Below are positions 1-64,000 of a stretch of 64,000 nucleotides of DNA, one piece after another. Where the stretch lies: contig JAYZAL010000066.1 of assembly GCA_036339735.1 (NCBI GenBank), positions 32,001 to 96,000 on the forward strand, given 5' to 3'. Origin of the DNA: Candidatus Poribacteria bacterium (GTDB lineage Bacteria > Poribacteria > WGA-4E > UBA9662). The notes under the pieces were generated by a model, which saw only the letters and a program-made list of their open reading frames with translations, made no database searches and was not told the origin of the DNA. The translations under genes were made by a program, and so were the position numbers. The number at the start of each line of letters is the position of its first letter. Positions within the stretch are counted from its first letter, which is position 1.

Positions 1-1204
1 GGTCCTGACTATTAACCTTAAATTTGGGGTAATTATCAAATTGGAGATGCCGACCTTGCATCCCAACTTCTCCATTCATCGCTTTCAGGTTTATTATCTG
101 TGCATCGTAGATTTGAAATAGCATTTGGTCTATGTACGGTAACTGATTTCCTACCCCGTCTACTTTCCAGTAATATGGGTTCCTTTCAAACACTATTTGC
201 TGCGCAGGCGGAGCCACTTTTAAAATCCAAGGCCAAAGGCGCGGTATCTCCGGGTTTTGCCAATCTGCTCGGTCTTCAAACAGCTGATACCAGAAATCAA
301 ACGATCTTTTCTTGGCCAAATCGGTCAGTTTTTCTACCGACACAAAATCTGGATGAAACTGTTTCAAGTAATGGGCTGGATATTCGACCATCGGATAACT
401 ACGACCCGAAGCTAATGCTTTCAGAAACAAACCGTAGGGACTGACAAACTTGAAACGAACTATATGGTCGGCTACTTTTTCCACTATCATCGGCACACCA
501 TCTCTCTGGAATTCACGCGGGGTGGTGGGTGTTAGTTGTGGATTCTGAATCACGTGGTTATACCAAAACAGAATATCATCAACTGAGAACAGTCTACCGT
601 CCGACCAGTGCACCTCCTGCCTCAGCCAAAATGTATAGGTCCTCCCCTGGTCACTGACTTTCCACTTGACAGCCAAGTTGGGCAAAATTTGTTGGGCCAT
701 CGGTCCCCAGCGAACCAGTCCATCATAGGCTAGTCGAGCCCGAAAAATACCAACATCCGGTGCGCTGGTACCATATCTTTGCCATTGACCACCGTAAGGA
801 CCATTTTGATCAGGCGGATAGATCACCAGTGGATTAAGAGGTAACCGCTCGGCAACCGGAGGTAGCGAAAGTTGATCCAGCATTGGTGCTTGCCTAAAAT
901 GGCGATTTTGTTCCCATTCACCGACAGTATGAACACCATCTTTCATTTGCTCAAATTTGTCTTTGGTCAAGGGTTCGAAATCTGAGCTAGTCGGACTAGA
1001 CAGTGCAGAAGACTGTAGATTAGTATCAAGAATCTCAGAGAAAGAGTCTAGGTCTTGTTTTTGCCCCCAGTGGGCCAAATGCCAAGTGATTCGAGCTAAG
1101 AAAAAGACCATCAGGAAAAGAAAGGAAGAGATAACAAGCAAACGCCAGCCAATAGACTGGAAGGCGGCGGCAAATTTTCGGATGGAATCAGACAAGGAAC
1201 TCAC
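1..1204 (-). CDS. ABC transporter substrate-binding protein, family 5 (OppA/DppA-like); 3' end runs off the window; missing from the ORF track
   Basis: Manual translation of the minus strand from GTG at 1204 gives an N-terminal hydrophobic segment, then LPPVAERLPLNPLVI..GPYGGQW, ILPNLAVKWKVSDQGRTYTFWLRQEVHWSDG and FERNPYYWKVDGVGNQLPYID, all typical family-5 SBP motifs. Start codon uncertain. Confidence 0.88.
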   Translation of the reverse strand, partial: MSSLSDSIRKFAAAFQSIGWRLLVISSFLFLMVFFLARITWHLAHWGQKQDLDSFSEILDTNLQSSALSSPTSSDFEPLTKDKFEQMKDGVHTVGEWEQNRHFRQAPMLDQLSLPPVAERLPLNPLVIYPPDQNGPYGGQWQRYGTSAPDVGIFRARLAYDGLVRWGPMAQQILPNLAVKWKVSDQGRTYTFWLRQEVHWSDGRLFSVDDILFWYNHVIQNPQLTPTTPREFQRDGVPMIVEKVADHIVRFKFVSPYGLFLKALASGRSYPMVEYPAHYLKQFHPDFVSVEKLTDLAKKRSFDFWYQLFEDRADWQNPEIPRLWPWILKVAPPAQQIVFERNPYYWKVDGVGNQLPYIDQMLFQIYDAQIINLKAMNGEVGMQGRHLQFDNYPKFKVNSQD

Positions 1205-1356
1205 TCATTAGAACAGGAGTAGAGGGGCAAAATACAGCGATCAAATAAGCAGATCGGTCAACCTTCATGTCCAGTATAACACTCTGTTCAAAGAACAACA
1301 ATGAGAAAGAACAATTTTTAAAAGGAGTTCATGATTAGTCAAGTTTAGCCTGAGTA

Positions 1357-1385
1357 TTGACTTTGTTAATAATTTTTGCTATTTT
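1357..1385 (+). promoter_or_regulatory. Putative sigma70 promoter for the cyclophilin pair
   Basis: TTGACT-N17-TATTTT with an extended -10 TG, upstream of an AGGAG RBS and ATG 1429. Confidence 0.45.
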
Positions 1386-1428
1386 AAGCTTTGTTCGTGA
1401 CGTGAATTCTAAGGAGAGACTAAATCTG

Positions 1429-1995
1429 ATGGAAAAATATATCCGGTGCTTGATGACGGTAGCACTAATTACCTCGGTTCTGAGCGGTTGCCTTATATTT
1501 CCCGGAGGTGGCCGCAGTAGAGAGAAGGTTGTTGTGTTGGAAACTAACAAAGGACTCATCATAGTGGAGCTTTACCCTCAAGCAGCCCCTAAAACAGTTG
1601 ATAACTTTAAAACCCTTATACAACAAGGGTTCTATGATGGTCTGAGTTTTCATCGTTATGTAGAAGGTTTTGTAATTCAAGGTGGTTGTCCACGGGGAGA
1701 CGGTACTGGAGACCCTGGCTGGTCAATTGAAGGTGAATTTCAAGATCCTGCACTACAAGCCAAGATGCCGCCGCATATCCAAGGTGTAGTATCGATGGCT
1801 CGTAGTAATGATCCGGATTCTGCGGGTAGCCAGTTTTACATCTGTTTGGACACTGCTAGCCACCTTGACGGAAATTACACATCTTTTGGCCGAGTAATTT
1901 CAGGGACTGATGTCGTGATGAAACTGAGAAAAGGGGACATCATGCATTCTGTCCGTTTGGAGGCTAAGAAAAATTATGTTGAGGATTCATCTTGA
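1429..1995 (+). CDS. Cyclophilin-type peptidyl-prolyl isomerase, lipoprotein
   Basis: FYDGLSFHR, FVIQGG, VSMAR, SAGSQFYI, HLDGNYTSFG. Lipobox LSGC. Start moved to ATG 1429 because of the AGGAG RBS. Confidence 0.93.
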   Translation: MEKYIRCLMTVALITSVLSGCLIFPGGGRSREKVVVLETNKGLIIVELYPQAAPKTVDNFKTLIQQGFYDGLSFHRYVEGFVIQGGCPRGDGTGDPGWSIEGEFQDPALQAKMPPHIQGVVSMARSNDPDSAGSQFYICLDTASHLDGNYTSFGRVISGTDVVMKLRKGDIMHSVRLEAKKNYVEDSS

Positions 1996-2563
1996 TTCGA
2001 CTCTAAAAACTATCGTTCTAATATGGTCATTCTTGGTTGCTTGTTTGTTGGGTTGTGACTCTCCGGATTCCACACCACCTAAGCCTAGACCAACCCCAAA
2101 GGGTATGGCCGGAAAAGTCAAAGAAAAATCTCAAATTGATCTTGGGAGTAGCATCGTTGTCTTGAAAACGGAGAAAGGAGACATTGAAATCGAGCTTTTT
2201 GCAAAGATCGCACCAAAAACTGTAGCCAACTTCGCTAGTAAAATTGGCGGTAAACTCTACGACAATACGAGCTTTCATCGTGTAGAAAAGGAGAGTCTAA
2301 TTCAGGCGAGCTCACGCTTTCAAGCTTTAGAGACAATACCACTTGAAATTAGTGATCGCAAACACGTAAGAGGTACAGTGGCGATGGCCAAAGAAGAAGG
2401 GGCTACTGTATCTGATGCCTCCGATTTTTATATTTGTCTAAGAGATTTTCCTGACTTAGATGGGAATTATACAGTCTTTGGTCAAGTGACTAAAGGTATG
2501 GCGGTAGCTGACCGAATCATAAAAGGGGATAAAATTACCACGACGACCATTCAAGCAAACTAA
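1976..2563 (+). CDS. Cyclophilin-type PPIase paralogue, lipoprotein, divergent active site
   Basis: LYDNTSFHRV, GTVAMAK, SDFYI, LDGNYTVFGQV. Lipobox LLGC. Overlaps the upstream gene by 20 nt. Confidence 0.88.
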   Translation: MLRIHLDSTLKTIVLIWSFLVACLLGCDSPDSTPPKPRPTPKGMAGKVKEKSQIDLGSSIVVLKTEKGDIEIELFAKIAPKTVANFASKIGGKLYDNTSFHRVEKESLIQASSRFQALETIPLEISDRKHVRGTVAMAKEEGATVSDASDFYICLRDFPDLDGNYTVFGQVTKGMAVADRIIKGDKITTTTIQAN

Positions 2564-2587
2564 AAGGATATATCTAAATCTCGTACC

Positions 2588-2630
2588 AAAAGCCACGATG
2601 TAGATGATTATTAAGCACATCGTGGCTTTT
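2588..2630. terminator. Intrinsic terminator-like hairpin (A/T tails on both sides)
   Basis: AAAAGCCACGATGT-N15-ACATCGTGGCTTTT perfect inverted repeat just after the second cyclophilin stop. Confidence 0.7.
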
Positions 2631-3074
2631 AGTGTCTATCTTGCAGATAGTATTACGTTGTGATATCATTCCGGCCGGATTCAATATGGTTGTTTTTTGT
2701 TTTCTACGTTTTTCATTTTCTTTGTGAGATTTTCGATCGAGTTAAATACCTTAATCAATCGTATATTTTTTCTCCTCGCCACTTTATTTGTACTAAACAG
2801 CGGGCCGTGATTGCGTTTTTACTTTGGGACTTGTTAAATATAATTCGGGCAGAAACTGTTTAATTATATAATAGATGTTTGTGCCTAGCGGAAGAGGTAA
2901 TAACCAATTTGGTTTCTAAACTTGTCGACGGAGTAAAAGCCTAGTTAACCTTGATGGTATTCGTGGGTTGAATAACTTGGTCAAGTTCGTGCTCGCTAAA
3001 CACTCCGAGTCTCGGCCTCATTTTCGATTGAATATTATATACCATCCAACTGTATTCCAATTTTATTTCAATAC

Positions 3075-3890
3075 GTGCGGTCGCAACAGATTGTGTTGAA
3101 TGATTTTTGGTTTAGGAAATCTTCTTTGATTACTAACCTGTCAATGCATCTGATTTGTATATTCGTATTCTTTCTCAATCCACCCATCATCTCTTCAGCT
3201 AAACAGATTAGCTTAAAAAGTCTAGCTAATGAAAGAACTCCCCATCTGGGAGGGAAATTGACATATTCCATTAAGCTGGCTGGTGTCAGAGCTGGGACAC
3301 AAACAATCACAATTGGGCAAGAAACCGAATGGAAAGGGAAAAAAGTGTATCCTCTAACTTCTGTTGAAACCTCAACGGGCCTAGTTGAGAGGTTTTACCG
3401 ATTTCGGGCTGATCGCTTGACCTATATCGACACCAACCATCTCGGTCCTATTTTTCATCGTCGCTCAATAGAAGATAGAAAATACCATGCTACTGTCGAA
3501 GTCTACTATGACTACCAAGATCAAACAGTTACTCATAATAAAAATGGAAAAATCACAAAAGCCGTTCTAATTGAAGGCTGCCAAGATGAGCTTTCATGGA
3601 TTTATTTCTTATGTCACCACCCTTTGGAAATAGGGGGCAGTTATGATTTTCCTTTATTAAGCAAGTCGAGTATACATAAGGCTACATTCAAAGTAACCAA
3701 AGAAACGATTAAATGCAGGTTATTGGGAAAAATTGGAACCTTAGTAATAACCTCGGAATCAACACGACGCAAAATATGGTTATCCGATGATAATCGCCGT
3801 ATACCGGTTCGGATCGAAGCCAAAGTTAAAGTTGGCCGTCTGGTGGCAACTTTACGTAAAATTGAACCATTAACTCAAAGAAATCAGTAA
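3075..3890 (+). CDS. DUF3108-like exported beta-rich protein
   Basis: Signal-like segment, GGKLTYSIKLAGVRAG, and C-terminal KIWLSDDNRRIPVRIEAKVKVGRLVATL. The true start may be downstream. Confidence 0.7.
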   Translation: MRSQQIVLNDFWFRKSSLITNLSMHLICIFVFFLNPPIISSAKQISLKSLANERTPHLGGKLTYSIKLAGVRAGTQTITIGQETEWKGKKVYPLTSVETSTGLVERFYRFRADRLTYIDTNHLGPIFHRRSIEDRKYHATVEVYYDYQDQTVTHNKNGKITKAVLIEGCQDELSWIYFLCHHPLEIGGSYDFPLLSKSSIHKATFKVTKETIKCRLLGKIGTLVITSESTRRKIWLSDDNRRIPVRIEAKVKVGRLVATLRKIEPLTQRNQ

Positions 3891-3893
3891 TTT

Positions 3894-6800
3894 ATGCGCA
3901 ATCTCGTTACTAACAGTCAACCGTATGTCAATTTTCTTGCTCATTTTGGATCGATTGATAGAAATCAGTTCTGGCTAAAAGGGTTACACGGGTCTTCCTT
4001 AAGTTTCTTCATTCAGGCCTTGGTCTCCGATCAGCCTAATAGTCCTCTTTTGGTAGTATTGCCGTCTCAAAAGGAAGCTGAAGAACTTATTTTCGACTTG
4101 GCATCTGTTTTAGTCGACAAACCGCTTTTATTTCCACAGTGGCCAAATTTCGTTTTTGATTGGATTTCACCTCCTAAGAAAGTTGTCACCGATCGCTTGC
4201 TGTGTCTCCAACAGTTACTGAAGTACTCAAGTGATTCTCCGCTAGTAGTAGTGACTTCCATTCATGCACTAACGCAGCAGATCACTCCCAAATCCTTACT
4301 AGCTCAATCATTTCGAAGGATCGTAAGAGGAGATGAAATCAAACCTCAACAAATAATCAGTAACCTTCTTGATTGGGGATATCGCCCGTCGGACATGGTC
4401 GAAATCAAGGGGACTTTTTCTTTCAGAGGTAATATTTTAGATCTATATCCACTAATAAGTCATTATCCCATCAGATTAGATTTCTTTGGAGATGAAATCG
4501 ATTCAATTCGTACCTTCGATATCAGCAACCAAAGATCAGTTGAAATGTTGGAATACGCCCAAATTAGCCCAGCTAGTGAAGTCATCTTCACTCCCGAAAT
4601 CGTCGATAATTGGCGTGATTATGCACAAAAGACCGAAGCTCTCCATTTTTCACCTCCATATTTGAATACTATAAAAGAAATAACTGAACGAATTGAAGGT
4701 TGGCAAAATTATGGTCAATCTTCAGAAGTACTGGATGGAATTGAGGCTATTCATTCAAAATTGTATACAAATACCAACTACTTGCACAGTTATTTACCTG
4801 CCGAATCTTCTGTTCTTTTAGTTGAACAAAATTGGTTAGCTCATGAAGCAAAGCAAACAATTGATAGGTTAAAAGAAGTCTTCCAGAAAAAACAGGAACA
4901 AGATAATTTTATGGTTGATCCGAATGAGGTGTTCAACACTTATCAAAAAACCCTGATTGAGCTAAAAGATTTTAATTTGATTCGTACAGCAACAACACCT
5001 CCAACCGATGGGTTAGCTGGTGAATTAGAAATTCTAAATTATAATTTTACACCTCTTGACCTTCACAAAGGGAACTATCAGGAAAATATCGACCGGTTAA
5101 GGAATTGGACCGAACAAGGTTTTCAAATTGACATTTATTGTGAAAATGAGCCCTCTATCAAACGAATGAAACGGATTTTGGACGATCGAGATTTGCCTTG
5201 GGCCGGGATTCAACTAGAAGTTGGCAGTCTGGGACGTGGATTTGTTAGTTTGGATCAAAAGTGGATCGTAATCTCTGACCATGAGCTTTTCGATCAACCA
5301 CGTAACCCCGTTCAGCGGCAACCGAAAAAATCTAAATCTCATGCTGGAGCTCCAATTCTTAGCATGATTGATTTACACGTTGGTGATTATGTTGTTCATG
5401 TGTCTCATGGCATAGGTCACTACCAAGGCATCCAAAGAATAGAAGTAGATGGTAAATATCAAGATTTTCTACATCTAAAATATAAAGATGGAGACACACT
5501 ATATGTTCCGACTTATCAGATTGATTTAGTCCAAAAATATATTGGTGGACGAGACGAAGACTATAAACCTCGAATCGATAGGCTTGGCGGAAAAGGTTGG
5601 CGACGTACGAAAGCTAAAGCTAAGGCTTCCATCGAGAAGATGGCCGAAGAATTATTGCAGTTGTATGCTGAGAGGGAAAGCTCATCGGGTTTTTCTTTTC
5701 CTGGTGATTCTCCTTGGCAACAAGAGTTTGAGGCTCTATTCCCTTACCAAGAGACCGAAGATCAACAATCAGCTATTGACGATGTAAAAGTTGATATGGA
5801 ACGTTCACAACCAATGGATCGCCTTATTTGTGGTGATGTTGGTTATGGGAAAACCGAAGTTGCTATGCGAGCTGCATTCAAATCTGCTGCTGCCGGTAAA
5901 CAAGTGGCAGTATTAGTTCCAACTACTGTTCTTTGTTTACAACACTTCACAACTTTCCAGAAAAGATTCCAGGATTTTCCGATCAACATCGAAATGTTGA
6001 GTCGATTGCGTACAGATAAACAAAGCAAAACAATAAAATCTAACTTAGAAAAAGGATCTATCGATATTATTGTCGGCACTCATAGTCTATTGGCTAAATC
6101 AATTAATTTTCATGATTTAGGTTTGTTAATTGTGGATGAAGAACATCGGTTTGGTGTAAAACACAAAGAGAAAATCAAACAATTAAAATCTACAGTTGAT
6201 GTTTTGACTCTGACTGCAACTCCTATTCCTCGGACACTAAATATGTCGATGGTGGGAATGCGTGATCTTAGCCTGATTAACACACCCCCTGAAAGTCGTT
6301 TGCCAATTGAAACTTATGTGATGGAGTATAACTCAGATATTATTAGAGACAGCATTCTTAAAGAAATTAGTAGAGGTGGACAGGTCTTTTTTGTACATAA
6401 TCGAGTTCAAAGTATTTTGAGTATCGCTGCAACAGTTAAAAAGTTAGTACCGCAGGCTAGGTGTGCTGTCGGTCACGGCCAGATGCCTGAAAGGCAGTTA
6501 GAACAGGTGATTTTGGATTTTATGGATCACCAATATGATGTGTTAATTTGTACAACGATTATAGAGTCTGGTATTGATATTCCTAATGTCAACACGATTC
6601 TTATTAATCGAGCTGATGCACTGGGGTTAGCTCAATTGTACCAGCTAAGGGGCCGTGTTGGTCGCGATAGATTTCAAGCATACGGTTACCTATTTTATTC
6701 TGTAGATCGGGCTATTACTGAAGGTGCTCAAAAGCGCCTTAGGGTAATCGAAGAGTTTACAGATCTAGGGTCCGGTTTCAAAATTGCTTTACGAGATTTG

Positions 6801-7373
6801 GAAATTCGTGGCGCTGGTGATATTCTCGGACAAGAACAGCATGGACATATTGCATCTGTTGGTTATGATCTATATTGCCGGATGCTAGATGATGCGGTAA
6901 AAAAACTAAAAGGTGAAAAAGTCTCTGAAGATCTGGAGACGAAAATTAACCTCCCCATAGAAGCTTATCTGCCGGATAATTATGTCCCCGATAGTCGTCA
7001 AAAGGTGTCGCTTTACAAGAAAATTGCTAGCGCAAAAAACGAAGCTGATTTCAGCGAATTAAAAACGGAAATGAAAGACCGGTTCGGTTCCGTACCTGAA
7101 CCTGTTGACATGTTATTGCAAATGTCATTTCTCAAATGGAAATGTCAGCAAATGGGCATTGACAAAATAACTTCAACGAGAGAAAATATAAGGATTTTAT
7201 TTAATCCTGACAGGATTGAATTTGATCCTTCGAATATTATTACGCTAATTAAGAAAGATCAACGACTAGGATTAGAGCCACCAGCACAATTGACGGTTAA
7301 CACAGAAGGTTTGACAGGAAAAAACTTGCTGGTTACCGTTCAATCTTTGTTGGACAAAATTAGGGGAATTTAG
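3894..7373 (+). CDS. mfd: Transcription-repair coupling factor
   Basis: UvrB-like N-terminus, RID domain (GDYVVHVSHGIG), MDRLICGDVGYGKTEVA, DEEHRFGV, TATPIPRT, QLRGRVGR, C-terminal TRCF domain. Confidence 0.98.
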   Translation: MRNLVTNSQPYVNFLAHFGSIDRNQFWLKGLHGSSLSFFIQALVSDQPNSPLLVVLPSQKEAEELIFDLASVLVDKPLLFPQWPNFVFDWISPPKKVVTDRLLCLQQLLKYSSDSPLVVVTSIHALTQQITPKSLLAQSFRRIVRGDEIKPQQIISNLLDWGYRPSDMVEIKGTFSFRGNILDLYPLISHYPIRLDFFGDEIDSIRTFDISNQRSVEMLEYAQISPASEVIFTPEIVDNWRDYAQKTEALHFSPPYLNTIKEITERIEGWQNYGQSSEVLDGIEAIHSKLYTNTNYLHSYLPAESSVLLVEQNWLAHEAKQTIDRLKEVFQKKQEQDNFMVDPNEVFNTYQKTLIELKDFNLIRTATTPPTDGLAGELEILNYNFTPLDLHKGNYQENIDRLRNWTEQGFQIDIYCENEPSIKRMKRILDDRDLPWAGIQLEVGSLGRGFVSLDQKWIVISDHELFDQPRNPVQRQPKKSKSHAGAPILSMIDLHVGDYVVHVSHGIGHYQGIQRIEVDGKYQDFLHLKYKDGDTLYVPTYQIDLVQKYIGGRDEDYKPRIDRLGGKGWRRTKAKAKASIEKMAEELLQLYAERESSSGFSFPGDSPWQQEFEALFPYQETEDQQSAIDDVKVDMERSQPMDRLICGDVGYGKTEVAMRAAFKSAAAGKQVAVLVPTTVLCLQHFTTFQKRFQDFPINIEMLSRLRTDKQSKTIKSNLEKGSIDIIVGTHSLLAKSINFHDLGLLIVDEEHRFGVKHKEKIKQLKSTVDVLTLTATPIPRTLNMSMVGMRDLSLINTPPESRLPIETYVMEYNSDIIRDSILKEISRGGQVFFVHNRVQSILSIAATVKKLVPQARCAVGHGQMPERQLEQVILDFMDHQYDVLICTTIIESGIDIPNVNTILINRADALGLAQLYQLRGRVGRDRFQAYGYLFYSVDRAITEGAQKRLRVIEEFTDLGSGFKIALRDLEIRGAGDILGQEQHGHIASVGYDLYCRMLDDAVKKLKGEKVSEDLETKINLPIEAYLPDNYVPDSRQKVSLYKKIASAKNEADFSELKTEMKDRFGSVPEPVDMLLQMSFLKWKCQQMGIDKITSTRENIRILFNPDRIEFDPSNIITLIKKDQRLGLEPPAQLTVNTEGLTGKNLLVTVQSLLDKIRGI

Positions 7374-7449
7374 GTGAAATAGTAAACCTACTGTGGTTGG
7401 AGCCTGAACTATCTTATTCTGTTCAATCTAGAATTAAAGGAGAAATTGT

Positions 7450-8784
7450 TTGAAATATAAAACTAAAATTGGTTTTAGCAATGGTAGCGAGTCTGTTTGT
7501 ACTGGCAACCAATCCACTATTAATTCTTATTCACTTTTTTTACTTTTTGCTGTCTTTTTGATTCAACCATTGGCTGAATCAAAAATCATACCGATTCAAT
7601 CTTTTTATCAAACTCAGACCGTTTCCATCCAGTCAGGAGATACTCTTTGGAAATTAGCCCAAAAATACTACGGACATGGCCAAAATTGGACACACTTTCA
7701 AAGAGATAATCGTTTCACTGATCCACACATGGTTTATCCTGGTGATCAACTGAATATTCGTCTTCATGCTCCAGCTGGAGTTGGAATAATGAATAGTGCT
7801 AGGGCCGCCGTATCAGTAGTTGCGTCTACAGCTGGATTTGTAGATCCGGTTGTTTTGGAGTACGAGTGGGAAAATAAAAAATACCAAATTACTAACTCCG
7901 AATTCGTGACTGCCTTCCAAGATTTGCCCAGTTATAAACAAGAGAACTATGTAAGTGATGAAGGCGGAATTACTACTTATTTGGAAGAGTATGTTGGCGA
8001 AAAACTAAAGCTTTTAGCAGCGAGATCAAACGGCTTTGATAAAGATGATGATATTATTCGAAAAGCCGAAGATTACCGAAACCAATTGCTGGTCGAGCGA
8101 TTAACTGAAGTCGAAGTCGATGAGAAAATTGCCTATTCAGAAAAAGAATTGGTTGAATACTATGAGGAGAATAAGACTGAGTACATCGAAGAAGAAACTG
8201 TTCGGGCAACATGTGTTTCTCTAACTGATGAAAAGAAAGCTGAGAAAGCATATGCTATGTATCAAGAGGGGATCGATTTGGCTGAAATAGCTGAAACCTT
8301 CAAGAATGACTTGCAAGGTCCTGGCGATAGTCAGAATGATCCTGGCAACACTGGGGAATTTCGTCGAGATGCTAGTGAGAACTGGATGCCTTTCGTTGAA
8401 GCTATGTTCGGAATGGAAGTAGGAGAAGAGTCTACTGAACAAATGGAACTTGATGTTGGTGATAATGTATTCTACCTACTGTTCCGGAAGGAATCACAAA
8501 CGCCCGCACGACAACAAACGTTCGAAGAGGTTCGCGACAGCATCGTTACGATAATCGAGCAGCAGAAAAAACGAGAACGAATTTTGGCTTGGGTAGAAGA
8601 CGTAACAGCCAAAGGAAAGCTAAAGTTTTACCCAGATAAAGTCCCCGTACCCGAGGTACCATCCGATGATGAAGAGTCATCTGAAGAGTCATCTGAAGAG
8701 TCATCTGAAGAATCATCTGAAGAATCATCTGAAGAGTCATCTGAAGAATCATCTGAAGAATCAAATGCCGAGGAGGAAAAGTAG
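7450..8784 (+). CDS. Exported LysM + parvulin/PpiC-like foldase with acidic EESS tail
   Basis: LysM (IQSGDTLWKLAQKYYG...DPHMVYPGDQLNI), then a PrsA/PpiC-like body paralogous to the next gene. TTG start uncertain. Confidence 0.75.
   Translation: MKYKTKIGFSNGSESVCTGNQSTINSYSLFLLFAVFLIQPLAESKIIPIQSFYQTQTVSIQSGDTLWKLAQKYYGHGQNWTHFQRDNRFTDPHMVYPGDQLNIRLHAPAGVGIMNSARAAVSVVASTAGFVDPVVLEYEWENKKYQITNSEFVTAFQDLPSYKQENYVSDEGGITTYLEEYVGEKLKLLAARSNGFDKDDDIIRKAEDYRNQLLVERLTEVEVDEKIAYSEKELVEYYEENKTEYIEEETVRATCVSLTDEKKAEKAYAMYQEGIDLAEIAETFKNDLQGPGDSQNDPGNTGEFRRDASENWMPFVEAMFGMEVGEESTEQMELDVGDNVFYLLFRKESQTPARQQTFEEVRDSIVTIIEQQKKRERILAWVEDVTAKGKLKFYPDKVPVPEVPSDDEESSEESSEESSEESSEESSEESSEESSEESNAEEEK
8671..8763 (+). 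repeat. 12-bp coding tandem repeat GAAGARTCATCT x7.75 (EESS)
   Basis: Seven full units plus GAAGAATCA, varying only at one synonymous G/A position. Confidence 0.97.
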
Positions 8785-8786
8785 TA

Positions 8787-9800
8787 ATGCAGTACTATCT
8801 AAATACGATATGCAAATTTGGTCAAAGTTGTTTCTTGATAATCCTTGCAGTAATGTTAGGTTGTAGTGGTAAAGCCAATGCAATCGATGGTACTGTGATT
8901 GCTGAATTTGAGTGGAAAGGAAAGCACCAAATCACATTGGAAGAAATGATGGAGGAAATCAGTGAGTTACCTGAATACAAGCAAAATCAGTATGCGAAAA
9001 GTAAGGAAGGCCTCGTTGAATATATGACACTGATGGCGGAAAGCCGACTGATTTTGCTTATGGCTAAGGAACAAGATTTAGACCAGAAGGGAGAAATTAA
9101 AAGAAAGGTTCAAGAGTATCTTCATGAATTGATGGTGGAACAAATCACGGATATTGAAGTGGAACAGAAGGTCAAACCAACTGACGACGACTTTCAAACC
9201 TACTACGAAGAAAATAAAAAAGACTATGTAAGCCCAGATCAGGTTAGGGTTACCTGTATCGCTGTTTCCGATCAAGAAACAGCTACCAAGGCTTTGACAG
9301 AAATCCACCAAGAAGGACGAGATATCACTGAAATTGCGAGGGAATTATCCGATAAAGGCCAACTGGAAGGTCCAGGATCAGACCCAAGTAATCCTGGTGA
9401 TACCGATTTCTTCTCACGTGAGAGTTTTTCGCAGGTAGTCAAACCATTTGTAGATAAAGCGTTTGAAATGGAAATTGGCGATATAAACGAAGAGCTAGTT
9501 GAAGTAGAAGTCCAAGGCTCCAAGTACTACATGATATTTCGTAAAGAAGAGTTTAAAAAAGAGCGACAGAAGCCCTATGAGGAAGTCAAAGACGATGTCG
9601 CTTACGAAGCTGAAGAGAAGTTACGGTCAGACTTAACAAAAGCTTGGCTAGGTAAGTTAAAAGACCAGGCTTCCGTTAAGATATTTGGAGACCGAATTGA
9701 GTTGCCAAAGACTGAGGAGACAGAAAAAATGGAATCTGCGGGTGAAGGTACAAGTGATGAAGTAGAGAACGTGCCTTCCAATGAACCAGCGAAGGAGTAG
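8787..9800 (+). CDS. Parvulin/PpiC-like foldase lipoprotein
   Basis: Lipobox MLGC, YYEENKKDY..PDQVRVTCI, PGDTDFF..PFVDKAFEMEIGDI, RQKPYEEVK. Confidence 0.78.
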   Translation: MQYYLNTICKFGQSCFLIILAVMLGCSGKANAIDGTVIAEFEWKGKHQITLEEMMEEISELPEYKQNQYAKSKEGLVEYMTLMAESRLILLMAKEQDLDQKGEIKRKVQEYLHELMVEQITDIEVEQKVKPTDDDFQTYYEENKKDYVSPDQVRVTCIAVSDQETATKALTEIHQEGRDITEIARELSDKGQLEGPGSDPSNPGDTDFFSRESFSQVVKPFVDKAFEMEIGDINEELVEVEVQGSKYYMIFRKEEFKKERQKPYEEVKDDVAYEAEEKLRSDLTKAWLGKLKDQASVKIFGDRIELPKTEETEKMESAGEGTSDEVENVPSNEPAKE

Positions 9801-9809
9801 CTAAAAACA

Positions 9810-9840
9810 TGTGGTTAGCCAGTGATTCTGGCTAGCCACA
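9810..9840. other. Intergenic stem-loop (mRNA stabiliser/attenuator or weak terminator)
   Basis: TGTGGTTAGCCAG-TGATT-CTGGCTAGCCACA (one G-U pair on the + transcript). No U-tract on the + strand. Confidence 0.5.
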
Positions 9841-9861
9841 CTAATAAAACCAAGATTAAAA

Positions 9862-11256
9862 ATGAAATACTACCAACACATTACTCTTTTTGGTTTGGCC
9901 TTCTGCCAATGTATCGTTTTCGGCATACTAGATTTTGCGTCAGTGGAAGCCAAAACTTTTGACCGTATCATTGCTCAGGTCAACAATGAAATTATTACCG
10001 AATGGGAATTGACCACCTTAGTCAAGCAACGGTCAATTGAGTTACAGCGTGGATTCGGTGTCAATGACGAAGAGGCAATTCGTCAGGCTGAACAAGATAG
10101 ATCAAAATTGTTGGATCAGTATATCCGTCAATTATTGTTAGTTGAAACAGCTTTAACCTTAAAAGATCAAATTCAGGTTACTGATCAAGAAGTAGACCAG
10201 CGGATTAACACCTTTAAAGAAAGTGCAGGTATCGAAACAGAAAGTGATTTTCTGGAACAACTCAAAAGAGAAGGATTGACTTTTACAGCTTTCCGCGAGC
10301 AAACCAAACGAAATCTGATGGCAGAACGGCTGATCATGAAGCGAGTTTTACCTAAGCTACAGGTCAGAGATCAAGAAATAGAAGACTTTTTTTCCGAAAA
10401 CAGAGAGCAGTTTCCTAACAAAACAGATGAGGTTTATTTGAAGCACATTTTTATTCCTTATGAGCCCACAACGAACGACAAGAAGTTGACACGCCAGAAG
10501 GTTGAAAATGCAATTACAGACCTGACGCTCGGAGATAAATTCGAAGATATTGCTGCTCAGATGTCCATTAAAACAAGTTTAGATCGTCAGCAAACAACTG
10601 GTAAGATGGTAGAAATATCCTTAGATGAAATGAAAAGTTTGTCTACACTTTTTCAAAAATCATTAGCTGATTTAAGCTCTGGGCAAATTAGTCAACCGGT
10701 GGAGTCCGTCGATGGCTTCTACGTTTTTAGAGTTGAAAAAAAGAATGATCAAAAAATTGTTTTTCAATACTTTCTGACCCCCTTCCAGATCAGCCAAACT
10801 GCAAAAGAGAAGGCACTTCAAAAGTCAGAACAGCTTGTTGAAAAACTCGATCAAGGTAGTGACTTTGACCAAGTGCTGCAAACACACCGCCAAACAACTT
10901 CGGGGTATGACTCAGAACTCGAAAAAAATAGGTTTGGTGGAGACTTGGGATTTCAACCATTAGCCAATCTATCGACCGAAATTCGTAAAGTAGTCGAATC
11001 ATTGGGGGTTGGTGTTTATAGTGGCCCAGTTGAAACTAGTTCTGGGTTTCATATTTTTATTGTTATTGACAAACAGAAAAGCCAGTTAAATGAAAAAGAA
11101 AAAGAGCAGGTAAATCTTTACTTGAGAGATCAAAAGTTTCAAAAAGAATGGAAGAACTATACGAATCTTCTAATTGAATATTCATTTGTCAAATACTTTG
11201 ACCCAAAATTGATCATTGAACCGACTGAAAACGAGGGTGCCACGGCTATCGAATGA
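9862..11256 (+). CDS. surA: SurA-like periplasmic chaperone/PPIase
   Basis: Signal peptide, DRIIAQVNNEIITEWEL (SurA N-terminus), EVYLKHIFI, GGDLGF, SGPVETSSGFHIF; two parvulin domains. Confidence 0.8.
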   Translation: MKYYQHITLFGLAFCQCIVFGILDFASVEAKTFDRIIAQVNNEIITEWELTTLVKQRSIELQRGFGVNDEEAIRQAEQDRSKLLDQYIRQLLLVETALTLKDQIQVTDQEVDQRINTFKESAGIETESDFLEQLKREGLTFTAFREQTKRNLMAERLIMKRVLPKLQVRDQEIEDFFSENREQFPNKTDEVYLKHIFIPYEPTTNDKKLTRQKVENAITDLTLGDKFEDIAAQMSIKTSLDRQQTTGKMVEISLDEMKSLSTLFQKSLADLSSGQISQPVESVDGFYVFRVEKKNDQKIVFQYFLTPFQISQTAKEKALQKSEQLVEKLDQGSDFDQVLQTHRQTTSGYDSELEKNRFGGDLGFQPLANLSTEIRKVVESLGVGVYSGPVETSSGFHIFIVIDKQKSQLNEKEKEQVNLYLRDQKFQKEWKNYTNLLIEYSFVKYFDPKLIIEPTENEGATAIE

Positions 11257-14200
11257 CCCGCCCCAGTAATTCGGCGAGTCAGCAACAACTCTCTGCCATC
11301 CACGCTTTGTCTGTAAGCTTGCTCTCCGGTCTGTTCCTGTTGCTTCCATTCGGTCTTGACCACGTTTTGGCGCAAGATACATCAACTGGGCCCGTACTTA
11401 CCTCCCAAATAAATACCGAATCAAAAGATAATAACACTAGTGAGACACCACCGGTGCTCTCTCCTCAGCTTAATTCTCGGTCGGATCTTCTAAGACCAGA
11501 AGAAACAGAACCAGAAGAGGGTAAAATTATTGGTAAGGGAGATGAACTATTTCTAGTAGGAAATTTAGTTCACATTCATGGTAATGCACTAGTTAAGTCA
11601 GGAGATATGACTCTTTATGCTGACCACGTTTGGGCTGACTTCGATCAAAATCTACTACGAGCCTCTGGTAATGTTAGATTAATTTCTGGTCAAGAACGTA
11701 CTTACTCGAATGAACTTCTTTTCAATTTAGACAATAGAAAAGGTATTATCCGTCAAGGTTCGACTTATAGTGAACCCTGGTATTATCGGGGAAATGAAAT
11801 TTTCAAGACTGAGGACGACGAATCCTATATTCGCAAAGGATCATTGACTACCTGTTCCTTGAAACACCCACATTATTATTTCAGTAGTTCAGAGATTATA
11901 GTTAAGGTTGACAAAGAGTTGATTGCCAAAAATGTAGTCCTCAAAATTGGTGGAATTCCGCTTTTTTATATTCCAGCTTATCGTCGCGATTTACGTACCG
12001 ACAAATTAGCCAAGGTAATTGTAAGGTTAGGAACAGATAGCTATCAGGGACCATTTTTAAGCATTGAGTTGCCACTATCCCGCAAAAGGAGGCTGGATGC
12101 ACGTCTAATGTTCGACCATACCTCCAGAAGGGGACGTGGGGGAGGAGCCGATAGTACTTATCAAATTAACGATACACGTTATGATGAAATTTTTATCCCC
12201 ATCTTTCATGATGCCACTCCTAGCGAGAAGAAAAAATTAGAAGACCTCGCAACTGAGATTAGGGAAAAACTTGATGGAGATCATGATTCATACAAATTGA
12301 AGGAACTCTTCCTAGAATATCGGTTGGAGCCAGAGGATCTTGCTCGAGCCAAGGACAAAGTAGAAAAAATTTATAATAAACTAACAACTGATCTAATCAC
12401 GACCGAAGCTGATCAGCCATCCGATCCATTACCGTTAGGATCAGAAGCCGCTTTTGCACAAATCGCACAGGAGAACTCAGATCACCAAGAAACTCGCTAT
12501 GAGGGTGGAGATATGGGCTATATTATACGTGGTGAAGTCGACGAAGAAGGAAAACGACGACTAAGTCCTATGTTGGAGGATGCTGTTTTTTCATTGTCAG
12601 CTGGACAAATTAGTCCAATCCTAAAAACCAATTTTGCTTATCATATTTTTAGGGTCGATCATGTATTAGAAGTTTACGGAAAGAAAGAGATTAAGCTCCG
12701 CCGTATCGATATCAAAATTAGTCCGACGAGCGAAACGAAAGATCAAATACGCGAACTCGCTGATAAGATCCAAGAACAAGCAGTAGATGGTAAGGACTTA
12801 GCTGATTTGGCATTAAAAAACAAAGGTGCTATCTGGCGAAATGTCAATAATGGAGACTGGTTACCCCTAAACGAAATGGACGACAGATGGCAGTATTCGG
12901 TTAGACGGTTGGAAGAAGTGGGGGATGTAACTACAACGGTTATGACTGACAGAGGCGTACACATTTTTCAACTTGTTCAAAAAATGCCGACACCTACCTT
13001 CGCTGAATTAGCCAGCGAATTTGAGTCTCAGTACGGAGATTGGTTGCGTGAAGAGTATGAACGCCGCAAACCGGAAGAAAAAAAACAATCTCAGAGTTTT
13101 CTGATGGGTACAACTGCAGAGCGAGCCCCCCTCAAAAGAAAGCCTTCTAATATAGATGAGAAGAAGGAATTACCAAATCAAGCACCTTCGGAGACATCGA
13201 CAATTGATGAAGATGGAGTTGTAGAGCAAAAGGAACAATTAGAAGTTTTCCGTCAACATGACTTTCAGGGTAGTTGGCAAAATGAAAAGGCTGTTGCACG
13301 ACAAGCTCGTCAGTTAAATCGGGGCGAAACGAGTAACATTATCGATAGTAAAATAGGTTTCCACCTCATAGATATCAAAAAAAAGCGAACTTATCGGGGT
13401 GATTTTTACTTGTATGGCCAAGATCAATATTCCTATTCGCGAAAAGATGCTATGAAAATTGGGCGAGAATACGTTGCGCGGTGGGGGCATTATCATAGTA
13501 TCTACACACCTTGGGATAAACCAGAAGAGGGAAGAAAACCCCTTAACTTCATGGGAAGAGCTGAATGGCAAGCACGCCATTACGATGAAAATTATGGTAC
13601 ATCTGAATCGGCTATTCATTCTTTTGGTATGTTGACATGGGGAAATGCTTTTTCTGCTTGGGATACAGATGATCGCGATGCTGACGGCAATCTGAAATTT
13701 TCTACCAAAACTATTGGTGAGTTTTTAGGTCGTTTACAATTCAGTCATTCGTATGAATTAATCGAAAGTGATGTTGCATCTACCCTACAAAAACTACCTG
13801 AGTTATCTCTTCACTTTTCCCGAATGAGAATGAGTAACTTGCCTGTTTTTGAAACTATCAATGACACACTGGTCAAAATTTCGGAAAAAACAAAAACTAA
13901 TATACCTATATTGTCTCTCATATCTCTTCCTACTCTAGAAGATGCTTCATTTGATTTAGATATGAATTTAGGTAATTTTTTTAGAAAACGTTATGAAAAA
14001 GAGCAAGATGTTTATTTGAAAACAGGAGTGATGGGATTCGACATTCAAAAACAATCGACACTCAAGTTATCTTCTACACGGGAAGTTCGCCTAGATCTTG
14101 GCTTCGATTCTGATGCTGTATGGCATGATCGAGATCGGGATGGCCATAAAAACATTCTGAGGGGTATCTATAGCCTCAACGCCGATGCTCGCAACATATT

Positions 14201-15056
14201 ATTTCGTATCTATGACATTAGCTGGATTCCTGGAGCACGACGCCTAAGACACCAGATCAATTCTGGCGTGTATTTTAATTATCAGCCTGCCGTAGATCGG
14301 GATGAAAACAGCCGCTTATATCCCTTTGGACCAAGTACTTATTTTTACGAGCGCAAAGATATTAGCTACACATTAGAAACAAGCATTGAAATCAAAACGC
14401 GTAAGCATCGATCAGCTCTAAGATTGATCGATTTTCGCACCCAATTGCGTGGGGATTTTACAGAATATGCAGCTGAAAACAATAGGACTTATGATTATAT
14501 AGAGAGCGATATCACTCTCACACCACTACCCAATCGCACGATGAGTATTATCATGCGTACTACTCATGATCCTAACCCATCAGAGGTAGATGGGAAAAGA
14601 TTTAAACAAGTAGGTTTTCGCTCTAATTTTAGTTATCGTCGCGAAAAATGGAATCTAACTTTCGGTAACTCGTTCAGTAAACGAACAAGTTATGCCTCTC
14701 GTCGTATTAACACAAGTTTTCAATATCGTCCCAATTCAATGTTCGAAGTCGACTTTAATGCTGACTATGACTGGGTGGAAAAACAGTTTTATTCTCAAAG
14801 TTTAACCATTCGAAGGAACCTACATGATTGGGACTTGCGACTTTCCTGGCATCGGATTGGCATCAAAAGGCCACCTGATTTTAACAGTGTACGACAAGAT
14901 TTCACCTTTCAAATTAACCTGATTGCTGACTCAGCTGCTTCGGTTGGTCTCGGTTACGATGCAGTAACTGAGACTTGGGGCTTCCGTAGCCTGCCAGTTG
15001 GTGTACCTTATAACGCTTTTGGTGTTGGTAATGCTATGAGTCGCTCATATTTCTAA
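11253..15056 (+). CDS. lptD: LPS-assembly protein LptD-like beta-barrel with inserted parvulin-like domains
   Basis: OstA-like jellyroll (LYADHVWADFDQNLLRASGNVRL), GSLTTCSLKHPHYYF..KNVVLKIGGIPLFYIP, C-terminal barrel strands (RRNLHDWDLRLSW, DFTFQINL). Internal parvulin motifs at about 12177-13385. ATGA overlap with surA. Confidence 0.8.
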   Translation: MTRPSNSASQQQLSAIHALSVSLLSGLFLLLPFGLDHVLAQDTSTGPVLTSQINTESKDNNTSETPPVLSPQLNSRSDLLRPEETEPEEGKIIGKGDELFLVGNLVHIHGNALVKSGDMTLYADHVWADFDQNLLRASGNVRLISGQERTYSNELLFNLDNRKGIIRQGSTYSEPWYYRGNEIFKTEDDESYIRKGSLTTCSLKHPHYYFSSSEIIVKVDKELIAKNVVLKIGGIPLFYIPAYRRDLRTDKLAKVIVRLGTDSYQGPFLSIELPLSRKRRLDARLMFDHTSRRGRGGGADSTYQINDTRYDEIFIPIFHDATPSEKKKLEDLATEIREKLDGDHDSYKLKELFLEYRLEPEDLARAKDKVEKIYNKLTTDLITTEADQPSDPLPLGSEAAFAQIAQENSDHQETRYEGGDMGYIIRGEVDEEGKRRLSPMLEDAVFSLSAGQISPILKTNFAYHIFRVDHVLEVYGKKEIKLRRIDIKISPTSETKDQIRELADKIQEQAVDGKDLADLALKNKGAIWRNVNNGDWLPLNEMDDRWQYSVRRLEEVGDVTTTVMTDRGVHIFQLVQKMPTPTFAELASEFESQYGDWLREEYERRKPEEKKQSQSFLMGTTAERAPLKRKPSNIDEKKELPNQAPSETSTIDEDGVVEQKEQLEVFRQHDFQGSWQNEKAVARQARQLNRGETSNIIDSKIGFHLIDIKKKRTYRGDFYLYGQDQYSYSRKDAMKIGREYVARWGHYHSIYTPWDKPEEGRKPLNFMGRAEWQARHYDENYGTSESAIHSFGMLTWGNAFSAWDTDDRDADGNLKFSTKTIGEFLGRLQFSHSYELIESDVASTLQKLPELSLHFSRMRMSNLPVFETINDTLVKISEKTKTNIPILSLISLPTLEDASFDLDMNLGNFFRKRYEKEQDVYLKTGVMGFDIQKQSTLKLSSTREVRLDLGFDSDAVWHDRDRDGHKNILRGIYSLNADARNILFRIYDISWIPGARRLRHQINSGVYFNYQPAVDRDENSRLYPFGPSTYFYERKDISYTLETSIEIKTRKHRSALRLIDFRTQLRGDFTEYAAENNRTYDYIESDITLTPLPNRTMSIIMRTTHDPNPSEVDGKRFKQVGFRSNFSYRREKWNLTFGNSFSKRTSYASRRINTSFQYRPNSMFEVDFNADYDWVEKQFYSQSLTIRRNLHDWDLRLSWHRIGIKRPPDFNSVRQDFTFQINLIADSAASVGLGYDAVTETWGFRSLPVGVPYNAFGVGNAMSRSYF

Positions 15057-15281
15057 ACGAACTTTTCCGATTAGATAAACAAAAGTTTGAGTTGCTGAAC
15101 ATCAACCAAACGATCGGTTCTACGTCTAAAACAGGTCGAAAATCAAATATAGGCATAAAGATAGATTCAGCAAAAGCTAAGGCGTCCGAATTCGCCACTG
15201 TTGATCATCGAAATTACACTTCCATATCAAGTTATACAAGATCAGAAGTAGCATTCATTAAAATTTACGGGGGACAGTATT

Positions 15282-18200
15282 TTGGGTAAAAGGGGCTTGA
15301 GTTGCAAGGATAGCCAAGCGAGTATCAGTGTGCAGGCACCAATCACGGGAATTAGTCTAGGTGTCATTTGGTGGTATGTTCTTTGTTCATGTATCAGCGT
15401 TTATGCTGCCGATTTTGCCATTCCACCGCAAGTTCTTGACGATACGACAGAAATAGACGCAGTTTTTAGTCCCAATGGTGATAACATCCAAGATAAGGTC
15501 GTCATTGTCTTTGAAATGGATGGTACAACCGGTGAGTACGAGATAATCATCGATGTCCATGGGCCAGGCGGTGTTGGTAAACCTGACGGTCAGTTCAATG
15601 TAGATGATGACTGGTCAGTTTTAGGTAAGTTTGGCCCTGGTGTAACAATCAATGATGCCCCTAAGCGTTTTCGTATTGAATGGGATGGAAGAGATAGTGT
15701 TGCTGGAACAGCTAAAACTGTAACTGATGGAAACTATCAACTGCGCCTGCAAGTTGACTTTTTTCAGAATGAAATATTGGATCCAATACAGGATTCACAC
15801 TCCCAAATCTTTCCTATAATTGTTGATACAGAATCACCACAAACGTCGGCTAAGTTGGAAAGAACAGGCTTCTCACCCAATGGTGATGGTAACCGTGACC
15901 AACTACCTATTAACTATGTTTTAGGAGAACAATTATCCGGCCTGGAACTATTAGTTCCAAGCCATTCATCAATTCAATTATCGGACCTAGCAGCAGGCAA
16001 TCAAATTTTCAACTGGAATGGACAAGACGGGCTTGGAGCTGTTCTGCCAGACGAGTCTTACAATCTTCAATTAAGAAGTTTGGATTTAGCCGGTAACGAA
16101 AGTATCGTTTCTCTAGGGCAGATTTGGCTTGATACAAAAAAACCAACTATCAGCCAAATAATTCCATCTCCTGATGCCAAAGTGAATACTACAGTCAATG
16201 AGTTGATAGCTACCTTTGAAAGTGGAACAGGTAGTCAGATTGACTTTGATAACTCGATTATAAGTTTGACTCATCTTGATGAAACTATTCAAAATGGGAC
16301 TGTTAGTTATGAGAATATGACCTTGAGGCTAACATTAGAGAATTCTCTTAATTTGGCTTCAGAGAATGGGCTTTACACAGTGAATGTGCAAGCTGTTGAC
16401 CTCGCGGGAAATAGGGAAGTCTCAACTTTCAATTTGGTTTTTGATACGATTCAACCATCAGTACTACAAATTCGTCTCGATGAAGACAACTTGCGTGACC
16501 GAGTTCATGTTAATAGTAGTATCGGTTATATTGAGGCAGACCTAAGTGATAATCTTTCTGGATTAGATTTGGCAAATTCACTTCTGCAATTGTCAAAATC
16601 AGGTACAGTTGTAGATGGAGTTCAGTTACAGATCGATACCGATACAATTCGTTTTCAACTTAGCCGAGCACTTAAATCAGACGGGAGTGATGATGGAGCT
16701 TACGAAATCCTGCTTACGGTATTTGACACAGCGGGTAACAGTCAGGTACAAACACATCCGCTAGTTTACGATACTACAGCCCCTACTTTGATAGGAACAA
16801 ACCCTCCAGATCTTTCACAAGAAAAAGTCCGTATAGATCAAGCTGTAGCAACAATTGAGCTCACCTTTTCTGACCAAAACGATAATGTTGTTACTTCTGG
16901 GCTAAGCTTTGATGAGACGACAGTTTTTGTCACTAAAAGTGATGGAACGTTAGTCTCTACAATTAAGCAGGTCACTTCTCCTTCTAATTTAGAGCTACGC
17001 TTTTCTAGTTCTCTGACTGCTGGTGATTATACACTTTCATTCGTAGCAAGCGATAAAGCAGGCAATCAAGGAAAAGAAACTAACTATCCTTTCTATATCG
17101 ACCTGAGGGTACCAGAAATACAATTCACGCCAAATAACGTACCATTGGCTACATTAGAAGCAGTCTCAGCTCAATTGATAAACTATACTGGGATTGGTTT
17201 AGATCTGGTTAGGTCTAGCCTACTAGTTCAAGACGTTAGTGGTAATACGATTCCATCCCAAAAGACCGAGATAGTTGATCAATCTCTAGTTTGGCATATC
17301 AAAAACCAGTTACCAAAAAATGGAAGTCAAGATGGAAATTACATAGCCACGGCCAACTTTGCTGATTTTGAAGGTAGAACCTATACAGCGAGTTCGACCT
17401 TGACTGTTGATACGCTACCACCTACTATTGACAAGACCATCCCTGTTGATGGTTCGAAAGTCTCTGTCCTAAAAGAAGTTGACGTATTCCTAAACGACAA
17501 TTTAAGTGGAATTGACTTTAGTCAAACCGAAGTCTTGTTAAGTTCAGACGGTGGTACAATTTCTACCACAAAAAGTGATAATGGAGACAATCACATAAGA
17601 CTCACCTTTACTGACCGCCACGCGGACGGGTCGGCGGATGGTTTGTATACGGTTGGTATCACGGCAGTTGATTTAGCCGGAAATATTAGTGGGACTCAAA
17701 ACGTGTCCTTCTACCTAGTCACACAAAAGCCGGAAATTATTTCGGTTACACCGTCTGCTAACTCTCGAATCAATCATTTATCTACAATTTCTGCATCATT
17801 GTTGGATCTTAGTGGAAAGGGTATTGATTTTGATAAAACAACCATTACTTTGTCCAATTCTAGCGGTGAAGTTCTGGGTGGAACCTCATTAACACATACT
17901 GACTCACAGATCACATTAACAGGAATAGAATTACCTACAGATGGATCGGCAGATGGTATATATACTATGTTAATCACATTAGTAGATAAACTTGGTTCCA
18001 CAGCAGAAAAGCTGCAAAAAATTCACTATGATACGCAACCACCTGTCATGAGGACAAGCAATCAATCCTTCGAGAGACTATCAACAGACCAGGTGTCAGT
18101 TAGCTTCGAGGTAGTTGATTCCGGCAGTGGAATTGATATTACTAACTCTAGCCTACAGCTATCCAATACCGATGGAACAGTAGTCCCAGGCCAGTTTAGT

Positions 18201-21200
18201 TATGATGGTACAGCAAACCTCAGCTATAAGTCAGCTAAACTCAACGCTAGTGGCATTTATATGCTCCAAGTTGTACTTACAGATCAGGCAGGCAACAGCA
18301 GCATACCATATACTTTTTACTACGCATACGGGGTAGAGCTAGCAGAAGTTGTTGAGGTCACACCCCGTTTGACTAATAATTTGGAAGCGGTCGTTGTCAC
18401 ATTCAAGAGCCAGCAAAGTCTCGATTTTGAGCAGACGATTCTTGAACTGATAGCTCCGAATCAGCAAGTTGTTTCTGGTGTTATGACCAACGATGGTCAA
18501 CAACTGATAACCTTCACTCCAAGCATACCATTAGCTGTTGACGGAAGCCAAGACGGCGCTTACGCATTAACAATCCAGCCATCAGTTATGGCCATAGGCC
18601 GCTCAGATAAAAAGTGGTCTGGTGAAATTACTTTTGACACACAACCACCCGAAGTAAAGTCAATATCTTATATTACTCAACCTGAACAGTTAGCGGTTGA
18701 TTTGCAAGGCACGGTTGTGGGTTTACCCACACAATTTCAGTTGGTGTTAGCTGATACTATTAGTGGAATTAATGGGCAACAAACAACAGCTCAGTTGATT
18801 TCGCCTACAGGACAAGTTAGTACCACAAAATCCTTGAAAGCCGATATAGAAACCAATGAATACTCTATTAATCTAAGCCTAAACAGTCAGCCTAAACCTG
18901 ATCCTTCCGTAAATGGCGACTATGTTCTTGAAATTATAGCCGTTGACCTAGCTGGTAACTCAACGACCTACAGTCGTAGTTTTACAGTCATGTGGGCTGC
19001 AGCTACGGTTTCATCGACTCAACCAGCATCGTTTAGTAAACTGAATGAGTTGCAACGAGTCGACGTGATGCTTGAAAATATGGCCGAAACTGAAATTGAA
19101 AAAATGGCCACTGTTCGATTAGTAAGTCCAGACAACTCCGAGGTCGCAGGGCGACAAGAAGTTGTAGGTACTATGGTAAGTTGGATATTGGATCAACCAC
19201 CACCACAAGATGGAACTGCCGATGGAGTCTATACAATTCAATCCACGGTTCTTAAGAATGATCAGGTTCTGCTATCCGAAAACACCACATTCCTATATGA
19301 TACCAAAAGCCCTCAAGTTGATAGCGTAGTACTGCAGACAAACGAATTGACTGAACTGATACCTAGTCAAGTTATAATGGTTACAGAACCATTCTCTGCC
19401 ATAAAAATTAAGATAGTTGATCAGCTAGCAGGGACTGATTTGACGACCTCAACAGTTAGCCTGAGAACTAGTGAAGGTTTAGGGATCGAACAAGGCCTAA
19501 ATAATGGTACTGGCGAAGTTCTTGAGGTCAAGAATAATGGTATTGATACAATTACGGTTGAATTTGCAGAATTGAAATTAACTGGTATCTACACATTAGT
19601 GATTACACCAAAAGACTTGGCTGGTAATACTGGCCATCCATCGCTTTATCAAATTAACCTCAATCTCTCAAAGCCAAAACTCACTTCAATCAAAATTAGC
19701 GACCGACTGGGACTTGTCACAGCAGAATTAGCTAATGCGACCGCAGAGTATTCTACCATCGAAGTTGTGGGTCCTAATGGGCAAGTTATTGGTAAAACCA
19801 CAGAGGACAATCTTAAGAAACAAATTACTTGGACTCCGACAAATCTTGCTCAGGACGGTACTGATGATGGGGTTTATACGATTACGGTTACACCAGTTAA
19901 CAAGCAAGGTATATCCGGCCAAGTATTAGTAAAGCGGTTCACTTATGACACCCAAGAGCCTGAGATTAATAATATTACTGCTGTCGATCTAACACAACCG
20001 GTCTCTTATCTATCGAACCCAACGTCACAAATTACAGCAACGGTCTCTGATCTGGGACCAGCAGGGCTCGACACTGAACAACAAAAGATAACACTAATTG
20101 ACAGTAGTGGGCAAACTGTCAGCGCATTTTTAACTCATGATGGTAGAGAAAATCTATACTTCACTTTCAATCCATCGTTCGCCAAAGATGGGACTAACGA
20201 TGGAGAATATCAACTAGCTATTAACTTAATTGATAAGGCTGGTAACAAAAAAGACTTCACACATTCGGTATTTTATGATAGTTCTCCACCAACGCTGACC
20301 GATATTATTCCAGGCGATGGGGCTCTTCTTAAGGGAGAAATTAATCAGGTTACAGTTAATTTGGCTGACAAAAACGGAAGTGGTATCGATTTCAGTCTAA
20401 CGACCATTTCGGTAACAGATACTGAGGGCAATTCGGTGAGTGGTCAAATGAGCCACGATGGAAAGTCTAAAATAATCTTTAAAATTGATGATCTAGCACC
20501 AAGTGGATCCTATTTGGTTCGAGTTGAAGTCGCCGATCGAGCTGGTAATCAAGCCATATTCGAAAGCGGATTCACAAATTTGTCTAATTTACTTGTAGCT
20601 TCCTCCACTACACCTGTAACACGTCCAATTGAAAAGGCATTCAACCGAAAAAAACTAGATTCAGTTACAGTTCAACTGCCAAAAGATGTTGGGATCCACT
20701 TGTCTACGTTACATTTGGTCGACAGTAGTGGTCAAATGGTCATGGGGTACCAAGACCGTAATGGTTCTTCAGATTTACAATATCAGCTCCAAAAGCCATT
20801 GAAGGACGATGGATCAGATGATGGGACATATACTATTGTTTTTACTCCTATTAGCGCTAATGGGCAAAGAGGGCAACCACAACTTATGAGTTTCGTCCAC
20901 GATACAGTAGAGCCAGAAATCGATGATGGCCAAATTCGGCTGAATGTAGCTCAAGCAGGAGTTAATAACTCACTAGTATCAATTCAGCTACCAGTGTATG
21001 ACCCATCTCCATCTTCGGGTATAGACTGGTTAGAACGTCCATTGCCAATCGTAGTAACGTTAGAATCTTTCGCAAAGGAAAATATTGCAGGTCGGATTTT
21101 AGTTGAATCTGATAAAGAGGAGGTGACTTTTGTCCTAAACAAACCTCTGGCGAGTGACGGCAGCCAAGATGGGAAATATAAGCTGAAAGTCGATGTTACA

Positions 21201-22292
21201 GACCAAGCAGGTAATGACTTGAATTGGATTTATGATTTTGATTACGATACTCGTCCCCCAGAGATCCAAACCTCAGATTTACAGATTAATGGGCAGCCAC
21301 TAATTGTTGATGCTAACCATATCGACTACCCATCAGTTGCAGGTCGTGGTGGTTCAGTTATCATAACAGCCAAGATAAAGGATAGTGACGGTTTAGGGGT
21401 AGACTTATCAACTTCCAGCATAAATGTTATCTCACCAAGTGGTGAGGCCATAACCGGAGGCCTCACACAGAATGGAATTGATTTTCTGGTTTTTAGCTCA
21501 TCGCAATTATTGCCCAATCAAGGATACTATAGGGTGGTGATTACAAGCGTCGGGTTAGATCCTCAGAACTTGGGTTTCCAGCCGACAAAGACAATTAGTA
21601 CTGAATTCCTCTATGAGACATTACCACCGGTTGCAAGCCTCACTGATAGTGGTAAAGATAAGATTGAAGAAGGAGATGCCTTAACACTAAAAGGTGTAGC
21701 TTCAGATCCTGATAGTCAAGAAATACCAGCTTCTGGTGTTAGTCGTGTTGAGATTGTTGGTACAGGACCCGACGGAAAAGATATAGAACCGGCTGTAGCG
21801 GTGGACATGAGTAAAGGTGGTAGTAACCAATGGAGTAGCTGGAAAATTGATTACTTACCACCTAAATCTGGTAGATATGTATTGAGTGTTCGAGTTTATG
21901 ATAAAGCGGGTAATGCCGAAACTTATGAAAAGAAAGATGTTACTTTCACAGTTTCACTTGGATTCAAAGGTGAGACATTTTGTTGGCCTAATCCCGTATC
22001 GTTGTCTGCGTCATCTAGTGGTTCGGTGGCACATATATCTTTCGATCCTAATATAGCCAGTAATGATACAGCTAATCTGACCCTTAGTGTTTACGATTTA
22101 TCTGGTGACTTAGTCTATCGATATAAAGAACCTGATATAAAACCAGGTAGACAAGATACTACACTCAAATGGAATTTAAGTAATTCTTCTGGAAGTAAGG
22201 TCGCACGTGGTATTTACCTTTTTCGACTGGAAATAGTAAATGGCGTGGATGAATCATCCAATACGGTTGGTAAAATCCTAGTAGTGGAATAA
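15282..22292 (+). CDS. Giant exported Ig-like repeat protein (2336 aa) with FlgD-Ig/T9SS-CTD-like termini
   Basis: Signal-like N-terminus, two FSPNGD..D units, many ~100-aa repeats (SGID...DGS.DG.Y....A.D.AGN...F.YDT.PP), and C-terminal CWPNP..SVYDLSG..LKWNL....GSKVARGIYLFRL..GKILVVE. Confidence 0.8.
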   Translation: MGKRGLSCKDSQASISVQAPITGISLGVIWWYVLCSCISVYAADFAIPPQVLDDTTEIDAVFSPNGDNIQDKVVIVFEMDGTTGEYEIIIDVHGPGGVGKPDGQFNVDDDWSVLGKFGPGVTINDAPKRFRIEWDGRDSVAGTAKTVTDGNYQLRLQVDFFQNEILDPIQDSHSQIFPIIVDTESPQTSAKLERTGFSPNGDGNRDQLPINYVLGEQLSGLELLVPSHSSIQLSDLAAGNQIFNWNGQDGLGAVLPDESYNLQLRSLDLAGNESIVSLGQIWLDTKKPTISQIIPSPDAKVNTTVNELIATFESGTGSQIDFDNSIISLTHLDETIQNGTVSYENMTLRLTLENSLNLASENGLYTVNVQAVDLAGNREVSTFNLVFDTIQPSVLQIRLDEDNLRDRVHVNSSIGYIEADLSDNLSGLDLANSLLQLSKSGTVVDGVQLQIDTDTIRFQLSRALKSDGSDDGAYEILLTVFDTAGNSQVQTHPLVYDTTAPTLIGTNPPDLSQEKVRIDQAVATIELTFSDQNDNVVTSGLSFDETTVFVTKSDGTLVSTIKQVTSPSNLELRFSSSLTAGDYTLSFVASDKAGNQGKETNYPFYIDLRVPEIQFTPNNVPLATLEAVSAQLINYTGIGLDLVRSSLLVQDVSGNTIPSQKTEIVDQSLVWHIKNQLPKNGSQDGNYIATANFADFEGRTYTASSTLTVDTLPPTIDKTIPVDGSKVSVLKEVDVFLNDNLSGIDFSQTEVLLSSDGGTISTTKSDNGDNHIRLTFTDRHADGSADGLYTVGITAVDLAGNISGTQNVSFYLVTQKPEIISVTPSANSRINHLSTISASLLDLSGKGIDFDKTTITLSNSSGEVLGGTSLTHTDSQITLTGIELPTDGSADGIYTMLITLVDKLGSTAEKLQKIHYDTQPPVMRTSNQSFERLSTDQVSVSFEVVDSGSGIDITNSSLQLSNTDGTVVPGQFSYDGTANLSYKSAKLNASGIYMLQVVLTDQAGNSSIPYTFYYAYGVELAEVVEVTPRLTNNLEAVVVTFKSQQSLDFEQTILELIAPNQQVVSGVMTNDGQQLITFTPSIPLAVDGSQDGAYALTIQPSVMAIGRSDKKWSGEITFDTQPPEVKSISYITQPEQLAVDLQGTVVGLPTQFQLVLADTISGINGQQTTAQLISPTGQVSTTKSLKADIETNEYSINLSLNSQPKPDPSVNGDYVLEIIAVDLAGNSTTYSRSFTVMWAAATVSSTQPASFSKLNELQRVDVMLENMAETEIEKMATVRLVSPDNSEVAGRQEVVGTMVSWILDQPPPQDGTADGVYTIQSTVLKNDQVLLSENTTFLYDTKSPQVDSVVLQTNELTELIPSQVIMVTEPFSAIKIKIVDQLAGTDLTTSTVSLRTSEGLGIEQGLNNGTGEVLEVKNNGIDTITVEFAELKLTGIYTLVITPKDLAGNTGHPSLYQINLNLSKPKLTSIKISDRLGLVTAELANATAEYSTIEVVGPNGQVIGKTTEDNLKKQITWTPTNLAQDGTDDGVYTITVTPVNKQGISGQVLVKRFTYDTQEPEINNITAVDLTQPVSYLSNPTSQITATVSDLGPAGLDTEQQKITLIDSSGQTVSAFLTHDGRENLYFTFNPSFAKDGTNDGEYQLAINLIDKAGNKKDFTHSVFYDSSPPTLTDIIPGDGALLKGEINQVTVNLADKNGSGIDFSLTTISVTDTEGNSVSGQMSHDGKSKIIFKIDDLAPSGSYLVRVEVADRAGNQAIFESGFTNLSNLLVASSTTPVTRPIEKAFNRKKLDSVTVQLPKDVGIHLSTLHLVDSSGQMVMGYQDRNGSSDLQYQLQKPLKDDGSDDGTYTIVFTPISANGQRGQPQLMSFVHDTVEPEIDDGQIRLNVAQAGVNNSLVSIQLPVYDPSPSSGIDWLERPLPIVVTLESFAKENIAGRILVESDKEEVTFVLNKPLASDGSQDGKYKLKVDVTDQAGNDLNWIYDFDYDTRPPEIQTSDLQINGQPLIVDANHIDYPSVAGRGGSVIITAKIKDSDGLGVDLSTSSINVISPSGEAITGGLTQNGIDFLVFSSSQLLPNQGYYRVVITSVGLDPQNLGFQPTKTISTEFLYETLPPVASLTDSGKDKIEEGDALTLKGVASDPDSQEIPASGVSRVEIVGTGPDGKDIEPAVAVDMSKGGSNQWSSWKIDYLPPKSGRYVLSVRVYDKAGNAETYEKKDVTFTVSLGFKGETFCWPNPVSLSASSSGSVAHISFDPNIASNDTANLTLSVYDLSGDLVYRYKEPDIKPGRQDTTLKWNLSNSSGSKVARGIYLFRLEIVNGVDESSNTVGKILVVE

Positions 22293-22298
22293 TTCGGA

Positions 22299-23372
22299 AT
22301 GGGTCAATATAAACCACTTCAAGTTGCTATCGTGGGTTGCGGCAATATTTCACGTGCTTATGGTGCTAGCCTTAGTAAACGGCCAGATCAGGTTGAAGTA
22401 ATCGGGGCTTACGATCTAGATCAAGATAAAGCCACAAGTTATGTTTCAGAATTTGGTGGGCAAATTTATCCAAGTTTAGAAGCATTATTAGACGACGAGA
22501 AAGTTGAAGCTGTCGTCAACTTGACCATACATACGGCTCATGCTGAAGTAACTGCTGCAGCACTCAATGCTGGTAAACATGTTCACGTTGAAAAGCCTCT
22601 CGCTACAAATCGTGAAGATGGTCAAATGGTAGTTGATTTGGCAGAAGCCAAAGGATTACGCTTGAGTGCCTCTCCATTCACTTTTCTAGGAGAAGGACAG
22701 CAGACCGTTTTGAAAGCGGTTCAGTCCGGTCTGGTGGGTCCAATCTTGACGGCTTACGCAGAAATGAATTGGGCAAGAATTGAACGCTGGCATCCCAATC
22801 CAGCTCCGTTTTATCAAAAAGGTGTTGGCCCAATGTTAGATGTTGGTGTATACGCTCTAACTTTTCTGACTTCAGTCTTGGGAGTTGTCAAGAATGTACA
22901 AGGTTATGCTCAAATATGCCAGCCTCAACGAAAGACCAAAGCTGGACAAGCCTACCAAGTGACAACACCCGATCAAATCACTGGCTTTCTTCACTTTGAA
23001 TCAGGTATTACCGCTCGGTTGACTGCAAGTTTTCTAGGATTTAGCAAACAAGTAGGTGTTGAATTTCACGGCCGAAATGGATCTATTTATATCTCTTCCT
23101 CTCATGATTTCGATGCCATAGTAGAGGTACATACTCTCGACGATGAGTGGAAGACAATACCGTATATTGCTACGCCTTTTCGAGGTGTAGAGTGGGGGCG
23201 AGCCGTATTCCAATTAGCTGACTCCATAAGAATGGGCGTCCCGCAAAGATGTACAGGTCAACAAGCTAATCACGTCCTTGAAATTTGCTTAAGTATTTTG
23301 GACTCGGCTGAGGAAAACTCTGCTCTTATTCCAATCAAATCGACTTTTGAACTACCTATTCCTGCATACTAA
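22299..23372 (+). CDS. Gfo/Idh/MocA family oxidoreductase
   Basis: VAIVGCGNIS, AGKHVHVEKPLA, GPMLDVGVY. Confidence 0.92.
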   Translation: MGQYKPLQVAIVGCGNISRAYGASLSKRPDQVEVIGAYDLDQDKATSYVSEFGGQIYPSLEALLDDEKVEAVVNLTIHTAHAEVTAAALNAGKHVHVEKPLATNREDGQMVVDLAEAKGLRLSASPFTFLGEGQQTVLKAVQSGLVGPILTAYAEMNWARIERWHPNPAPFYQKGVGPMLDVGVYALTFLTSVLGVVKNVQGYAQICQPQRKTKAGQAYQVTTPDQITGFLHFESGITARLTASFLGFSKQVGVEFHGRNGSIYISSSHDFDAIVEVHTLDDEWKTIPYIATPFRGVEWGRAVFQLADSIRMGVPQRCTGQQANHVLEICLSILDSAEENSALIPIKSTFELPIPAY

Positions 23373-23423
23373 CGTAATGGATTTATTGAATACACAAACT
23401 AAACCGAAGATCAAAATAAGCTA

Positions 23424-24356
23424 ATGAAAAAATACCGATATACCTCACTATTTGCGACGCTATTTATATTGCTCTGTGCCAACTTTTCCATGGCAGAAGA
23501 CATCCATAAAAAGTCGGGTACAACCTCTGCGGCATTCCTAAAAGTCGATGCTGCTAGTAGACCGATTTCCATGGGTGGAGCTTTCACTGGCTTAGCAGAT
23601 GATGTAAACGCTCTATTTTGGAACCCAGCCGGTCTCATGTCCCTCCAGAAACAACAGATATCAGCAATGCAGAACTTTTCTATTGGAAATGTTTACACTC
23701 AGGCTCTAAGCTATGGTAGAGTACTCAATCAAAAAATGGCCATTGGTGTAAGTCTACAAGGAGCATTCACTCGTATCGATTTTCGTCAAGCTCCAACGGC
23801 TACACCTGACCAAGAAGTAACTGTTGGTGGATTTGCTCCTGGTTTTAGTTTGGCTTATCAACCATTTTCTTTTTTTTCCGTTGGTATAACAACAAAAGCT
23901 ATTGTGGAGCAACTTGATGTTGAGACACTCTTAGGTTTTGCGGGTGATTTAGGCATTTTAATTCGGCCTTTTGGCGAGGCCACAAAGCTTGGTGCCACCT
24001 TGCAAAATCTTGGAAGTATTAATTCAGGTTCACCTCTGCCGACAAACTTTCGCGGTGGTATTTCCTTTCAGCCAACTAAAGCAAATATTTTGGCTGCGGA
24101 TATAAACTTACCGTTGGTTGCAGGTTATCCAAGTGTTCACTTTGGCGCTGAGAATTGGTTCGGTGATTTTGTCGCTGTGCGTCTTGGTTATTCCGTGAGT
24201 CAGGGAGAGAATCCACGTAACGGTATAACCGCTGGAATCGGACTAAAGCGTAAAGGACGTGTGTCACTGGAAAATATTAACTTTCAGTTTGATTATGCAA
24301 TCGTTCCTGACCCTATGGGCAATGTCCATCGTATTGCATGCCTGATGCGCTTTTAA
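23424..24356 (+). CDS. PorV/PorQ (FadL-like) family outer-membrane beta-barrel
   Basis: Signal peptide, AFLKVDAASRPISMGGAFTGLADDVNALFWNPAGL, alternating beta-strands, C-terminal Phe (HRIACLMRF). Confidence 0.82.
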   Translation: MKKYRYTSLFATLFILLCANFSMAEDIHKKSGTTSAAFLKVDAASRPISMGGAFTGLADDVNALFWNPAGLMSLQKQQISAMQNFSIGNVYTQALSYGRVLNQKMAIGVSLQGAFTRIDFRQAPTATPDQEVTVGGFAPGFSLAYQPFSFFSVGITTKAIVEQLDVETLLGFAGDLGILIRPFGEATKLGATLQNLGSINSGSPLPTNFRGGISFQPTKANILAADINLPLVAGYPSVHFGAENWFGDFVAVRLGYSVSQGENPRNGITAGIGLKRKGRVSLENINFQFDYAIVPDPMGNVHRIACLMRF

Positions 24357-24551
24357 TTTTTCTACTGAGAAAAAATTAATATTGTGTGGATTGAAAGTAT
24401 ATTCACTCAGAAGTTCGAGGGCAATAAATCAATTTCTGTCCCCAAATCTTTTATCTACAACATTAGCCTTGCTCGCTTTATGTAGGCTTGGCTGTCTCCT
24501 TCCACAGCTTACTCGATCTCTAAAACAGTAAACTATATAATATTTTTGTTC

Positions 24552-24599
24552 TTGTACCAAAAAAGGGGCTTTTTGTATAAGCCCCCTTTTTTGGTACAA
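24552..24599. terminator. Bidirectional intrinsic terminator between convergent porV-like and ppdK genes
   Basis: TTGTACCAAAAAAGGGGCTT-N7-AAGCCCCCTTTTTTGGTACAA, 12 nt past the ppdK stop. Confidence 0.85.
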
Positions 24600-24611
24600 A
24601 TCTGTTTCTGG

Positions 24612-27329
24612 TTAGTCTTGAATTACTGCATGTGCAGCCGCTAGTCTGGCGATCGGTACGCGAAACGGAGAACAAGATACATAATCCATGTTAATGTTAT
24701 GACAGAAGATAACTGAATCGGCATCACCACCGTGTTCACCACAAATTCCAACTTTTAGATCAGGCCGGGTTTTGCGTCCACGCTCGATGCCAACTTCTAT
24801 CAATTGGCCAACACCATCCTGATCTACTGTTTGGAATGGATCATTGTCTAGAACACCTTGTTCGAGATAATCTGGCAAGAAACCAGCAACGTCATCACGG
24901 CTAAAACCGAAACTCATTTGCGTAAGATCATTGGTACCAAAGGAGAAAAATTCTGCAGCTTCAGCAACTTTATCCGCAGTTAAAGCTGCTCGGGGAATTT
25001 CGATCATAGTGCCAACCATATGATCAATCACATCGACATTATATTTCTCTCGCACTTCTTGATAGACTTGGTCTACAATTTTCTTTTGGTTCTTGAGTTC
25101 ATTGACATGTCCTAGTACTGGGATCATGATTTCCGGATGGGTATCCTTTCCCTCTTGAGTCAACTCAACAGCGGATTCAAGAATCGCACGTACTTGTGCT
25201 TCAGTAATTTCCGGAAAGCTTATACCTAGACGGACACCACGATGTCCCATCATGGGATTAGTTTCGTGCAGATCATCGCTACGCCGGTTAAATTCGGTAA
25301 TGCTGACATTCAATTCACTTGCCAACTCTTGACGAGCATTTGCATCGTGTGGAACAAACTCATGTAGTGGAGGATCTAACAGTCGAATTGTGACAGGATA
25401 TCCTGACATAACATCTAAAGTGGCTTTAATATCTGATTTCATATGCGGATAAAGTTCGTCGAGTGCAGCCCTACGTTCCACTTCATCTGATGACATAATC
25501 ATCTTTCTCAGCTTAAATAATGGCTCATCGGAACCTTCACCATAGAACATGTGTTCTATGCGGAACAGCCCAATACCTTCAGCTCCAAATCCAATTGCTC
25601 TTTGAGCATCGGCTGGCGTGTCGGCATTGGTCCGAATTTTTAACCGCCTGAATTCATCAGCGAAGTCCATCAGTTCGGTAAACTCGACATTAGTCTCTAA
25701 ATCTGGGTCTATTAGATCGAGCTGCCCTTCGTAAACGTTACCTGTTGTTCCATTTAGGGTAATCCACTCACCCTCTTTTAATATTTGTCCACCTATGGAC
25801 ATCTGCCGATTCTCAACATCAATTTCAATATCAGAACAACCAACGATGCAACACTTACCCCAAGCGCGTGCCACTAGAGCTGCATGACTGGTCATTCCAC
25901 CTTTAGCTGTTAGGACTGCTGACGCCGCATGCATTCCGTGCACGTCTTCTGGACTAGTTTCGTCCCGTACCAGAATAACTTTTTCACCATTTTCTTTACC
26001 TTGGGTTACAGCATCATCAGATGTGAAGACCAGTTTGCCATTGGCACCACCAGGTCCAGCAGGCAAACCCTTTGCCAATAATTCAGCCGTCCCTTCTGCG
26101 GCAGGATCCACCATAGGCAACAAAACCTGAACAAGTGAGTCTGCCGAGACTCTTTTTAAAGCTTCTTTTTTATCAATTAAACCTTCTTTACACATATCAA
26201 CAGCCATTTTAATTGCTGCTGCACCTGTACGTTTACCTGTCCGGCACTGTAGCATCCATAGCTGGCCATCCTCAATTGTAAACTCAATATCCTGCATATC
26301 TCCATAGTGTTGTTCCAACTTTTCACGAAGATCGATCATTTCATCGTAGCAGGCTTTATGGCGGGACTCCAAAGTTTCGGAATCATCACTACTGTCATTT
26401 TTCATTAGGTCATTAACTGGTAGTGGAGTGCGCAAACCAGCAACCACGTCTTCTCCTTGGGCGTTTGCTAGCCATTCACCATAGAAAATATTCTCACCTG
26501 TGGCAGGATCGCGTGTAAAAGCAACACCTGTAGCGGAATTCTCGCCCATATTACCAAACACCATAGCCTGAACGTTAACTGCCGTTCCCCATTCATCGGG
26601 AATCCCTTCGATCCGGCGATAGGCGATTGCACGCGTTGAATTCCAAGAATCGAATACGGCTCCAATAGCCCCCCAAATTTGCTCTTCGGCGGAATCTGGG
26701 AAAGGTGTTCCTAGGACTCTTTCGACTGTGGTTTTATACTGATCTACCAAATCTTTCAAATCATCAGCAGTTAGATCCGTGTCGCCTTCAGCACCAAGAG
26801 CTTCTTTCTTAGCTTCTAGTAAATGTTCTAGTTGTAATCGAATTCCTCTTCCTTCTCTAGGCTCGATCCCTTTACTCTTTTCCATGACTACATCTGAATA
26901 CATGGTAATAAGCCGACGGTAGGCATCGTAGGCGAAGCGCTCATTCCCGGTTTGTTTGATCAAACCACCAATCGTTTCCGTGGTTAACCCCACATTCAAG
27001 ATAGTATCCATCATTCCTGGCATTGATTGTCGAGCCCCTGATCGAACCGAAAGTAAAAGAGGATTTTCGGTGGAACCATAAGCTCCACCACGAATATCAC
27101 CCATCTTGACAATCGCAGCATTAACTTGTTCTTTTAGACCCTCGGGATAATCACCATCTAATTCGTAGTAAATGTTACACAGATCAGTAGGAATTGTAAA
27201 ACCGGGTGGGACAGGAAAACCAAGATTTGCCATTTCACAGAGGTTGGCTCCCTTACCCCCTAGCAGATTCCTCATTGTTGAATCACCTTCGGCAGTCCCC
27301 CCGCCAAAGGAATAGACGTATTTAGACAT
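24612..27329 (-). CDS. ppdK: Pyruvate, phosphate dikinase
   Basis: LLGGKGANL, LLLSVRSGA..SMPGMMDT, GGMTSHAALVAR (phospho-His), FSFGTNDLTQ, GICGEHGG. AAGGAGG RBS. Confidence 0.98.
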   Translation of the reverse strand: MSKYVYSFGGGTAEGDSTMRNLLGGKGANLCEMANLGFPVPPGFTIPTDLCNIYYELDGDYPEGLKEQVNAAIVKMGDIRGGAYGSTENPLLLSVRSGARQSMPGMMDTILNVGLTTETIGGLIKQTGNERFAYDAYRRLITMYSDVVMEKSKGIEPREGRGIRLQLEHLLEAKKEALGAEGDTDLTADDLKDLVDQYKTTVERVLGTPFPDSAEEQIWGAIGAVFDSWNSTRAIAYRRIEGIPDEWGTAVNVQAMVFGNMGENSATGVAFTRDPATGENIFYGEWLANAQGEDVVAGLRTPLPVNDLMKNDSSDDSETLESRHKACYDEMIDLREKLEQHYGDMQDIEFTIEDGQLWMLQCRTGKRTGAAAIKMAVDMCKEGLIDKKEALKRVSADSLVQVLLPMVDPAAEGTAELLAKGLPAGPGGANGKLVFTSDDAVTQGKENGEKVILVRDETSPEDVHGMHAASAVLTAKGGMTSHAALVARAWGKCCIVGCSDIEIDVENRQMSIGGQILKEGEWITLNGTTGNVYEGQLDLIDPDLETNVEFTELMDFADEFRRLKIRTNADTPADAQRAIGFGAEGIGLFRIEHMFYGEGSDEPLFKLRKMIMSSDEVERRAALDELYPHMKSDIKATLDVMSGYPVTIRLLDPPLHEFVPHDANARQELASELNVSITEFNRRSDDLHETNPMMGHRGVRLGISFPEITEAQVRAILESAVELTQEGKDTHPEIMIPVLGHVNELKNQKKIVDQVYQEVREKYNVDVIDHMVGTMIEIPRAALTADKVAEAAEFFSFGTNDLTQMSFGFSRDDVAGFLPDYLEQGVLDNDPFQTVDQDGVGQLIEVGIERGRKTRPDLKVGICGEHGGDADSVIFCHNINMDYVSCSPFRVPIARLAAAHAVIQD

Positions 27330-27500
27330 AACGATGCCTCCTTAGTGTTAAAGTATTAATTAATAATCGTTCGGATTTGTTTACAAGCGGCCGAGTATTT
27401 TAAAGTAGGAAAATATAAAAACGCAATACAACTCTAGGAACACAGCTGTAAGTCTGCACAAATGTATTCCCATTTGGCTAATCACTTAATTCCTCAGTTT

Positions 27501-28859
27501 TTATATCGAGTAAATCATTTTACTTGCTTCCTCGTATTCAGCTTGAAGTGGATCAGTTGATAAAAATAACTTTTGGTAAGGTTCATAAAGTTGGATATAA
27601 CTCCAGTTTACACCACAAGTAATTTTCTTCTCATTGCAGAGTTGCACAAAACGTCCCCGGAATTTAGCCCGAGTGGTTTCAGGTGGAAAACGCATGGCAC
27701 GTTCAATATTTTTGTCTTTACAAATTCGATGAACTAGACTTTCTCTTTCCAACTTATAGTATAATCCCTGATCGGTACGAACGTTGTGATACTGTAAGTC
27801 AAGCATCGCAACTTTCGCCGAATCCCAGTTCAAATTTCTTGTTTTTACATACTTATCAATCAGTTTCTTTTTGATAACCCAGTCAAGTTCTCTGTCTAAT
27901 TGCATTGGGTCATCGGACAAATACTGCAAGACATATTGCCAGTATTCCATTGTCTGGTCAGTGATAAAATCAGATTCCTCTTGCTCTAAATAGCGCTTGG
28001 CTGTGTAAAAGTATTCCCACTGTAATTCAACCGCAGATAAACGCTTTCCATTTTCGAGCTCGATTTTACGCGTGCAAGTTATATCATCTGAAATTTGTTG
28101 AATGGCTCGAACGGCATTTTTCAAATTGAAACTTTGCTCAATAAAACCATCTTCTATCATCCTCAAAATGATGTTGGTGGTTGCTATCTTCAAAAAGTTG
28201 GTGAATTCTGACATATTTGAGTCACCAACAATAACATGTAAACGACGATATTTTTCTCGATCTGCGTGAGGCTCATCTCTTGTATTTATAATGCCACGCG
28301 CAGTTGTAGTAGCGATTGAGATCTCCTCACGAATGTGCTGAGCCCTCTGTGAGATAGAATAACGACCATCTTTTTCAAGTTTAATCTTACCTGCGCCACT
28401 AAAGACCTGACGTGTGACAAAAAACGGTATTAACTTCGATGCCAATTGGCGAAAAGTAACTCGTCTGTCCATCAGATAATTTTCGTGGCAACCAAACGTA
28501 TTGCCGGGAGTATCTGTGTTGTTTTTGAAAACCGAAATAACTCCATCAAACCCATCACTTTTCATACGGCGTTCGGCCGAACGGGCTAATTGAGCCAGAA
28601 TTCGTTCACCTGCTTTATCATGAGCAACAAGGTCAATTACATCATCACATTCAGGTGTAGCATATTCCGGATGGCAACCTATATCTTGGTAAAATCTAGC
28701 TCCATTTTCGAGAAAAACATCTGGATACATTCGACCATGAATGATTTCACGGAACAAATACATAACAGTATTTTGAATTGACATAGGCTTTGAATTCGGG
28801 TGCTTAGGAGTACAGATGATTCCGTATTCTGTTTCAATCCCAAATATACGTCTTTTCAT
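27501..28859 (-). CDS. pafA: Pup--protein ligase
   Basis: RIFGIETEYG, FLENGARFYQD..HPEYATPEC, GCHENY, RDEPHAD..YRRLHVIVGDSN, LDLQYH. Lacks the Dop loop. ATGA overlap with prcA. Confidence 0.93.
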   Translation of the reverse strand: MKRRIFGIETEYGIICTPKHPNSKPMSIQNTVMYLFREIIHGRMYPDVFLENGARFYQDIGCHPEYATPECDDVIDLVAHDKAGERILAQLARSAERRMKSDGFDGVISVFKNNTDTPGNTFGCHENYLMDRRVTFRQLASKLIPFFVTRQVFSGAGKIKLEKDGRYSISQRAQHIREEISIATTTARGIINTRDEPHADREKYRRLHVIVGDSNMSEFTNFLKIATTNIILRMIEDGFIEQSFNLKNAVRAIQQISDDITCTRKIELENGKRLSAVELQWEYFYTAKRYLEQEESDFITDQTMEYWQYVLQYLSDDPMQLDRELDWVIKKKLIDKYVKTRNLNWDSAKVAMLDLQYHNVRTDQGLYYKLERESLVHRICKDKNIERAMRFPPETTRAKFRGRFVQLCNEKKITCGVNWSYIQLYEPYQKLFLSTDPLQAEYEEASKMIYSI

Positions 28860-29563
28860 GACAAAATTTCGGTTATATCCTCAACGGACAAGCGAGAAAA
28901 TTTGCGCCGATTTCTTTTTTGGTCCAAGACTGCGACCTCTAGCGTCGATGGGTTAATCGCATAACGATCTACCTCGTCGACGCTATCTTCAATAGAAATG
29001 AAGGTTTCTGTAGCCAATTTTACAGCAGCTGGTAAGCTAAGTTCAGCTTGATAGGTATCTTCCAGAATTTGAGAAATTTCATCGGACCTTCCACCAATTA
29101 CGGCGTAGTCTTTTTCTTCCCAAAATGTACCATCAAAAGAAATGTGGTAAATATTATTCGCTTGATTGCCTGTTTCAGCAACCTCACAAACCAATAACTC
29201 GACTTCTAAAGGTTTAGAATCCAACTGCCAAAATACACCACCGATATATTGGGAATAAACATTAGTCAACCACTTAGCCGTAACATCTTGCCTTGTGTAA
29301 GTTAGCCCTTTGATCTCAGCGTCGCGAATACCAACAAAACGGAGTGTTTCATACTCTCGATAAAGGCCGGTCGCAGCAAACCCAATCCGGTCATAGATCT
29401 CCGATATTTTAAAAACCGTTGACAATGGATTTTCCGCGACTAAAACGATTCCTTCTGCATACTCCAGAACAATTACTTCTTTGGCCTGATCAATACCTTT
29501 ATGGACAAAATCTGATTTATCCTGCATGATCTGATCTGGAGAAACATAGTACGGTGATGCCAT
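28856..29563 (-). CDS. prcA: 20S proteasome alpha subunit
   Basis: PYYVSPDQIMQDK, KISEIYDRIGFAA, KPLEVELLV.EV, LEVAVLD...RRKF; actinobacterial-type PrcA signature. Confidence 0.95.
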   Translation of the reverse strand: MASPYYVSPDQIMQDKSDFVHKGIDQAKEVIVLEYAEGIVLVAENPLSTVFKISEIYDRIGFAATGLYREYETLRFVGIRDAEIKGLTYTRQDVTAKWLTNVYSQYIGGVFWQLDSKPLEVELLVCEVAETGNQANNIYHISFDGTFWEEKDYAVIGGRSDEISQILEDTYQAELSLPAAVKLATETFISIEDSVDEVDRYAINPSTLEVAVLDQKRNRRKFSRLSVEDITEILS

Positions 29564-29630
29564 AAAAACAAATTCCTCGCAAGCTATCCTAGATTTCTTT
29601 AAGTCTCAATCTTCAGTAAGAGATTAATTG

Positions 29631-30464
29631 CTACTCACTTTCGGAAAGCGAGCTTTTATTTTCGCTAATCCTTTGAAAGAGATCAGTGTAAAAGGATTTT
29701 ATTATTTCTGGGGAGACTTCGGTAATGCCTGATTGATCGATAATACGAACAATCGGATAAATGTTACGAAGGAAATCTGGACCTGCGGTCCCAACATCTT
29801 CGTCTGCAGCATCCCATAGAGCATGGAGAACAGCATGAAGGGCTTCCCTTGACTTCATTTCAGGACGATACAATTTTTTAAGAGCTGACCGAGCATCCTT
29901 GCCGCCTGACCCCTCAGCATAGTAATCTACCTGTTCGTAACGCCCTCCGGTAATATCATATTTGAAAATACGCCCTATATTCTCTTTTAAATCATAGCCG
30001 GCAAAGATTGGTATGACAATCAAACCCTGAAGTGCCAAGGGTAAATTGGATTTCAGCATGTTTGATAAATAACTGGCTTTTCCCTCTAGACTTAGGTGAG
30101 ATCCTTCGACTTTCTCGTAGAACTCCACCTGAGTTTGAAAGAGTTTAGCCATATCAATACATGGACCAGCAACACCTGCAATAGCAATAGCCGAATGTGT
30201 ATCAACCTCATATACTTTTTGGACCCTACGTTCACCAATTTGGAATCCTCCAGTTGCTTGACGATCTCCTGCTACAACGACACCGTCAGCGTAAATTAGA
30301 GCTAGGATCGTTGTGCCTTCTAAGAATTGTCCCACCTCGCCACGAGGCTGAGTAGATTCTATAAACTGAGCGTTAGTAGAAAAAGATTGTAACAAGCTAG
30401 GTTGTCGACACTTCAGAATTTGAAGAAGATCATTTGTTATGTATTCTGACTGATCGGGCGCCAC
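29631..30464 (-). CDS. prcB: 20S proteasome beta subunit (50-aa propeptide)
   Basis: G|TTILAL nucleophile, VVVAGDRQAT, K33-like RRVQKV, GSGG, DAADEDVGTAGPD. The GTG start shares 1 nt with the pup stop. Confidence 0.95.
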   Translation of the reverse strand: MAPDQSEYITNDLLQILKCRQPSLLQSFSTNAQFIESTQPRGEVGQFLEGTTILALIYADGVVVAGDRQATGGFQIGERRVQKVYEVDTHSAIAIAGVAGPCIDMAKLFQTQVEFYEKVEGSHLSLEGKASYLSNMLKSNLPLALQGLIVIPIFAGYDLKENIGRIFKYDITGGRYEQVDYYAEGSGGKDARSALKKLYRPEMKSREALHAVLHALWDAADEDVGTAGPDFLRNIYPIVRIIDQSGITEVSPEIIKSFYTDLFQRISENKSSLSESE

Positions 30465-30685
30465 TACTCTCCTCCCCGCTGAACGTAACTTTCTATAAAT
30501 TCCTCATATTCTTCTTCTAAGATTTCATCAATTTCGTCCAGAAGCCGATCTAAATCATCTTTGATTTCTTCACCTTTTTCCGTAACCTCTTTATTTGGTT
30601 GAACAGACTCAGTGTCTTGAGTTCCTTCTTGCTCTGCACTTTGCGTGTTTTTTTCTTCTTGTTCTTTATTCTTATCAGGCGACAC
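30464..30685 (-). CDS. pup: Prokaryotic ubiquitin-like protein Pup (73 aa, C-terminal GGE)
   Basis: GTG start behind an AGGAGG RBS. Acidic, disordered N-terminus, then DLDRLLDEIDEILEEEYEEFIESYVQRGGE. Confidence 0.95.
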   Translation of the reverse strand: MSPDKNKEQEEKNTQSAEQEGTQDTESVQPNKEVTEKGEEIKDDLDRLLDEIDEILEEEYEEFIESYVQRGGE

Positions 30686-30704
30686 CTTGATACCTCCTAT
30701 TTGG

Positions 30705-32246
30705 TTAAGATGAATCACTAACGGGCTCAACAGGATCATCAGAAGAAGAAAGTTTCTCGACCAATTGGCTGACACTATTACAATTGAGCAAATCACCAAC
30801 TAAGGCTTTATTACCAAAATGCGGTCGATCCATAAAGATTTTATTCAACGACGAACCTTCAGTAGAAAAGACAATCGAATTCCAACTTACGCTGTGTATA
30901 TCCGCACTAAACTTTCTTAAGCATGTGCCACGAAAATAAGCTCGAGTATCAGTTGGTGGACAGGTCATCGCGTGAATGATTTCTTCTTGGTCAACAACTG
31001 AAATCACTTGATTGTTTTTGACCAAATGATGGTATAAACCTCTATCGGAACGTAAGTCGTGATACTGTAAGTCGAGCATCTTAATACGCGAGTCTTTCCA
31101 ATTTAGATTGTGTCTTTCTATATATGCCGACATCAGTCGGAGCTTGATCACCCAATCTAAATGCTTGTCTAACTGCATAGGATTACTTTCTAATTGATTT
31201 AAGACAAAATCCCATTTAGATAAAATATCTAGGTCTGTAGAGCTTAGTTCGTCTGTGGAAAAGCTTCGCCGGACTAAATTTAGATAGTCCCGTTGTAACT
31301 CAATTGGCGATTTTTCTTCGCCTGATTCTAGTCTCAGTTTTTTCTGACAGGTTAAGTCTCTAGAAACCTTTCTAATGTCACTAACAGGATCCATCAACTT
31401 GAACTGACACTTCAACGCACCAATCTGAATCAGTCTCAAAACCAGCGAGGTAATCCCAATTTTTAGGTATATTGAAAATTCCGACATGTTGGAATCGCCA
31501 ACAATCACATGAAGGCGACGGTAGATTTCATTATTGGCGTGTGGTTCATCTCTTGTATTGATAATTGGTCGAGAAACCATCGTACTTAGCCCAACTTCGG
31601 TCTCAAAGAAATCGGCTCGTTGGGAAATCTGAAAATCAACTGGTTCAGCGCCATTTTCAAAACCGATCTTTCCACTTCCTGCAATAATTTGCCGTGTGAC
31701 AAAGAAAGGTGTTAGTGCATCCGTAAAATCCTGAAACTCAATTTCTCTTGGTACAAGATAATTTTCGTGGCTACCATAACTATGTCCTTTGTAGTCGGTA
31801 TTATTTTTATAAATGAGGATTTCTTGTTCTGCTGGTAGGGTAGCTTCAGCCTTTTTACGTGACGAATCAACAATTAGATCCCCTGCTTTTTCATATATGA
31901 CTACATCTCTTGCCGTAGTACATTCTGGTGTGCAGTATTCTGGGTGGGCATGATCAACATAATATCTACCACCGTTGATAAGAATATCGTTAATAACAGT
32001 GTTATCTTCGTCTTTTGGTACGCCATTCCCACCTTCATAAACAAAGCCCCGGGCATCAGTTAGAGGTGACTCTTGATCATAATCCCAATAAATGTCATTC
32101 TCAGTTGACTCGTCAGCCGATTCTACATCTTTTTGACTATAAGAACTTACGACCAACATAGAGGCCGCAACAGGATCTTGTTCCTTGACGTTTCTCACGG
32201 AAATCCCATATTCAGTTTCTGTGCCAATTATTGAAGGGAAACTCAT
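30705..32246 (-). CDS. dop: Pup deamidase/depupylase
   Basis: IGTETEYGI, Dop loop WDYDQESPLTDARG, NGGRYYVDHAHPEY, YKNNTD.KG.SYGSHENY. Start taken at the ATG 1 nt after the arc stop. Confidence 0.93.
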   Translation of the reverse strand: MSFPSIIGTETEYGISVRNVKEQDPVAASMLVVSSYSQKDVESADESTENDIYWDYDQESPLTDARGFVYEGGNGVPKDEDNTVINDILINGGRYYVDHAHPEYCTPECTTARDVVIYEKAGDLIVDSSRKKAEATLPAEQEILIYKNNTDYKGHSYGSHENYLVPREIEFQDFTDALTPFFVTRQIIAGSGKIGFENGAEPVDFQISQRADFFETEVGLSTMVSRPIINTRDEPHANNEIYRRLHVIVGDSNMSEFSIYLKIGITSLVLRLIQIGALKCQFKLMDPVSDIRKVSRDLTCQKKLRLESGEEKSPIELQRDYLNLVRRSFSTDELSSTDLDILSKWDFVLNQLESNPMQLDKHLDWVIKLRLMSAYIERHNLNWKDSRIKMLDLQYHDLRSDRGLYHHLVKNNQVISVVDQEEIIHAMTCPPTDTRAYFRGTCLRKFSADIHSVSWNSIVFSTEGSSLNKIFMDRPHFGNKALVGDLLNCNSVSQLVEKLSSSDDPVEPVSDSS

Positions 32247-32247
32247 T

Positions 32248-34044
32248 TTACAAGTAAGCTCCACCTTTAACTGTCTTAATTTCTTTTTTCCTTTTTTCTG
32301 GCTCATCAGTCATGGCACGAATATTTACAATACGTTCTCCTTTACGTCCGGAAATTTTAGCCCAATCGTCAGGATTAGTGGTATTTGGCAAGTCCTCATT
32401 TTCCTTATATTCTTCCCGAATTGCTTGAACCAGATCATCGAGTTGAAGTCCTTTTTTACCCGATTCTTTTGATGAATCCTTTATTAATCTCTTAACTGCA
32501 GACTTTTTGGCACGGTCCACAATGTTACGAATCATAGCCCCACTAACAAAATCTTTGAAATATAACATCTCTCGTTCACCACGAGCATAAGTAACTTCAA
32601 TGAACTTGTTATCATCAGTCGTGGTATACATCTCGTTTATGGCAGCGAGGATTACACTGTTTAACGCTTTTTTTTCATCACCATCATATTCAGCGAGTAA
32701 CTCAGAATCAATTGGTATCCCGGCACACAAGTATTTGGAAAAAATATCTACAGCGTCGTCTTCAGTTGGCCGATCCACCTTGATTTTGACATCTAAGCGT
32801 CCAGGTCTTAGCACCGCTGGGTCGAGGAGATCTTGTCGATTGCTAGCACCAATTACTATGACGTCCCGCAACCCTTCAATCCCGTCAATTTCAGCCAAAA
32901 AGGTAGGGACAACGGTTGATTCCATGTCTGATGAAATACCCATACCGCGGGACCTGAACAACGAATCCATTTCATCAAAAAATATAACAACAGGAACACC
33001 TTCTTTCGATTTGTTTCGAGCTTTCTGGAATACCTCTCGGATTTTACGTTCAGTTTCCCCAACATATTTGTTGAGCAACTCTGGGCCTTTGACATTGATA
33101 AAGTACCCCCGTACGTCCTCACGGCCTGTTTTCTCTCGAATACGCTTGGCCAAGTTGTTCGCGATTGCACTTGCCATCATAGTTTTACCACACCCTGGTG
33201 GCCCATAAAGTAGGATGCCCTTGGGTGGTGAAAGTTCAAACTCCTTATACTCATCAGGGTAAAGATAAGGAGTCTCAATCGCATCTCGAATGTGTTCTAT
33301 CTGTTGGCTTTGACCGCCAATGTCATTGAAACTGATGTCAGGGACCTCTTGCAGCATTAAATCTTGTGCTTCGTACATCGGTAATTTTTCCATGAGTATG
33401 CCACTCACCCGATTCAATAAAACGGAATCCCCAAACCTGAGATCATCCGTATTTACCAGCGCGGAAACTTCGACTACACGCTCTTCATCTGCCCTCAGTC
33501 CAATCAATACTCGCTGCCTGTCAATGACTTTTTTCACTTTGACTACATCACCTCTAGAATCGAAGTGGCAAGTACCCACAACATTAAACGCGCCATTAAG
33601 AATTACTTCTTGGCCACGGCGTAATTGACTAACCTGAATTTCGGGATCCACGTTGACACGTTGTTTCTTTCCTAACATGTCGATATCAACAGTACCATCC
33701 TTGTTCTCAGAAAGAAAAACCCCATAGTGATTTGGTGGAGCACTCAGCTGTTCGACCTTTCCCTTCAGGTTTTGCAGATGTTCTTTGGTTTCTTGAAGAG
33801 CATTTGATAACTTCCGGTTCCGCCGGTGAGCCGACATTAATTCACGAGTCATCTCATACAAACGCAATTCAGTCTCATCCGTTGGCGGAGAATTTATTTG
33901 CTCACGCAGACTATTAATTTCATTCTGAAGGGACTCAATCTGGTATTCTTGTTGTCGAACAATATCTTCATCCGTATAGACTTCGTCAACAATAGGAGTT
34001 GGCATCGTTTCTGTTTTGTTTGACTTGTTGTCAGGTCTAGGCAT
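32248..34044 (-). CDS. arc: Proteasome-associated AAA ATPase ARC/Mpa
   Basis: N-terminal coiled coil, LSAPP, OB region, GPPGCGKT, VIFFDEMD, DLPNTTNPDDWAKISGRKGERI, C-terminal GAYL (GQYL-like). Confidence 0.96.
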   Translation of the reverse strand: MPRPDNKSNKTETMPTPIVDEVYTDEDIVRQQEYQIESLQNEINSLREQINSPPTDETELRLYEMTRELMSAHRRNRKLSNALQETKEHLQNLKGKVEQLSAPPNHYGVFLSENKDGTVDIDMLGKKQRVNVDPEIQVSQLRRGQEVILNGAFNVVGTCHFDSRGDVVKVKKVIDRQRVLIGLRADEERVVEVSALVNTDDLRFGDSVLLNRVSGILMEKLPMYEAQDLMLQEVPDISFNDIGGQSQQIEHIRDAIETPYLYPDEYKEFELSPPKGILLYGPPGCGKTMMASAIANNLAKRIREKTGREDVRGYFINVKGPELLNKYVGETERKIREVFQKARNKSKEGVPVVIFFDEMDSLFRSRGMGISSDMESTVVPTFLAEIDGIEGLRDVIVIGASNRQDLLDPAVLRPGRLDVKIKVDRPTEDDAVDIFSKYLCAGIPIDSELLAEYDGDEKKALNSVILAAINEMYTTTDDNKFIEVTYARGEREMLYFKDFVSGAMIRNIVDRAKKSAVKRLIKDSSKESGKKGLQLDDLVQAIREEYKENEDLPNTTNPDDWAKISGRKGERIVNIRAMTDEPEKRKKEIKTVKGGAYL

Positions 34045-34164
34045 GTTTATATCTCCGGTTCAATCTGTTGATGACTGCCTAACATTAGTGGGTGATTCGA
34101 GATCAATACACCTACTTTCTGTATTCTGAGATAGAACTAAATCTAAATAACGAGGCGAGGCTTG

Positions 34165-34285
34165 CTCCTGACTGCGTAACCGTCACTTTCTCTAAGTAAA
34201 ACTGTGGAGGGACGCTATCTAGTATTAGAGGTTACTCTGAGGGATAGGCTCTATGGAACGTCGTAAAACCCAGTTACAGAAGGAG
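34165..34285 (-). ncRNA. Candidate structured RNA in the 5' leader of the Pup-proteasome operon
   Basis: On the minus transcript: CUCCU/AGGAG and UGUAACUG/CGGUUACG closing stems, inner GACG/CGUC and CUAUC/GAUAG stems, and an AGAG-UAAC-CUCU apical hairpin. G-U pairs favour the minus strand. Confidence 0.4.
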
Positions 34286-34299
34286 TCTTGAGTGCTGCA

Positions 34300-34328
34300 A
34301 TTATAGCATTCGACATAATGAGTGTCAA
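34300..34328 (-). promoter_or_regulatory. Consensus sigma70 promoter for the arc operon
   Basis: Minus strand TTGACA-N17-TATAAT with extended -10 (TGcTATAAT). Confidence 0.82.
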
Positions 34329-34353
34329 GACCAAGTGATACTCATGTCCATGG

Positions 34354-34382
34354 TTGACGCGTTTCTAGACGTGTGATATAAT
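34354..34382 (+). promoter_or_regulatory. sigma70 promoter for the O-methyltransferase gene (back-to-back with the arc promoter)
   Basis: TTGACG-N17-TATAAT with extended -10 (TGaTATAAT). Confidence 0.75.
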
Positions 34383-34413
34383 CCGCCGGCAATAAGGAAG
34401 AAAGAACATAAAA

Positions 34414-35052
34414 GTGCCATCATCAGATCTTAGTTTTTATGATATAAACAATTATCTCAGTTCAGTCACACCTGCTAGAGATCCGATTTTAACCGAAATG
34501 GAGATTTACGGCCAAGAACACAATTTTCCAATTGTTGGGCCAACAGCGGGCTCTTTTCTGCATCAAATGGTACTTTTGACAAATCCCAAACGAATTTTTG
34601 AAATGGGGTCAGGGTTTGGCTATTCCGCTTATTGGATGGCAAAAGCACTAAATGATCCAGAGGCAAAGATTATTTGTACTGAGGGAGCCACGAAAAATGC
34701 GACGCGTGCAACTTCTTACTTTGAAAGGGGTGGCATAGCTGACAAAATCGACTTCAAAATCGGAAACGCACTGGAAATTATCGAAGAAACCACAGGTTTT
34801 TTTGATATCATCTACAATGATATCGATAAACATGAATACCCAATAGCCTTCCAAAAAGCTATACCTCGACTGAGAAAGGGCGGGATGTTTATTACTGACA
34901 ATTTGATTTGGAACGGACGCGTGATGGGCAAAGACAACGAACCTAGTACAGTTGGTGTTCGGGAACTCACTAGGCTTCTTTACGAGTCGGATCAATTCTT
35001 CACGACCATTGTTCCACTACGTGATGGCCTAGCTGTAGCAATCAAATTATAG
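34414..35052 (+). CDS. Class I SAM-dependent O-methyltransferase (CCoAOMT/COMT-like)
   Basis: FPIVGP..GSFL, IFEMGSGFGYS, FDIIYNDIDK, GGMFITDNLIWNG, IVPLRDGL. Confidence 0.9.
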   Translation: MPSSDLSFYDINNYLSSVTPARDPILTEMEIYGQEHNFPIVGPTAGSFLHQMVLLTNPKRIFEMGSGFGYSAYWMAKALNDPEAKIICTEGATKNATRATSYFERGGIADKIDFKIGNALEIIEETTGFFDIIYNDIDKHEYPIAFQKAIPRLRKGGMFITDNLIWNGRVMGKDNEPSTVGVRELTRLLYESDQFFTTIVPLRDGLAVAIKL

Positions 35053-35270
35053 GTGCTCCACAGATGAATAGCCAGCCGGAAGGATTCACACACTTGCAAA
35101 ATTACCCACTTTGAGTTGCCAATTGACCGTTCAGGTTAAGCCAAACTCCAGCAACGAAGATGTCGTAGTTATTTTTACTGGTCTTGTGTATCAGAAATTT
35201 TTTCTGAAAGTTTGGTCCCCAGCGCCTACTGGCTGATTAAAGTTAGTATGACGTTTTTTCATCCGATTAG

Positions 35271-37715
35271 ATGATAAGTTCACAATACCCATTTTTAAAC
35301 CGAATTCAAAGAGAATACAAGGCTGCCGCTGCCCACGTGTTCTTACTCCATCACAACGTTCACGATTTACTCTGGGATCGTCGCTACGGGCTTCTGCCGA
35401 CTCAGTATTTCTTGATGGAGCAACTAAATATCATCGGCTGTGACATCGTTCTTGGTTACATTCCCTCGCAAGGTATTATCTGGCCTCATATTGATCATTG
35501 GCGACAAATACAACACGCCTTGGGTTTAGAGGTAGAAAAGATAGAGTGGGACGATGGACCTCCAGATCCGTCAAAGCCAATTGGTCAATTTCGCCAGGAT
35601 GGTACTTTTATCGCAGAGCAACTGGGTCTAGTACGGGTTCAGGCTAAGATAGACTCGACCTATGGAAAGATATATTCAAACCCGAGAACCGTGTATGTGG
35701 GAGATACCAAGCGAGATATTCATCGAATAGAAATTCAACCTAGTAGTCAGCGACATATTTCAGCTGGCAAGCATATTCGTTTTCAAGCTATAGCTTTTGA
35801 TCAAATGGGAGAGAGAATTGGTATTCAGAACGCCAACTGGCAGGTAGAAGGAAATATTGGTCAAATTTCTAGAGACGGTGTTTTTGTAGCACAAAAAGGC
35901 GGTGAAGGATTCATTAAACTTCAAATAGGGAACCTTAACGCTAAAACCAACCGAATGGTTGTTCATCCTAGCGCAGCAGTCGAAATACATTTAGACCCAC
36001 CAAAAGACCCATTAGAAATTCGAAAGCCTCACCGTTTCTCTGTATCAGGCCGAGATGTAGGTGGTAATACTTTTAAGCTGCAAAAGGATATCGAGTTTGA
36101 AATTGTACCAACCCCTGAAGACAACACTCCCTATCACCCCATTAATCAACACGGATTTCATCGCGATAAAATCCATGAAGACCCCTTGATTAGCGATCGG
36201 TTACCTCCAGGAAAAGAGCTAAGCCAAAAACTGAGAGAACTCTTTGAGCAAAATCATTTTAAGGTTGGTTTAGTAGTTTACCAACTGGAAAAAATTGCCC
36301 CAAACTCTGACTTGCTAGCATTTGATGAAGAGTACCGATTTTTCGTGGATTCAATCCATCAATGGTCAGCAGATCTTGAAATGCGGTTCCGTAAACATAT
36401 TATTCTCATGGCAACTCAGAATTTAGCTGAGGTTCATCCTATGCTTTCTAACAATATCGAGATTCCTGTAGTTGAATTGCCATTTCCCGATCTCGAAGAA
36501 CGAAAGGAGTTAACTAAGCACATAGAAAGCCTATCACGTCTAAGAGCAGAAAACCAACGCTATCAGGGCGAGTTAATCCACCAAGTTCGTTTGGCAGATG
36601 ATTACTCACATGATCAGTTTGCTCGAGATACAACTGGCTTAAAATTGTTTGGTCTACACGACCTGGCTTTGAGAGCTGAGGAAGAGGGAATTCCGATTTC
36701 ACCCGAATTCGTAGCAGAACATCGCCGACAGAGTGTGTCGGTACATACGTCTGACATTTTGGAAGTTATGCCTACTCCTTATGATTTGTCTATCGTTGGT
36801 GGGCATTCCCACGTGGGGCGAATTCTTGAAAATATCATAACTGCTATACACCAGAAAGACCTAAAAAGAATACCTCACGGGGTTTTATTACTTGGTCCAT
36901 CTGGGACAGGCAAAACCATGATTGCCCAAATGTTGGCACGATACAGCGAATTGCCGTTTCTGCGACTCAAAAATCCACGAGAATGGGTGAGAACTGGGGC
37001 TACTGGGGATGCTAAAATTTATGAGAAAAAACTTACAGTGGCCTTAAACTTCATTTCAGGAATGCTGCCAGCAATTGTTTTTATTGATGATATTGACCAA
37101 ATTAGTGGACTCAGTGAAAGAGCTGGTAAACACAAAGACAACGATAGTATGTTGCCAGCAGAGTTAGTGAATTTGATTGCTGACCCTACAAAACATGGCC
37201 AGATTTTGTGGGTTGGCGCTAGTAATCGGCCGGATCTTTTGGACCCACTTTTTCGACGGCAAGGACTCTTTGAAGAAAGAATTATCCTCCTGCGACCAAC
37301 TGACGGAGAAAGAGCAGATATCTTACGTAAATTGTATCACAAGCACCAAATTAAACATCAAAATATAGATTTTGACGAAATGGATGAATACACAAGAAAA
37401 ATGACGGGTGCTGACATTGAACAAGTTGTCCGGCGAAGCTACACTTTTGCTAAAGCAGATGGGCTAGAAATTGTGAACAACGAATATCTACGAAAAGCAA
37501 TCTCAGACTTTGTACCACTTTATTCTGATCAAATTAACGAAGCTATTGGGTTGTTGGCAATGCGCGAGGCAACCTCACGTTCTATGCTTCCACAACGATT
37601 ACCCTACGAATTGAGAAAATTTGTAGCTGAAGAAGGGAATTATGCTGAATGGGGTATCGATAAATCTCAAATTAACCAACGCCTCAGAGAATTAGGGGAC
37701 GTCTTCAGTTTATAA
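35271..37715 (+). CDS. AAA+ ATPase with degenerate first module and inserted Ig-like repeats
   Basis: GVLLLGPSGTGKT, IVFIDDID, VGASNRPDLLDP, MTGADIE. Beta-rich insert at about 35580-36110. Confidence 0.82.
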   Translation: MISSQYPFLNRIQREYKAAAAHVFLLHHNVHDLLWDRRYGLLPTQYFLMEQLNIIGCDIVLGYIPSQGIIWPHIDHWRQIQHALGLEVEKIEWDDGPPDPSKPIGQFRQDGTFIAEQLGLVRVQAKIDSTYGKIYSNPRTVYVGDTKRDIHRIEIQPSSQRHISAGKHIRFQAIAFDQMGERIGIQNANWQVEGNIGQISRDGVFVAQKGGEGFIKLQIGNLNAKTNRMVVHPSAAVEIHLDPPKDPLEIRKPHRFSVSGRDVGGNTFKLQKDIEFEIVPTPEDNTPYHPINQHGFHRDKIHEDPLISDRLPPGKELSQKLRELFEQNHFKVGLVVYQLEKIAPNSDLLAFDEEYRFFVDSIHQWSADLEMRFRKHIILMATQNLAEVHPMLSNNIEIPVVELPFPDLEERKELTKHIESLSRLRAENQRYQGELIHQVRLADDYSHDQFARDTTGLKLFGLHDLALRAEEEGIPISPEFVAEHRRQSVSVHTSDILEVMPTPYDLSIVGGHSHVGRILENIITAIHQKDLKRIPHGVLLLGPSGTGKTMIAQMLARYSELPFLRLKNPREWVRTGATGDAKIYEKKLTVALNFISGMLPAIVFIDDIDQISGLSERAGKHKDNDSMLPAELVNLIADPTKHGQILWVGASNRPDLLDPLFRRQGLFEERIILLRPTDGERADILRKLYHKHQIKHQNIDFDEMDEYTRKMTGADIEQVVRRSYTFAKADGLEIVNNEYLRKAISDFVPLYSDQINEAIGLLAMREATSRSMLPQRLPYELRKFVAEEGNYAEWGIDKSQINQRLRELGDVFSL

Positions 37716-37741
37716 GTTGGAAAAAACGGAAAAGGTTGTGA

Positions 37742-40700
37742 ATGAACCTAAAACATGCATTGCTAACCGGTATTGCTCTCCTATTAGGATTTTTATTTTA
37801 CCCTCGTTCAACGACCAACTACTCAATTGACCAATCCCTAATCTCACCTGCACGCACATTGGATAGTGAACCATTGCGCCTGACGGAACTGGTACGTAGC
37901 AACCCACCGTATTCAACTTTTGATCTAGGTTACATTTACAAAATTGATACGGCTCAGGTTGTATTTGGTAGCCCTGAGGATAGTGGCCCACGACAATTCG
38001 ATATACTGGTTAAAAATCAGTTAAATGATCGTTACAAGAGGATCTATTCCTTCATTGGAAATTCGCATGAGTATGGTTACCCGCTTCAATCTTTTCAAAC
38101 CCAGACAGAAGCTCGTTGGGTCCAAGTTGTCATCAATGACTGGTTCACCAATAAGCCACAATTACAAAAAGATAGATTTAGAGTTGGTACACGGTATAAG
38201 CGACATGGGCCGATCAAAGCTATAACAGCCACTCATAACACTGAATTCCTATTTCATCTAACCGATCTTTTGCCCAATACAAAATGGGCTGCAGCTGATG
38301 TGATCATTAATAACAAGGAAATAGAAAATGCATCAGTGGCCCCTGAATTTCGTACACCAACCTTAAATGGCCAATTTGCAACAGTCGCGGTAAAAATTGA
38401 CCTTGGCCGACGTCAGAACATCTATGGTACTCGTATTACTACAGCTGGGTCAGGTAATAACCTGAAGCGATATAGTTTGGAGATTGGTGGAAGATCAGCG
38501 ATCACTCGAGGAGATACTGAGATCAATGATTTTATCCCTTACTACACATCCGAAATACTTCCAAATGAAGTAGTAAAAGATACTTATCTTCCGGAGACGA
38601 GCCAGCGCGGGCGTTTTATAAAGCTGAAAATAGACGTCAACGATTGGTATGGTGAATATGCTGAAGTTAGCAATTTTGAGGTGTTTACTGACGAATATCG
38701 AATACTTTCTAGCCAATTATCTTCCGACCCTCAATACCGGAACTTCGAAGATTACACCACAAAGCGAGTAGAATATGAGAATTTGGGAGCTAATAATAAC
38801 CAGTACGCACCGCATCTCAAGCAAGGGTTTGCATATGATAAAGAAACTGGTGATTTTCAAAACCGTTATTTATTACCAAAAACAGTTTCAGAACCCGACG
38901 CTCCAAATTCTATAGCTTCAGGAGGTTTAGTTGATCAGCGCAGTTTCGCATATCATTACGACACAGTTGAAATCCAATTTGGTGCCATGCGCCCGATGAA
39001 TCCGAGAATGTTATACTGGGTACAAGTATCTTATCTTCAAAATAGTGATGGAAAACGAATCCAAAATTTATTGGCGGACCAATTCCTTCTCCACTCTGCA
39101 CTAGAAATCCCTACTAATGCAGCAAAAACATATACTTTTCAAATTCCGACTCAAGCTTATGCCAGTGGGCCAACTGCGGGTAAAGTTGCTCTTCGTTTCA
39201 ATCGATTAGCTGGTGCAAATGCGGTTGTCTCAACTGTCGCATTACTCGAGTCCTCACCTTTACGTGATGATAATTTGGCTAATAAAAAAGATGGTCAAAA
39301 AACTCACTTACTAACAAATCAAAAGCAGGGGCGATCTGTTCGAACAGATAATACTATCAAAATAGACGGTTTGGTAAATGACTGGCACTTGTTATACTCC
39401 CTAGTACCAATGTTTGCGGGTCAACGAGATAAACCATTACCAACTGAATACCAATCCAGAAAAGAATCACCAGTTCACTTATATACGCAATGGAATGATA
39501 ATAATCTTTATATTTTGCTCAACTTTAATCAGCCAGACGATGAAAAAAATCGGCTTATTAACCAGCATCATCGACTGCACTTATTCATCGATACGCAGCG
39601 CACTGCCTCTCCGGGCATGTACACACCAACGGATCATCATTTTACATTTGATTTATCTAATTTTACTGAGCCTGAACCAGAAGTCTATGTTTCGCAAGTT
39701 CATCATCACTTGGATGCTATTCCAGCTACTATCAATAACTACGAAGATATCTCAGTTGCCGTGCGATTAATTCCTTCCACTAATTCTGACTCAAACATTA
39801 AAGAAGGTTATACAATTGAGATCCAGTTGCCAAAGCAACTAGTTTTAAATCGGTTCAAAACCGGCGTTGGCTATTTATTTGGCCTAAACTATATTCTGAA
39901 TCGAACAGATTTAGAAAAAAAGAGGAACTTATCAAGCTTCGCTTTTACCTCCTCTGATTCAGATAGTCCACCTCAAAACTGGTTTCCCGTTGAAATGGTT
40001 AGCCGCGTCAGTGGTGAGGTAGATATTATGAGTCAAACGGGTCTAGAACCAATTGAAAAACTGGTTGTTGGCGACACGATTTCCTTATGTGTTTGGGATG
40101 CAGATCGAAATAACGACCCCACTTTGGAAGAATCAATTACTGTTCAATTGAAAAATAACCGCAGCGAAGTGTCGTCGACGCTGAGACTACCAGAAGTTGA
40201 TTATGCATCTTTTATCGATGATAACCAAAAACACAATGGAAGTCCTAATAGTTCGTTCTTCGCTGCCAAAATACTCACTGAGTTTGATGAATTCCCCCCC
40301 TCCAATAAAGCTAATATACTCACGACATCACTCCTTAAGGTCCGTGGTGGTGATGAAATTGTACTATCTTATACTGATCCCTATTTTGGTTACAACCAAA
40401 GAGACAAGTTGATTCAGAAAACAGCTCTCGTAGAAAAGGGCCACGATGGACGGGTTTACTTTGGTACATTTAATGGTGAAGTATTGGGGCAAATATCTAT
40501 TGGGTCTGAACTTTTTGTGTTCATTGAAGATGATGATTTACAGGAAAATTTAGTAAAACCGGTGTCGATTGAACTAAATATACTAGCACCAAAATCTTCT
40601 TATCGGTCGCTACAGAAAGAAATAGTAACAGTCTCCTTGGTTGAAACCGAGGGCAAGATACTGTATAGAGGACATATACCTACCATATATCAGCCAGTAG

Positions 40701-43700
40701 GGGTTTCTCTCGATAACCAACTCCAACTAGCAGGAGGACAAGTTATTGAAGCCACCTACTTGGATATGTTGCAATCGACTGGCCAAACTACTGTTCATGT
40801 CAAAACACAATTGGCTGTAAAAACAGGAGAAACTGCTAAGTTAGAGATTACCGGAAATGGAAAGATTTTGACTGGAGAAAGTTTCCAAATTCGGTTAATC
40901 GATAAAGATTTAAATACTTCACCTGATGAAGCAGACTTTGCGACCGTCGAAATTAGTACGAACCGTCTCTCTTCAAGCGAGAGGAGTTGGTTTGAATGGC
41001 CATTAAGTGAAAGTAACTTGAACAGTGGTGTTTTTACTGCCTCATGTCCGACTGTTTTTCAGAATCCTAGTTTTAGTTCGGAAGTCAATATGGACAAAAT
41101 ACACAGTATACCTATAAGTGGGGGAGAAGAAATTACAGTTCGTTATTTGGATGAGCACCAGTCTAGCGGACAAACAAGACAAATGATTACTGAGAGTGTA
41201 TTAGTTGAATCAGGAGATGATGGCGTATTGACTATTACCAGTGAAAACTACGTGTCTGTCGTTGAACAGTTTCGTGCAGGAACTAGTCTTCATTTTCTCC
41301 TTCAAGATGCTGATTTAATTGATCCGTCCGTCACTATAGACGTCATTGATCAGATAGGAGGCGATAAAGAAAGGGTGATTTTGAATCGTCAGTTGGGTGG
41401 AGTAAATTTTGCCGGTAAAATACCAACTGAGTTCTGGCACAAAAGTGAAACTGAATCGGATCAGCCAGTAGCTAATAATGGAACTCTGAAAGTTCAAGGA
41501 GATAGCATTGTTCAAGCTATCTATAAAGACAAATTACGATCGACTGGAGAAACACAAATCGATTTTTCCGTTCAAGCTAGTGTGATGCGAGGTAGGACAG
41601 GAAAGTTGAACGCATATACAATTAGCAAAATGCCAATTGTAGATACCAACCCAGAAATGATCGGGAACACTTTGGAAACACCAGCCACTCATTTTAGAGC
41701 TGGTCAGGCAATTATACTAGAAGTTTTGGATCATGATTTATTAGATACACTTAGAGTAACAAAGGGTCTAGATGTAGAACCGGTTAGTTTCGTAGAGATA
41801 AACACGAGTAGAGATCAGTTTCGAGATCGTTTAGTATTACCATTAGAAGATGCGACATCCGCAAATGGGGCAGTTAGGTGGGTAATCCAGACCCAGTATA
41901 ATACAATTGGAATGCTCGAAGACCAGGTTTTACAGGTCCTAGGCGGCGATATTGTGAGTTGCAACTATGTAGACGACTTACAAGCTAATGGAGCTACGAG
42001 GGTACTTGTCAATCTTGAGCTATCAGTTGATATTGGTACAACTGGACATTTGTCAGTTTATCGACAGAATATAAGCACGCCAATCAGTAAAGGTAAAAAA
42101 GCCTTTGTTGGTTTTGAGATTGGAGAAGATTTACGAATTGTTCTGGAAGATGATGATCTGAATATTTTCGACCAAGATACTGAGACTGCGAGCGTATTAG
42201 TCGCCTCCCCAATCAACAAAGTACAACTTGATTTGTCGGAAGTGTCGGCGGGTGTTTTTGTTGGCCTACTACAAACCAATTATTTAACAGCAGATAATGT
42301 TTCGCGAGGTACCGATAGTACACTAATACTTCAAAGCGGCCAGGTAGTCACTATCCAGTATAGTGACAACTTGACACAAACAGGACAAACCGATGTAGTT
42401 TTGTCTGAAACTATTATCGCTTTAAGTGGCCGAAAAGGAGCAATAAGAATCGTTTCCATGAACAGTATTGAACAAAACGAGACAACAGAGATTGCAAATT
42501 TTCGAGCTGGCGACGTACTAGGTATTCGGTTGGAAGACGACTTGCTAGAGACCAAATATGCCTCAACAGACGACGTTATCCGTATCCCTGTCACGATACA
42601 AAGCAGAGAAACACAGGATGTACTCAAGATTGACCTAAAGCCATTAGAAGAAAATAATGGGGTTTATATTGGCCACTTTGCAACACGATATAGTGTAACC
42701 CCAATTGTTGATCAGATACTAGATGTAAAAGGTGGAGAAACAGTGGTTGCTGTCTATGACTCCCTCCTGTTAAGTAATACAACTATTGAGGATCAAGTAT
42801 CAGTTGCAAAAGGTCGAAGAGCTCACTTGGAAGTGGTAACGAAACATGGAGTACCCATTCAAAATTTCAACGTTGGAGATAGCCTCTATTTTCGACTGGA
42901 GGATCCTGACCTAAGTGAAGATGAACAAGTAGTTGACCAAATTACTGCGACAGTCGTAGTCGATGGTAACGAAGCTTTTCCGCAACTTGTAATGACCAGA
43001 GAATCCATCAGTAGTAGTCGTTTTATAGGACAGATTGGCACGTTTTACGGGCGAACTCTGACACCTAATTCAAAGGTAGAATCTCTTTCCGTTCTACCTC
43101 TGATTGGTGGTGAGGTTATCACAGTCCAATATCTGGATTCGCTGACTGAAACCGGTGCAACTAACATCCCAGTTGCCCTTAGTTGTCGCAGCAACTTACA
43201 TGCCTTTGCTCAATACACTGAAAATCATATAGTAATTGATGGTGTGAATGACAACTGGCCGTTAGAGAACGCTCTCAGAACAGACAAAGATACCGTGTTG
43301 CTCTGGTTTCAATGGAACCATGAAGCCCTCTATTTCCTAGCGCAAATTCGAGACCGATCGGTAGAGGTTAAAGATCCATTGACTTACTTTCGAGGTTCAG
43401 ACGCACTTGAACTTCACTTAGATTTAGCCCCGGAAAAAGCGAAGAAACCGATCTATTTGCAAGAACAAATCCTTTCCAATAGTCTTGCTAAAAGTCATAA
43501 ACAAGCGGATATATCAGCACTAAACAGTCGTTATATTTTTTGGTTTTGTCCAAAAGGAGCTGGGTTTGATGGCCAAAAACCATATATGGGCCAGGCTCAA
43601 CCAAGGCTAATCCCTAACTACCAAGCAAAGGGACTACAGTTCGCCGTTCGTTATAATCAGCCAGCAGATAAGAATAATAGTGAACAATACTATACAATTG

Positions 43701-43888
43701 AAGGTCGTATACCCTTCTTTCCACTACTGCCCCAGTTTGATCCGCTGAAAACTAAACGGAACCTGCGGCTAGGTTTCAATTTTGTTCTTTATCGTTCTGA
43801 TGATCAGGCGATTCATTGGGCTCGGCCGGTAACAGGAATGGAAACTATATTTCCCAGTGACTTAGGGCTACTAGTACTACTCCCTTAA
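37742..43888 (+). CDS. Giant exported protein (2048 aa): discoidin-like N-terminus, CBM9/DOMON-like domains, eight internal repeats
   Basis: N-terminal hydrophobic segment; IDLGRRQNI..GRFIKLKI..EVSNFEVF; IKIDGLVNDW..QWNDNNLY and IVIDGVNDNW..QWNHEALY..DALELHLD; 8 x [F..G..L...L.D.DL...G.F.G...T...L.V.GG..I...Y.D]. Confidence 0.7.
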   Translation: MNLKHALLTGIALLLGFLFYPRSTTNYSIDQSLISPARTLDSEPLRLTELVRSNPPYSTFDLGYIYKIDTAQVVFGSPEDSGPRQFDILVKNQLNDRYKRIYSFIGNSHEYGYPLQSFQTQTEARWVQVVINDWFTNKPQLQKDRFRVGTRYKRHGPIKAITATHNTEFLFHLTDLLPNTKWAAADVIINNKEIENASVAPEFRTPTLNGQFATVAVKIDLGRRQNIYGTRITTAGSGNNLKRYSLEIGGRSAITRGDTEINDFIPYYTSEILPNEVVKDTYLPETSQRGRFIKLKIDVNDWYGEYAEVSNFEVFTDEYRILSSQLSSDPQYRNFEDYTTKRVEYENLGANNNQYAPHLKQGFAYDKETGDFQNRYLLPKTVSEPDAPNSIASGGLVDQRSFAYHYDTVEIQFGAMRPMNPRMLYWVQVSYLQNSDGKRIQNLLADQFLLHSALEIPTNAAKTYTFQIPTQAYASGPTAGKVALRFNRLAGANAVVSTVALLESSPLRDDNLANKKDGQKTHLLTNQKQGRSVRTDNTIKIDGLVNDWHLLYSLVPMFAGQRDKPLPTEYQSRKESPVHLYTQWNDNNLYILLNFNQPDDEKNRLINQHHRLHLFIDTQRTASPGMYTPTDHHFTFDLSNFTEPEPEVYVSQVHHHLDAIPATINNYEDISVAVRLIPSTNSDSNIKEGYTIEIQLPKQLVLNRFKTGVGYLFGLNYILNRTDLEKKRNLSSFAFTSSDSDSPPQNWFPVEMVSRVSGEVDIMSQTGLEPIEKLVVGDTISLCVWDADRNNDPTLEESITVQLKNNRSEVSSTLRLPEVDYASFIDDNQKHNGSPNSSFFAAKILTEFDEFPPSNKANILTTSLLKVRGGDEIVLSYTDPYFGYNQRDKLIQKTALVEKGHDGRVYFGTFNGEVLGQISIGSELFVFIEDDDLQENLVKPVSIELNILAPKSSYRSLQKEIVTVSLVETEGKILYRGHIPTIYQPVGVSLDNQLQLAGGQVIEATYLDMLQSTGQTTVHVKTQLAVKTGETAKLEITGNGKILTGESFQIRLIDKDLNTSPDEADFATVEISTNRLSSSERSWFEWPLSESNLNSGVFTASCPTVFQNPSFSSEVNMDKIHSIPISGGEEITVRYLDEHQSSGQTRQMITESVLVESGDDGVLTITSENYVSVVEQFRAGTSLHFLLQDADLIDPSVTIDVIDQIGGDKERVILNRQLGGVNFAGKIPTEFWHKSETESDQPVANNGTLKVQGDSIVQAIYKDKLRSTGETQIDFSVQASVMRGRTGKLNAYTISKMPIVDTNPEMIGNTLETPATHFRAGQAIILEVLDHDLLDTLRVTKGLDVEPVSFVEINTSRDQFRDRLVLPLEDATSANGAVRWVIQTQYNTIGMLEDQVLQVLGGDIVSCNYVDDLQANGATRVLVNLELSVDIGTTGHLSVYRQNISTPISKGKKAFVGFEIGEDLRIVLEDDDLNIFDQDTETASVLVASPINKVQLDLSEVSAGVFVGLLQTNYLTADNVSRGTDSTLILQSGQVVTIQYSDNLTQTGQTDVVLSETIIALSGRKGAIRIVSMNSIEQNETTEIANFRAGDVLGIRLEDDLLETKYASTDDVIRIPVTIQSRETQDVLKIDLKPLEENNGVYIGHFATRYSVTPIVDQILDVKGGETVVAVYDSLLLSNTTIEDQVSVAKGRRAHLEVVTKHGVPIQNFNVGDSLYFRLEDPDLSEDEQVVDQITATVVVDGNEAFPQLVMTRESISSSRFIGQIGTFYGRTLTPNSKVESLSVLPLIGGEVITVQYLDSLTETGATNIPVALSCRSNLHAFAQYTENHIVIDGVNDNWPLENALRTDKDTVLLWFQWNHEALYFLAQIRDRSVEVKDPLTYFRGSDALELHLDLAPEKAKKPIYLQEQILSNSLAKSHKQADISALNSRYIFWFCPKGAGFDGQKPYMGQAQPRLIPNYQAKGLQFAVRYNQPADKNNSEQYYTIEGRIPFFPLLPQFDPLKTKRNLRLGFNFVLYRSDDQAIHWARPVTGMETIFPSDLGLLVLLP

Positions 43889-43967
43889 TTAAGAGCGCCG
43901 AGATATTGTGGTGAAATATTTTTGATATGGTTATACCCTAAATGTGGTGGTTGTGGTACGAAAGTAA

Positions 43968-44885
43968 ATGGATACTTTTATTATAAGATTCTTTTTCTTT
44001 TATTTTCTGATTACCCTTTTCCCAGGAGTTTGGAGCGAAAAGATGACTCTGAATGGTGAAAAATCATCAGAACCATTTTCGAACCGTTACCTAAATGTGA
44101 AACAAGTTAGCGGAGAAATAGAGTGGGTTCATATTGAAAGTGGAAAATTCTTGATGGGGTCTACACAAAAAGAAGTGGAAAAGATCTACCAAGAAGCAAG
44201 GATCCGTAGCTCAATGCTAGATAGGAACATATTTTCAGCAGAAACACCACAGAGGTGGGTGACGCTTTCCTCATTCGAAATTTCTAAATACGAAGTAACA
44301 AATGCTCAGTATTATGCTTTCGTGATTGCCACTGGTCGACCAGTACCAAGAGGATACAATGGGGAACCCGTTTGGGAGAATCCAGCGTTGAATCAAGCTC
44401 AACAGCCAGTCGTCGGTGTAACTTGGTACGATGCACAAGCTTTCGCTGAGTGGGTTGGTGGCAGTTTGCCTACTGAAGCACAGTGGGAACGGGCGGCACG
44501 TGGTAAAAATGGTGCAAAATATCCTTGGGGAAACGAATCACCTAGAAGGCAATTCGCCAATTTCGCCAAACGACAACCTTCTACAACACCAGTTGGCCAA
44601 TTCCCGTTAGGTGACACAGATACTGGTATTTCTGATTTGGCAGGTAACGTTTGGGAGTGGTGTTTAGATGATTACTCTCAAACCTTTTATCAAATTGCTG
44701 GTAATAACCAGCCGGTCAATACGCAGCATCCAAACCTGATTAGAGATCGGGTAATCCGAGGTGGATCTTGGGATTACGGCCGTATATTTATCCGATCGCA
44801 ACTGCGTTTTAAATTTTTCCCCCTAGATTCGGCAAACAATATTGGCTTCCGAATAGTCAAGAAAAAGAGGGGAATTGAGAATTAA
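43968..44885 (+). CDS. FGE-sulfatase (SUMF1/PvdO-like) domain exported protein
   Basis: FLMGS, EVTNAQY, PVVGVTWYDA, LPTEAQWERAARG, DLAGNVWEW, RGGSW, NIGFR. No FGE catalytic cysteines. Confidence 0.9.
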   Translation: MDTFIIRFFFFYFLITLFPGVWSEKMTLNGEKSSEPFSNRYLNVKQVSGEIEWVHIESGKFLMGSTQKEVEKIYQEARIRSSMLDRNIFSAETPQRWVTLSSFEISKYEVTNAQYYAFVIATGRPVPRGYNGEPVWENPALNQAQQPVVGVTWYDAQAFAEWVGGSLPTEAQWERAARGKNGAKYPWGNESPRRQFANFAKRQPSTTPVGQFPLGDTDTGISDLAGNVWEWCLDDYSQTFYQIAGNNQPVNTQHPNLIRDRVIRGGSWDYGRIFIRSQLRFKFFPLDSANNIGFRIVKKKRGIEN

Positions 44886-46569
44886 ACTGATCATTCGACA
44901 ATCTTGGTTAATTATTTCTTTGTTACTTTTTGATATCAGTTTGGCGCATGCTCAGTCCACGCCCCAAATTGCTTTCGTTGATGTGACTGCGAAGTTAGGA
45001 TTCGACTTTGAATACCAGAACGATTTTTCACCAGAACGACGGTTGGTAGAAACCATGGGAGGAGGAGGAACTCTGCTAGACTTCGATGGAGATGGAGATC
45101 TTGATCTGTATCTAGTACAAGGTGCGGATCTCGACAACTTACAAAAGGATTCAAAACATCGAATGTGCTGGTCTAATCGACTTTACCGAAACGAGTCAGG
45201 AAAACATTTTGTCGATGTCACCGAGCAGGCGCAAGTTAGTGGTACTGGCTATGGTCTCGGCGCAGTATCGGCTGATTATGATGGAGATGGTGATGTAGAT
45301 ATATATGTGACCAATTTAGGCTCCAACATCTTGTATCAAAACAATGGCAATAGTACATTTAGCGACGTGACTGAGATTGCCGGTCTTAAATCAGACTTGA
45401 TTAGTACGAGTGCGGCTTTTTTCGATTATGACCAAGATGGAGATCTCGACCTTTATTTATGTAATTACGTTGACTATGATCTATCGGAGGATATCCCCTG
45501 CTATTTTGGACAACTACGAATTTACTGTGGTCCTAACGAATACGATGGTATTGCAGATCAACTTTATCGAAATAATGGTGATGGGTCATTTACCGATGTG
45601 ACTAAGCAAGCAGGTGTTTGGATGCCTACAGCACGTGGGCTTGGTGTGATTTGCCCTGATGTTAACGATGATGGTTGGGCAGATATTTACGTCGCTAACG
45701 ACATGAATCCCAACACTTTATTTATCAATCAAGGTGATGGTACCTTCAAAGAAGAGGGGCAACTTCGAGGATGTGCTTACAATGCTGATGGCATTGCCAA
45801 TGGTTCCATGGGGGTTGATGCGGGTGATTACGATAACGATGGTGATATGGATTTGTGGGTGACCAACTTTTCATTGGAGGCTAATTGTTTGATGGTCAAT
45901 GACGGGAACGGATATTTTGATGATTTGACATTTGATATAGGATTAGCAGAACCTTCATTTGTGCCACTGGCATTCGGAACAAAATTCATTGATTATGATA
46001 ATGATGGTTGGTTAGATCTAGTCGTCGGAAATGGGCATATTTGGGATAATGTTAATCAAATTGATTCTAGTATGACATATGCCCAGCCATTACAACTGTT
46101 TAAGAATAAAAATGGCATTTTCAACGAAGTAATACTGGAAGGGCTCTCCAGCTATGTAGTTCGTGGCTTAATGACTGGCGACTACGATAACGATGGAGAC
46201 CAAGACCTATTTTTATGTCAGTCGAATGGACCTTTAGTCGTACTAGAAAATCAATTGCTGGGAAAGAATGAAGCCAAAGGAGTAGCTTGGTTGACTCTAG
46301 ACCTTACATCTAACGGTCTAAATGGGAACGGCATAGGAGCAACTGTAAAAGTTACAGCCGGCGCAAAAGCCCAAACTAAGCAACTGCTAAGCGGTGGTAG
46401 TTATCTAGTTGGGAATGATACACGATTAAGCTTTGGGTTGTCGTCTGCAGAGATTATCGATAAAATAGAGATTTACTGGCCTAATGGTTACCAAGAGGTA
46501 TTAGTGAATATCCAACCTCGGCAAATCTTAACCATTGAGCAAAAAAATAATCGACCGAAAACGGAGTAA
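44875..46569 (+). CDS. CRTAC1-like protein (FG-GAP repeats + ASPIC/UnbV domain)
   Basis: Multiple D-[YF]-D-x-DGDxD motifs, ETMGGGG, C-terminal GIGATVKV..GGSYL....RLSFGL..IEIYWPNG. Confidence 0.9.
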   Translation: MRIKLIIRQSWLIISLLLFDISLAHAQSTPQIAFVDVTAKLGFDFEYQNDFSPERRLVETMGGGGTLLDFDGDGDLDLYLVQGADLDNLQKDSKHRMCWSNRLYRNESGKHFVDVTEQAQVSGTGYGLGAVSADYDGDGDVDIYVTNLGSNILYQNNGNSTFSDVTEIAGLKSDLISTSAAFFDYDQDGDLDLYLCNYVDYDLSEDIPCYFGQLRIYCGPNEYDGIADQLYRNNGDGSFTDVTKQAGVWMPTARGLGVICPDVNDDGWADIYVANDMNPNTLFINQGDGTFKEEGQLRGCAYNADGIANGSMGVDAGDYDNDGDMDLWVTNFSLEANCLMVNDGNGYFDDLTFDIGLAEPSFVPLAFGTKFIDYDNDGWLDLVVGNGHIWDNVNQIDSSMTYAQPLQLFKNKNGIFNEVILEGLSSYVVRGLMTGDYDNDGDQDLFLCQSNGPLVVLENQLLGKNEAKGVAWLTLDLTSNGLNGNGIGATVKVTAGAKAQTKQLLSGGSYLVGNDTRLSFGLSSAEIIDKIEIYWPNGYQEVLVNIQPRQILTIEQKNNRPKTE

Positions 46570-46571
46570 AA

Positions 46572-48290
46572 ATGGCTTTCAAGATTGCTTTTATTACTGA
46601 CACTCACCTTTACCCTGAGGCTCCGAAAAACTTTGGTGCTGGGACACAACTTCAAGAGGACAGCGTCGAAATCTACGAAGCTATGGTACAACAAGTCTCT
46701 GATTTTAGACCCGATGTGGTAATTCATGGTGGGGATATTGTTTGTGGAGGTGATAATTTTGAAATGCCAATGAGCAATTACCAAATTGCTCTGGATCACG
46801 CACAGATGTTAGGAGAACAACTTTCGGCTCCCGTATACTATATTCCAGGTAATCATGATCTCGACCCAGAAAGCGGTGATAAGACACAGTATCTACAAAG
46901 GTTCGGCTATCATCCATCAAAAAACAATTCAGACGATGTGAATCAAAACCAAGTAGATGAACTAGCAAACGTAGTAGAGCCTCGAGGATATTCTAGCTTA
47001 GTTTATGAAGATGTTCGACTGATCTTATTGGATTGTCAAGAGGTCGAGCGTGATGTGACCCACGGCTATATTGGAGAGGAACAACTTGAGTGGATAAAGT
47101 GCGAATTGGAACAGTCGAAAGACAATAGTCAGGATGTCCTGATTTTTGCCCATCAACTTCTACAGCCAACTGATGAATTCCCAAACCTAGAGTCAACAAT
47201 CGAAAATTGGGAGCAGGTAACTCAAATACTCAACAATTATGACCATGTTTTGGCTACTTTCCATGGCCACCTTCATTGCCAGAGGATAATTGGACCAGAT
47301 CCGACAACTAAGTGGCTAACTGTTATAACGTCTAGTACCATTTGCTATCCGATGATGTGGCGAAAAATTGAGATAAATTCAGAACAGATTCGAATCGATA
47401 GTGTTCAACTGCCACTATCGCAAAAATTAGCGAAATCCTCCGCGGCACATCCTCAGCGCGGACGATCATTAATTGGTGAAGAGCAAGACCTGCGGGTAAG
47501 TATAAAACGTTCCATCCAGACACCAAATAATTTGGTAACCAAGGGCATAGAAACTTCTTTAATAAAAGCCTTAATCCTGACTGGGGTTAACAATCATGAT
47601 TGGGAGCGGTCATCCTCAATTTGCCAAAATTTACTAGAAAGTACGGGTAGATTTAGTGTCGAAATCTGTGAAACCCCATCAGCTAGGTTAGAAAACCGAG
47701 AACAACTTGACCAGTACCAGCTATTTTTAGTCGATTATAATACCGGATTCGATAACCTATATACTGGGACAGAATGGAGCAGCCTCGCTCGCGATAATTT
47801 TATTGATTCAGTCAGATGTGGAGTGAATGTTTGTATTCTTCACTCAGCTAATAACTCATTCCCGGAATGGGTAGAATATGAAGAAATTTGCGCTTTGATG
47901 TGGCGTGAAGATTCTAGTCATGGTGTGTATCACAGTTTCGATATCGAGTTTACCGATCTCGACCACCCAATTGTCAATGGATTTGCCCAAACATTACCCA
48001 GTGGAAAAATTAAAAACCATCCTGATGAACTTTACCACCAACTGAAACACATGCATGGTACTGACTACCACGTCATTGCACAGGCATTTTCGAGTGTTGA
48101 TTCAGGCGGGACTGGGCAGTATGAACCAATGGTCTTGGTTAAGAACTATGGTCAAGCTAGAGTCTTTCATTCCATTTTAGGCCATTTGGGGCTTGATGGA
48201 GTATCTGATACTTGGGATAATCCTGACTTTCAAACATTGTTAGTGAGAGGATGTGAATGGGCTGCGCTAGGAACAGTTACCAACGCATAA
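46572..48290 (+). CDS. Calcineurin-like metallophosphoesterase fused to a ThuA-like domain
   Basis: DTH, GGD, PGNHD, AH, GHLH motifs. C-terminal ALILTG.NNHDW..ILHSA..DELY..RVFHSILGH..RGCEWAA. Confidence 0.82.
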   Translation: MAFKIAFITDTHLYPEAPKNFGAGTQLQEDSVEIYEAMVQQVSDFRPDVVIHGGDIVCGGDNFEMPMSNYQIALDHAQMLGEQLSAPVYYIPGNHDLDPESGDKTQYLQRFGYHPSKNNSDDVNQNQVDELANVVEPRGYSSLVYEDVRLILLDCQEVERDVTHGYIGEEQLEWIKCELEQSKDNSQDVLIFAHQLLQPTDEFPNLESTIENWEQVTQILNNYDHVLATFHGHLHCQRIIGPDPTTKWLTVITSSTICYPMMWRKIEINSEQIRIDSVQLPLSQKLAKSSAAHPQRGRSLIGEEQDLRVSIKRSIQTPNNLVTKGIETSLIKALILTGVNNHDWERSSSICQNLLESTGRFSVEICETPSARLENREQLDQYQLFLVDYNTGFDNLYTGTEWSSLARDNFIDSVRCGVNVCILHSANNSFPEWVEYEEICALMWREDSSHGVYHSFDIEFTDLDHPIVNGFAQTLPSGKIKNHPDELYHQLKHMHGTDYHVIAQAFSSVDSGGTGQYEPMVLVKNYGQARVFHSILGHLGLDGVSDTWDNPDFQTLLVRGCEWAALGTVTNA

Positions 48291-48303
48291 TTGAGGGAAG
48301 TAC

Positions 48304-49536
48304 ATGAAAGTTATTCAAGGCGGTATTACCAGCGTTGTTGGGATTCGAGCTGCAGGCGTTTATGCAGGCATTAAGAAAAAGAGCCACAAAGAATCAACTA
48401 AAGATATAGCTTTAATAGTAGCTGATCCAGTTTCACCTACCGATCAGCCTATTGCCGCTGGTGTTTATACAAAAAACCGCGTTTGTGCTGCACCAGTCTT
48501 ACTTTGTAAGGAACACCTTCAACAACCAACAACCCGTGCAATTATTATTAACAGTGGTAATGCCAATGCTTGTACTGGTGATCAAGGCGTACATAACGCC
48601 AAACAGATGGCTCAAGTAGTTGCCAACACACTCTCGATTTCGGTTGATGAGGTCTTAGTTTGTTCGACTGGCGTTATTGGTCAACAGCTACCCATGGAAA
48701 AAATAGAAGCTGGTATTATATCTGCGGCCGATCATGTGTCAAACGATGGGGGTAATGATGTAGCTGTAGCAATTATGACGACTGATACAGTTTCTAAATC
48801 GGTGTCGGTTGAAATTGAAATCGACAACCAAGCCGTTAGGATTGGTGGGACAGCAAAAGGTTCTGGTATGATAGCTCCTAATATGGCAACTATGCTTGGT
48901 TTTATTACCACTGATGTAGCAATCACACCAGAATTATTACAGTCCAGCCTGAGTCAAGCTAATGAGATTAGTTTTAATTGTATTACTGTTGATACTGATA
49001 CCAGTACTAATGACACAGTATTGGTATTAGCAACCGGTGCGGCAAACCACACCAAAATTGAGTCTGATACAGACCCAAACTACGAAGTATTCTGTAAAGG
49101 TCTAACATATGTATGTACTGAATTGGCCAAGATGATTGCACGTGATGGAGAAGGTGCAACGAAACTCGTCGAGATCTTGATAGAAAACGCTCAAACAAAA
49201 AGTGATGCTGTTAAAGCGGGTAGGGCTGTTGCTGAATCTCCCCTAGTCAAGACGGCTATCTTTGCTAACGATGCTAACTGGGGCCGTTTCATGATGGCAA
49301 TTGGCAAGTCAGGAGCAATTTTTGATCCTTATCAAGTAAATATCTTTGTTGACGACTACCAAATCGTCAGGAACGGGATGAATGCTGGTTATAAAGAGGA
49401 AACGGCCTCAGAATATTTGAATTCGGATATCATTCAGATTCGTATTGACTTAGGGGCTGGTATCCGAACGGCTAAGTTTTGGTCGTGCGATTATTCATAT
49501 GACTACATCCGCATTAATGCTGATTATCGCACCTAG
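48304..49536 (+). CDS. argJ: Bifunctional ornithine acetyltransferase/N-acetylglutamate synthase
   Basis: NSGNANACTG, STGVIG, IMTTDT, AKGSGMIAPNMATML, DTSTND, DGEGATK, YIRINADYRT. Confidence 0.97.
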   Translation: MKVIQGGITSVVGIRAAGVYAGIKKKSHKESTKDIALIVADPVSPTDQPIAAGVYTKNRVCAAPVLLCKEHLQQPTTRAIIINSGNANACTGDQGVHNAKQMAQVVANTLSISVDEVLVCSTGVIGQQLPMEKIEAGIISAADHVSNDGGNDVAVAIMTTDTVSKSVSVEIEIDNQAVRIGGTAKGSGMIAPNMATMLGFITTDVAITPELLQSSLSQANEISFNCITVDTDTSTNDTVLVLATGAANHTKIESDTDPNYEVFCKGLTYVCTELAKMIARDGEGATKLVEILIENAQTKSDAVKAGRAVAESPLVKTAIFANDANWGRFMMAIGKSGAIFDPYQVNIFVDDYQIVRNGMNAGYKEETASEYLNSDIIQIRIDLGAGIRTAKFWSCDYSYDYIRINADYRT

Positions 49537-49607
49537 AGTTATGTCGGTAGAACTTGGCCTTAATTTTTTATATGTGGTATGATTTTGTAGCTTGGGTTGA
49601 GTGGCTG

Positions 49608-49969
49608 AATAGAGTCAAGTAGGCGGTCGCACTTCTGTTTTTCAGAGGTGAGGAAAGTCCGGGCTCCACAGAGCGGGATGCTGGATAACGTCCAGGAGTG
49701 GCGACACTACGGAGAGTGCAACAGAAAGTAAACTACAGCACTTACAGTGCTGTACAGGTGAAACGGTGCGGTAAAAGCGCACCAGTCTTGGTGGTGACAT
49801 CAAGAGCTTGTAAACCCCATCTGGAGCAAGACCAAGTAGGTGAATTGGGTTCGCTCGCCCTGTTCGCGGGTAAGGTCGCAAGAGGTTAGTGGTAACACTA
49901 ATCCTAGATGAATGATCGCTAACACTGTTCCAGACAGTGTACAGAACCCGGCTTATTCTTTGCTCTATT
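49608..49969 (+). ncRNA. rnpB: RNase P RNA, bacterial type A
   Basis: GAGGAAAGTCCGGGCTCC, AGTGCAACAGAAA, GGTGAAACGGTGCGGTAAAAGCGCACC, GTAAACCCC..GGAGCAAG, ACAGAACCCGGCTTA. P1 helix AATAGAG/CTCTATT. Confidence 0.97.
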
Positions 49970-50330
49970 TGGCTAATTAACCCGAGTTTTCTGGTCGGAA
50001 TTAAAGCATGAAACGAAAGGGATTGGTCAATTGTAATATTTTTTTAGGAACTGTTTGACCTACTTACTGGCTGTCATCTGACTTTGTCATTTGTTTGTAT
50101 GCTATTTTAATTTCGGGTGAATACAACATTCGGTATGAAGCCCCTCCTGCATACTACATTATTGGTCGTGTTCTAAGTGGCTGAAACAAAGACGGAATTG
50201 AACTTGGTTGCCTGACTCCTCGCTATTACCCACAAAAGTAGAACAATATGTTCCATCAAACCTGTGTGGCTGTTTTTGCGAAAGTCAGTTAAATTCTTAT
50301 CGTGTTCCTAACAAAAACTGAGCTGAAGAA

Positions 50331-50801
50331 TCACTTTACAGTAAATGTGTGGCTTCGTTCAAAAATGTTGTCCAAGAAAATCTCTACAAACCACTCACCT
50401 GTAGAGAAGCCTCCTGATCTTGGATTAATGTAGAACCAAGTTATATGCTGAAAATCAGAGGAAAATCTAATTTCTTCTTCATCGTATGGAAGGTCATCTA
50501 ATCCTTCGGCTGGTGAAAACCAGCGGACTTTGACAGTATGTGTACCAGTTACATTGGTCCAATAGAGCCAAAGGAAAATGCGTTCGGAATCAGAAAAGAA
50601 ATGATTAGTTATTCCATCAGGTCTGTCTTGGGATACATTAATCGCTAATACAGAGTCAGCTACAATTCCTTCACCACGCACCAAGTTGGCAGAAACGCCA
50701 GCACTATTTTTATCATCCCCACAACTGCTAACTAACAAAAGAACCAAGACAAACAGAAGGGAATAGTATTCTGGGTAAGAAAATTTCTTAAACGATTCCA
50801 T
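50331..50801 (-). CDS. Small beta-sandwich lipoprotein (DUF2914-like)
   Basis: Lipobox VSSC, HTVKVRWFSP, ITWFY, GEWFVEIFLD..SHTFTVK. Confidence 0.55.
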   Translation of the reverse strand: MESFKKFSYPEYYSLLFVLVLLLVSSCGDDKNSAGVSANLVRGEGIVADSVLAINVSQDRPDGITNHFFSDSERIFLWLYWTNVTGTHTVKVRWFSPAEGLDDLPYDEEEIRFSSDFQHITWFYINPRSGGFSTGEWFVEIFLDNIFERSHTFTVK

Positions 50802-50954
50802 ATTGATTCTGTACTTAAACTTAATGAAAACTCAATAATAGCAAATTGTATCAGTTAATTCAGTAAACTGCAAAAAGATCGAAAATCAATGCTGAAAACG
50901 AGCTTAATGAGCAAGGGATTAACAACTGAATTGGCACAAAATCGGCTGTAACAA

Positions 50955-51010
50955 AAGTAAAAAAGCACATACTAGGAATAATCCGAATTGCTAGTATGTG
51001 CTTTTTACTT
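50955..51010. repeat. Long inverted repeat between divergent genes
   Basis: AAAAAGCACATACTAG-N15-CTAGTATGTGCTTTTT, extendable by AAGT/ACTT. Confidence 0.75.
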
Positions 51011-51292
51011 CTACTGTTTATTATTTGGTAATTCGTTAAGATTTTTTATTAAATTTAAATATAGTTAAAACATTTGTAAAATAGAATTCGTTTGAGCCTA
51101 CTCTAATATTGAAAAATGGAACCTCCAGAGTTTTGCTACACAAAAAGATTAATGACCATCCACTCAAATCCGGATTAGTCCTTTGGTTGTTGTTGATTTG
51201 TTCAGTCAGTGTTATAATTTTAGTAAGTTTAATGATCGCACATCATACAGACCAGAAATTTAGTAATGGCGAAATCAAGATAGGAAAACAAG

Positions 51293-52069
51293 ATGTTAAC
51301 AGCAGAACAGGTTCAATCTTATAATTCTGATGGTTATCTGTTAATACCAAATGTATTTAATAAAGAAGAAATAAGTGAATGTGTGCAAGAAACAGACGCC
51401 ATGTTTGAGCGTTTGCAAATGGATGGAGGAAAGTTGGAAGCGACTTGGGGTGGCAAATGGCAAGAGAGCCAAGTTGAGCAAACTGAACGTGGAAAGACTT
51501 CGGTGTTGAGTATACATAATATGCAGTATCATTCTGCTGTTTTTACCCGAATGTTAGTACACCGCGAACTCACTTCAGCGGTTGTGAGTCTAATAGGACC
51601 AAACGTGCAATTACACCACACCAAATTGCATGTCAAACCCCCATACAAAGGCTCACCCTTTCCACTTCATCAAGATTACGAGTATTTTCCTCATACCAAT
51701 GATACGATGTTGGCTGCAGTTGTGTACTTGGAAGATTCTTCTGTTGAAAGTGGTTGTTTGTGCGTGATACCAGGTGTGCATCGTCAGGGAGCAATAGACC
51801 ATCAACATGATGGTAGCTATTATTTAGAACCCGAAAAATACCCATTAGATCAAGCGACACCCTGTGAAGGAAAAGCTGGAGATGTATTAATCTTCAGTTA
51901 TCTGACCCCCCATGGTTCTTATCCAAATCGCACAAAAAATCCAAGGAGGATTGTATTATTCCAGTTTCGTTCCGCAGATGATCTGCCATTGAAAGGAGTA
52001 CATCAGTCTCCAGGACAAGGTATGATGATAGCTGGTATTAACCCAATCCCAACGGCGAAACAAATCTAG
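51293..52069 (+). CDS. Phytanoyl-CoA dioxygenase (PhyH) family Fe(II)/2OG oxygenase
   Basis: MLTAEQVQSYNSDGYL, PLHQDY, GCLCVIPG.H, AGDVLIF...PHGS..N...RR. Confidence 0.9.
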   Translation: MLTAEQVQSYNSDGYLLIPNVFNKEEISECVQETDAMFERLQMDGGKLEATWGGKWQESQVEQTERGKTSVLSIHNMQYHSAVFTRMLVHRELTSAVVSLIGPNVQLHHTKLHVKPPYKGSPFPLHQDYEYFPHTNDTMLAAVVYLEDSSVESGCLCVIPGVHRQGAIDHQHDGSYYLEPEKYPLDQATPCEGKAGDVLIFSYLTPHGSYPNRTKNPRRIVLFQFRSADDLPLKGVHQSPGQGMMIAGINPIPTAKQI

Positions 52070-52070
52070 C

Positions 52071-53684
52071 ATGTTCGGCGATTATCAACCTAATCGGTTT
52101 GGCCCTAGCCGTTCGCCCATTATCTGTAAAAATGGTGCAGTTGCAACTAGCCAGCCATTAGCGGCTCAAGCTGGATTGAAAATCTTACAAGAAGGTGGTA
52201 ATGCTGTGGACTCGGCTATAGCAACCGCTGCTGTATTGAATGTGGTTGAACCAATGTCAACTGGCATTGGTGGTGATGCCTTTGCCTTGGTTTACATGCA
52301 AACAGAAAAGAAACTAGTGGGATTAAATGCTAGTGGCCGCTCAGCTTATGCTGCTGATCCAGAATTACTACTTCATCAGGGATTAACCACGATACCTGCG
52401 TACCATGACCTGCGAGCTTTCAATGTCCCAGGAGCCTTTGACGGTTGGGCTCAATTAATGGACCGATACGGTTCTATGTCGATGTCTGAGGTCTTACAGC
52501 CAGCTATTGATTACGCTGAAAATGGATTTCCTGTAAGTCCTCAAATTGGCAAATCCTGGTCTAAGTCAGTGCAGATGTTAGGTTACTGTAAAAATGCCCG
52601 ACAAACTTATTTGATTAATGGTAGGAGTCCTAAAATAGGAGAAGTTTTTCAAATTAAGTCTTTAGCCCGTACACTGCGGCTATTAGCTGAAGGTGGTAGG
52701 CAAGCCTTCTATGAAGGTGAAATAGCAAAACGAATTGTTCAATATTCCAATCAGAATAACGGTTGGATAAGCATGAAAGATTTTAAAGATCATACCTCAG
52801 AATGGGTTGAACCTATTTGTACCAATTATGGGGGATACCAAGTTTATGAGTTACCTCCCAACGGACAAGGTATTGCTGCTTTAATAGCTCTTAATATTAT
52901 GAAGCAATTCGAACAGGTAAAAGTGCCGTTTGATAGTCCAGATCGTTTCCACTTGATGATTGAAGCCATGAAACTTGGGTTGGTCGATTTACACCAGCAT
53001 GTAACCGACCCGACATTTTCTGATATTCCTATTAGCCAGCTTTTATCTTTAAGTTATGGTAAGGAACAGGCGAAAAGAATTAACATGGGGCATTCTTTGC
53101 CCTCTGTTGATTTAACTAAATCAACTGTTGGATATGATACTGTTTACTTATCGATAGTAGACAAGGACAGAAATGTAGTGTCGTTCATTAATAGTTTATT
53201 TCACCAGTTTGGTTCTTACTTAGTTGCTGGGAATACAGGCATTTTGTTGCAGAATCGAGGTGCTGGATTCTCACTTGACTGTGATCATGTCAACTACTTA
53301 GCTCCACACAAACGCACCTTACATACTATTATTCCAGGTATGATGATGAAAGATGGTATACCGTTGATGCCGTTTGGCGTAATGGGTGGACCAATGCAAC
53401 CGCAAGGACATCTACAACTTATTAGTAATCTGGTTGATTACAATATGGATATTCAATCGGCCCTAGACGCTCCAAGATTTCAGGTCATGCTAGATGGAAA
53501 AATTGCGGTTGAGGACAGTTTCAGGTTAGAAGTGTCAAAAGCTTTGGAAAAGAAGAATCATCAACTACTATTGGATAGCGATACATTTTTCGGTGGTGGC
53601 CAAGCCATTTTAGTTGATTCAGAAAATAATACACTTGTTGCAGGTTCTGACTCACGAAGGGACGGTTGTGCAGTAGGATATTAG
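52071..53684 (+). CDS. ggt: Gamma-glutamyltransferase (no signal peptide)
   Basis: GGNAVDSAIA, EPMSTGIGGD, D|TVYLSIVD nucleophile, LQNRG, GVMGGPMQPQGH, GSDSRRDG. Confidence 0.93.
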   Translation: MFGDYQPNRFGPSRSPIICKNGAVATSQPLAAQAGLKILQEGGNAVDSAIATAAVLNVVEPMSTGIGGDAFALVYMQTEKKLVGLNASGRSAYAADPELLLHQGLTTIPAYHDLRAFNVPGAFDGWAQLMDRYGSMSMSEVLQPAIDYAENGFPVSPQIGKSWSKSVQMLGYCKNARQTYLINGRSPKIGEVFQIKSLARTLRLLAEGGRQAFYEGEIAKRIVQYSNQNNGWISMKDFKDHTSEWVEPICTNYGGYQVYELPPNGQGIAALIALNIMKQFEQVKVPFDSPDRFHLMIEAMKLGLVDLHQHVTDPTFSDIPISQLLSLSYGKEQAKRINMGHSLPSVDLTKSTVGYDTVYLSIVDKDRNVVSFINSLFHQFGSYLVAGNTGILLQNRGAGFSLDCDHVNYLAPHKRTLHTIIPGMMMKDGIPLMPFGVMGGPMQPQGHLQLISNLVDYNMDIQSALDAPRFQVMLDGKIAVEDSFRLEVSKALEKKNHQLLLDSDTFFGGGQAILVDSENNTLVAGSDSRRDGCAVGY

Positions 53685-53757
53685 TTTTCGGCTAATCCTT
53701 TTTCACCACTAGTCAAAAAGAGCAGTTAGGCTGTTGTTATTATCTTTTTGATTTGTC

Positions 53758-53786
53758 TTGACATGCGCTAGCGCCTTACGTAAACT
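53758..53786 (+). promoter_or_regulatory. Putative sigma70 promoter for the TPR-hisC unit
   Basis: TTGACA-N17-TAAACT, about 100 nt upstream of an AAGGAG RBS and GTG 53890. Confidence 0.55.
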
Positions 53787-53889
53787 TTGCGTGCTTTGGT
53801 TCTGGCAGATTGGTTAGTTTTTCGTAATTCGGGTATTTAGAGTCATTAGATTTAATATTATCTTGGCAAGAGATTTCAAGGAGTAGCTG

Positions 53890-55125
53890 GTGAAGCGTAC
53901 CATTGTTATAGTCGATTTGGTAATTCTAGCATGTTTGGCCGGTTTTTTTATTGGCCGAGGCACTAGCCACCAGATAAGCAAGTATGATGAACGAGCTGAA
54001 AAAGCTTGGAAGAAAGTAGAGCAAGCCGACACTCCGCCCGTGACGGAAGATAGCACGCAAAAACAATTTGAAAAAGTACGAGTACTCTATCGAAAAGTTT
54101 TTGATCTATATCCGGATTCTCATTGGGCTGATGACGCACTTTATCAGTATGCATCTCGATTAGCCCGATCTCAAGAACAACAGTTTATTATGTTGCGTCG
54201 CTTGATTTCGGATTATCCAGATAGTGAGTACGCCGATGATTCTTTGTACGCTATTGCCTATGCAAACTATCGGCTTGCTGAGGACGAAAAAGCCAAAAAT
54301 TCTGAGTTGGCTGAATCTGATTTGTATTATAACCGTGCTTTGCGTTTTTTTGAGCAGCTAGTCGCTAATTATCCAGGTAGTAGCTTACATAACAACTCTC
54401 TATTTAACAGAGCTATGTGTTACTATGGAAAAGGGCAATGGAGTATAGCTCAAGATGAGTTTCGAACATTGAGAATTGATTTAGCTAGTGATCCGATCGT
54501 TCATGAGGTAGTCTACCAACTTGGGCGTATAGCTATTGAGACTCAGCAATACGAAGATGCGGTTTCTGAATTTCAGAATGTAGTTGATGCAGGAATTCAG
54601 AGGCTAGCACCCAATGCTCAGTTCGGTATTGCCCAGGCGTTTTTCTCTCAGAGTAAATATGAAGAAGCAATTTCTGCATACGAGCGTACAATTGAGAATT
54701 ACCCTAAATCAATAGCAGCCCAAGATTCTTACTTCTACATAGGTTGGGCTTACCAGCGAATGGGGAAAAATGAGGAGGCAATTATACAATTGGAAGAGGC
54801 CATATCATCATACCCGCGGAATGAGAATGCGCCAAATTCGCTTGTTTTTATAGCCCAAATCCACTACGACCAAGAAAATTCTGATGGTGCTATTGAAACT
54901 TACCGAAAAGTGGTTGACGATAACGAAAAGTTTAGCTACGATATGCGCCGATCGGCGCTGTATTGGATTGGCAAGATATACGAAGAAGAAGGTGACTTGG
55001 ATCAGGCTGTTAATACCTATACTTCTCTGGTAAAAGATTATGCGGAGCATCACCAAACGCATCATCACCCATCCAACAACATTAATGAAGAATATATCCA
55101 AAAGCTTCAAGCTAGTCGCTCTTAA
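53890..55125 (+). CDS. Exported/membrane-anchored TPR protein (BamD/CpoB-like repeats)
   Basis: N-terminal hydrophobic segment and repeated YPxS..ADD/A.Y..A TPR units. Confidence 0.8.
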   Translation: MKRTIVIVDLVILACLAGFFIGRGTSHQISKYDERAEKAWKKVEQADTPPVTEDSTQKQFEKVRVLYRKVFDLYPDSHWADDALYQYASRLARSQEQQFIMLRRLISDYPDSEYADDSLYAIAYANYRLAEDEKAKNSELAESDLYYNRALRFFEQLVANYPGSSLHNNSLFNRAMCYYGKGQWSIAQDEFRTLRIDLASDPIVHEVVYQLGRIAIETQQYEDAVSEFQNVVDAGIQRLAPNAQFGIAQAFFSQSKYEEAISAYERTIENYPKSIAAQDSYFYIGWAYQRMGKNEEAIIQLEEAISSYPRNENAPNSLVFIAQIHYDQENSDGAIETYRKVVDDNEKFSYDMRRSALYWIGKIYEEEGDLDQAVNTYTSLVKDYAEHHQTHHHPSNNINEEYIQKLQASRS

Positions 55126-55138
55126 TTAGTTAGGTTCG

Positions 55139-56209
55139 ATGGATTTACGACGTTTTTTTCGTTCGGACTTAGCTAAACTTTCGCCCTATTCTGTAAAAAA
55201 AAGTCGACCTCGGATTAAGCTTGACGCAAACGAGTCTCCGTTCGATCTACCAGTTTTTATTAGGCAGGAAATCCAAGAAAAGCTGTCAAGGCTAACTTTC
55301 CACCTTTACCCAGAACCAACCGCAGATGAGCTAAGAAGTTCTCTTGCAACATACTTAGGCTTGCCTGCTGACTGGATCGTCATTGGTAATGGTTCAGACG
55401 AGCTATTATCTTACCTCGTTCAAGTTTTTTCCCGCGAACATTCCTCAATACTCTACCCAACCCCAACCTTTTCAATGTATGGTATTTTGGCTCAGATAGC
55501 CGGAGTCTCTGCGTTTGGTATACCACTTGACAACAACTTCGATCTCGATGCCGAAATCTGGCAACATCAGCTAAACCAAAAGAGACAGAATTTGATTTTT
55601 TTGTCTTATCCAAACAATCCAACAGGGAACTTATTCAATACCAAAGTAATAGATCAAATATTAGAGCAGCCTAACACCCTTGTTGTGTTAGATGAAGCAT
55701 ACTATGAATTTTCTGGACGAACCTTTTTAGATAAGATAGGCTCTAATAAAAATTTGATAATTACAAGGACTTTTTCTAAAGCTTATGGTTTGGCAAGTCT
55801 GCGTTGTGGTTATTTGATTGCTCACCCAGACATTATCAATCAAATCAACAAAGTTCGATTGCCCTATAACCTAAACCAATTCACACAAGTATGTGTTTCT
55901 AGTGTTCTGCAGCAAAGAGAGATGATTACGAGTAAGATTGCCATGCTTCAGTATGAACGTGGAATAGTTTACGAAGCATTGAAGAACATGGAGGGTGTGG
56001 ATCCATTTCCGACCGACGCTAATTTCATCCTTTTTCGTACTCAATCTTCATCAAGTCGGGTACATGCATCTTTACTTGATAAAGGCATTTTAATTCGTTC
56101 TTTCGAACAAAAAGAACCTCTAATTGACTGTTTGCGGGTGACTGTGGGAACGGATAAACAGAATCACGAGTTTCTATCAAACCTTGCTATAGCTCTATCC
56201 CAAGATTAA
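55139..56209 (+). CDS. hisC: Histidinol-phosphate aminotransferase
   Basis: KLDANESP, GNGSDE, PTFSMY, YPNNPTG, DEAYYEF, RTFSKAYGLA.LR.G, LRVTVG. Confidence 0.94.
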   Translation: MDLRRFFRSDLAKLSPYSVKKSRPRIKLDANESPFDLPVFIRQEIQEKLSRLTFHLYPEPTADELRSSLATYLGLPADWIVIGNGSDELLSYLVQVFSREHSSILYPTPTFSMYGILAQIAGVSAFGIPLDNNFDLDAEIWQHQLNQKRQNLIFLSYPNNPTGNLFNTKVIDQILEQPNTLVVLDEAYYEFSGRTFLDKIGSNKNLIITRTFSKAYGLASLRCGYLIAHPDIINQINKVRLPYNLNQFTQVCVSSVLQQREMITSKIAMLQYERGIVYEALKNMEGVDPFPTDANFILFRTQSSSSRVHASLLDKGILIRSFEQKEPLIDCLRVTVGTDKQNHEFLSNLAIALSQD

Positions 56210-56387
56210 AAAAACAAGGTGCCGTACCCTGTTTTACTAGATTGGAAGGCTGTATAATTCAATGAAAATTTCAAACATTCTTCGAACTTGTCTAGGTAGG
56301 CAAGTTACAATACGTCTCATTGATTTATAGTCTCTAGCCGTTTTGCACACCGGTAGTAGGCTTACCACATATATGGGTCATTGACAA

Positions 56388-57350
56388 TCAAACCAAAAAT
56401 GTCTGGGGCATAACCAAGCCTGTACTAGATTCAGTAGAACTATTTCCATGAGTGCCAAATGCCAGAACACCTTTAGCTGGCTCAATTAACGTTGGTGCTA
56501 AAAAAATCAAAGACCTATTGCGTTGACGAAATAAGTGAACAGCGTGATGCCCATTGATCCCATACATATTGATAAAATCGTAGATAATTTTTGGTAATTG
56601 CTGAGCTTCATCTGACTTGTGAGGCTGGTAAGCTGAAAATTCCCGAGCCTCAGTCTGTAATAAAGCCCCCATATCTAAACCTAAACGATGCTCTGATGGT
56701 GCAAATAGATGGATTACCTCCCGTTTTACGGGTGTAGATTTACCCCATCGGTGTTGGATAGATTTTAAGAAACTGTTAGCTGGATCTGAGTACTTTGCCA
56801 CAGGGATTGATAAAGAAGATGTCTGGGTTGTCACTGGCATGTACTGGCAAAGAAGCAAATTCAAGGGGCCAAATTTTAAGTGATAATAGGTGTATTTCCA
56901 TTTTGGCATTTGTACTAATTCCACCAAATGATTAAAGCTATCCACTTGAAACTGGTTTTTGACCTGCAATGTCACATCATTAGACAAATCAAAATTATAA
57001 AAAACAAATCGTTCATCAATCTGGCTTGGCATATCACCAATTATCTGTTCTAGATCAACAATCTGTCGTTGCATATCTTCTAGAGTTATCTGCGCAATAG
57101 TTTCTTGATTCTCAGCTGTGCGTTCTGCCAACCTCTTGAGATCGTATATAATTTTCGTTTTTTTGGATTGAATTTGCTGAAAATTCAATCCAGACGAAGC
57201 TAATCCATCTAACCGATCTAAATACTCAATATATTTGCGAGTGTCCTTCGCTGCTAGTTCCATTGTGGTTTGAATAGTCTTGATGGATTCAGAAATTGGT
57301 AGATTTTTCAGATTTAGATTGATCAAGTTAGATATCAGTTTTCTTTGCAT
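56388..57350 (-). CDS. Hypothetical protein (helical/coiled-coil N-half, alpha/beta C-half)
   Basis: 320-aa ORF filling the gap. No motif recognised. Confidence 0.7.
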   Translation of the reverse strand: MQRKLISNLINLNLKNLPISESIKTIQTTMELAAKDTRKYIEYLDRLDGLASSGLNFQQIQSKKTKIIYDLKRLAERTAENQETIAQITLEDMQRQIVDLEQIIGDMPSQIDERFVFYNFDLSNDVTLQVKNQFQVDSFNHLVELVQMPKWKYTYYHLKFGPLNLLLCQYMPVTTQTSSLSIPVAKYSDPANSFLKSIQHRWGKSTPVKREVIHLFAPSEHRLGLDMGALLQTEAREFSAYQPHKSDEAQQLPKIIYDFINMYGINGHHAVHLFRQRNRSLIFLAPTLIEPAKGVLAFGTHGNSSTESSTGLVMPQTFLV

Positions 57351-57533
57351 ACTTTGATTAGATTGCTCTTTTCCTACAACTGCTGGCTGTGCTATAATGT
57401 GCTTGTCCTTTGGCTCATAGAGACATTGGATTATACATTAAAATAATATCTAAATAACATACTTTTCCTCTAACCGTTTCTATTTTTATACTTTATTATT
57501 TTTTTGTTAAATTAGAGTCGTGGAGAACACTAG

Positions 57534-59741
57534 ATGGCAAAATGGAATGAGTTCATAGACAGTGCATTAACTAAGCTGTCAGGTACAAGACGAGGAGATA
57601 AGCTGCCACAACTGGCAGTCGGGTCGTCAGATGACGAAAAATCCGGTAAGCTCGTCCTTTTGGAAGGGAAAAAAAAGCGTCAGGAAAGACAGGTTAAGCA
57701 GAGGCTCAGCTATCAATTACTGGAGAAGATGCGTAGGCGAGCACTGAGTTGGAAATCTTACTATTATCATGATCAATATCAGATTCCTCGCCTAGCTATT
57801 ACAAATGATAATGCTACTGGTGCCCATGTTGTCGAACGACGGTACCTAGTTTCCTTTGACCAAATTATTGAGGCCAATTTGTATACTAATGCTTCTGGGT
57901 CAGTGATCTCGATTGATGTTAACGATCTACAACATGTTCATCGTCAACAGTTTGATCAGTTGGATCAAGGCAAAATTCGTTTTCAAGTTTACGATGAAAC
58001 GTTCGAAATGCGGATTTGGTATGGCGATCAAGAAAACAATGAGCATAATCAGCCTCAACCACTGGGGAAGCACAAAATTTTTATTAATGGTAATGTCTCT
58101 TTTTTACTTCGTCCCTTTCGTAATCTAGGAGCTGATGGTTTCGCAGCAGTAGCTAATCGCCTTTTGATTCAAGAAGATGTACCGGTTGATGCCAAAAATT
58201 CTATCGAATCGCTTTTGATGGAGCTAGGTAGTGAAGAGCTTTTAAAGCATTATCAATCCGCTTTAGACGAGTTTAATCAAAAATCTGCCTTACGTCGTTC
58301 AATGAAACTAAACCAAGAAGCATCTGATGTGCCACTAGTTATTACTAAAGTTGACCGGCAAAAAAAGAATAGAAATGGGGAGCATAAGTTGATTGTTGAC
58401 CACTCAGTGTCTGATAGTGCTTATCAGCTCTTTGCGGTAATGAGCGACAATCATTTCGCCGAAATCGAAGAGGATTTGCTTTATATTAGCCTTTCCTCCC
58501 TGAGTTTTGATCGTTCAGGAGTATTGGATGGATGCTCATCCCTAAAAGAAAAACTTTATCAGTACGTCGAAGATGACATGTTAATTGATAAACAACTCGG
58601 TAATTTCTATCATTTCCTCAGTCAAGAAACTGAAGAACGTGAACTCAAAGAAACTAGAGTTGATTCGCTTAGATACTCAGCATTGGAAGATGAAGCCTAC
58701 GAAGAGATTTTAGTAGAGATTTTAGAGGATCTACGGTGGATTATCGCCGATTATCGCTACTCTAGTTACCTGCCGTTAAGAAGTCAGATCGACCAACTTC
58801 AACCGATAATTCACTCTTTGGGACAAGCACTAGAAGATGCCCGCGAGCTCCATCGAAGACGCGAAATTACTGATTCTCGACAGATTCTTACCGAAAGAGC
58901 ATTTGAATCTCCAAATGACCGACAATATCAAATGTCTTCCAGTTCGGAAAATAGGAGCTACTATGACCAATTGCTCGACGTACAGCAAATCATCGAAGAT
59001 ATCAAAAAGCAGATGTATAGATCCGTTTCGGATGTTTCATTGTCTTTGACAAAATCAGCTTTCTTGATAGTTGAAATAAGCCTTCAGGATTTCCCGATTC
59101 TAACTCCGGTTAGCAGAAAATTACTTGAATTGATGGGACATATCATGTCATCTCAAGAACAACCATCAGGAATTGTAGAACAAACGGTGGGTACAGATTT
59201 AGTTGCATCTCAAAATTTTGAGCTTGAAATTGTTGATCAATTGGTACATCTGATGGCTGAAATCCAGCAGGCTCTAGAAAACCAAGTAGCAGGCGATGAT
59301 GTCCGTTATCTGCAATCTCTATCCACGGAATTAGAACAGATATGCCTTGGTGATAAATTAGTTTCCGATAGTGACTGGCACTCAGATTACGTTGAATTTG
59401 TAGACCATAAGGTTACTGATTTCAATGATCGAATTTTTCAAATGGCAATTGATCGGCAAAAACAACTAGAAAGTGACCTCGGCGATCTGAATGAATTAGT
59501 TGATACTTTTGTCAGTGGTGTTAGTGTACCAGCTCTCTTACCATCACAACTCCATGAATCAGGTAATGGTATACAAACATACCTAGTACAAGAATTACAA
59601 AGTTATCTCAATGCTCAGGATTTGCAACTACATACAGTCCCAGGTCAGGAACAACAACTCCAATCGTTATTGAATGAGTTACTACCAAAACGTTTGGATA
59701 CACCACTCGAGCAAGTTGAATATTTTTTCCGTTTCTGCTAA
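57534..59741 (+). CDS. Hypothetical cytoplasmic protein, helical acidic C-terminal half
   Basis: 735-aa ORF with a GGAG RBS. No motif recognised. Confidence 0.8.
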   Translation: MAKWNEFIDSALTKLSGTRRGDKLPQLAVGSSDDEKSGKLVLLEGKKKRQERQVKQRLSYQLLEKMRRRALSWKSYYYHDQYQIPRLAITNDNATGAHVVERRYLVSFDQIIEANLYTNASGSVISIDVNDLQHVHRQQFDQLDQGKIRFQVYDETFEMRIWYGDQENNEHNQPQPLGKHKIFINGNVSFLLRPFRNLGADGFAAVANRLLIQEDVPVDAKNSIESLLMELGSEELLKHYQSALDEFNQKSALRRSMKLNQEASDVPLVITKVDRQKKNRNGEHKLIVDHSVSDSAYQLFAVMSDNHFAEIEEDLLYISLSSLSFDRSGVLDGCSSLKEKLYQYVEDDMLIDKQLGNFYHFLSQETEERELKETRVDSLRYSALEDEAYEEILVEILEDLRWIIADYRYSSYLPLRSQIDQLQPIIHSLGQALEDARELHRRREITDSRQILTERAFESPNDRQYQMSSSSENRSYYDQLLDVQQIIEDIKKQMYRSVSDVSLSLTKSAFLIVEISLQDFPILTPVSRKLLELMGHIMSSQEQPSGIVEQTVGTDLVASQNFELEIVDQLVHLMAEIQQALENQVAGDDVRYLQSLSTELEQICLGDKLVSDSDWHSDYVEFVDHKVTDFNDRIFQMAIDRQKQLESDLGDLNELVDTFVSGVSVPALLPSQLHESGNGIQTYLVQELQSYLNAQDLQLHTVPGQEQQLQSLLNELLPKRLDTPLEQVEYFFRFC

Positions 59742-59788
59742 TTTTATATACTGATTAGTAAACTAAGTAAGGCAATTCTTCCAATCAA

Positions 59789-61354
59789 ATGAAAAAGTTG
59801 GCGAAGGGTAATTCGGTGCCCTTAGATCAATCTGATAACGAGAATTTACTAGTAGAGAGTTCGTCTAATAACTTGGCCTACCGTTCCTTCGAAAAACAGA
59901 AGGCAACAGATCGATTACATCAAATACTGCCGACATATCGTGCAACGAACACGCCCATTAAACAAACGGCCAAGGCTATTAGATTTATTCTTCTAGCCAC
60001 TATACCTGTTGCGTTGATGGTTTGTTTAACAGCTCTTTTGTTCATTGGTTACAGAGCTTTCGGCGATTTTGAAACCTTCTGGCATCATCTAAGAGAGAAT
60101 AAGACATTTGCTGTTAGCCTCAGTGACGATAAAACTCTGCAAGATGTAGCGGTCGAGGATGTCTTAGCCAGATTGGAGTCTACTGATAAATCAGTTCATC
60201 AAAAGTTAGCAGAATTAGCCGCAGTTGGTTATGACTCGAATAATGGCTCAAGTTTGGTTATATATGATGAAAAGAAAAGAGCTGAGTACCGCCTAACGTA
60301 TGAACAACAGATTCAATTGGCGATCACTCAAGCTTATGAAATTTATAATCAGTATGATCCAGCCACGGAGGCAAGCGTTTTTGGCGTTACAACGGAAAAT
60401 TTAATATACCAAAAAGGACTAAAAGTCAGCGGGTACGCACCGATGACGCTACGGCAATCGCTATATGAAGGGCGTCGGTACTTTGCTTTTGCTTTGATTG
60501 CAGGTCAGTTAGCAGGCATTGATCCGCTACGTTTACTAAAAATATTTGAAATTGAAAGTAACTTTACTGAAACTGCGGTGGGTTCCAATCGACAGGGTGA
60601 TGCAGACGACGATATAGGTATAGCTCAAAATAATCTAGTAGTAATCCCAGGATTAATTCGAGAAATGCTGAACCCAAATAGCAAAGTATACTGTCCTTAC
60701 TTCGAATTTCTTTCTATTGGAGAAGATTTAGAAACTAAGCAACAGCTGTCGTGGTCTGGTTATCTGGTTCGGTTAGAGTCCGAGTTGGATGGGAGTTATC
60801 ATCGACCAAGTAACCCTTCAGGCAGATACTACATTAACTTGCTAAAAGCTCCACATATTTCGGCAATCTTAGCAGCCTACCATATTAAGCGAGACCAATA
60901 CTACGGATTTCAAAAGTGTGTCAAATTTTATCAAGAAAACGCTAAAGCGCTGAAGAAGACGCTCAACCTAAAAAGCGATATCGATCCATATCACTGGACA
61001 GATTATAGTTTTTACAATGGCGGCCCCACGCGATGGCGAATGATACAAAATTACTTAAAATTGACAGAGGCAAAAAAGCCAGTAGGTAAAAATTTACAGA
61101 CCATTGTCCGATTAACCAAGCATCGTAATCTCAATGCTCAAAAAATCGGAAGTAAAAACGAAGCTCTCCGTCAGATGACCTACGATATAGAAAAAGGCCA
61201 ACTGGTCGAAAATGATGGTGGCCAACAATATGGGTTGTACGGGTTTTGCGAGACATTTTCGCCTCGTCAACTAATGTACAATTTGAGTCAACAAGTAGCT
61301 GAATCCCCCATACCAACTCAGGTTAAAAATCGTTCTCGGTTGGAAACTCAATAA
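59789..61354 (+). CDS. Membrane-anchored protein with a divergent lytic transglycosylase (SLT-like) domain
   Basis: One TM helix (FILLATIPVALMVCLTALLFIG), then GIDPLRLLKIFEIESNF..A, DIGIAQ and FYNGGP, matching SLT motifs ES, GLMQ and AYNAG. Confidence 0.6.
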   Translation: MKKLAKGNSVPLDQSDNENLLVESSSNNLAYRSFEKQKATDRLHQILPTYRATNTPIKQTAKAIRFILLATIPVALMVCLTALLFIGYRAFGDFETFWHHLRENKTFAVSLSDDKTLQDVAVEDVLARLESTDKSVHQKLAELAAVGYDSNNGSSLVIYDEKKRAEYRLTYEQQIQLAITQAYEIYNQYDPATEASVFGVTTENLIYQKGLKVSGYAPMTLRQSLYEGRRYFAFALIAGQLAGIDPLRLLKIFEIESNFTETAVGSNRQGDADDDIGIAQNNLVVIPGLIREMLNPNSKVYCPYFEFLSIGEDLETKQQLSWSGYLVRLESELDGSYHRPSNPSGRYYINLLKAPHISAILAAYHIKRDQYYGFQKCVKFYQENAKALKKTLNLKSDIDPYHWTDYSFYNGGPTRWRMIQNYLKLTEAKKPVGKNLQTIVRLTKHRNLNAQKIGSKNEALRQMTYDIEKGQLVENDGGQQYGLYGFCETFSPRQLMYNLSQQVAESPIPTQVKNRSRLETQ

Positions 61355-61361
61355 AAAACCA

Positions 61362-63098
61362 GTGGACAAGAAACACAATTTAACACCTGCTTCTGGTTTC
61401 TTGTTGCTTCTAGTTTCAGTTTACTTGCTAGTTTTTTTAATCTATCCCCTCTTGTACGTATTCAAATCAGCTCTGTGGATCGAAGGGCGATTCAGCCTAC
61501 AATTTTTTGCTAACATTGTAACTGATGAGACACAGAGGATTCTGGTTGTTAATAGTTTCAAGTTAGCAGTTTCTGTTACCCTAGCGACTACCTTAGTTAG
61601 CTTACCTTTAGCCTACATATTGACTCGGTTTCGTTTTCCAGGTCGAGGGGTATTCCAAGGCTTAATTCTAATTCCAATGATTATGCCTCCTTTTGTCGGA
61701 GCAATTGGAATGAAACAACTGTTTGGTTTATACGGAAGTATAAATACTTTTCTCGTCCAGGCTGGCTTAGTGGATTTGGCTGATATAGCACCTGCTTCCT
61801 TTCTTGACTGGTTTGGAGGTGGTTTTTTTGGTGTAGTCTTATTGTCAACCCTACACCTATACCCAATCATGTATCTCAACGTTTCTGCTTCTTTAGCTAA
61901 TGTAGATCCCAGTTTAGAAGAAGCCGCAGAAAACATGGGTGCAAGCAAAACAAAGTTGTTTTTCACTATTACCCTACCATTGATGATTCCTGGGTATTTT
62001 GCGGGTGCTATAATCGTATTCATTTGGTCTTTTACTGATCTCGGTACCCCACTAATTTTCGACTACTACGACGTAATTGCTGTTCGAATTTTTAAACAAG
62101 TCAGCGACATAAACGTCAACCCAAGTGGTTATGCGCTTGTTGTTTTAATTATTACCCTAACAGCGGCCTGTTTCTGGGTATCAAAACGTATGACAGCTAG
62201 TAGACAATACGCTATGGTTGGCCGAGGACATGTAGGCTCGCGTGAAAATGAAGCCGTTGGTCTAACTCGTTGGTTTATCTACACATTTATGTGTGGTTTA
62301 GGATTGTTGGCTATTCTACCTCACCTAAGTATTATTATGATTTCCTTGACTCCGGACGCTAGCTTTTTAGAGCCTTTAGAAGACATCTTCCCAAAGCAAA
62401 TTACGTCCTCTCATTATGGTGATGTTTTTCAGCACGAAGATACTTTTCCAAGTATTAAAAATAGTCTCTTTTACAGTGTATTCAGCACCATATTAGCTGT
62501 TGTTTCAGGCCTACTAATTTCGTTTTTCCTAACTCGAAAAGAGTTACCTTTTAAAAATTTATTAGATTCAGTTGCCATGTTGCCACTAGCACTTCCAGGC
62601 GTTGCTATTGCTTTTGGCTATGTAGGAAGTTTTTCTAGTACGACTATTTTCTCTTTTTTAGACCCGCGTGAAAATCCAGTTGCATTACTAATCATTGGAT
62701 ATTCAGTTCGTCGTCTTCCATACATGCTACGGTCAATCTACGCAGGGTTACAACAAACATCAGTCACATACGAAGAAGCTTCAGCAAATCTTGGTGCAAC
62801 ATCAAGCCAAACGCTTTTCAAAATTACTTTTCCATTAATAGCAGCTAATATTATCGCAGGTTCAATTTTGGTTTTTTCTTTCTCGATGCTTGAGGTCAGT
62901 GAAAGTTTAATTCTAGCTATGAAAGACGAGTTTGCACCCATCACGAAAGCTATTTATAACCTATCGATGTATCCAGGGGGCGAAGGTACTTTTTTAGCTT
63001 GCGCTTTGGGTGTTGTCGGTATGTTATTGTTGATATTCTGTTTATTAATGGCCAGTCGTACTTTAGGTGGGAAGTTAGGAGAAATTTTCAAAATCTAA
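61362..63098 (+). CDS. ABC transporter permease, FbpB/iron(III)-type (two fused TM modules)
   Basis: IPMIMPPFVGAIG, LEEAAENMGAS, PLALPG, YEEASANLGAT; about 12 TM segments. Confidence 0.9.
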   Translation: MDKKHNLTPASGFLLLLVSVYLLVFLIYPLLYVFKSALWIEGRFSLQFFANIVTDETQRILVVNSFKLAVSVTLATTLVSLPLAYILTRFRFPGRGVFQGLILIPMIMPPFVGAIGMKQLFGLYGSINTFLVQAGLVDLADIAPASFLDWFGGGFFGVVLLSTLHLYPIMYLNVSASLANVDPSLEEAAENMGASKTKLFFTITLPLMIPGYFAGAIIVFIWSFTDLGTPLIFDYYDVIAVRIFKQVSDINVNPSGYALVVLIITLTAACFWVSKRMTASRQYAMVGRGHVGSRENEAVGLTRWFIYTFMCGLGLLAILPHLSIIMISLTPDASFLEPLEDIFPKQITSSHYGDVFQHEDTFPSIKNSLFYSVFSTILAVVSGLLISFFLTRKELPFKNLLDSVAMLPLALPGVAIAFGYVGSFSSTTIFSFLDPRENPVALLIIGYSVRRLPYMLRSIYAGLQQTSVTYEEASANLGATSSQTLFKITFPLIAANIIAGSILVFSFSMLEVSESLILAMKDEFAPITKAIYNLSMYPGGEGTFLACALGVVGMLLLIFCLLMASRTLGGKLGEIFKI

Positions 63099-63649
63099 AT
63101 TGTAATCCCACCTTGCTTGATTAATTTAGTCTCCGCTGTCAAAATTACCAAAATCAAACTGAACACCAAACCGTCTGGTTTTGATTTCGAGAAAGGTAAA
63201 TACGTTTTTGGAATACACTCGGGTCCAAAGTGTTGGTATGACATGCTGGGCCTCCTTCTGAGCTACTTTGTCAGTCTACTGATATGGAAGCAAACACTCA
63301 AAAATTAGTTCCTACAAATCTGGCTGGCAAAATAGCTAGATTCATGTCTGTTCTATAGGAGTTAAAAATCTAAAAAATCAGAAGCTCAGATGGTTAGGCC
63401 AATATAAAGCAACACAGAGGCTAATTACTCTTATAAGAAAACTGGTCTAACTCCTACAAATTCGGCAATTCCGCCTCTAAGTTTTTAGATATTCCTTGTC
63501 TTTCTAGCAAAGATACAAAAATTCAAGTTGAACTTTTATTACCAATTAGCCGTTATCATTTTATGGTAGGTTAGTTTAGGAAAATCACCACTGAATAAAG
63601 ACAAAAGTTGAATTGATTAGACCTTAATCCTTCGGACTCCACTTTTTAG

Positions 63650-64000
63650 ATGTACATAGAATTGAATCTTCAATTTTTTCAGTTCCCAAATAGAATTATA
63701 TCTCATCTAACTATTTTATTATTCATGGTAGCTGCAGCTCATGTATCAATTGCAACACCTTTTTTCAAAAATGTAAATGAGATCGCTGGCATTGAATTCA
63801 ACCACCAATCTGGAAAAAGTAAAGAAAAACATATGATTGAAACCATGGGGTCAGGGGTTATACTAATCGACTACAACAATGACGGTTTATTAGATCTCTA
63901 TTTGGTAAATTCTGGAGATACTTCAACAGGAAAAAATGGAGTTGGCAACGTTTTATACAGAAATAATGGAGGTGGAACATTCACAGATACCACTAATGAA
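63650..64000 (+). CDS. CRTAC1-like FG-GAP protein, 5' part only; missing from the ORF track
   Basis: Manual translation: signal-like segment, FKNVNEIAGIEFNH..KHMIETMGSGVILIDYNNDGLLDLYLVN..NVLYRNNGGGTFTD. Paralogous to 44875..46569. Confidence 0.85.
   Translation, partial: MYIELNLQFFQFPNRIISHLTILLFMVAAAHVSIATPFFKNVNEIAGIEFNHQSGKSKEKHMIETMGSGVILIDYNNDGLLDLYLVNSGDTSTGKNGVGNVLYRNNGGGTFTDTTNE

Follow-up and report, generated by a model that had tools for sequence, protein, structure and literature searches.

A module of three parvulin folds within the barrel of an LptD protein from a Poribacteria-type bacterium

We found that one gene in the window (the whole 64,000-nucleotide stretch of Candidatus Poribacteria DNA analysed here) very probably encodes, in a marine bacterium of Poribacteria type, the orthologue of LptD, the outer-membrane exporter of lipopolysaccharide; it is the sole LptD candidate in that genome. 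The protein comprises a signal peptide, a variable linker, a periplasmic beta-jellyroll and a large barrel, with a module of about 400 aa, made of three parvulin folds, between strands 4 and 5. The presence of a parvulin cassette within LptD, noticed in a first-pass annotation of the sequence, is confirmed, and the interpretation offered there is partly supported. Our best explanation as a whole, in which this parvulin-LptD uses the module as a non-enzymatic assembly aid or brace in cis, is in our judgement reasonably probable.

Results

The gene and its neighbourhood

The gene is a single intact ORF of 1267 aa at 11253..15056 on the plus strand, as are all features described here, and has no internal stops. 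It begins with the start codon and a predicted signal peptide (aa 1-41, 11253..11375), which has a hydrophobic N-terminus and an Ala-x-Ala-like end, the cleavage site being judged by eye. The signal peptide is followed by a low-complexity linker rich in Ser, Thr, Pro and Glu (aa 42-92, 11376..11528), which varies within the family, has no conserved residues in the alignment consensus and was left out of the AF2 model. Independent DNA contigs span both insert junctions, with no joints or indels reported (X12 record 8 spans 9862-13678; X10 records 3 and 6 span 10672-12328 and 13311-14703). Because these contigs bridge both junctions, the parvulin-bearing ORF is not a chimera, which answers an objection that the first-pass annotation had itself raised.

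Directly upstream lies a stand-alone SurA gene (464 aa, 9862..11256), whose product was assigned a SurA_N core and two parvulins through Pfam and NCBIfam (SurA_N_3 E 1.9e-13; Rotamase E 1.2e-22; NCBIfam SurA E 4.5e-27, under that model's cut-off). Its stop shares 4 bases with the ATG of lptD, and a SurA-like frame also precedes lptD in the relatives G001, G003 and G017. Two more parvulin-type genes were found by Pfam at 7450..9800, one with LysM and Rotamase_2 domains (7450-8784) and one with Rotamase_2 (8787-9800). With a complete SurA and these two further parvulin genes upstream, the need for a chaperone in cis is not obvious.

The flanks of the insert are LptD

Foldseek returned full-length LptD structures as all of the top matches (4q35_A, E 6.6e-18, 1211 columns). 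Similarly, VIA aligned 554 residues of the model (1..1121) with LptD (chain 51..745) at Z 20.1 and rmsd 13.3. When the family was compared with 30 canonical LptDs by hhalign, we obtained a single colinear alignment of 641 columns (probability 100%, E 4.1e-59; query 122-1255, template 42-691); against E. coli LptD alone, only the jellyroll aligned, with 36.5% probability. A profile of strands 5-to-end retrieved 13 representatives at E<=1e-30 and then canonical LptDs, all 18 of those examined carrying PF19838.

The curated LptD models (PF04453 and PF19838) gave no match at E<=10 when the window protein was scanned in pieces, and 9 of 30 orthologues matched them at E<=1. Across 61 genomes of the phylum, PF19838 matched in 38, at most once per genome and always within a frame of 1113-1399 aa; it passed its cut-off in 34, always inside the parvulin-LptD gene, and gave no match in the remaining 23. 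Since the Pfam models miss the window protein, its assignment to LptD rests on the profile-profile and fold evidence.

No other PF04453 or PF19838 match was found in the protein's own genome, which is 92% complete. That genome also encodes the synthesis of lipid A and the other steps of the Lpt pathway, with LpxC (E 1.5e-84), LptF/G (E 4.3e-81 and 4.2e-70) and an LptA-like protein (E 2.9e-9). A possible LptE is a lipobox protein of 187 aa that matches PF04390 weakly, below the cut-off (E 0.003-0.005).

The jellyroll is a periplasmic beta-taco of the LptA/OstA type (aa ~93-245, 11529..11987), identified by VIA and hhalign. Over model residues 1-112 it superposes on LptA 2r1a_C with Z 14.0 and rmsd 1.7 (112 aligned), and it aligns to E. 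coli LptD residues 65-217 (hhalign E 3.7e-4); its match to PF03968 is weak (E 0.55). The single cysteine of the mature protein, C201, lies in this domain. The barrel of every family member examined (30/30) is free of cysteine, and disulfides between jellyroll and barrel are therefore impossible in parvulin-LptD.

The insert follows barrel strand 4

Barrel strands 1-4 (aa ~250-307, 12000..12173) were delimited by DSSP of the model (E164-169, 178-184, 194-198 and the start of 206-226); strands 1-3 have pLDDT <50 in the full-length AF2 model, whose pTM is 0.48. The region before the insert is colinear in hhalign with canonical LptD to template column 260, through strand 4, and VIA pairs model residues 204/205 with E. 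coli LptD 269/270. In E. coli LptD, according to the Fig. 5 legend of PMC6164715, P231 sits on strand 1 and P246 on strand 2; the identity of both residues was confirmed. The barrel then resumes with strands 5 to ~26 (aa 712-1223, 13386..14921), which were assigned by DSSP and match LptD barrels in Foldseek and VIA. In DSSP, 4 strands before the insert and 22 after it account for the model up to residue 1133; past that residue come two further short strands of low confidence and then the conserved tail, so that the total may be 26, 27 or 28. PMC6164715 gives 26 strands for the LptD barrel, and bioRxiv 10.64898/2026.10.03.756453 gives 27 for the barrel of Bacteroidota. The tail (aa 1224-1267, 14922..15056 with the stop codon) has many invariant residues and a Phe end, is modelled with pLDDT <50, and may add one or more strands.

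The end of strand 4 at about aa 307 and the start of strand 5 at about aa 712, as given by DSSP in both AF2 models, agree with the insert limits first proposed (12177-13385, aa 309-711). The order of first barrel strands, insert and resumed barrel also holds, with four strands between jellyroll and insert. Since a periplasmic jellyroll and four strands lie ahead of the insert, the models place the parvulin module on a periplasmic turn, hanging between strands 4 and 5 and adjoining the jellyroll. In E. coli LptD the equivalent turn is formed by residues 280-285, and it lies at a distance of three to four strands from the lateral gate.

Strands 10 and 11 are joined by a helical connection of 38 aa (aa 860-897, 13830..13943; model H774-789 and H795-798), which is on the side where the main insert lies. 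In the deepest lineages of the phylum, a fourth parvulin occupies this connection; in L031 and L032 it falls between query aa 889 and 890, with Rotamase matches of E 1.8e-17 and 3.9e-13.

The insert is modelled as three nested parvulin units

Pfam Rotamase matches the window protein with 91.1 bits (cut-off 21.7), in three stretches that all lie within aa ~330-720. The insert was also modelled alone, with pLDDT 81.5 and pTM 0.66. The models suggest, though without certainty on every point, that a split unit A encloses two tandem units, B and C, together with a disordered charged linker.

The N-terminal half of unit A (aa 308-345, 12174..12287) consists of strand 1 and helix 1 (DSSP E19-27 and H34-52, pLDDT >90). 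Both elements align with their equivalents in the SurA parvulins; the strand is a direct continuation of barrel strand 4, and this half-unit gave no Pfam match when scanned alone. Unit B follows (aa 346-475, 12288..12677), with a variable loop of ~18 aa (aa 379-397) and a match to PrsA 2jzv_A at E 2.8e-5. The one clear parvulin unit quoted in the first-pass annotation corresponds to aa 398-469 of unit B, a stretch that, scanned alone, matches Rotamase at E 2.6e-14. Unit C (aa 476-582, 12678..12998) matches positions 14-115 of Rotamase_3 at aa 478-577 (E 1e-7). Next comes a long helix (aa 583-606, 12999..13070; H294-315 in the insert model), which, judging from the motif and the 14..421 alignment ranges described below, is probably the equivalent of parvulin helix 2 in the split unit A. 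The charged linker (aa 607-662, 13071..13238) has pLDDT <50 at insert-model residues 321-371 and is poorly conserved, with a mean identity of 0.15 to the window sequence. The C-terminal half of unit A (aa 663-711, 13239..13385) matches Rotamase positions 62-96 at aa 669-709 (E 8.2e-4) and comprises, in the insert model, E377-383, H390-398, E413-421 and then E424-433. In the full-length model its last strand and barrel strand 5 form one continuous strand (E612-634). Because the first and last strands of unit A run on into strands 4 and 5, the module is predicted to sit rigidly, through unit A, on an extended barrel hairpin.

Structural alignments by VIA are consistent with this arrangement. Units B and C together align with 8hm4_A (Z 16.2, rmsd 4.8, 207 aligned), and SurA P1 (2pv1_A) aligns with the insert over 98 of 103 residues (Z 13.7, rmsd 2.0); Pin1, PrsA and Ess1 reach Z 10-11. 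Single parvulins also align across the insert-model range 14..421, namely 9ino_B (Z 11.2, rmsd 2.8, 101 aligned) and 1zk6 (Z 10.5, rmsd 1.9, 87/91 aligned), which fits a split unit A; some other single-parvulin ranges, such as 55..291, misfit simple unit boundaries. Profile and fold comparisons show the flanks to be one LptD, and Pfam and the models give the insert the parvulin fold. The insert is conserved about equally to the barrel: identity to the window sequence is 0.50 for unit B, 0.47 for unit C and 0.55 for strand 5.

No unit retains the full catalytic His pair

We counted catalytic residues in 69 family sequences, taking the His pair from Pin1/Par10 and mapping its positions through the SurA alignment. 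The first His is present in 0/69 sequences in each of the three units. It is replaced by Glu in unit A (65/69), mostly by Gln in unit B (57/69) and by Arg in unit C (64/69), where an Arg-Ile-Asp motif at this site is conserved in 63-64 of the 69. The second His is kept in unit B (65/69); it is found in 10/69 sequences in unit C, which mostly has Tyr (58/69), and in 9/69 in unit A, which mostly has Arg (58/69). Unit B also contains an invariant Ser409 and invariant glycines 419 and 422 around a mostly Asp-Met pair. Unit A lacks the loop on which the Asp/Cys residue is usually found, and a disordered linker takes its place.

None of the three units thus has the full His pair. Since every unit lacks the first catalytic His in 69/69 sequences, enzymatic foldase activity of the module is unlikely, although some residual isomerase activity could strictly persist without these residues. 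The first-pass annotation had described the insert as LptD's own SurA-like foldase. That phrase was too strong: besides the loss of the first His, the module holds parvulins only, with no match to the SurA_N core, and a complete, separate SurA gene lies directly upstream.

The architecture is found throughout the phylum

Parvulin-LptD was matched in 174 of 176 genomes of the phylum, including 133/133 of good quality. Many of these matches come from single-contig assemblies, and among the matches listed none has internal stops; the layout recurs in the deepest families. Named homologues are from Candidatus Poribacteria and are annotated "peptidylprolyl isomerase" or "hypothetical". Outside the family, we examined 18 canonical LptDs; Rotamase matched none of them (0/18), and their extra length consists of additional OstA/LptD_N repeats. 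The architecture was not found among the papers listed for LptD with Poribacteria, LptD with rotamase or Poribacteria with LPS, in keeping with the initial remark that it was not recognised as characterised. This phylum-wide design, a parvulin module in LptD, is apparently previously undescribed.

Discussion

A role in assembly or bracing is suggested by where the module sits and how rigidly it is attached, by its lost catalytic residues and by analogy. We tentatively favour, at a little short of an even chance among the functional readings, a module that would act in cis as a non-enzymatic packing or peptide-binding part, akin to SurA P1. The N-terminal part of the E. coli LptD barrel is understood to be the last to be assembled. 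During biogenesis, the module might hold or organise this part of a very large barrel, and might perhaps engage SurA or BAM. Once the translocon is complete, it could stay on as a brace between the jellyroll and the barrel's N-side, a job that is done in Enterobacteria by interdomain disulfides together with LptM/LptY and in Bacteroidota by extra subunits.

The main rival, which we consider somewhat unlikely, is that the module works in trans: fixed where the translocon opens to the periplasm, it would dock or hold other envelope cargo, be it outer-membrane proteins in an unfolded state or surface lipoproteins that leave through LptD. Of the two roles offered in the first-pass annotation, an intramolecular folding helper and a docking platform, this is the second. 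The closest likeness of the units is to SurA P1, a domain that binds peptides (2pv1_A, solved with bound peptide), several parvulins line the periplasmic rim, with the fourth of the deepest lineages in another periplasmic connection, and lptD stands within a run of folding-catalyst genes. Yet no client is known, and the module has no SurA core domain, the part that is understood to carry most of the chaperone activity of E. coli SurA. Moreover, the rigid seat of unit A in a barrel hairpin suits a structural part at least equally. The LPS translocon of Bacteroidota also exports surface lipoproteins, and its authors suggest a possibly conserved second function (bioRxiv 10.64898/2026.10.03.756453), but in the available text of that preprint parvulin, PPIase, SurA and chaperone have 0 occurrences. 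A different proposal is that the units are active peptidyl-prolyl isomerases, forming a foldase in LptD for LptD itself or for clients. The strong Rotamase score and the second His, Ser409 and glycines of unit B favour such an enzyme; with the first His replaced throughout, the second mostly Tyr in unit C and Arg in unit A, and no Asp/Cys loop in unit A, we regard it as improbable.

Less probable still is a module in an extracellular loop, displayed on the surface as, for example, an adhesin or host-interaction domain. Candidatus Poribacteria, to which many of the named relatives belong, are sponge symbionts, and a miscount of one strand in the low-confidence region of strands 1-3 would flip the side. 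Four strands before the insert are, however, what DSSP counts and what follows from an alignment without gaps to canonical LptD and to E. coli strands 1-4, and the second insertion site of the deep lineages, between strands 10 and 11, shares its parity. In the C-terminal half of the barrel, connections of this parity measure 2-7 residues, against 4-22 for those of the other parity, as is usual for barrels with short turns on the periplasmic side. An artefact, whether a chimeric assembly, a gene fusion by sequencing error or a barrel other than LptD, would be consistent with the missing Pfam LptD match of the window protein alone; the near-universal occurrence of the gene, many copies of it on single contigs, the contigs that cross both junctions cleanly and the strength of the fold and profile evidence for LptD make this extremely improbable. 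The brace or assembly aid in cis is our preferred reading.

Several known systems can be compared with parvulin-LptD. The LptDs of Enterobacteria (E. coli, Shigella and Klebsiella; PDB 4q35, 4rhb, 5iv9 and 9ia0) likewise join an N-terminal, LptA-like jellyroll to a very large barrel, and by Foldseek and VIA they share one fold with parvulin-LptD. The Pro-x-Phe-Tyr-x-Pro motif at the jellyroll/barrel joint of E. coli LptD aligns in parvulin-LptD, and an equivalent of C173 is present. The lptD and surA genes are adjacent in both, in the order lptD-surA in E. coli and surA-lptD in the window. In contrast, the strand 4-5 turn, 6 residues in E. coli LptD (280-285), here holds ~400 aa of parvulin domains, and the disulfides between jellyroll and barrel, an enterobacterial feature that is not universal in the LptD family, are precluded. 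The sequence has also diverged too far for the Pfam LptD models to detect, and the nearest sequence relatives of the barrel are LptDs of the PF19838 LptD_2 type from other phyla. In these LptDs, including those of Bacteroidota, the disulfide tie is absent, as it is in parvulin-LptD. The Bacteroidota translocon, as described in bioRxiv 10.64898/2026.10.03.756453, and parvulin-LptD are both lineage-specific elaborations around the jellyroll and gate region; the extras of the former are separate subunits (LptN, LptT and others), whereas here the extra mass is in the LptD chain and takes the form of parvulin folds.

Tandem parvulins like units B and C occur in SurA (1m5y) and in the SurA-like PPIase of Bacteroides fragilis (8hm4), and unit A begins with a segment similar to strand 1 of SurA P1. 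The N/C core chaperone domain of SurA is absent from parvulin-LptD: the SurA_N family gave no match at E<=0.1 in the 1267-aa protein, and the SurA structure 1m5y_B aligns with the insert only over its own residues 172-384. The units share 24-40% identity with E. coli SurA or the neighbouring SurA, over short stretches only, and show no sequence match when compared with one another. Unlike SurA, the module has lost the first catalytic His and has one parvulin split around the other two. The plug of the chaperone-usher pores PapC and FimD is also a folded soluble domain between two barrel strands on the periplasmic side; its fold differs from that of the parvulin module, and it gates the lumen. 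Finally, the E. coli proteins LptM and LptY are periplasm-side elements that bind the LptD jellyroll, or its interface with the barrel, and stabilise it, the role proposed here for the module in the finished translocon; both are reported to stabilise the beta-taco in bioRxiv 10.1101/2025.04.10.648201. They differ from the parvulin module in being separate small lipoproteins of unrelated folds, that of LptY being lipocalin-like.

Results

The parvulin stretch lies within a single open frame

The gene at window 11253-15056 (+) is a single uninterrupted ORF of 1267 amino acids, whose ATG shares four bases with the stop codon of the upstream gene. We found that Pfam recognizes only parvulin-type families in the protein: Rotamase scores 91.1 bits (cut-off 21.7) in three stretches over residues ~330-720, and nothing is matched in the first 330 or last 547 residues. 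Residues 398-469, the unit quoted by the first-pass annotation, match Rotamase with E 2.6e-14 when scanned alone and the PrsA PPIase 2jzv_A with E 2.8e-5; the parvulin stretch is real and lies where it had been placed. In Pfam and NCBIfam searches, neither the window protein nor its flanks alone gave an LptD or OstA match, the one barrel match being a weak one to CT351 (E 0.007). This lack of a Pfam LptD match on the window protein is offset by family-level and fold evidence.

The flanks belong to one LptD

An AlphaFold2 model of residues 91-1267 was built from 64 sequences of the family, the phylum's LptDs with a parvulin insert (mean pLDDT 71.7, pTM 0.48). In a Foldseek search of the PDB, the leading entries were full-length LptDs (4q35_A, E 6.6e-18, 1211 alignment columns). 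VIA-align matched model residues 1-1121 with residues 51-745 of LptD 9a39 (Z 20.1, 554 aligned), with an rmsd of 13.3 that is high because domain placement differs, and matched the first 112 model residues with LptA (2r1a_C; Z 14.0, rmsd 1.7). In hhalign, the family and 30 canonical LptDs (PF19838-type proteins outside the family) gave a single colinear alignment of 641 columns (probability 100%, E 4.1e-59), spanning query 122-1255 and template 42-691; its columns were viewed to about query residue 862, and the few in the insert region are low-confidence placements. This alignment supersedes one with E. coli LptD alone, in which only the jellyroll aligned (probability 36.5%).

A barrel profile covering strands 5 to the end, made from 12 sequences including the deepest lineages and run against 1.84 billion representatives, returned 13 proteins at E<=1e-30 and, after a gap, proteins of 670-1320 aa from E about 1e-20. 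All 18 proteins examined below the gap, of 150 listed non-family matches, have a strong PF19838 match, mostly together with LptD_N or OstA_2, and none of these 18 canonical LptDs carries Rotamase at E<=0.001. Within the family itself, Pfam LptD_2 is found in 9 of 30 members (best E 2.4e-6) and OstA_2 in 5 of 30. A whole-family profile run against PDB sequences found only parvulin proteins among the best 60 of 67 matches, because parvulins dominate that profile. As a lead only, the ESM Atlas gave two own-kind clusters at 0.99, the other rows among the matches listed being LptD clusters at 0.81-0.82.

The window's own genome (92% complete) holds LpxC, LptF/G and an LptA-like gene (G000:C101), and no further PF04453 or PF19838 match; besides the LptA-like gene, its only other PF03968 signal is the insert-bearing gene. 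Across 61 phylum genomes, PF19838 gave at most one match each (38 genomes matched, 34 above the cut-off), always within a frame of 1113-1399 aa. From the fold, profile and single-candidate genome evidence, we therefore conclude that the insert-bearing gene is the lineage's LptD orthologue, belonging to the LptD family by fold, profile and genomic role, and that the initial assignment of both flanks to one LptD was correct.

Two other transport loci of this genome (G000) were noted. LptF and LptG matches (L025, L026) share one 758-aa open frame at G000:C6:75920-78154, which suggests from sequence that the two are fused into one gene. The genome's sole LptE candidate is a 187-aa lipobox lipoprotein (G000:C36, L034:1282-1845) whose PF04390 match is weak (E 0.003-0.005) and falls below the cut-off.

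The architecture is phylum-wide

Of 316 homologues found in a word-indexed search, the best 120 are 1143-1393 aa long and all carry Rotamase families; the few named ones among them are from Candidatus Poribacteria and are labelled 'peptidylprolyl isomerase' or 'hypothetical protein'. Of 176 phylum genomes scanned, 174 have the gene, among them all 133 of good quality; the two without it are 90% and 81% complete. The layout is kept in the deepest families, in frames of 1120-1319 aa. Two deepest-lineage genomes (G001, G003) carry a fourth parvulin inside the barrel (L031:499-2529 (-), Rotamase E 1.8e-17; L032:1-1998 (-), E 3.9e-13), between the equivalents of strands 10 and 11 (window aa 889/890), a site at which the window protein has a 38-aa helical connection.

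Contigs from two independent DNA runs span both insert junctions, with no indels and no joints; a chimeric assembly, the doubt that the first-pass annotation had raised against itself, is therefore excluded. The runs holding the stretch are labelled marine or seawater metagenome, or are unlabelled. Metatranscriptome contigs from two libraries cover parts of the gene: X15 record 17 (window 10723-11442) spans the surA/lptD boundary, as an RNA-library contig and not proof of a (single) transcript, and X16 record 28 (window 13313-13545) spans the 3' junction of the insert, again as an RNA-library contig and not proof of transcription. This cover is patchy, and uncovered stretches carry no meaning.

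Upstream, on the same strand, a run of folding-catalyst genes precedes lptD. By Pfam, it comprises two cyclophilins (1357-1995 and 1976-2563), a LysM and Rotamase_2 protein (7450-8784 (+)), a Rotamase_2 protein (8787-9800 (+)) and a complete SurA (9862-11256 (+)), with a DUF3108 gene and mfd between the cyclophilins and the parvulin genes. A SurA-like frame precedes the gene in three deep lineages too; lptD and surA adjoin in E. coli as well, although in reversed order. Directly downstream (15282-22292) lies a gene for a 2336-aa protein of bacterial Ig-like repeats (Big_13, Big_3_2, Big_5), whose C-terminus, of the FlgD_ig / CHU_C-like type, is similar to the sorting domains of type IX secretion.

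The insert forms three nested parvulin folds

The parvulin fold initially read from the sequence was present in an insert-only model (residues 290-735, 69 sequences; pLDDT 81.5, pTM 0.66, 273 residues at 90 or above): SurA P1 (2pv1_A) superposed with Z 13.7 and rmsd 2.0 over 98 of 103 residues, and units B and C lay on the tandem parvulins of the Bacteroides fragilis SurA-like PPIase 8hm4_A (Z 16.2, rmsd 4.8, 207 aligned). Several single-domain parvulins aligned across model range 14-421, including Pin1 (9ino_B; Z 11.2, 101 aligned, rmsd 2.8) and PrsA (1zk6; Z 10.5, 87 of 91 aligned, rmsd 1.9). The model fits a third parvulin, the split unit A, built from both ends of the insert: residues 308-345 are, by alignment, the counterpart of strand 1 and helix 1 in SurA parvulins, and for residues 669-709 the Rotamase match is confined to the model's last third (positions 62-96, E 8.2e-4). 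Unit A would enclose unit B (residues 346-475), unit C (476-582), a long helix (583-606) and a disordered, charged and poorly conserved linker (607-662). Some single-domain ranges (e.g. 55-291) misfit simple unit limits, and the details of the nesting are unproven.

In the full-length model, barrel strand 4 continues without a break into the first strand of unit A (E206-226), and unit A's last strand likewise into barrel strand 5 (E612-634); unit A thus sits, rigidly mounted, on an extended barrel hairpin. Identity to the window sequence is 0.47-0.50 for units B and C versus 0.55 for strand 5: the module is under purifying conservation about like that of the barrel. A complex prediction of the jellyroll (residues 91-250) with the insert (residues 297-729), run without controls, scored 0.00 and gives no verdict either way.

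The module is predicted to face the periplasm

DSSP of the full-length model gave about twelve jellyroll strands, four strands, the parvulin region and 22 strands to model residue 1133, beyond which lie two short low-confidence strands and a conserved tail. In hhalign, the pre-insert stretch is without large gaps against canonical LptD, colinear up to template column 260, and is also colinear with E. coli LptD (joint motif at residue ~217 there and ~244 here); VIA-align pairs model residues 204/205 with E. coli LptD 269/270. A figure legend places E. coli LptD P231 and P246 on strands 1 and 2 (PMC6164715, Fig. 5), and we confirmed both as prolines in the sequence. Judged by spacing and by conserved landmarks (Pro and Arg-Arg-Gly) matched by eye, strand 4 of E. 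coli LptD would span about residues 269-279 and its turn to strand 5 residues 280-285. VIA-align end-residue pairs for partial LptD entries (e.g. 650/289) do not exactly fit these sequence anchors and were excluded from fine mapping.

Because the jellyroll is periplasmic, the end of strand 4 should be periplasmic as well, and the module would hang in the periplasm near the jellyroll, with the lateral gate three to four strands away; strands 1-3, on which the count depends, have pLDDT <50 in the model. This placement agrees with two features: modelled connections of the insert's parity in the C-terminal barrel half are 2-7 residues long, versus 4-22 for the opposite parity, and the second insertion site of the deep lineages has the same parity.

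LptD is given 26 strands in Proteobacteria (PMC6164715) and 27 in Bacteroidota (bioRxiv 10.64898/2026.10.03.756453); the model, with 4 + 22 strands, two doubtful ones and the tail, does not fix the total for the window LptD. The strongly conserved 44-aa C-terminal tail (14922-15053) follows the last confident strand at pLDDT <50, with many invariant Trp, Gly and Pro and a final Phe. By analogy with the 27-strand Bacteroidota LptD, it might form one or more extra strands, or it might be tucked into the barrel.

The insert has lost the catalytic His pair, and the barrel has no cysteine

To locate the parvulin His pair, we aligned the units with P1 and P2 of E. coli SurA, taking the catalytic assignment to be that of Pin1 and Par10. 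No unit retains the first His (0 of 69 in each of A, B and C), its position being occupied by Glu in unit A (65/69), mostly Gln in B (57/69) and Arg in C (64/69). The second His is found in 65 of 69 sequences for unit B, 10 for C and 9 for A. The insert's parvulin folds thus lack the catalytic pair. No SurA_N core domain was detected in the window protein, and for this reason the insert is not of the SurA family. The earlier description of an LptD with its 'own SurA-like foldase' therefore holds for the parvulin folds, which resemble SurA P1, but not for the SurA core, and catalysis is unlikely.

The units were compared by BLAST with E. coli SurA and with the three parvulin genes next to lptD. 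The units are only 24-40% identical, over short stretches, to the E. coli and neighbouring SurA, and units A, B and C did not match each other. Nothing pointed to recent copying of the neighbouring surA, which would be untraceable at such divergence; on sequence grounds, the insertion appears old, with a source not traceable by BLAST identity.

The mature protein has a single cysteine, Cys201 (window 11853-11855), aligned with E. coli LptD C173. A barrel cysteine was found in none of 30 family members examined, so enterobacterial-type interdomain disulfides cannot exist in these proteins.

Discussion

LptD is essential, an antibiotic target, and among the outer-membrane proteins hardest to fold. 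The solved LptDs matched here all consist of jellyroll and barrel, with no parvulin, and we know of no solved LptD in which a barrel turn carries a foreign folded domain. In agreement with the first-pass view that the architecture is uncharacterised, the full-text literature searched (subscription journals and supplements lay outside it) yielded, among the papers listed, none that describes a parvulin or PPIase domain in an LptD, or the LptD of Poribacteria. The phylum-wide three-parvulin LptD shows that the periplasmic turn between strands 4 and 5 tolerates about 400 aa of folded protein, and is a natural experiment on two questions: how the jellyroll stays at the gate in lineages that lack interdomain disulfides, and what role inactive parvulin domains have. 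Pfam LptD models miss the family gene in 23 of 61 phylum genomes; given this and the mislabelling of homologues, LPS-transport surveys may count Poribacteria among the lineages that have no LptD. The finding corrects a systematic mis-annotation and would surprise a specialist. It is also relevant to current work on lineage-specific LPS translocons, whose elaboration differs by phylum according to 2025-2026 studies (bioRxiv 10.1101/2025.04.10.648201; 10.64898/2026.10.03.756453).

We favour, tentatively and at somewhat under even odds, a module that acts in cis and without enzymatic activity, as an aid to barrel assembly and then as a brace for the jellyroll. Its main rival, which we rate about half as probable, is a dock acting in trans for other envelope cargo. 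This rival is attractive in view of a preprint reporting that LPS translocons can export surface lipoproteins (bioRxiv 10.64898/2026.10.03.756453), although the preprint mentions neither a parvulin nor a chaperone. A more speculative proposal, which we consider doubtful, is that the LPS translocon of Poribacteria also handles proteins: catalytically dead parvulins set as a ring into the periplasmic turns of LptD, mostly three and, in the deepest lineages, four over two turns, would serve as periplasmic receptor or holdase for protein cargo. That cargo could be LptD's own nascent chain, in which case this very large barrel would for the most part chaperone itself; alternatively, it could be surface lipoproteins and other outer-membrane proteins whose export or assembly takes place beside the lateral gate. 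If so, LPS export and envelope-protein biogenesis would be physically coupled in one polypeptide.

The remaining alternatives are less probable. A true isomerase would accord with the parvulin folds and the second His of unit B, but the first His is missing throughout, and we regard this reading as unlikely. Display of the module at the cell surface would require a miscount by one strand and is very unlikely given the parity of the turns, even with strands 1-3 poorly modelled. A plug in the barrel lumen, like LptE or an usher plug, is rated low because an LptE candidate exists. Finally, an artefact, which the missing Pfam LptD match on this one protein might have suggested, is highly improbable for a layout found in nearly every genome of the phylum.

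Under the favoured, cis-acting reading, the module would first assist assembly of the N-terminal part of the very large LptD barrel, and would afterwards act at the gate as a brace for the jellyroll. E. coli LptD holds its jellyroll to the barrel with two disulfides, and LptY and LptM add stability, according to a recent preprint (bioRxiv 10.1101/2025.04.10.648201). Such a disulfide tie is impossible in the Poribacteria family members examined, and this comparison leads us to favour a brace acting in cis for the parvulin module.

Follow-up and report, generated by a model that had tools for sequence, protein, structure and literature searches.

A Pup-proteasome operon of Candidatus Poribacteria and the paralogous UBact-type system of the same genome

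The stretch of DNA considered here (the window) comprises 64,000 nucleotides of a Candidatus Poribacteria genome (assembly GCA_036339735.1, contig JAYZAL010000066.1, positions 32,001 to 96,000). The six genes of a Pup operon lie on its minus strand between positions 27501 and 34044, in the order arc, dop, pup, prcB, prcA and pafA that had been claimed in a sequence-only reading of the window. The tight junctions described in that reading are present as well: arc and dop are separated by a 1-nt gap (TAA-A-ATG), pup and prcB overlap by 1 nt (TAGTG), and prcA and pafA overlap by 4 nt (ATGA). The arc/mpa gene (32248–34044) encodes a proteasomal AAA+ ATPase of 598 aa, which scores 683.9 bits on TIGR03689 (cut-off 504.75) and matches PF17758, PF16450 and PF00004. 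Besides two OB domains and an AAA module, the protein has a helical region at its N-terminus, in which a basic HRRNRKL patch is conserved; it ends in GAYL and scores 591 bits against chain 7px9_A ('AAA ATPase forming ring-shaped complexes', 'Proteasome-associated ATPase'). The depupylase/deamidase gene dop (30705–32246; 513 aa; TIGR03688, 575.9 bits, cut-off 492.3) encodes the Dop loop, seen in alignment as the insertion WDY..P..D.RGF, together with the invariant motifs GxExE.G and D-x-x-H-x-EY.

The tag gene, pup (30464–30685), begins with a GTG codon 7 nt downstream of a ribosome-binding site (AGGAGG) and encodes an acidic protein of 73 aa ending in YVQRGGE, with a net charge of -13 across its last 45 residues. 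It matches Pup models only (PF05639, 60.8 bits, cut-off 27; TIGR03687, 46.8 bits, cut-off 41.45), and its acidic RGGE end sets it apart from UBact, which is recognised by an R[TS]G[EQ] end and by UBact models. The 20S beta subunit is encoded by prcB (29631–30464; 277 aa; TIGR03690, 271.4 bits, cut-off 191.9) and carries a 50-residue propeptide followed by Thr1, Asp17 and Lys33, a triad kept in 20/20 Pup-type PrcB proteins; the alpha subunit is encoded by prcA (28856–29563; 235 aa; TIGR03691, 258.1 bits, cut-off 139.05). The last gene, pafA (27501–28859), encodes a Pup ligase of 452 aa that scores 518.8 bits on PF03136 (cut-off 25) and 339 bits against the Pup--protein ligase chain 4b0t_A. PafA is the exception among the operon's proteins, the other five of which pass their NCBIfam equivalog cut-offs: it reaches 535.4 bits on TIGR03686, 16 below the cut-off of 551.3, with the Dop model a further 110 lower at 425.4. 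It is near-neutral (net +2) and has no Dop loop. PrcB Thr1, the ARC GAYL and the Dop loop were thus rightly reported as intact. Taken by itself, the Pup operon can be annotated automatically and is an unremarkable example of a known system, and adds just one further phylum to the known list.

A putative promoter, a consensus match (TTGACA and TATAAT 17 nt apart, with a TG extension), occupies 34300–34328 of the minus strand, approximately 256 nt upstream of arc. It is the sole 12/12 match among 22 sites, where shuffled sequences average 18 at a match of at least 9/12. A divergent putative promoter on the plus strand (34354–34382; 11/12 match) faces an O-methyltransferase gene. The stretch is present in RNA libraries from 6 runs of 4 studies, and marine metatranscriptome contigs from 4 runs (at least 95% identity) cover 28, 28, 18 and 20 of 30 bins; the parts of the operon without cover in runs X18 and X20 are uninformative either way. 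Contigs from the RNA libraries span the arc/dop, pup/prcB, prcB/prcA and prcA/pafA junctions, although some of their sequence may be DNA carry-over, and they are no proof of a single transcript.

The host had been proposed to be non-actinobacterial and possibly Poribacteria-like, and 74 of 79 related loci are indeed labelled Candidatus Poribacteria, the best with 96% PafA identity. In such a host, family scores and motifs support the proposed operon for Pup tagging and degradation, the activity of which is predicted. The GC content claimed for the window, ~40%, agrees with the observed 0.37–0.44. Its claimed LptD and SurA fared differently: a SurA-type protein is encoded at 9862–11256, but no match to LptD was found, three large open reading frames of the window having no Pfam match and a genome-wide PF04453 search being empty. 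A diderm host nonetheless remains supported, the genome having 6 matches to the Omp85/BamA family. The position of the operon is native, ppdK adjoining pafA in 44 of 57 full-length loci. The genes for an 814-aa AAA ATPase and the O-methyltransferase adjoin the operon in only 7 and 2 of the 57 loci, respectively, and are therefore not treated as parts of it.

The same genome carries a complete UBact-type operon on another contig (C73), in the order ATPase, Dop, UBact, PrcB, PrcA and PafA; the genome has 4 Pup-ligase genes. Scores of 72.6 bits on NF033388 (cut-off 35) and 67.4 bits on PF20513 (cut-off 27.8) identify the tag of this operon, which has an RTGQ end. Four of the operon's proteins fall below the equivalog cut-offs of the Pup system (ATPase 465.5, PrcB 172.6, PrcA 72.2 and PafA 346.2 bits), which is expected for the divergent UBact type. 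Homologous components of the two systems share 25–42% identity, while BLAST gives no alignment between the window Pup and the UBact of this genome. The PafA and Dop models hardly separate the UBact-type PafA (346.2 vs 337.5 bits), which retains a partial Dop-loop-like insert, and hence its assignment as a ligase depends mainly on operon position and on the three-chain fold described below. The sequence-only reading had noted that some diderms use UBact instead of Pup; UBact is indeed present in this lineage, but alongside Pup, and each tag has an ATPase, Dop, 20S and ligase of its own.

What is novel is the presence of Pup and UBact operons together in one genome. Among 121 Poribacteria genomes sampled, closed chromosomes included, 116 have Pup, 115 have UBact and 113 have both. 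The window operon is one of two complete paralogous systems in its genome, and the two are kept together throughout the class. In the closed genome G009 one contig carries both tags, at 70.5 kb and 2.33 Mb, and closed genomes such as this contradict the idea that the operons do not share one chromosome. Within the order (n=41), the count of Pup-ligase genes is 4 in 35 genomes, 5 in 4 and 2 in 2. Of 16 relatives for which both loci were compared, 11 have the two six-gene operons complete, and in the 4 genomes of one family (f5) all 12 genes persist, scattered across four loci. There are exceptions: G005 (96% complete) and G058 (90% complete) carry the Pup operon alone, and G060 (95% complete) gave no UBact match but, besides the Pup operon, has a third gene of the ligase family. 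The second system is therefore dispensable or sometimes lost. Outside Poribacteria, the one genome covered (G127, whose locus L037 is labelled an uncultured Geobacter sp.) has a Pup-type operon and no UBact match, and 151 genomes of its phylum yielded 2 weak UBact matches.

Ligase and deligase sequences fall into four clades, each supported at 98–100; inside every one of them, the full tree groups the sequences by the same families. Constrained trees addressed whether the Dop/PafA split came before or after the Pup/UBact split, using an IQ-TREE sample of 24 sequences from 6 genomes. Under LG+G4, grouping by system (lnL -14007.7), by enzyme (-14008.5) and crossed (-14034.7) were compared; a C20 tree gave the central branch a support of 12, with an AU test p of 0.537. 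These trees hold no actinobacterial sequences, and the contig scan for relatives returned almost only Poribacteria.

How the two tags might be told apart is suggested by several features that differ between the systems. Across the last 45 residues, the net charge of Pup is -10 to -18 (n=19) and that of UBact +1 to +5 (n=17), while the 19 Pup orthologs end in GGE (11) or GGQ (8). Ligase charge also differs, with Pup-type PafA at -2 to +7 (n=15) and the UBact type at -41 to -17 (n=16). In PafA and Dop alike, groove positions change charge between the systems; T340/R341/K349 of the Pup type, for instance, correspond to E362/E363/W371 of the UBact type, and over 40 interface positions the net charge is -9 in the UBact type vs 0 in the Pup type. 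The ATPase tails also differ, Pup-type ARC ending in [YF][LF] in 19/19 Poribacteria orthologs and the UBact-type ATPase having no terminal aromatic in 17/17. Charge differences in the ATPase helical region are modest and overlapping (median +1 vs -3; ranges -1 to +3 vs -8 to 0). In a three-chain fold, UBact was docked on its own ligase only, with a score of 0.61 vs 0.00 for the best of 3 controls, a value that expresses model confidence and covers one direction of specificity, that of UBact and not Pup. UBact residues 44–70 confidently contact the UBact-type PafA only, including active-site residues 12–16 and 71–74, and the control in which that ligase was replaced and the Pup-type PafA kept scored 0.00. 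The mark applied is reached by 116/157 solved complexes and 2/215 mismatched pairs, a calibration that the three-chain job does not resemble; partner pLDDT was 59–60 and runs agreed in at least 85% of contacts. The fold result may also partly reflect memory of the binding mode, since the PafA–Pup complex has been solved (4bjr, like 4b0t a structure of Corynebacterium glutamicum PafA; 4b0r is a Dop structure).

By analogy with the actinobacterial system, PafA would phosphorylate the gamma-carboxylate of the C-terminal Glu of Pup and join Pup to substrate lysines. The window Pup needs no deamidation because it ends in GGE; Dop would remove Pup, and by the same analogy would also deamidate it in relatives with a GGQ-ending Pup. 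ARC would capture Pup via its N-terminal helices, unfold the substrate and dock on the PrcA/PrcB 20S by its C-terminal GAYL, with cleavage presumably by PrcB Thr1. The near-neutral or basic grooves of Pup-type PafA and Dop would receive the acidic Pup, the acidic grooves of their UBact-type counterparts would receive the basic UBact, and each ATPase would dock its own 20S through its own kind of C-terminal tail. The outcome for the cell would be two degradation tags that could be controlled separately.

We place at roughly 80% the probability that the region is a native, intact and transcribed Pup-proteasome operon of marine Candidatus Poribacteria, standing beside a paralogous UBact-type system. 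That either operon is foreign, through a binning or assembly chimera or recent transfer from Actinobacteria, is very improbable. The assembly does consist of 107 contigs with an estimated contamination of 2.4%, and the NCBIfam equivalog models fit the Pup-type proteins much more closely than they fit those of the UBact type, a difference that the ATPases repeat against solved Mpa-type chains. However, both contigs match the genome (median GC 0.406) in GC, at 0.409 for the window's contig C66 and 0.406 for C73, and in tetranucleotides, with correlations to the genome mean of 0.995 and 0.994; moreover, the flank is syntenic, many relatives carry both operons on single closed chromosomes, and the gene trees follow the families of the phylum. 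A chimera or contamination was rejected on composition, the syntenic flank and the closed chromosomes, and the window's contig is neither chimeric nor actinobacterial. A different role for a native operon, in which Pup serves mainly in reversible regulation or in amino-acid recycling during starvation, as proposed for Mycobacterium smegmatis, and most tagged proteins are not degraded, seems rather unlikely. The retention of Dop where Pup already ends in Glu would fit active tag removal, and the available text of Hecht et al., 2020 (PMC7947786) cites a role of the system in M. smegmatis nitrogen starvation; against this, the operon is predicted to encode a whole 20S whose catalytic residues are intact, and an ARC bearing a docking tail, translationally coupled to the tagging genes.

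Insulation between the Pup and UBact systems stands at about even odds. They may instead form mixed 20S particles, with either ATPase feeding either core and overlapping use of tags, so that two systems would mean redundancy or dosage and not two signals. We consider this somewhat unlikely, although all components are homologous between the systems, all four ligase-family proteins share their catalytic motifs, activity is predicted for both beta subunits, the ATPase helical-region charges overlap, and two genomes make do with the Pup operon. Set against it are tags that are of opposite charge and beyond BLAST alignment, groove residues that follow tag type in PafA and Dop, ATPase tails that differ categorically, and a modelled fold that placed UBact on its own ligase only. 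That all 12 genes are kept even in broken-up operons further argues against simple redundancy. The fuller proposal, an evenly balanced one, is that Poribacteria possess two insulated ubiquitin-like tag-proteasome pathways per cell, kept apart by charge-complementary grooves and different docking tails, the orthogonal pair having been kept since the class ancestor.

Pupylation is understood almost wholly from Actinobacteria, with one tag, and we know of no biochemistry at all on UBact, nor any on the Pup and UBact systems of Poribacteria. A lineage that keeps both systems even after operon break-up is a natural experiment on how PafA/Dop grooves and ATPase tails specify the tag, on why a bacterium has two degradation signals, and on how Pup relates to UBact. 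The charge-swap positions are directly mutable hypotheses, and orthogonal tag-ligase pairs could serve targeted protein degradation tools in bacteria. Pup, PafA/Dop and proteasome genes have been described as sporadic neighbours outside Actinobacteria, in Nitrospirae, Verrucomicrobia, deltaproteobacteria and planctomycetes (PMC2588565, Iyer, Burroughs & Aravind 2008; PMC7947786), and Poribacteria are unnamed among such operons in the available passages of these papers. According to the same portion of Hecht et al., 2020 (PMC7947786), their set kept a single Dop and a single PafA per genome, and a second Dop/PafA pair would hence have been invisible. Our literature search, outside of which the original UBact paper lay, returned no relevant link of Poribacteria to Pup, pupylation, the proteasome or UBact.

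With the actinobacterial Pup-proteasome (Mycobacterium tuberculosis, M. smegmatis), the window operon has in common its six genes and their order, the GxYL tail of ARC, the GG[EQ] end of Pup, a Dop loop in Dop and not in PafA, and the Thr1 propeptide arrangement of PrcB. It differs in its diderm host of ~41% GC, in the coexisting UBact-type system, and in that pafA is joined to the operon by the 4-nt overlap, whereas in M. tuberculosis pafA stands apart from the operon, with pafBC. The C73 operon is a typical member of the UBact-proteasome loci of Gram-negative phyla (Lehmann, Udasin, Livneh & Ciechanover 2017, BBRC 483:946), with the same gene order, whereas the window tag is Pup; Poribacteria are reportedly among the UBact-bearing candidate phyla in that account of these loci. 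Unlike the sporadic Pup operons found elsewhere outside Actinobacteria, that of Poribacteria is near-universal in a class. Duplicated proteasome operons occur in Rhodococcus erythropolis, but there the two 20S gene sets are close paralogs within one Pup system, whereas those of Poribacteria share 25–42% identity and each comes with its own unalignable tag, ATPase and ligase/deligase pair.

The minus strand of the window carries six tandem open reading frames at 27501–34044, in the order arc-dop-pup-prcB-prcA-pafA. Against NCBIfam models, the ARC/Mpa proteasomal ATPase encoded by arc scores 683.9 bits (TIGR03689, cut-off 504.75), Dop 575.9 bits (TIGR03688, cut-off 492.3), PrcB 271.4 bits (TIGR03690) and PrcA 258.1 bits (TIGR03691). 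Pup is matched by both Pfam (PF05639, 60.8 bits) and NCBIfam (TIGR03687, 46.8 bits), while PafA reaches 535.4 bits with TIGR03686 (NCBIfam), 16 under the cut-off and 110 over its own score with the Dop model. The tight gene coupling claimed in the sequence-only reading was confirmed throughout: arc and dop are separated by 1 nt, pup overlaps prcB by 1 nt, and prcA and pafA share the 4 nt ATGA. The pup gene starts with GTG, 7 nt behind an AGGAGG, and a perfect TTGACA-17-TATAAT with a TG extension, a consensus match only, is found ~256 nt upstream of arc. The C-termini are GAYL in ARC and GGE in Pup, PrcB carries a 50-residue propeptide followed by Thr1, with Asp17 and Lys33 also present, and the Dop loop is present in Dop and absent from PafA. 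The window's Pup operon is real, complete and native. Divergent from it, at 35271–37715 on the plus strand, is the gene of an 814-aa protein in which a C-terminal AAA module is the sole recognised domain; it adjoins the Pup operon in just 7 of 57 related loci.

The stretch is present in six RNA-library runs from four studies. In four runs mapped to the window, one from each study, contigs matching at ≥95% covered 28, 28, 18 and 20 of 30 bins and bridged the arc/dop, pup/prcB, prcB/prcA and prcA/pafA junctions; being assembled contigs, they report presence in the libraries and no transcript ends, with DNA carry-over possible. The Pup operon is probably expressed.

The host genome comprises 4.32 Mb in 107 contigs, with completeness estimated at 92% and contamination at 2.4%. 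When species-representative genomes were scanned with PafA, 79 loci were returned, of which 74 bear the title Candidatus Poribacteria, four 'uncultured bacterium' and one 'uncultured Geobacter sp.'; the best locus is 96% identical and has the same neighbouring genes as the window, and in 44 of 57 full-length loci pafA is followed by ppdK. Together with a SurA-type chaperone in the window and six Omp85-family genes in the genome, these loci bear out the Poribacteria-like diderm host proposed from the sequence. The contig is neither actinobacterial nor chimeric, an objection that the sequence-only reading had raised against itself. The window also encodes cyclophilins, Mfd, proteins with type IX secretion sorting domains and RNase P RNA. 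Of the LptD and SurA placed there from the sequence, the SurA-type chaperone holds, and profile searches found no LptD in the window ORFs searched or in the whole genome. Three ORFs at 56388–61354 (320, 735 and 521 aa) have no Pfam match (E up to 0.01), and one of them may be the source of the LptD call.

Several other features of the window can be recorded here. Folding catalysts are unusually concentrated at 1357–2563 and 7450–15056 (plus strand), with two cyclophilin genes and, past mfd, four successive parvulin/SurA-type rotamase genes, one of 1267 aa. Two genes at 15282–22292 and 37742–43888 (plus strand) encode giant proteins (2336 and 2048 aa), the former with many Ig-like domains and a terminal CHU_C/FlgD-Ig type IX secretion sorting domain. 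The RNase P RNA is of bacterial class A (49611–49970, plus strand, 294.1 bits), and no tRNA genes were found across the whole 64 kb.

The genome contains four Pup-ligase-family genes, two of which are on another contig, C73. Here, an ARC-like ATPase, Dop, a 70-aa ORF, PrcB, PrcA and a PafA-like gene are found on one strand. The 70-aa ORF ends in RTGQ and is UBact (NF033388, 72.6 bits; PF20513, 67.4 bits), a name reportedly given by Lehmann et al. in 2017. Both contigs resemble the rest of the genome, with GC contents of 0.409 (the window's contig) and 0.406 (C73) against a genome median of 0.406, and tetranucleotide correlations to the genome mean of 0.995 and 0.994, respectively. Pup and UBact of this genome give no alignment by BLAST, and identity between the Pup-type and UBact-type proteins is 42% for Dop, 36% for PafA, 37% for PrcB and 25% for PrcA. 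The operon pair appears to be old, with no recent duplication in this lineage, because the two ATPases are just 38% identical (367 BLAST bits) and differ in their match to solved Mpa-type chains (591 bits for the Pup-type ARC, 348 bits for the UBact-type ATPase), a gap between the operons that is seen again with the NCBIfam equivalog models. The UBact-type 'PafA' (L005:11356–12801, on C73) scores nearly equally with the PafA and Dop models (346.2 vs 337.5 bits) and retains a short, ~20-residue Dop-loop-like insert (YRDWGEPPHNGG). Five proteasome-family genes are present in the genome; the fifth, a 182-aa open frame on contig C47, is taken to be a putative HslV.

The pair is widespread in the phylum. 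Among 41 genomes of the order (four families, 10 genera), the number of Pup-ligase genes is four in 35, five in four and two in two. Searches of a 121-genome sample of the phylum detected UBact in 115, Pup in 116 and both in 113; UBact was not found in G005, G058 and G060, Pup was not found in G081 and G125, and both were absent from G041, G042 and G043, which are members of other classes in the phylum. Just two ligase genes each are present in G005 and G058, and none in G041–G043. Many two-system genomes consist of one closed contig, on which the loci are far apart, e.g. at 70.5 kb and 2.33 Mb in G009. Both six-gene operons are complete in 11 of the 16 relatives for which both loci were fetched, while in G089 the UBact operon is split by a 1029-aa ORF between prcB and prcA (L093:6341–9431). 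In one family (f5; G044, G045, G108 and G111) the Pup genes are arranged as [arc-dop-pup-prcB-prcA] and [pafA], and the UBact genes as [ATPase-dop] and [ubact-prcB-prcA-pafA], the break in G108 coming after prcB; Pup-type pafA sits at a locus of its own, as does the UBact-type ATPase-dop pair (scattered loci L094–L096, L099, L110–L112, L115 and L119–L126). Despite both operons being broken up, all twelve genes are kept in 4/4 genomes of this family. Additional PafA-like genes also occur, with a third, divergent one in G060 (L127:86–2072, minus strand; a 661-aa open frame 47% identical to Pup-type PafA) and a second one immediately beside Pup-type pafA in three genomes of one genus (G014, G029 and G032).

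In trees of the ligases and deligases, the four clades are each supported at 98–100, and the full tree recovers identical family groupings inside each of them, a pattern consistent with both systems having passed down vertically from the class ancestor. The branching order of the four clades, i.e. whether the Dop/PafA split or the Pup/UBact split came earlier, is not resolved by the trees.

The tags and enzymes of the two systems carry contrasting signatures. Over the last 45 residues, Pup is acidic (net charge −10 to −18, n = 19) and UBact basic (+1 to +5, n = 17), while PafA is near neutral in the Pup type (−2 to +7, n = 15) and strongly acidic in the UBact type (−41 to −17, n = 16). The ATPase tail is [YF][LF] in 19/19 Pup-type ARCs; all 17 of the UBact type lack an aromatic residue there and end in ..V[IV] or G[AIV][IL]. 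In the 50 residues ahead of the OB domains, ARC has a conserved basic HRRNRKL patch (median net charge +1) and the UBact-type ATPase is more acidic (median −3), with overlapping ranges. A three-chain fold of Pup-type PafA, UBact-type PafA and UBact residues 26–70 as the scored partner gave a score of 0.61 (median of three runs), a measure of model confidence with UBact as the sole tag scored; the best of three controls gave 0.00, and among these controls was one in which the UBact-type ligase was replaced and Pup-type PafA kept. In calibration, 116 of 157 solved complexes and 2 of 215 mismatched pairs attained this mark, although a three-chain job is unlike that calibration. The partner had a pLDDT of 59–60, at least 85% of contacts agreed between runs, and all confident contacts were with UBact-type PafA, from the groove (355–397) to the active site (12–16, 71–74). 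This binding mode may be remembered, since a PafA–Pup complex has already been solved. Across the 40 contact positions, UBact-type PafA has a net charge of −9 and Pup-type PafA one of 0, and groove residues E362/E363/W371 of the former are T340/R341/K349 in the latter. These swaps recur in the Dops, where the same columns are E/E/W (UBact-type) and R/H/R (Pup-type). We put the odds that the two systems are insulated from each other at about even. The last residue of each tag, Glu or Gln, differs from genus to genus, independently for Pup and UBact; in the host genome, Pup ends in Glu and would be ready for ligation, whereas UBact, with a terminal Gln, would first require its own Dop.

Pup operons outside Actinobacteria have been published since 2008 (PMC2588565), and further phyla were listed by Hecht et al., 2020, who proposed transfer from Actinobacteria and retained a single Dop and a single PafA for each genome (PMC7947786). 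In the literature covered, which did not extend to the original UBact paper, no discussion of Pup, pupylation, proteasomes or UBact in Poribacteria was found. Taken alone, the Pup operon is an ordinary example of an already known system, for which the phylum is already annotated in databases. Pup and UBact co-occur in one genome, and Poribacteria have two tag-proteasome systems, both complete and of ancient divergence, whose tags are inverted in charge and whose enzymes bear matching signatures. It is the two systems together, rather than the Pup operon alone, that is the result worth keeping.
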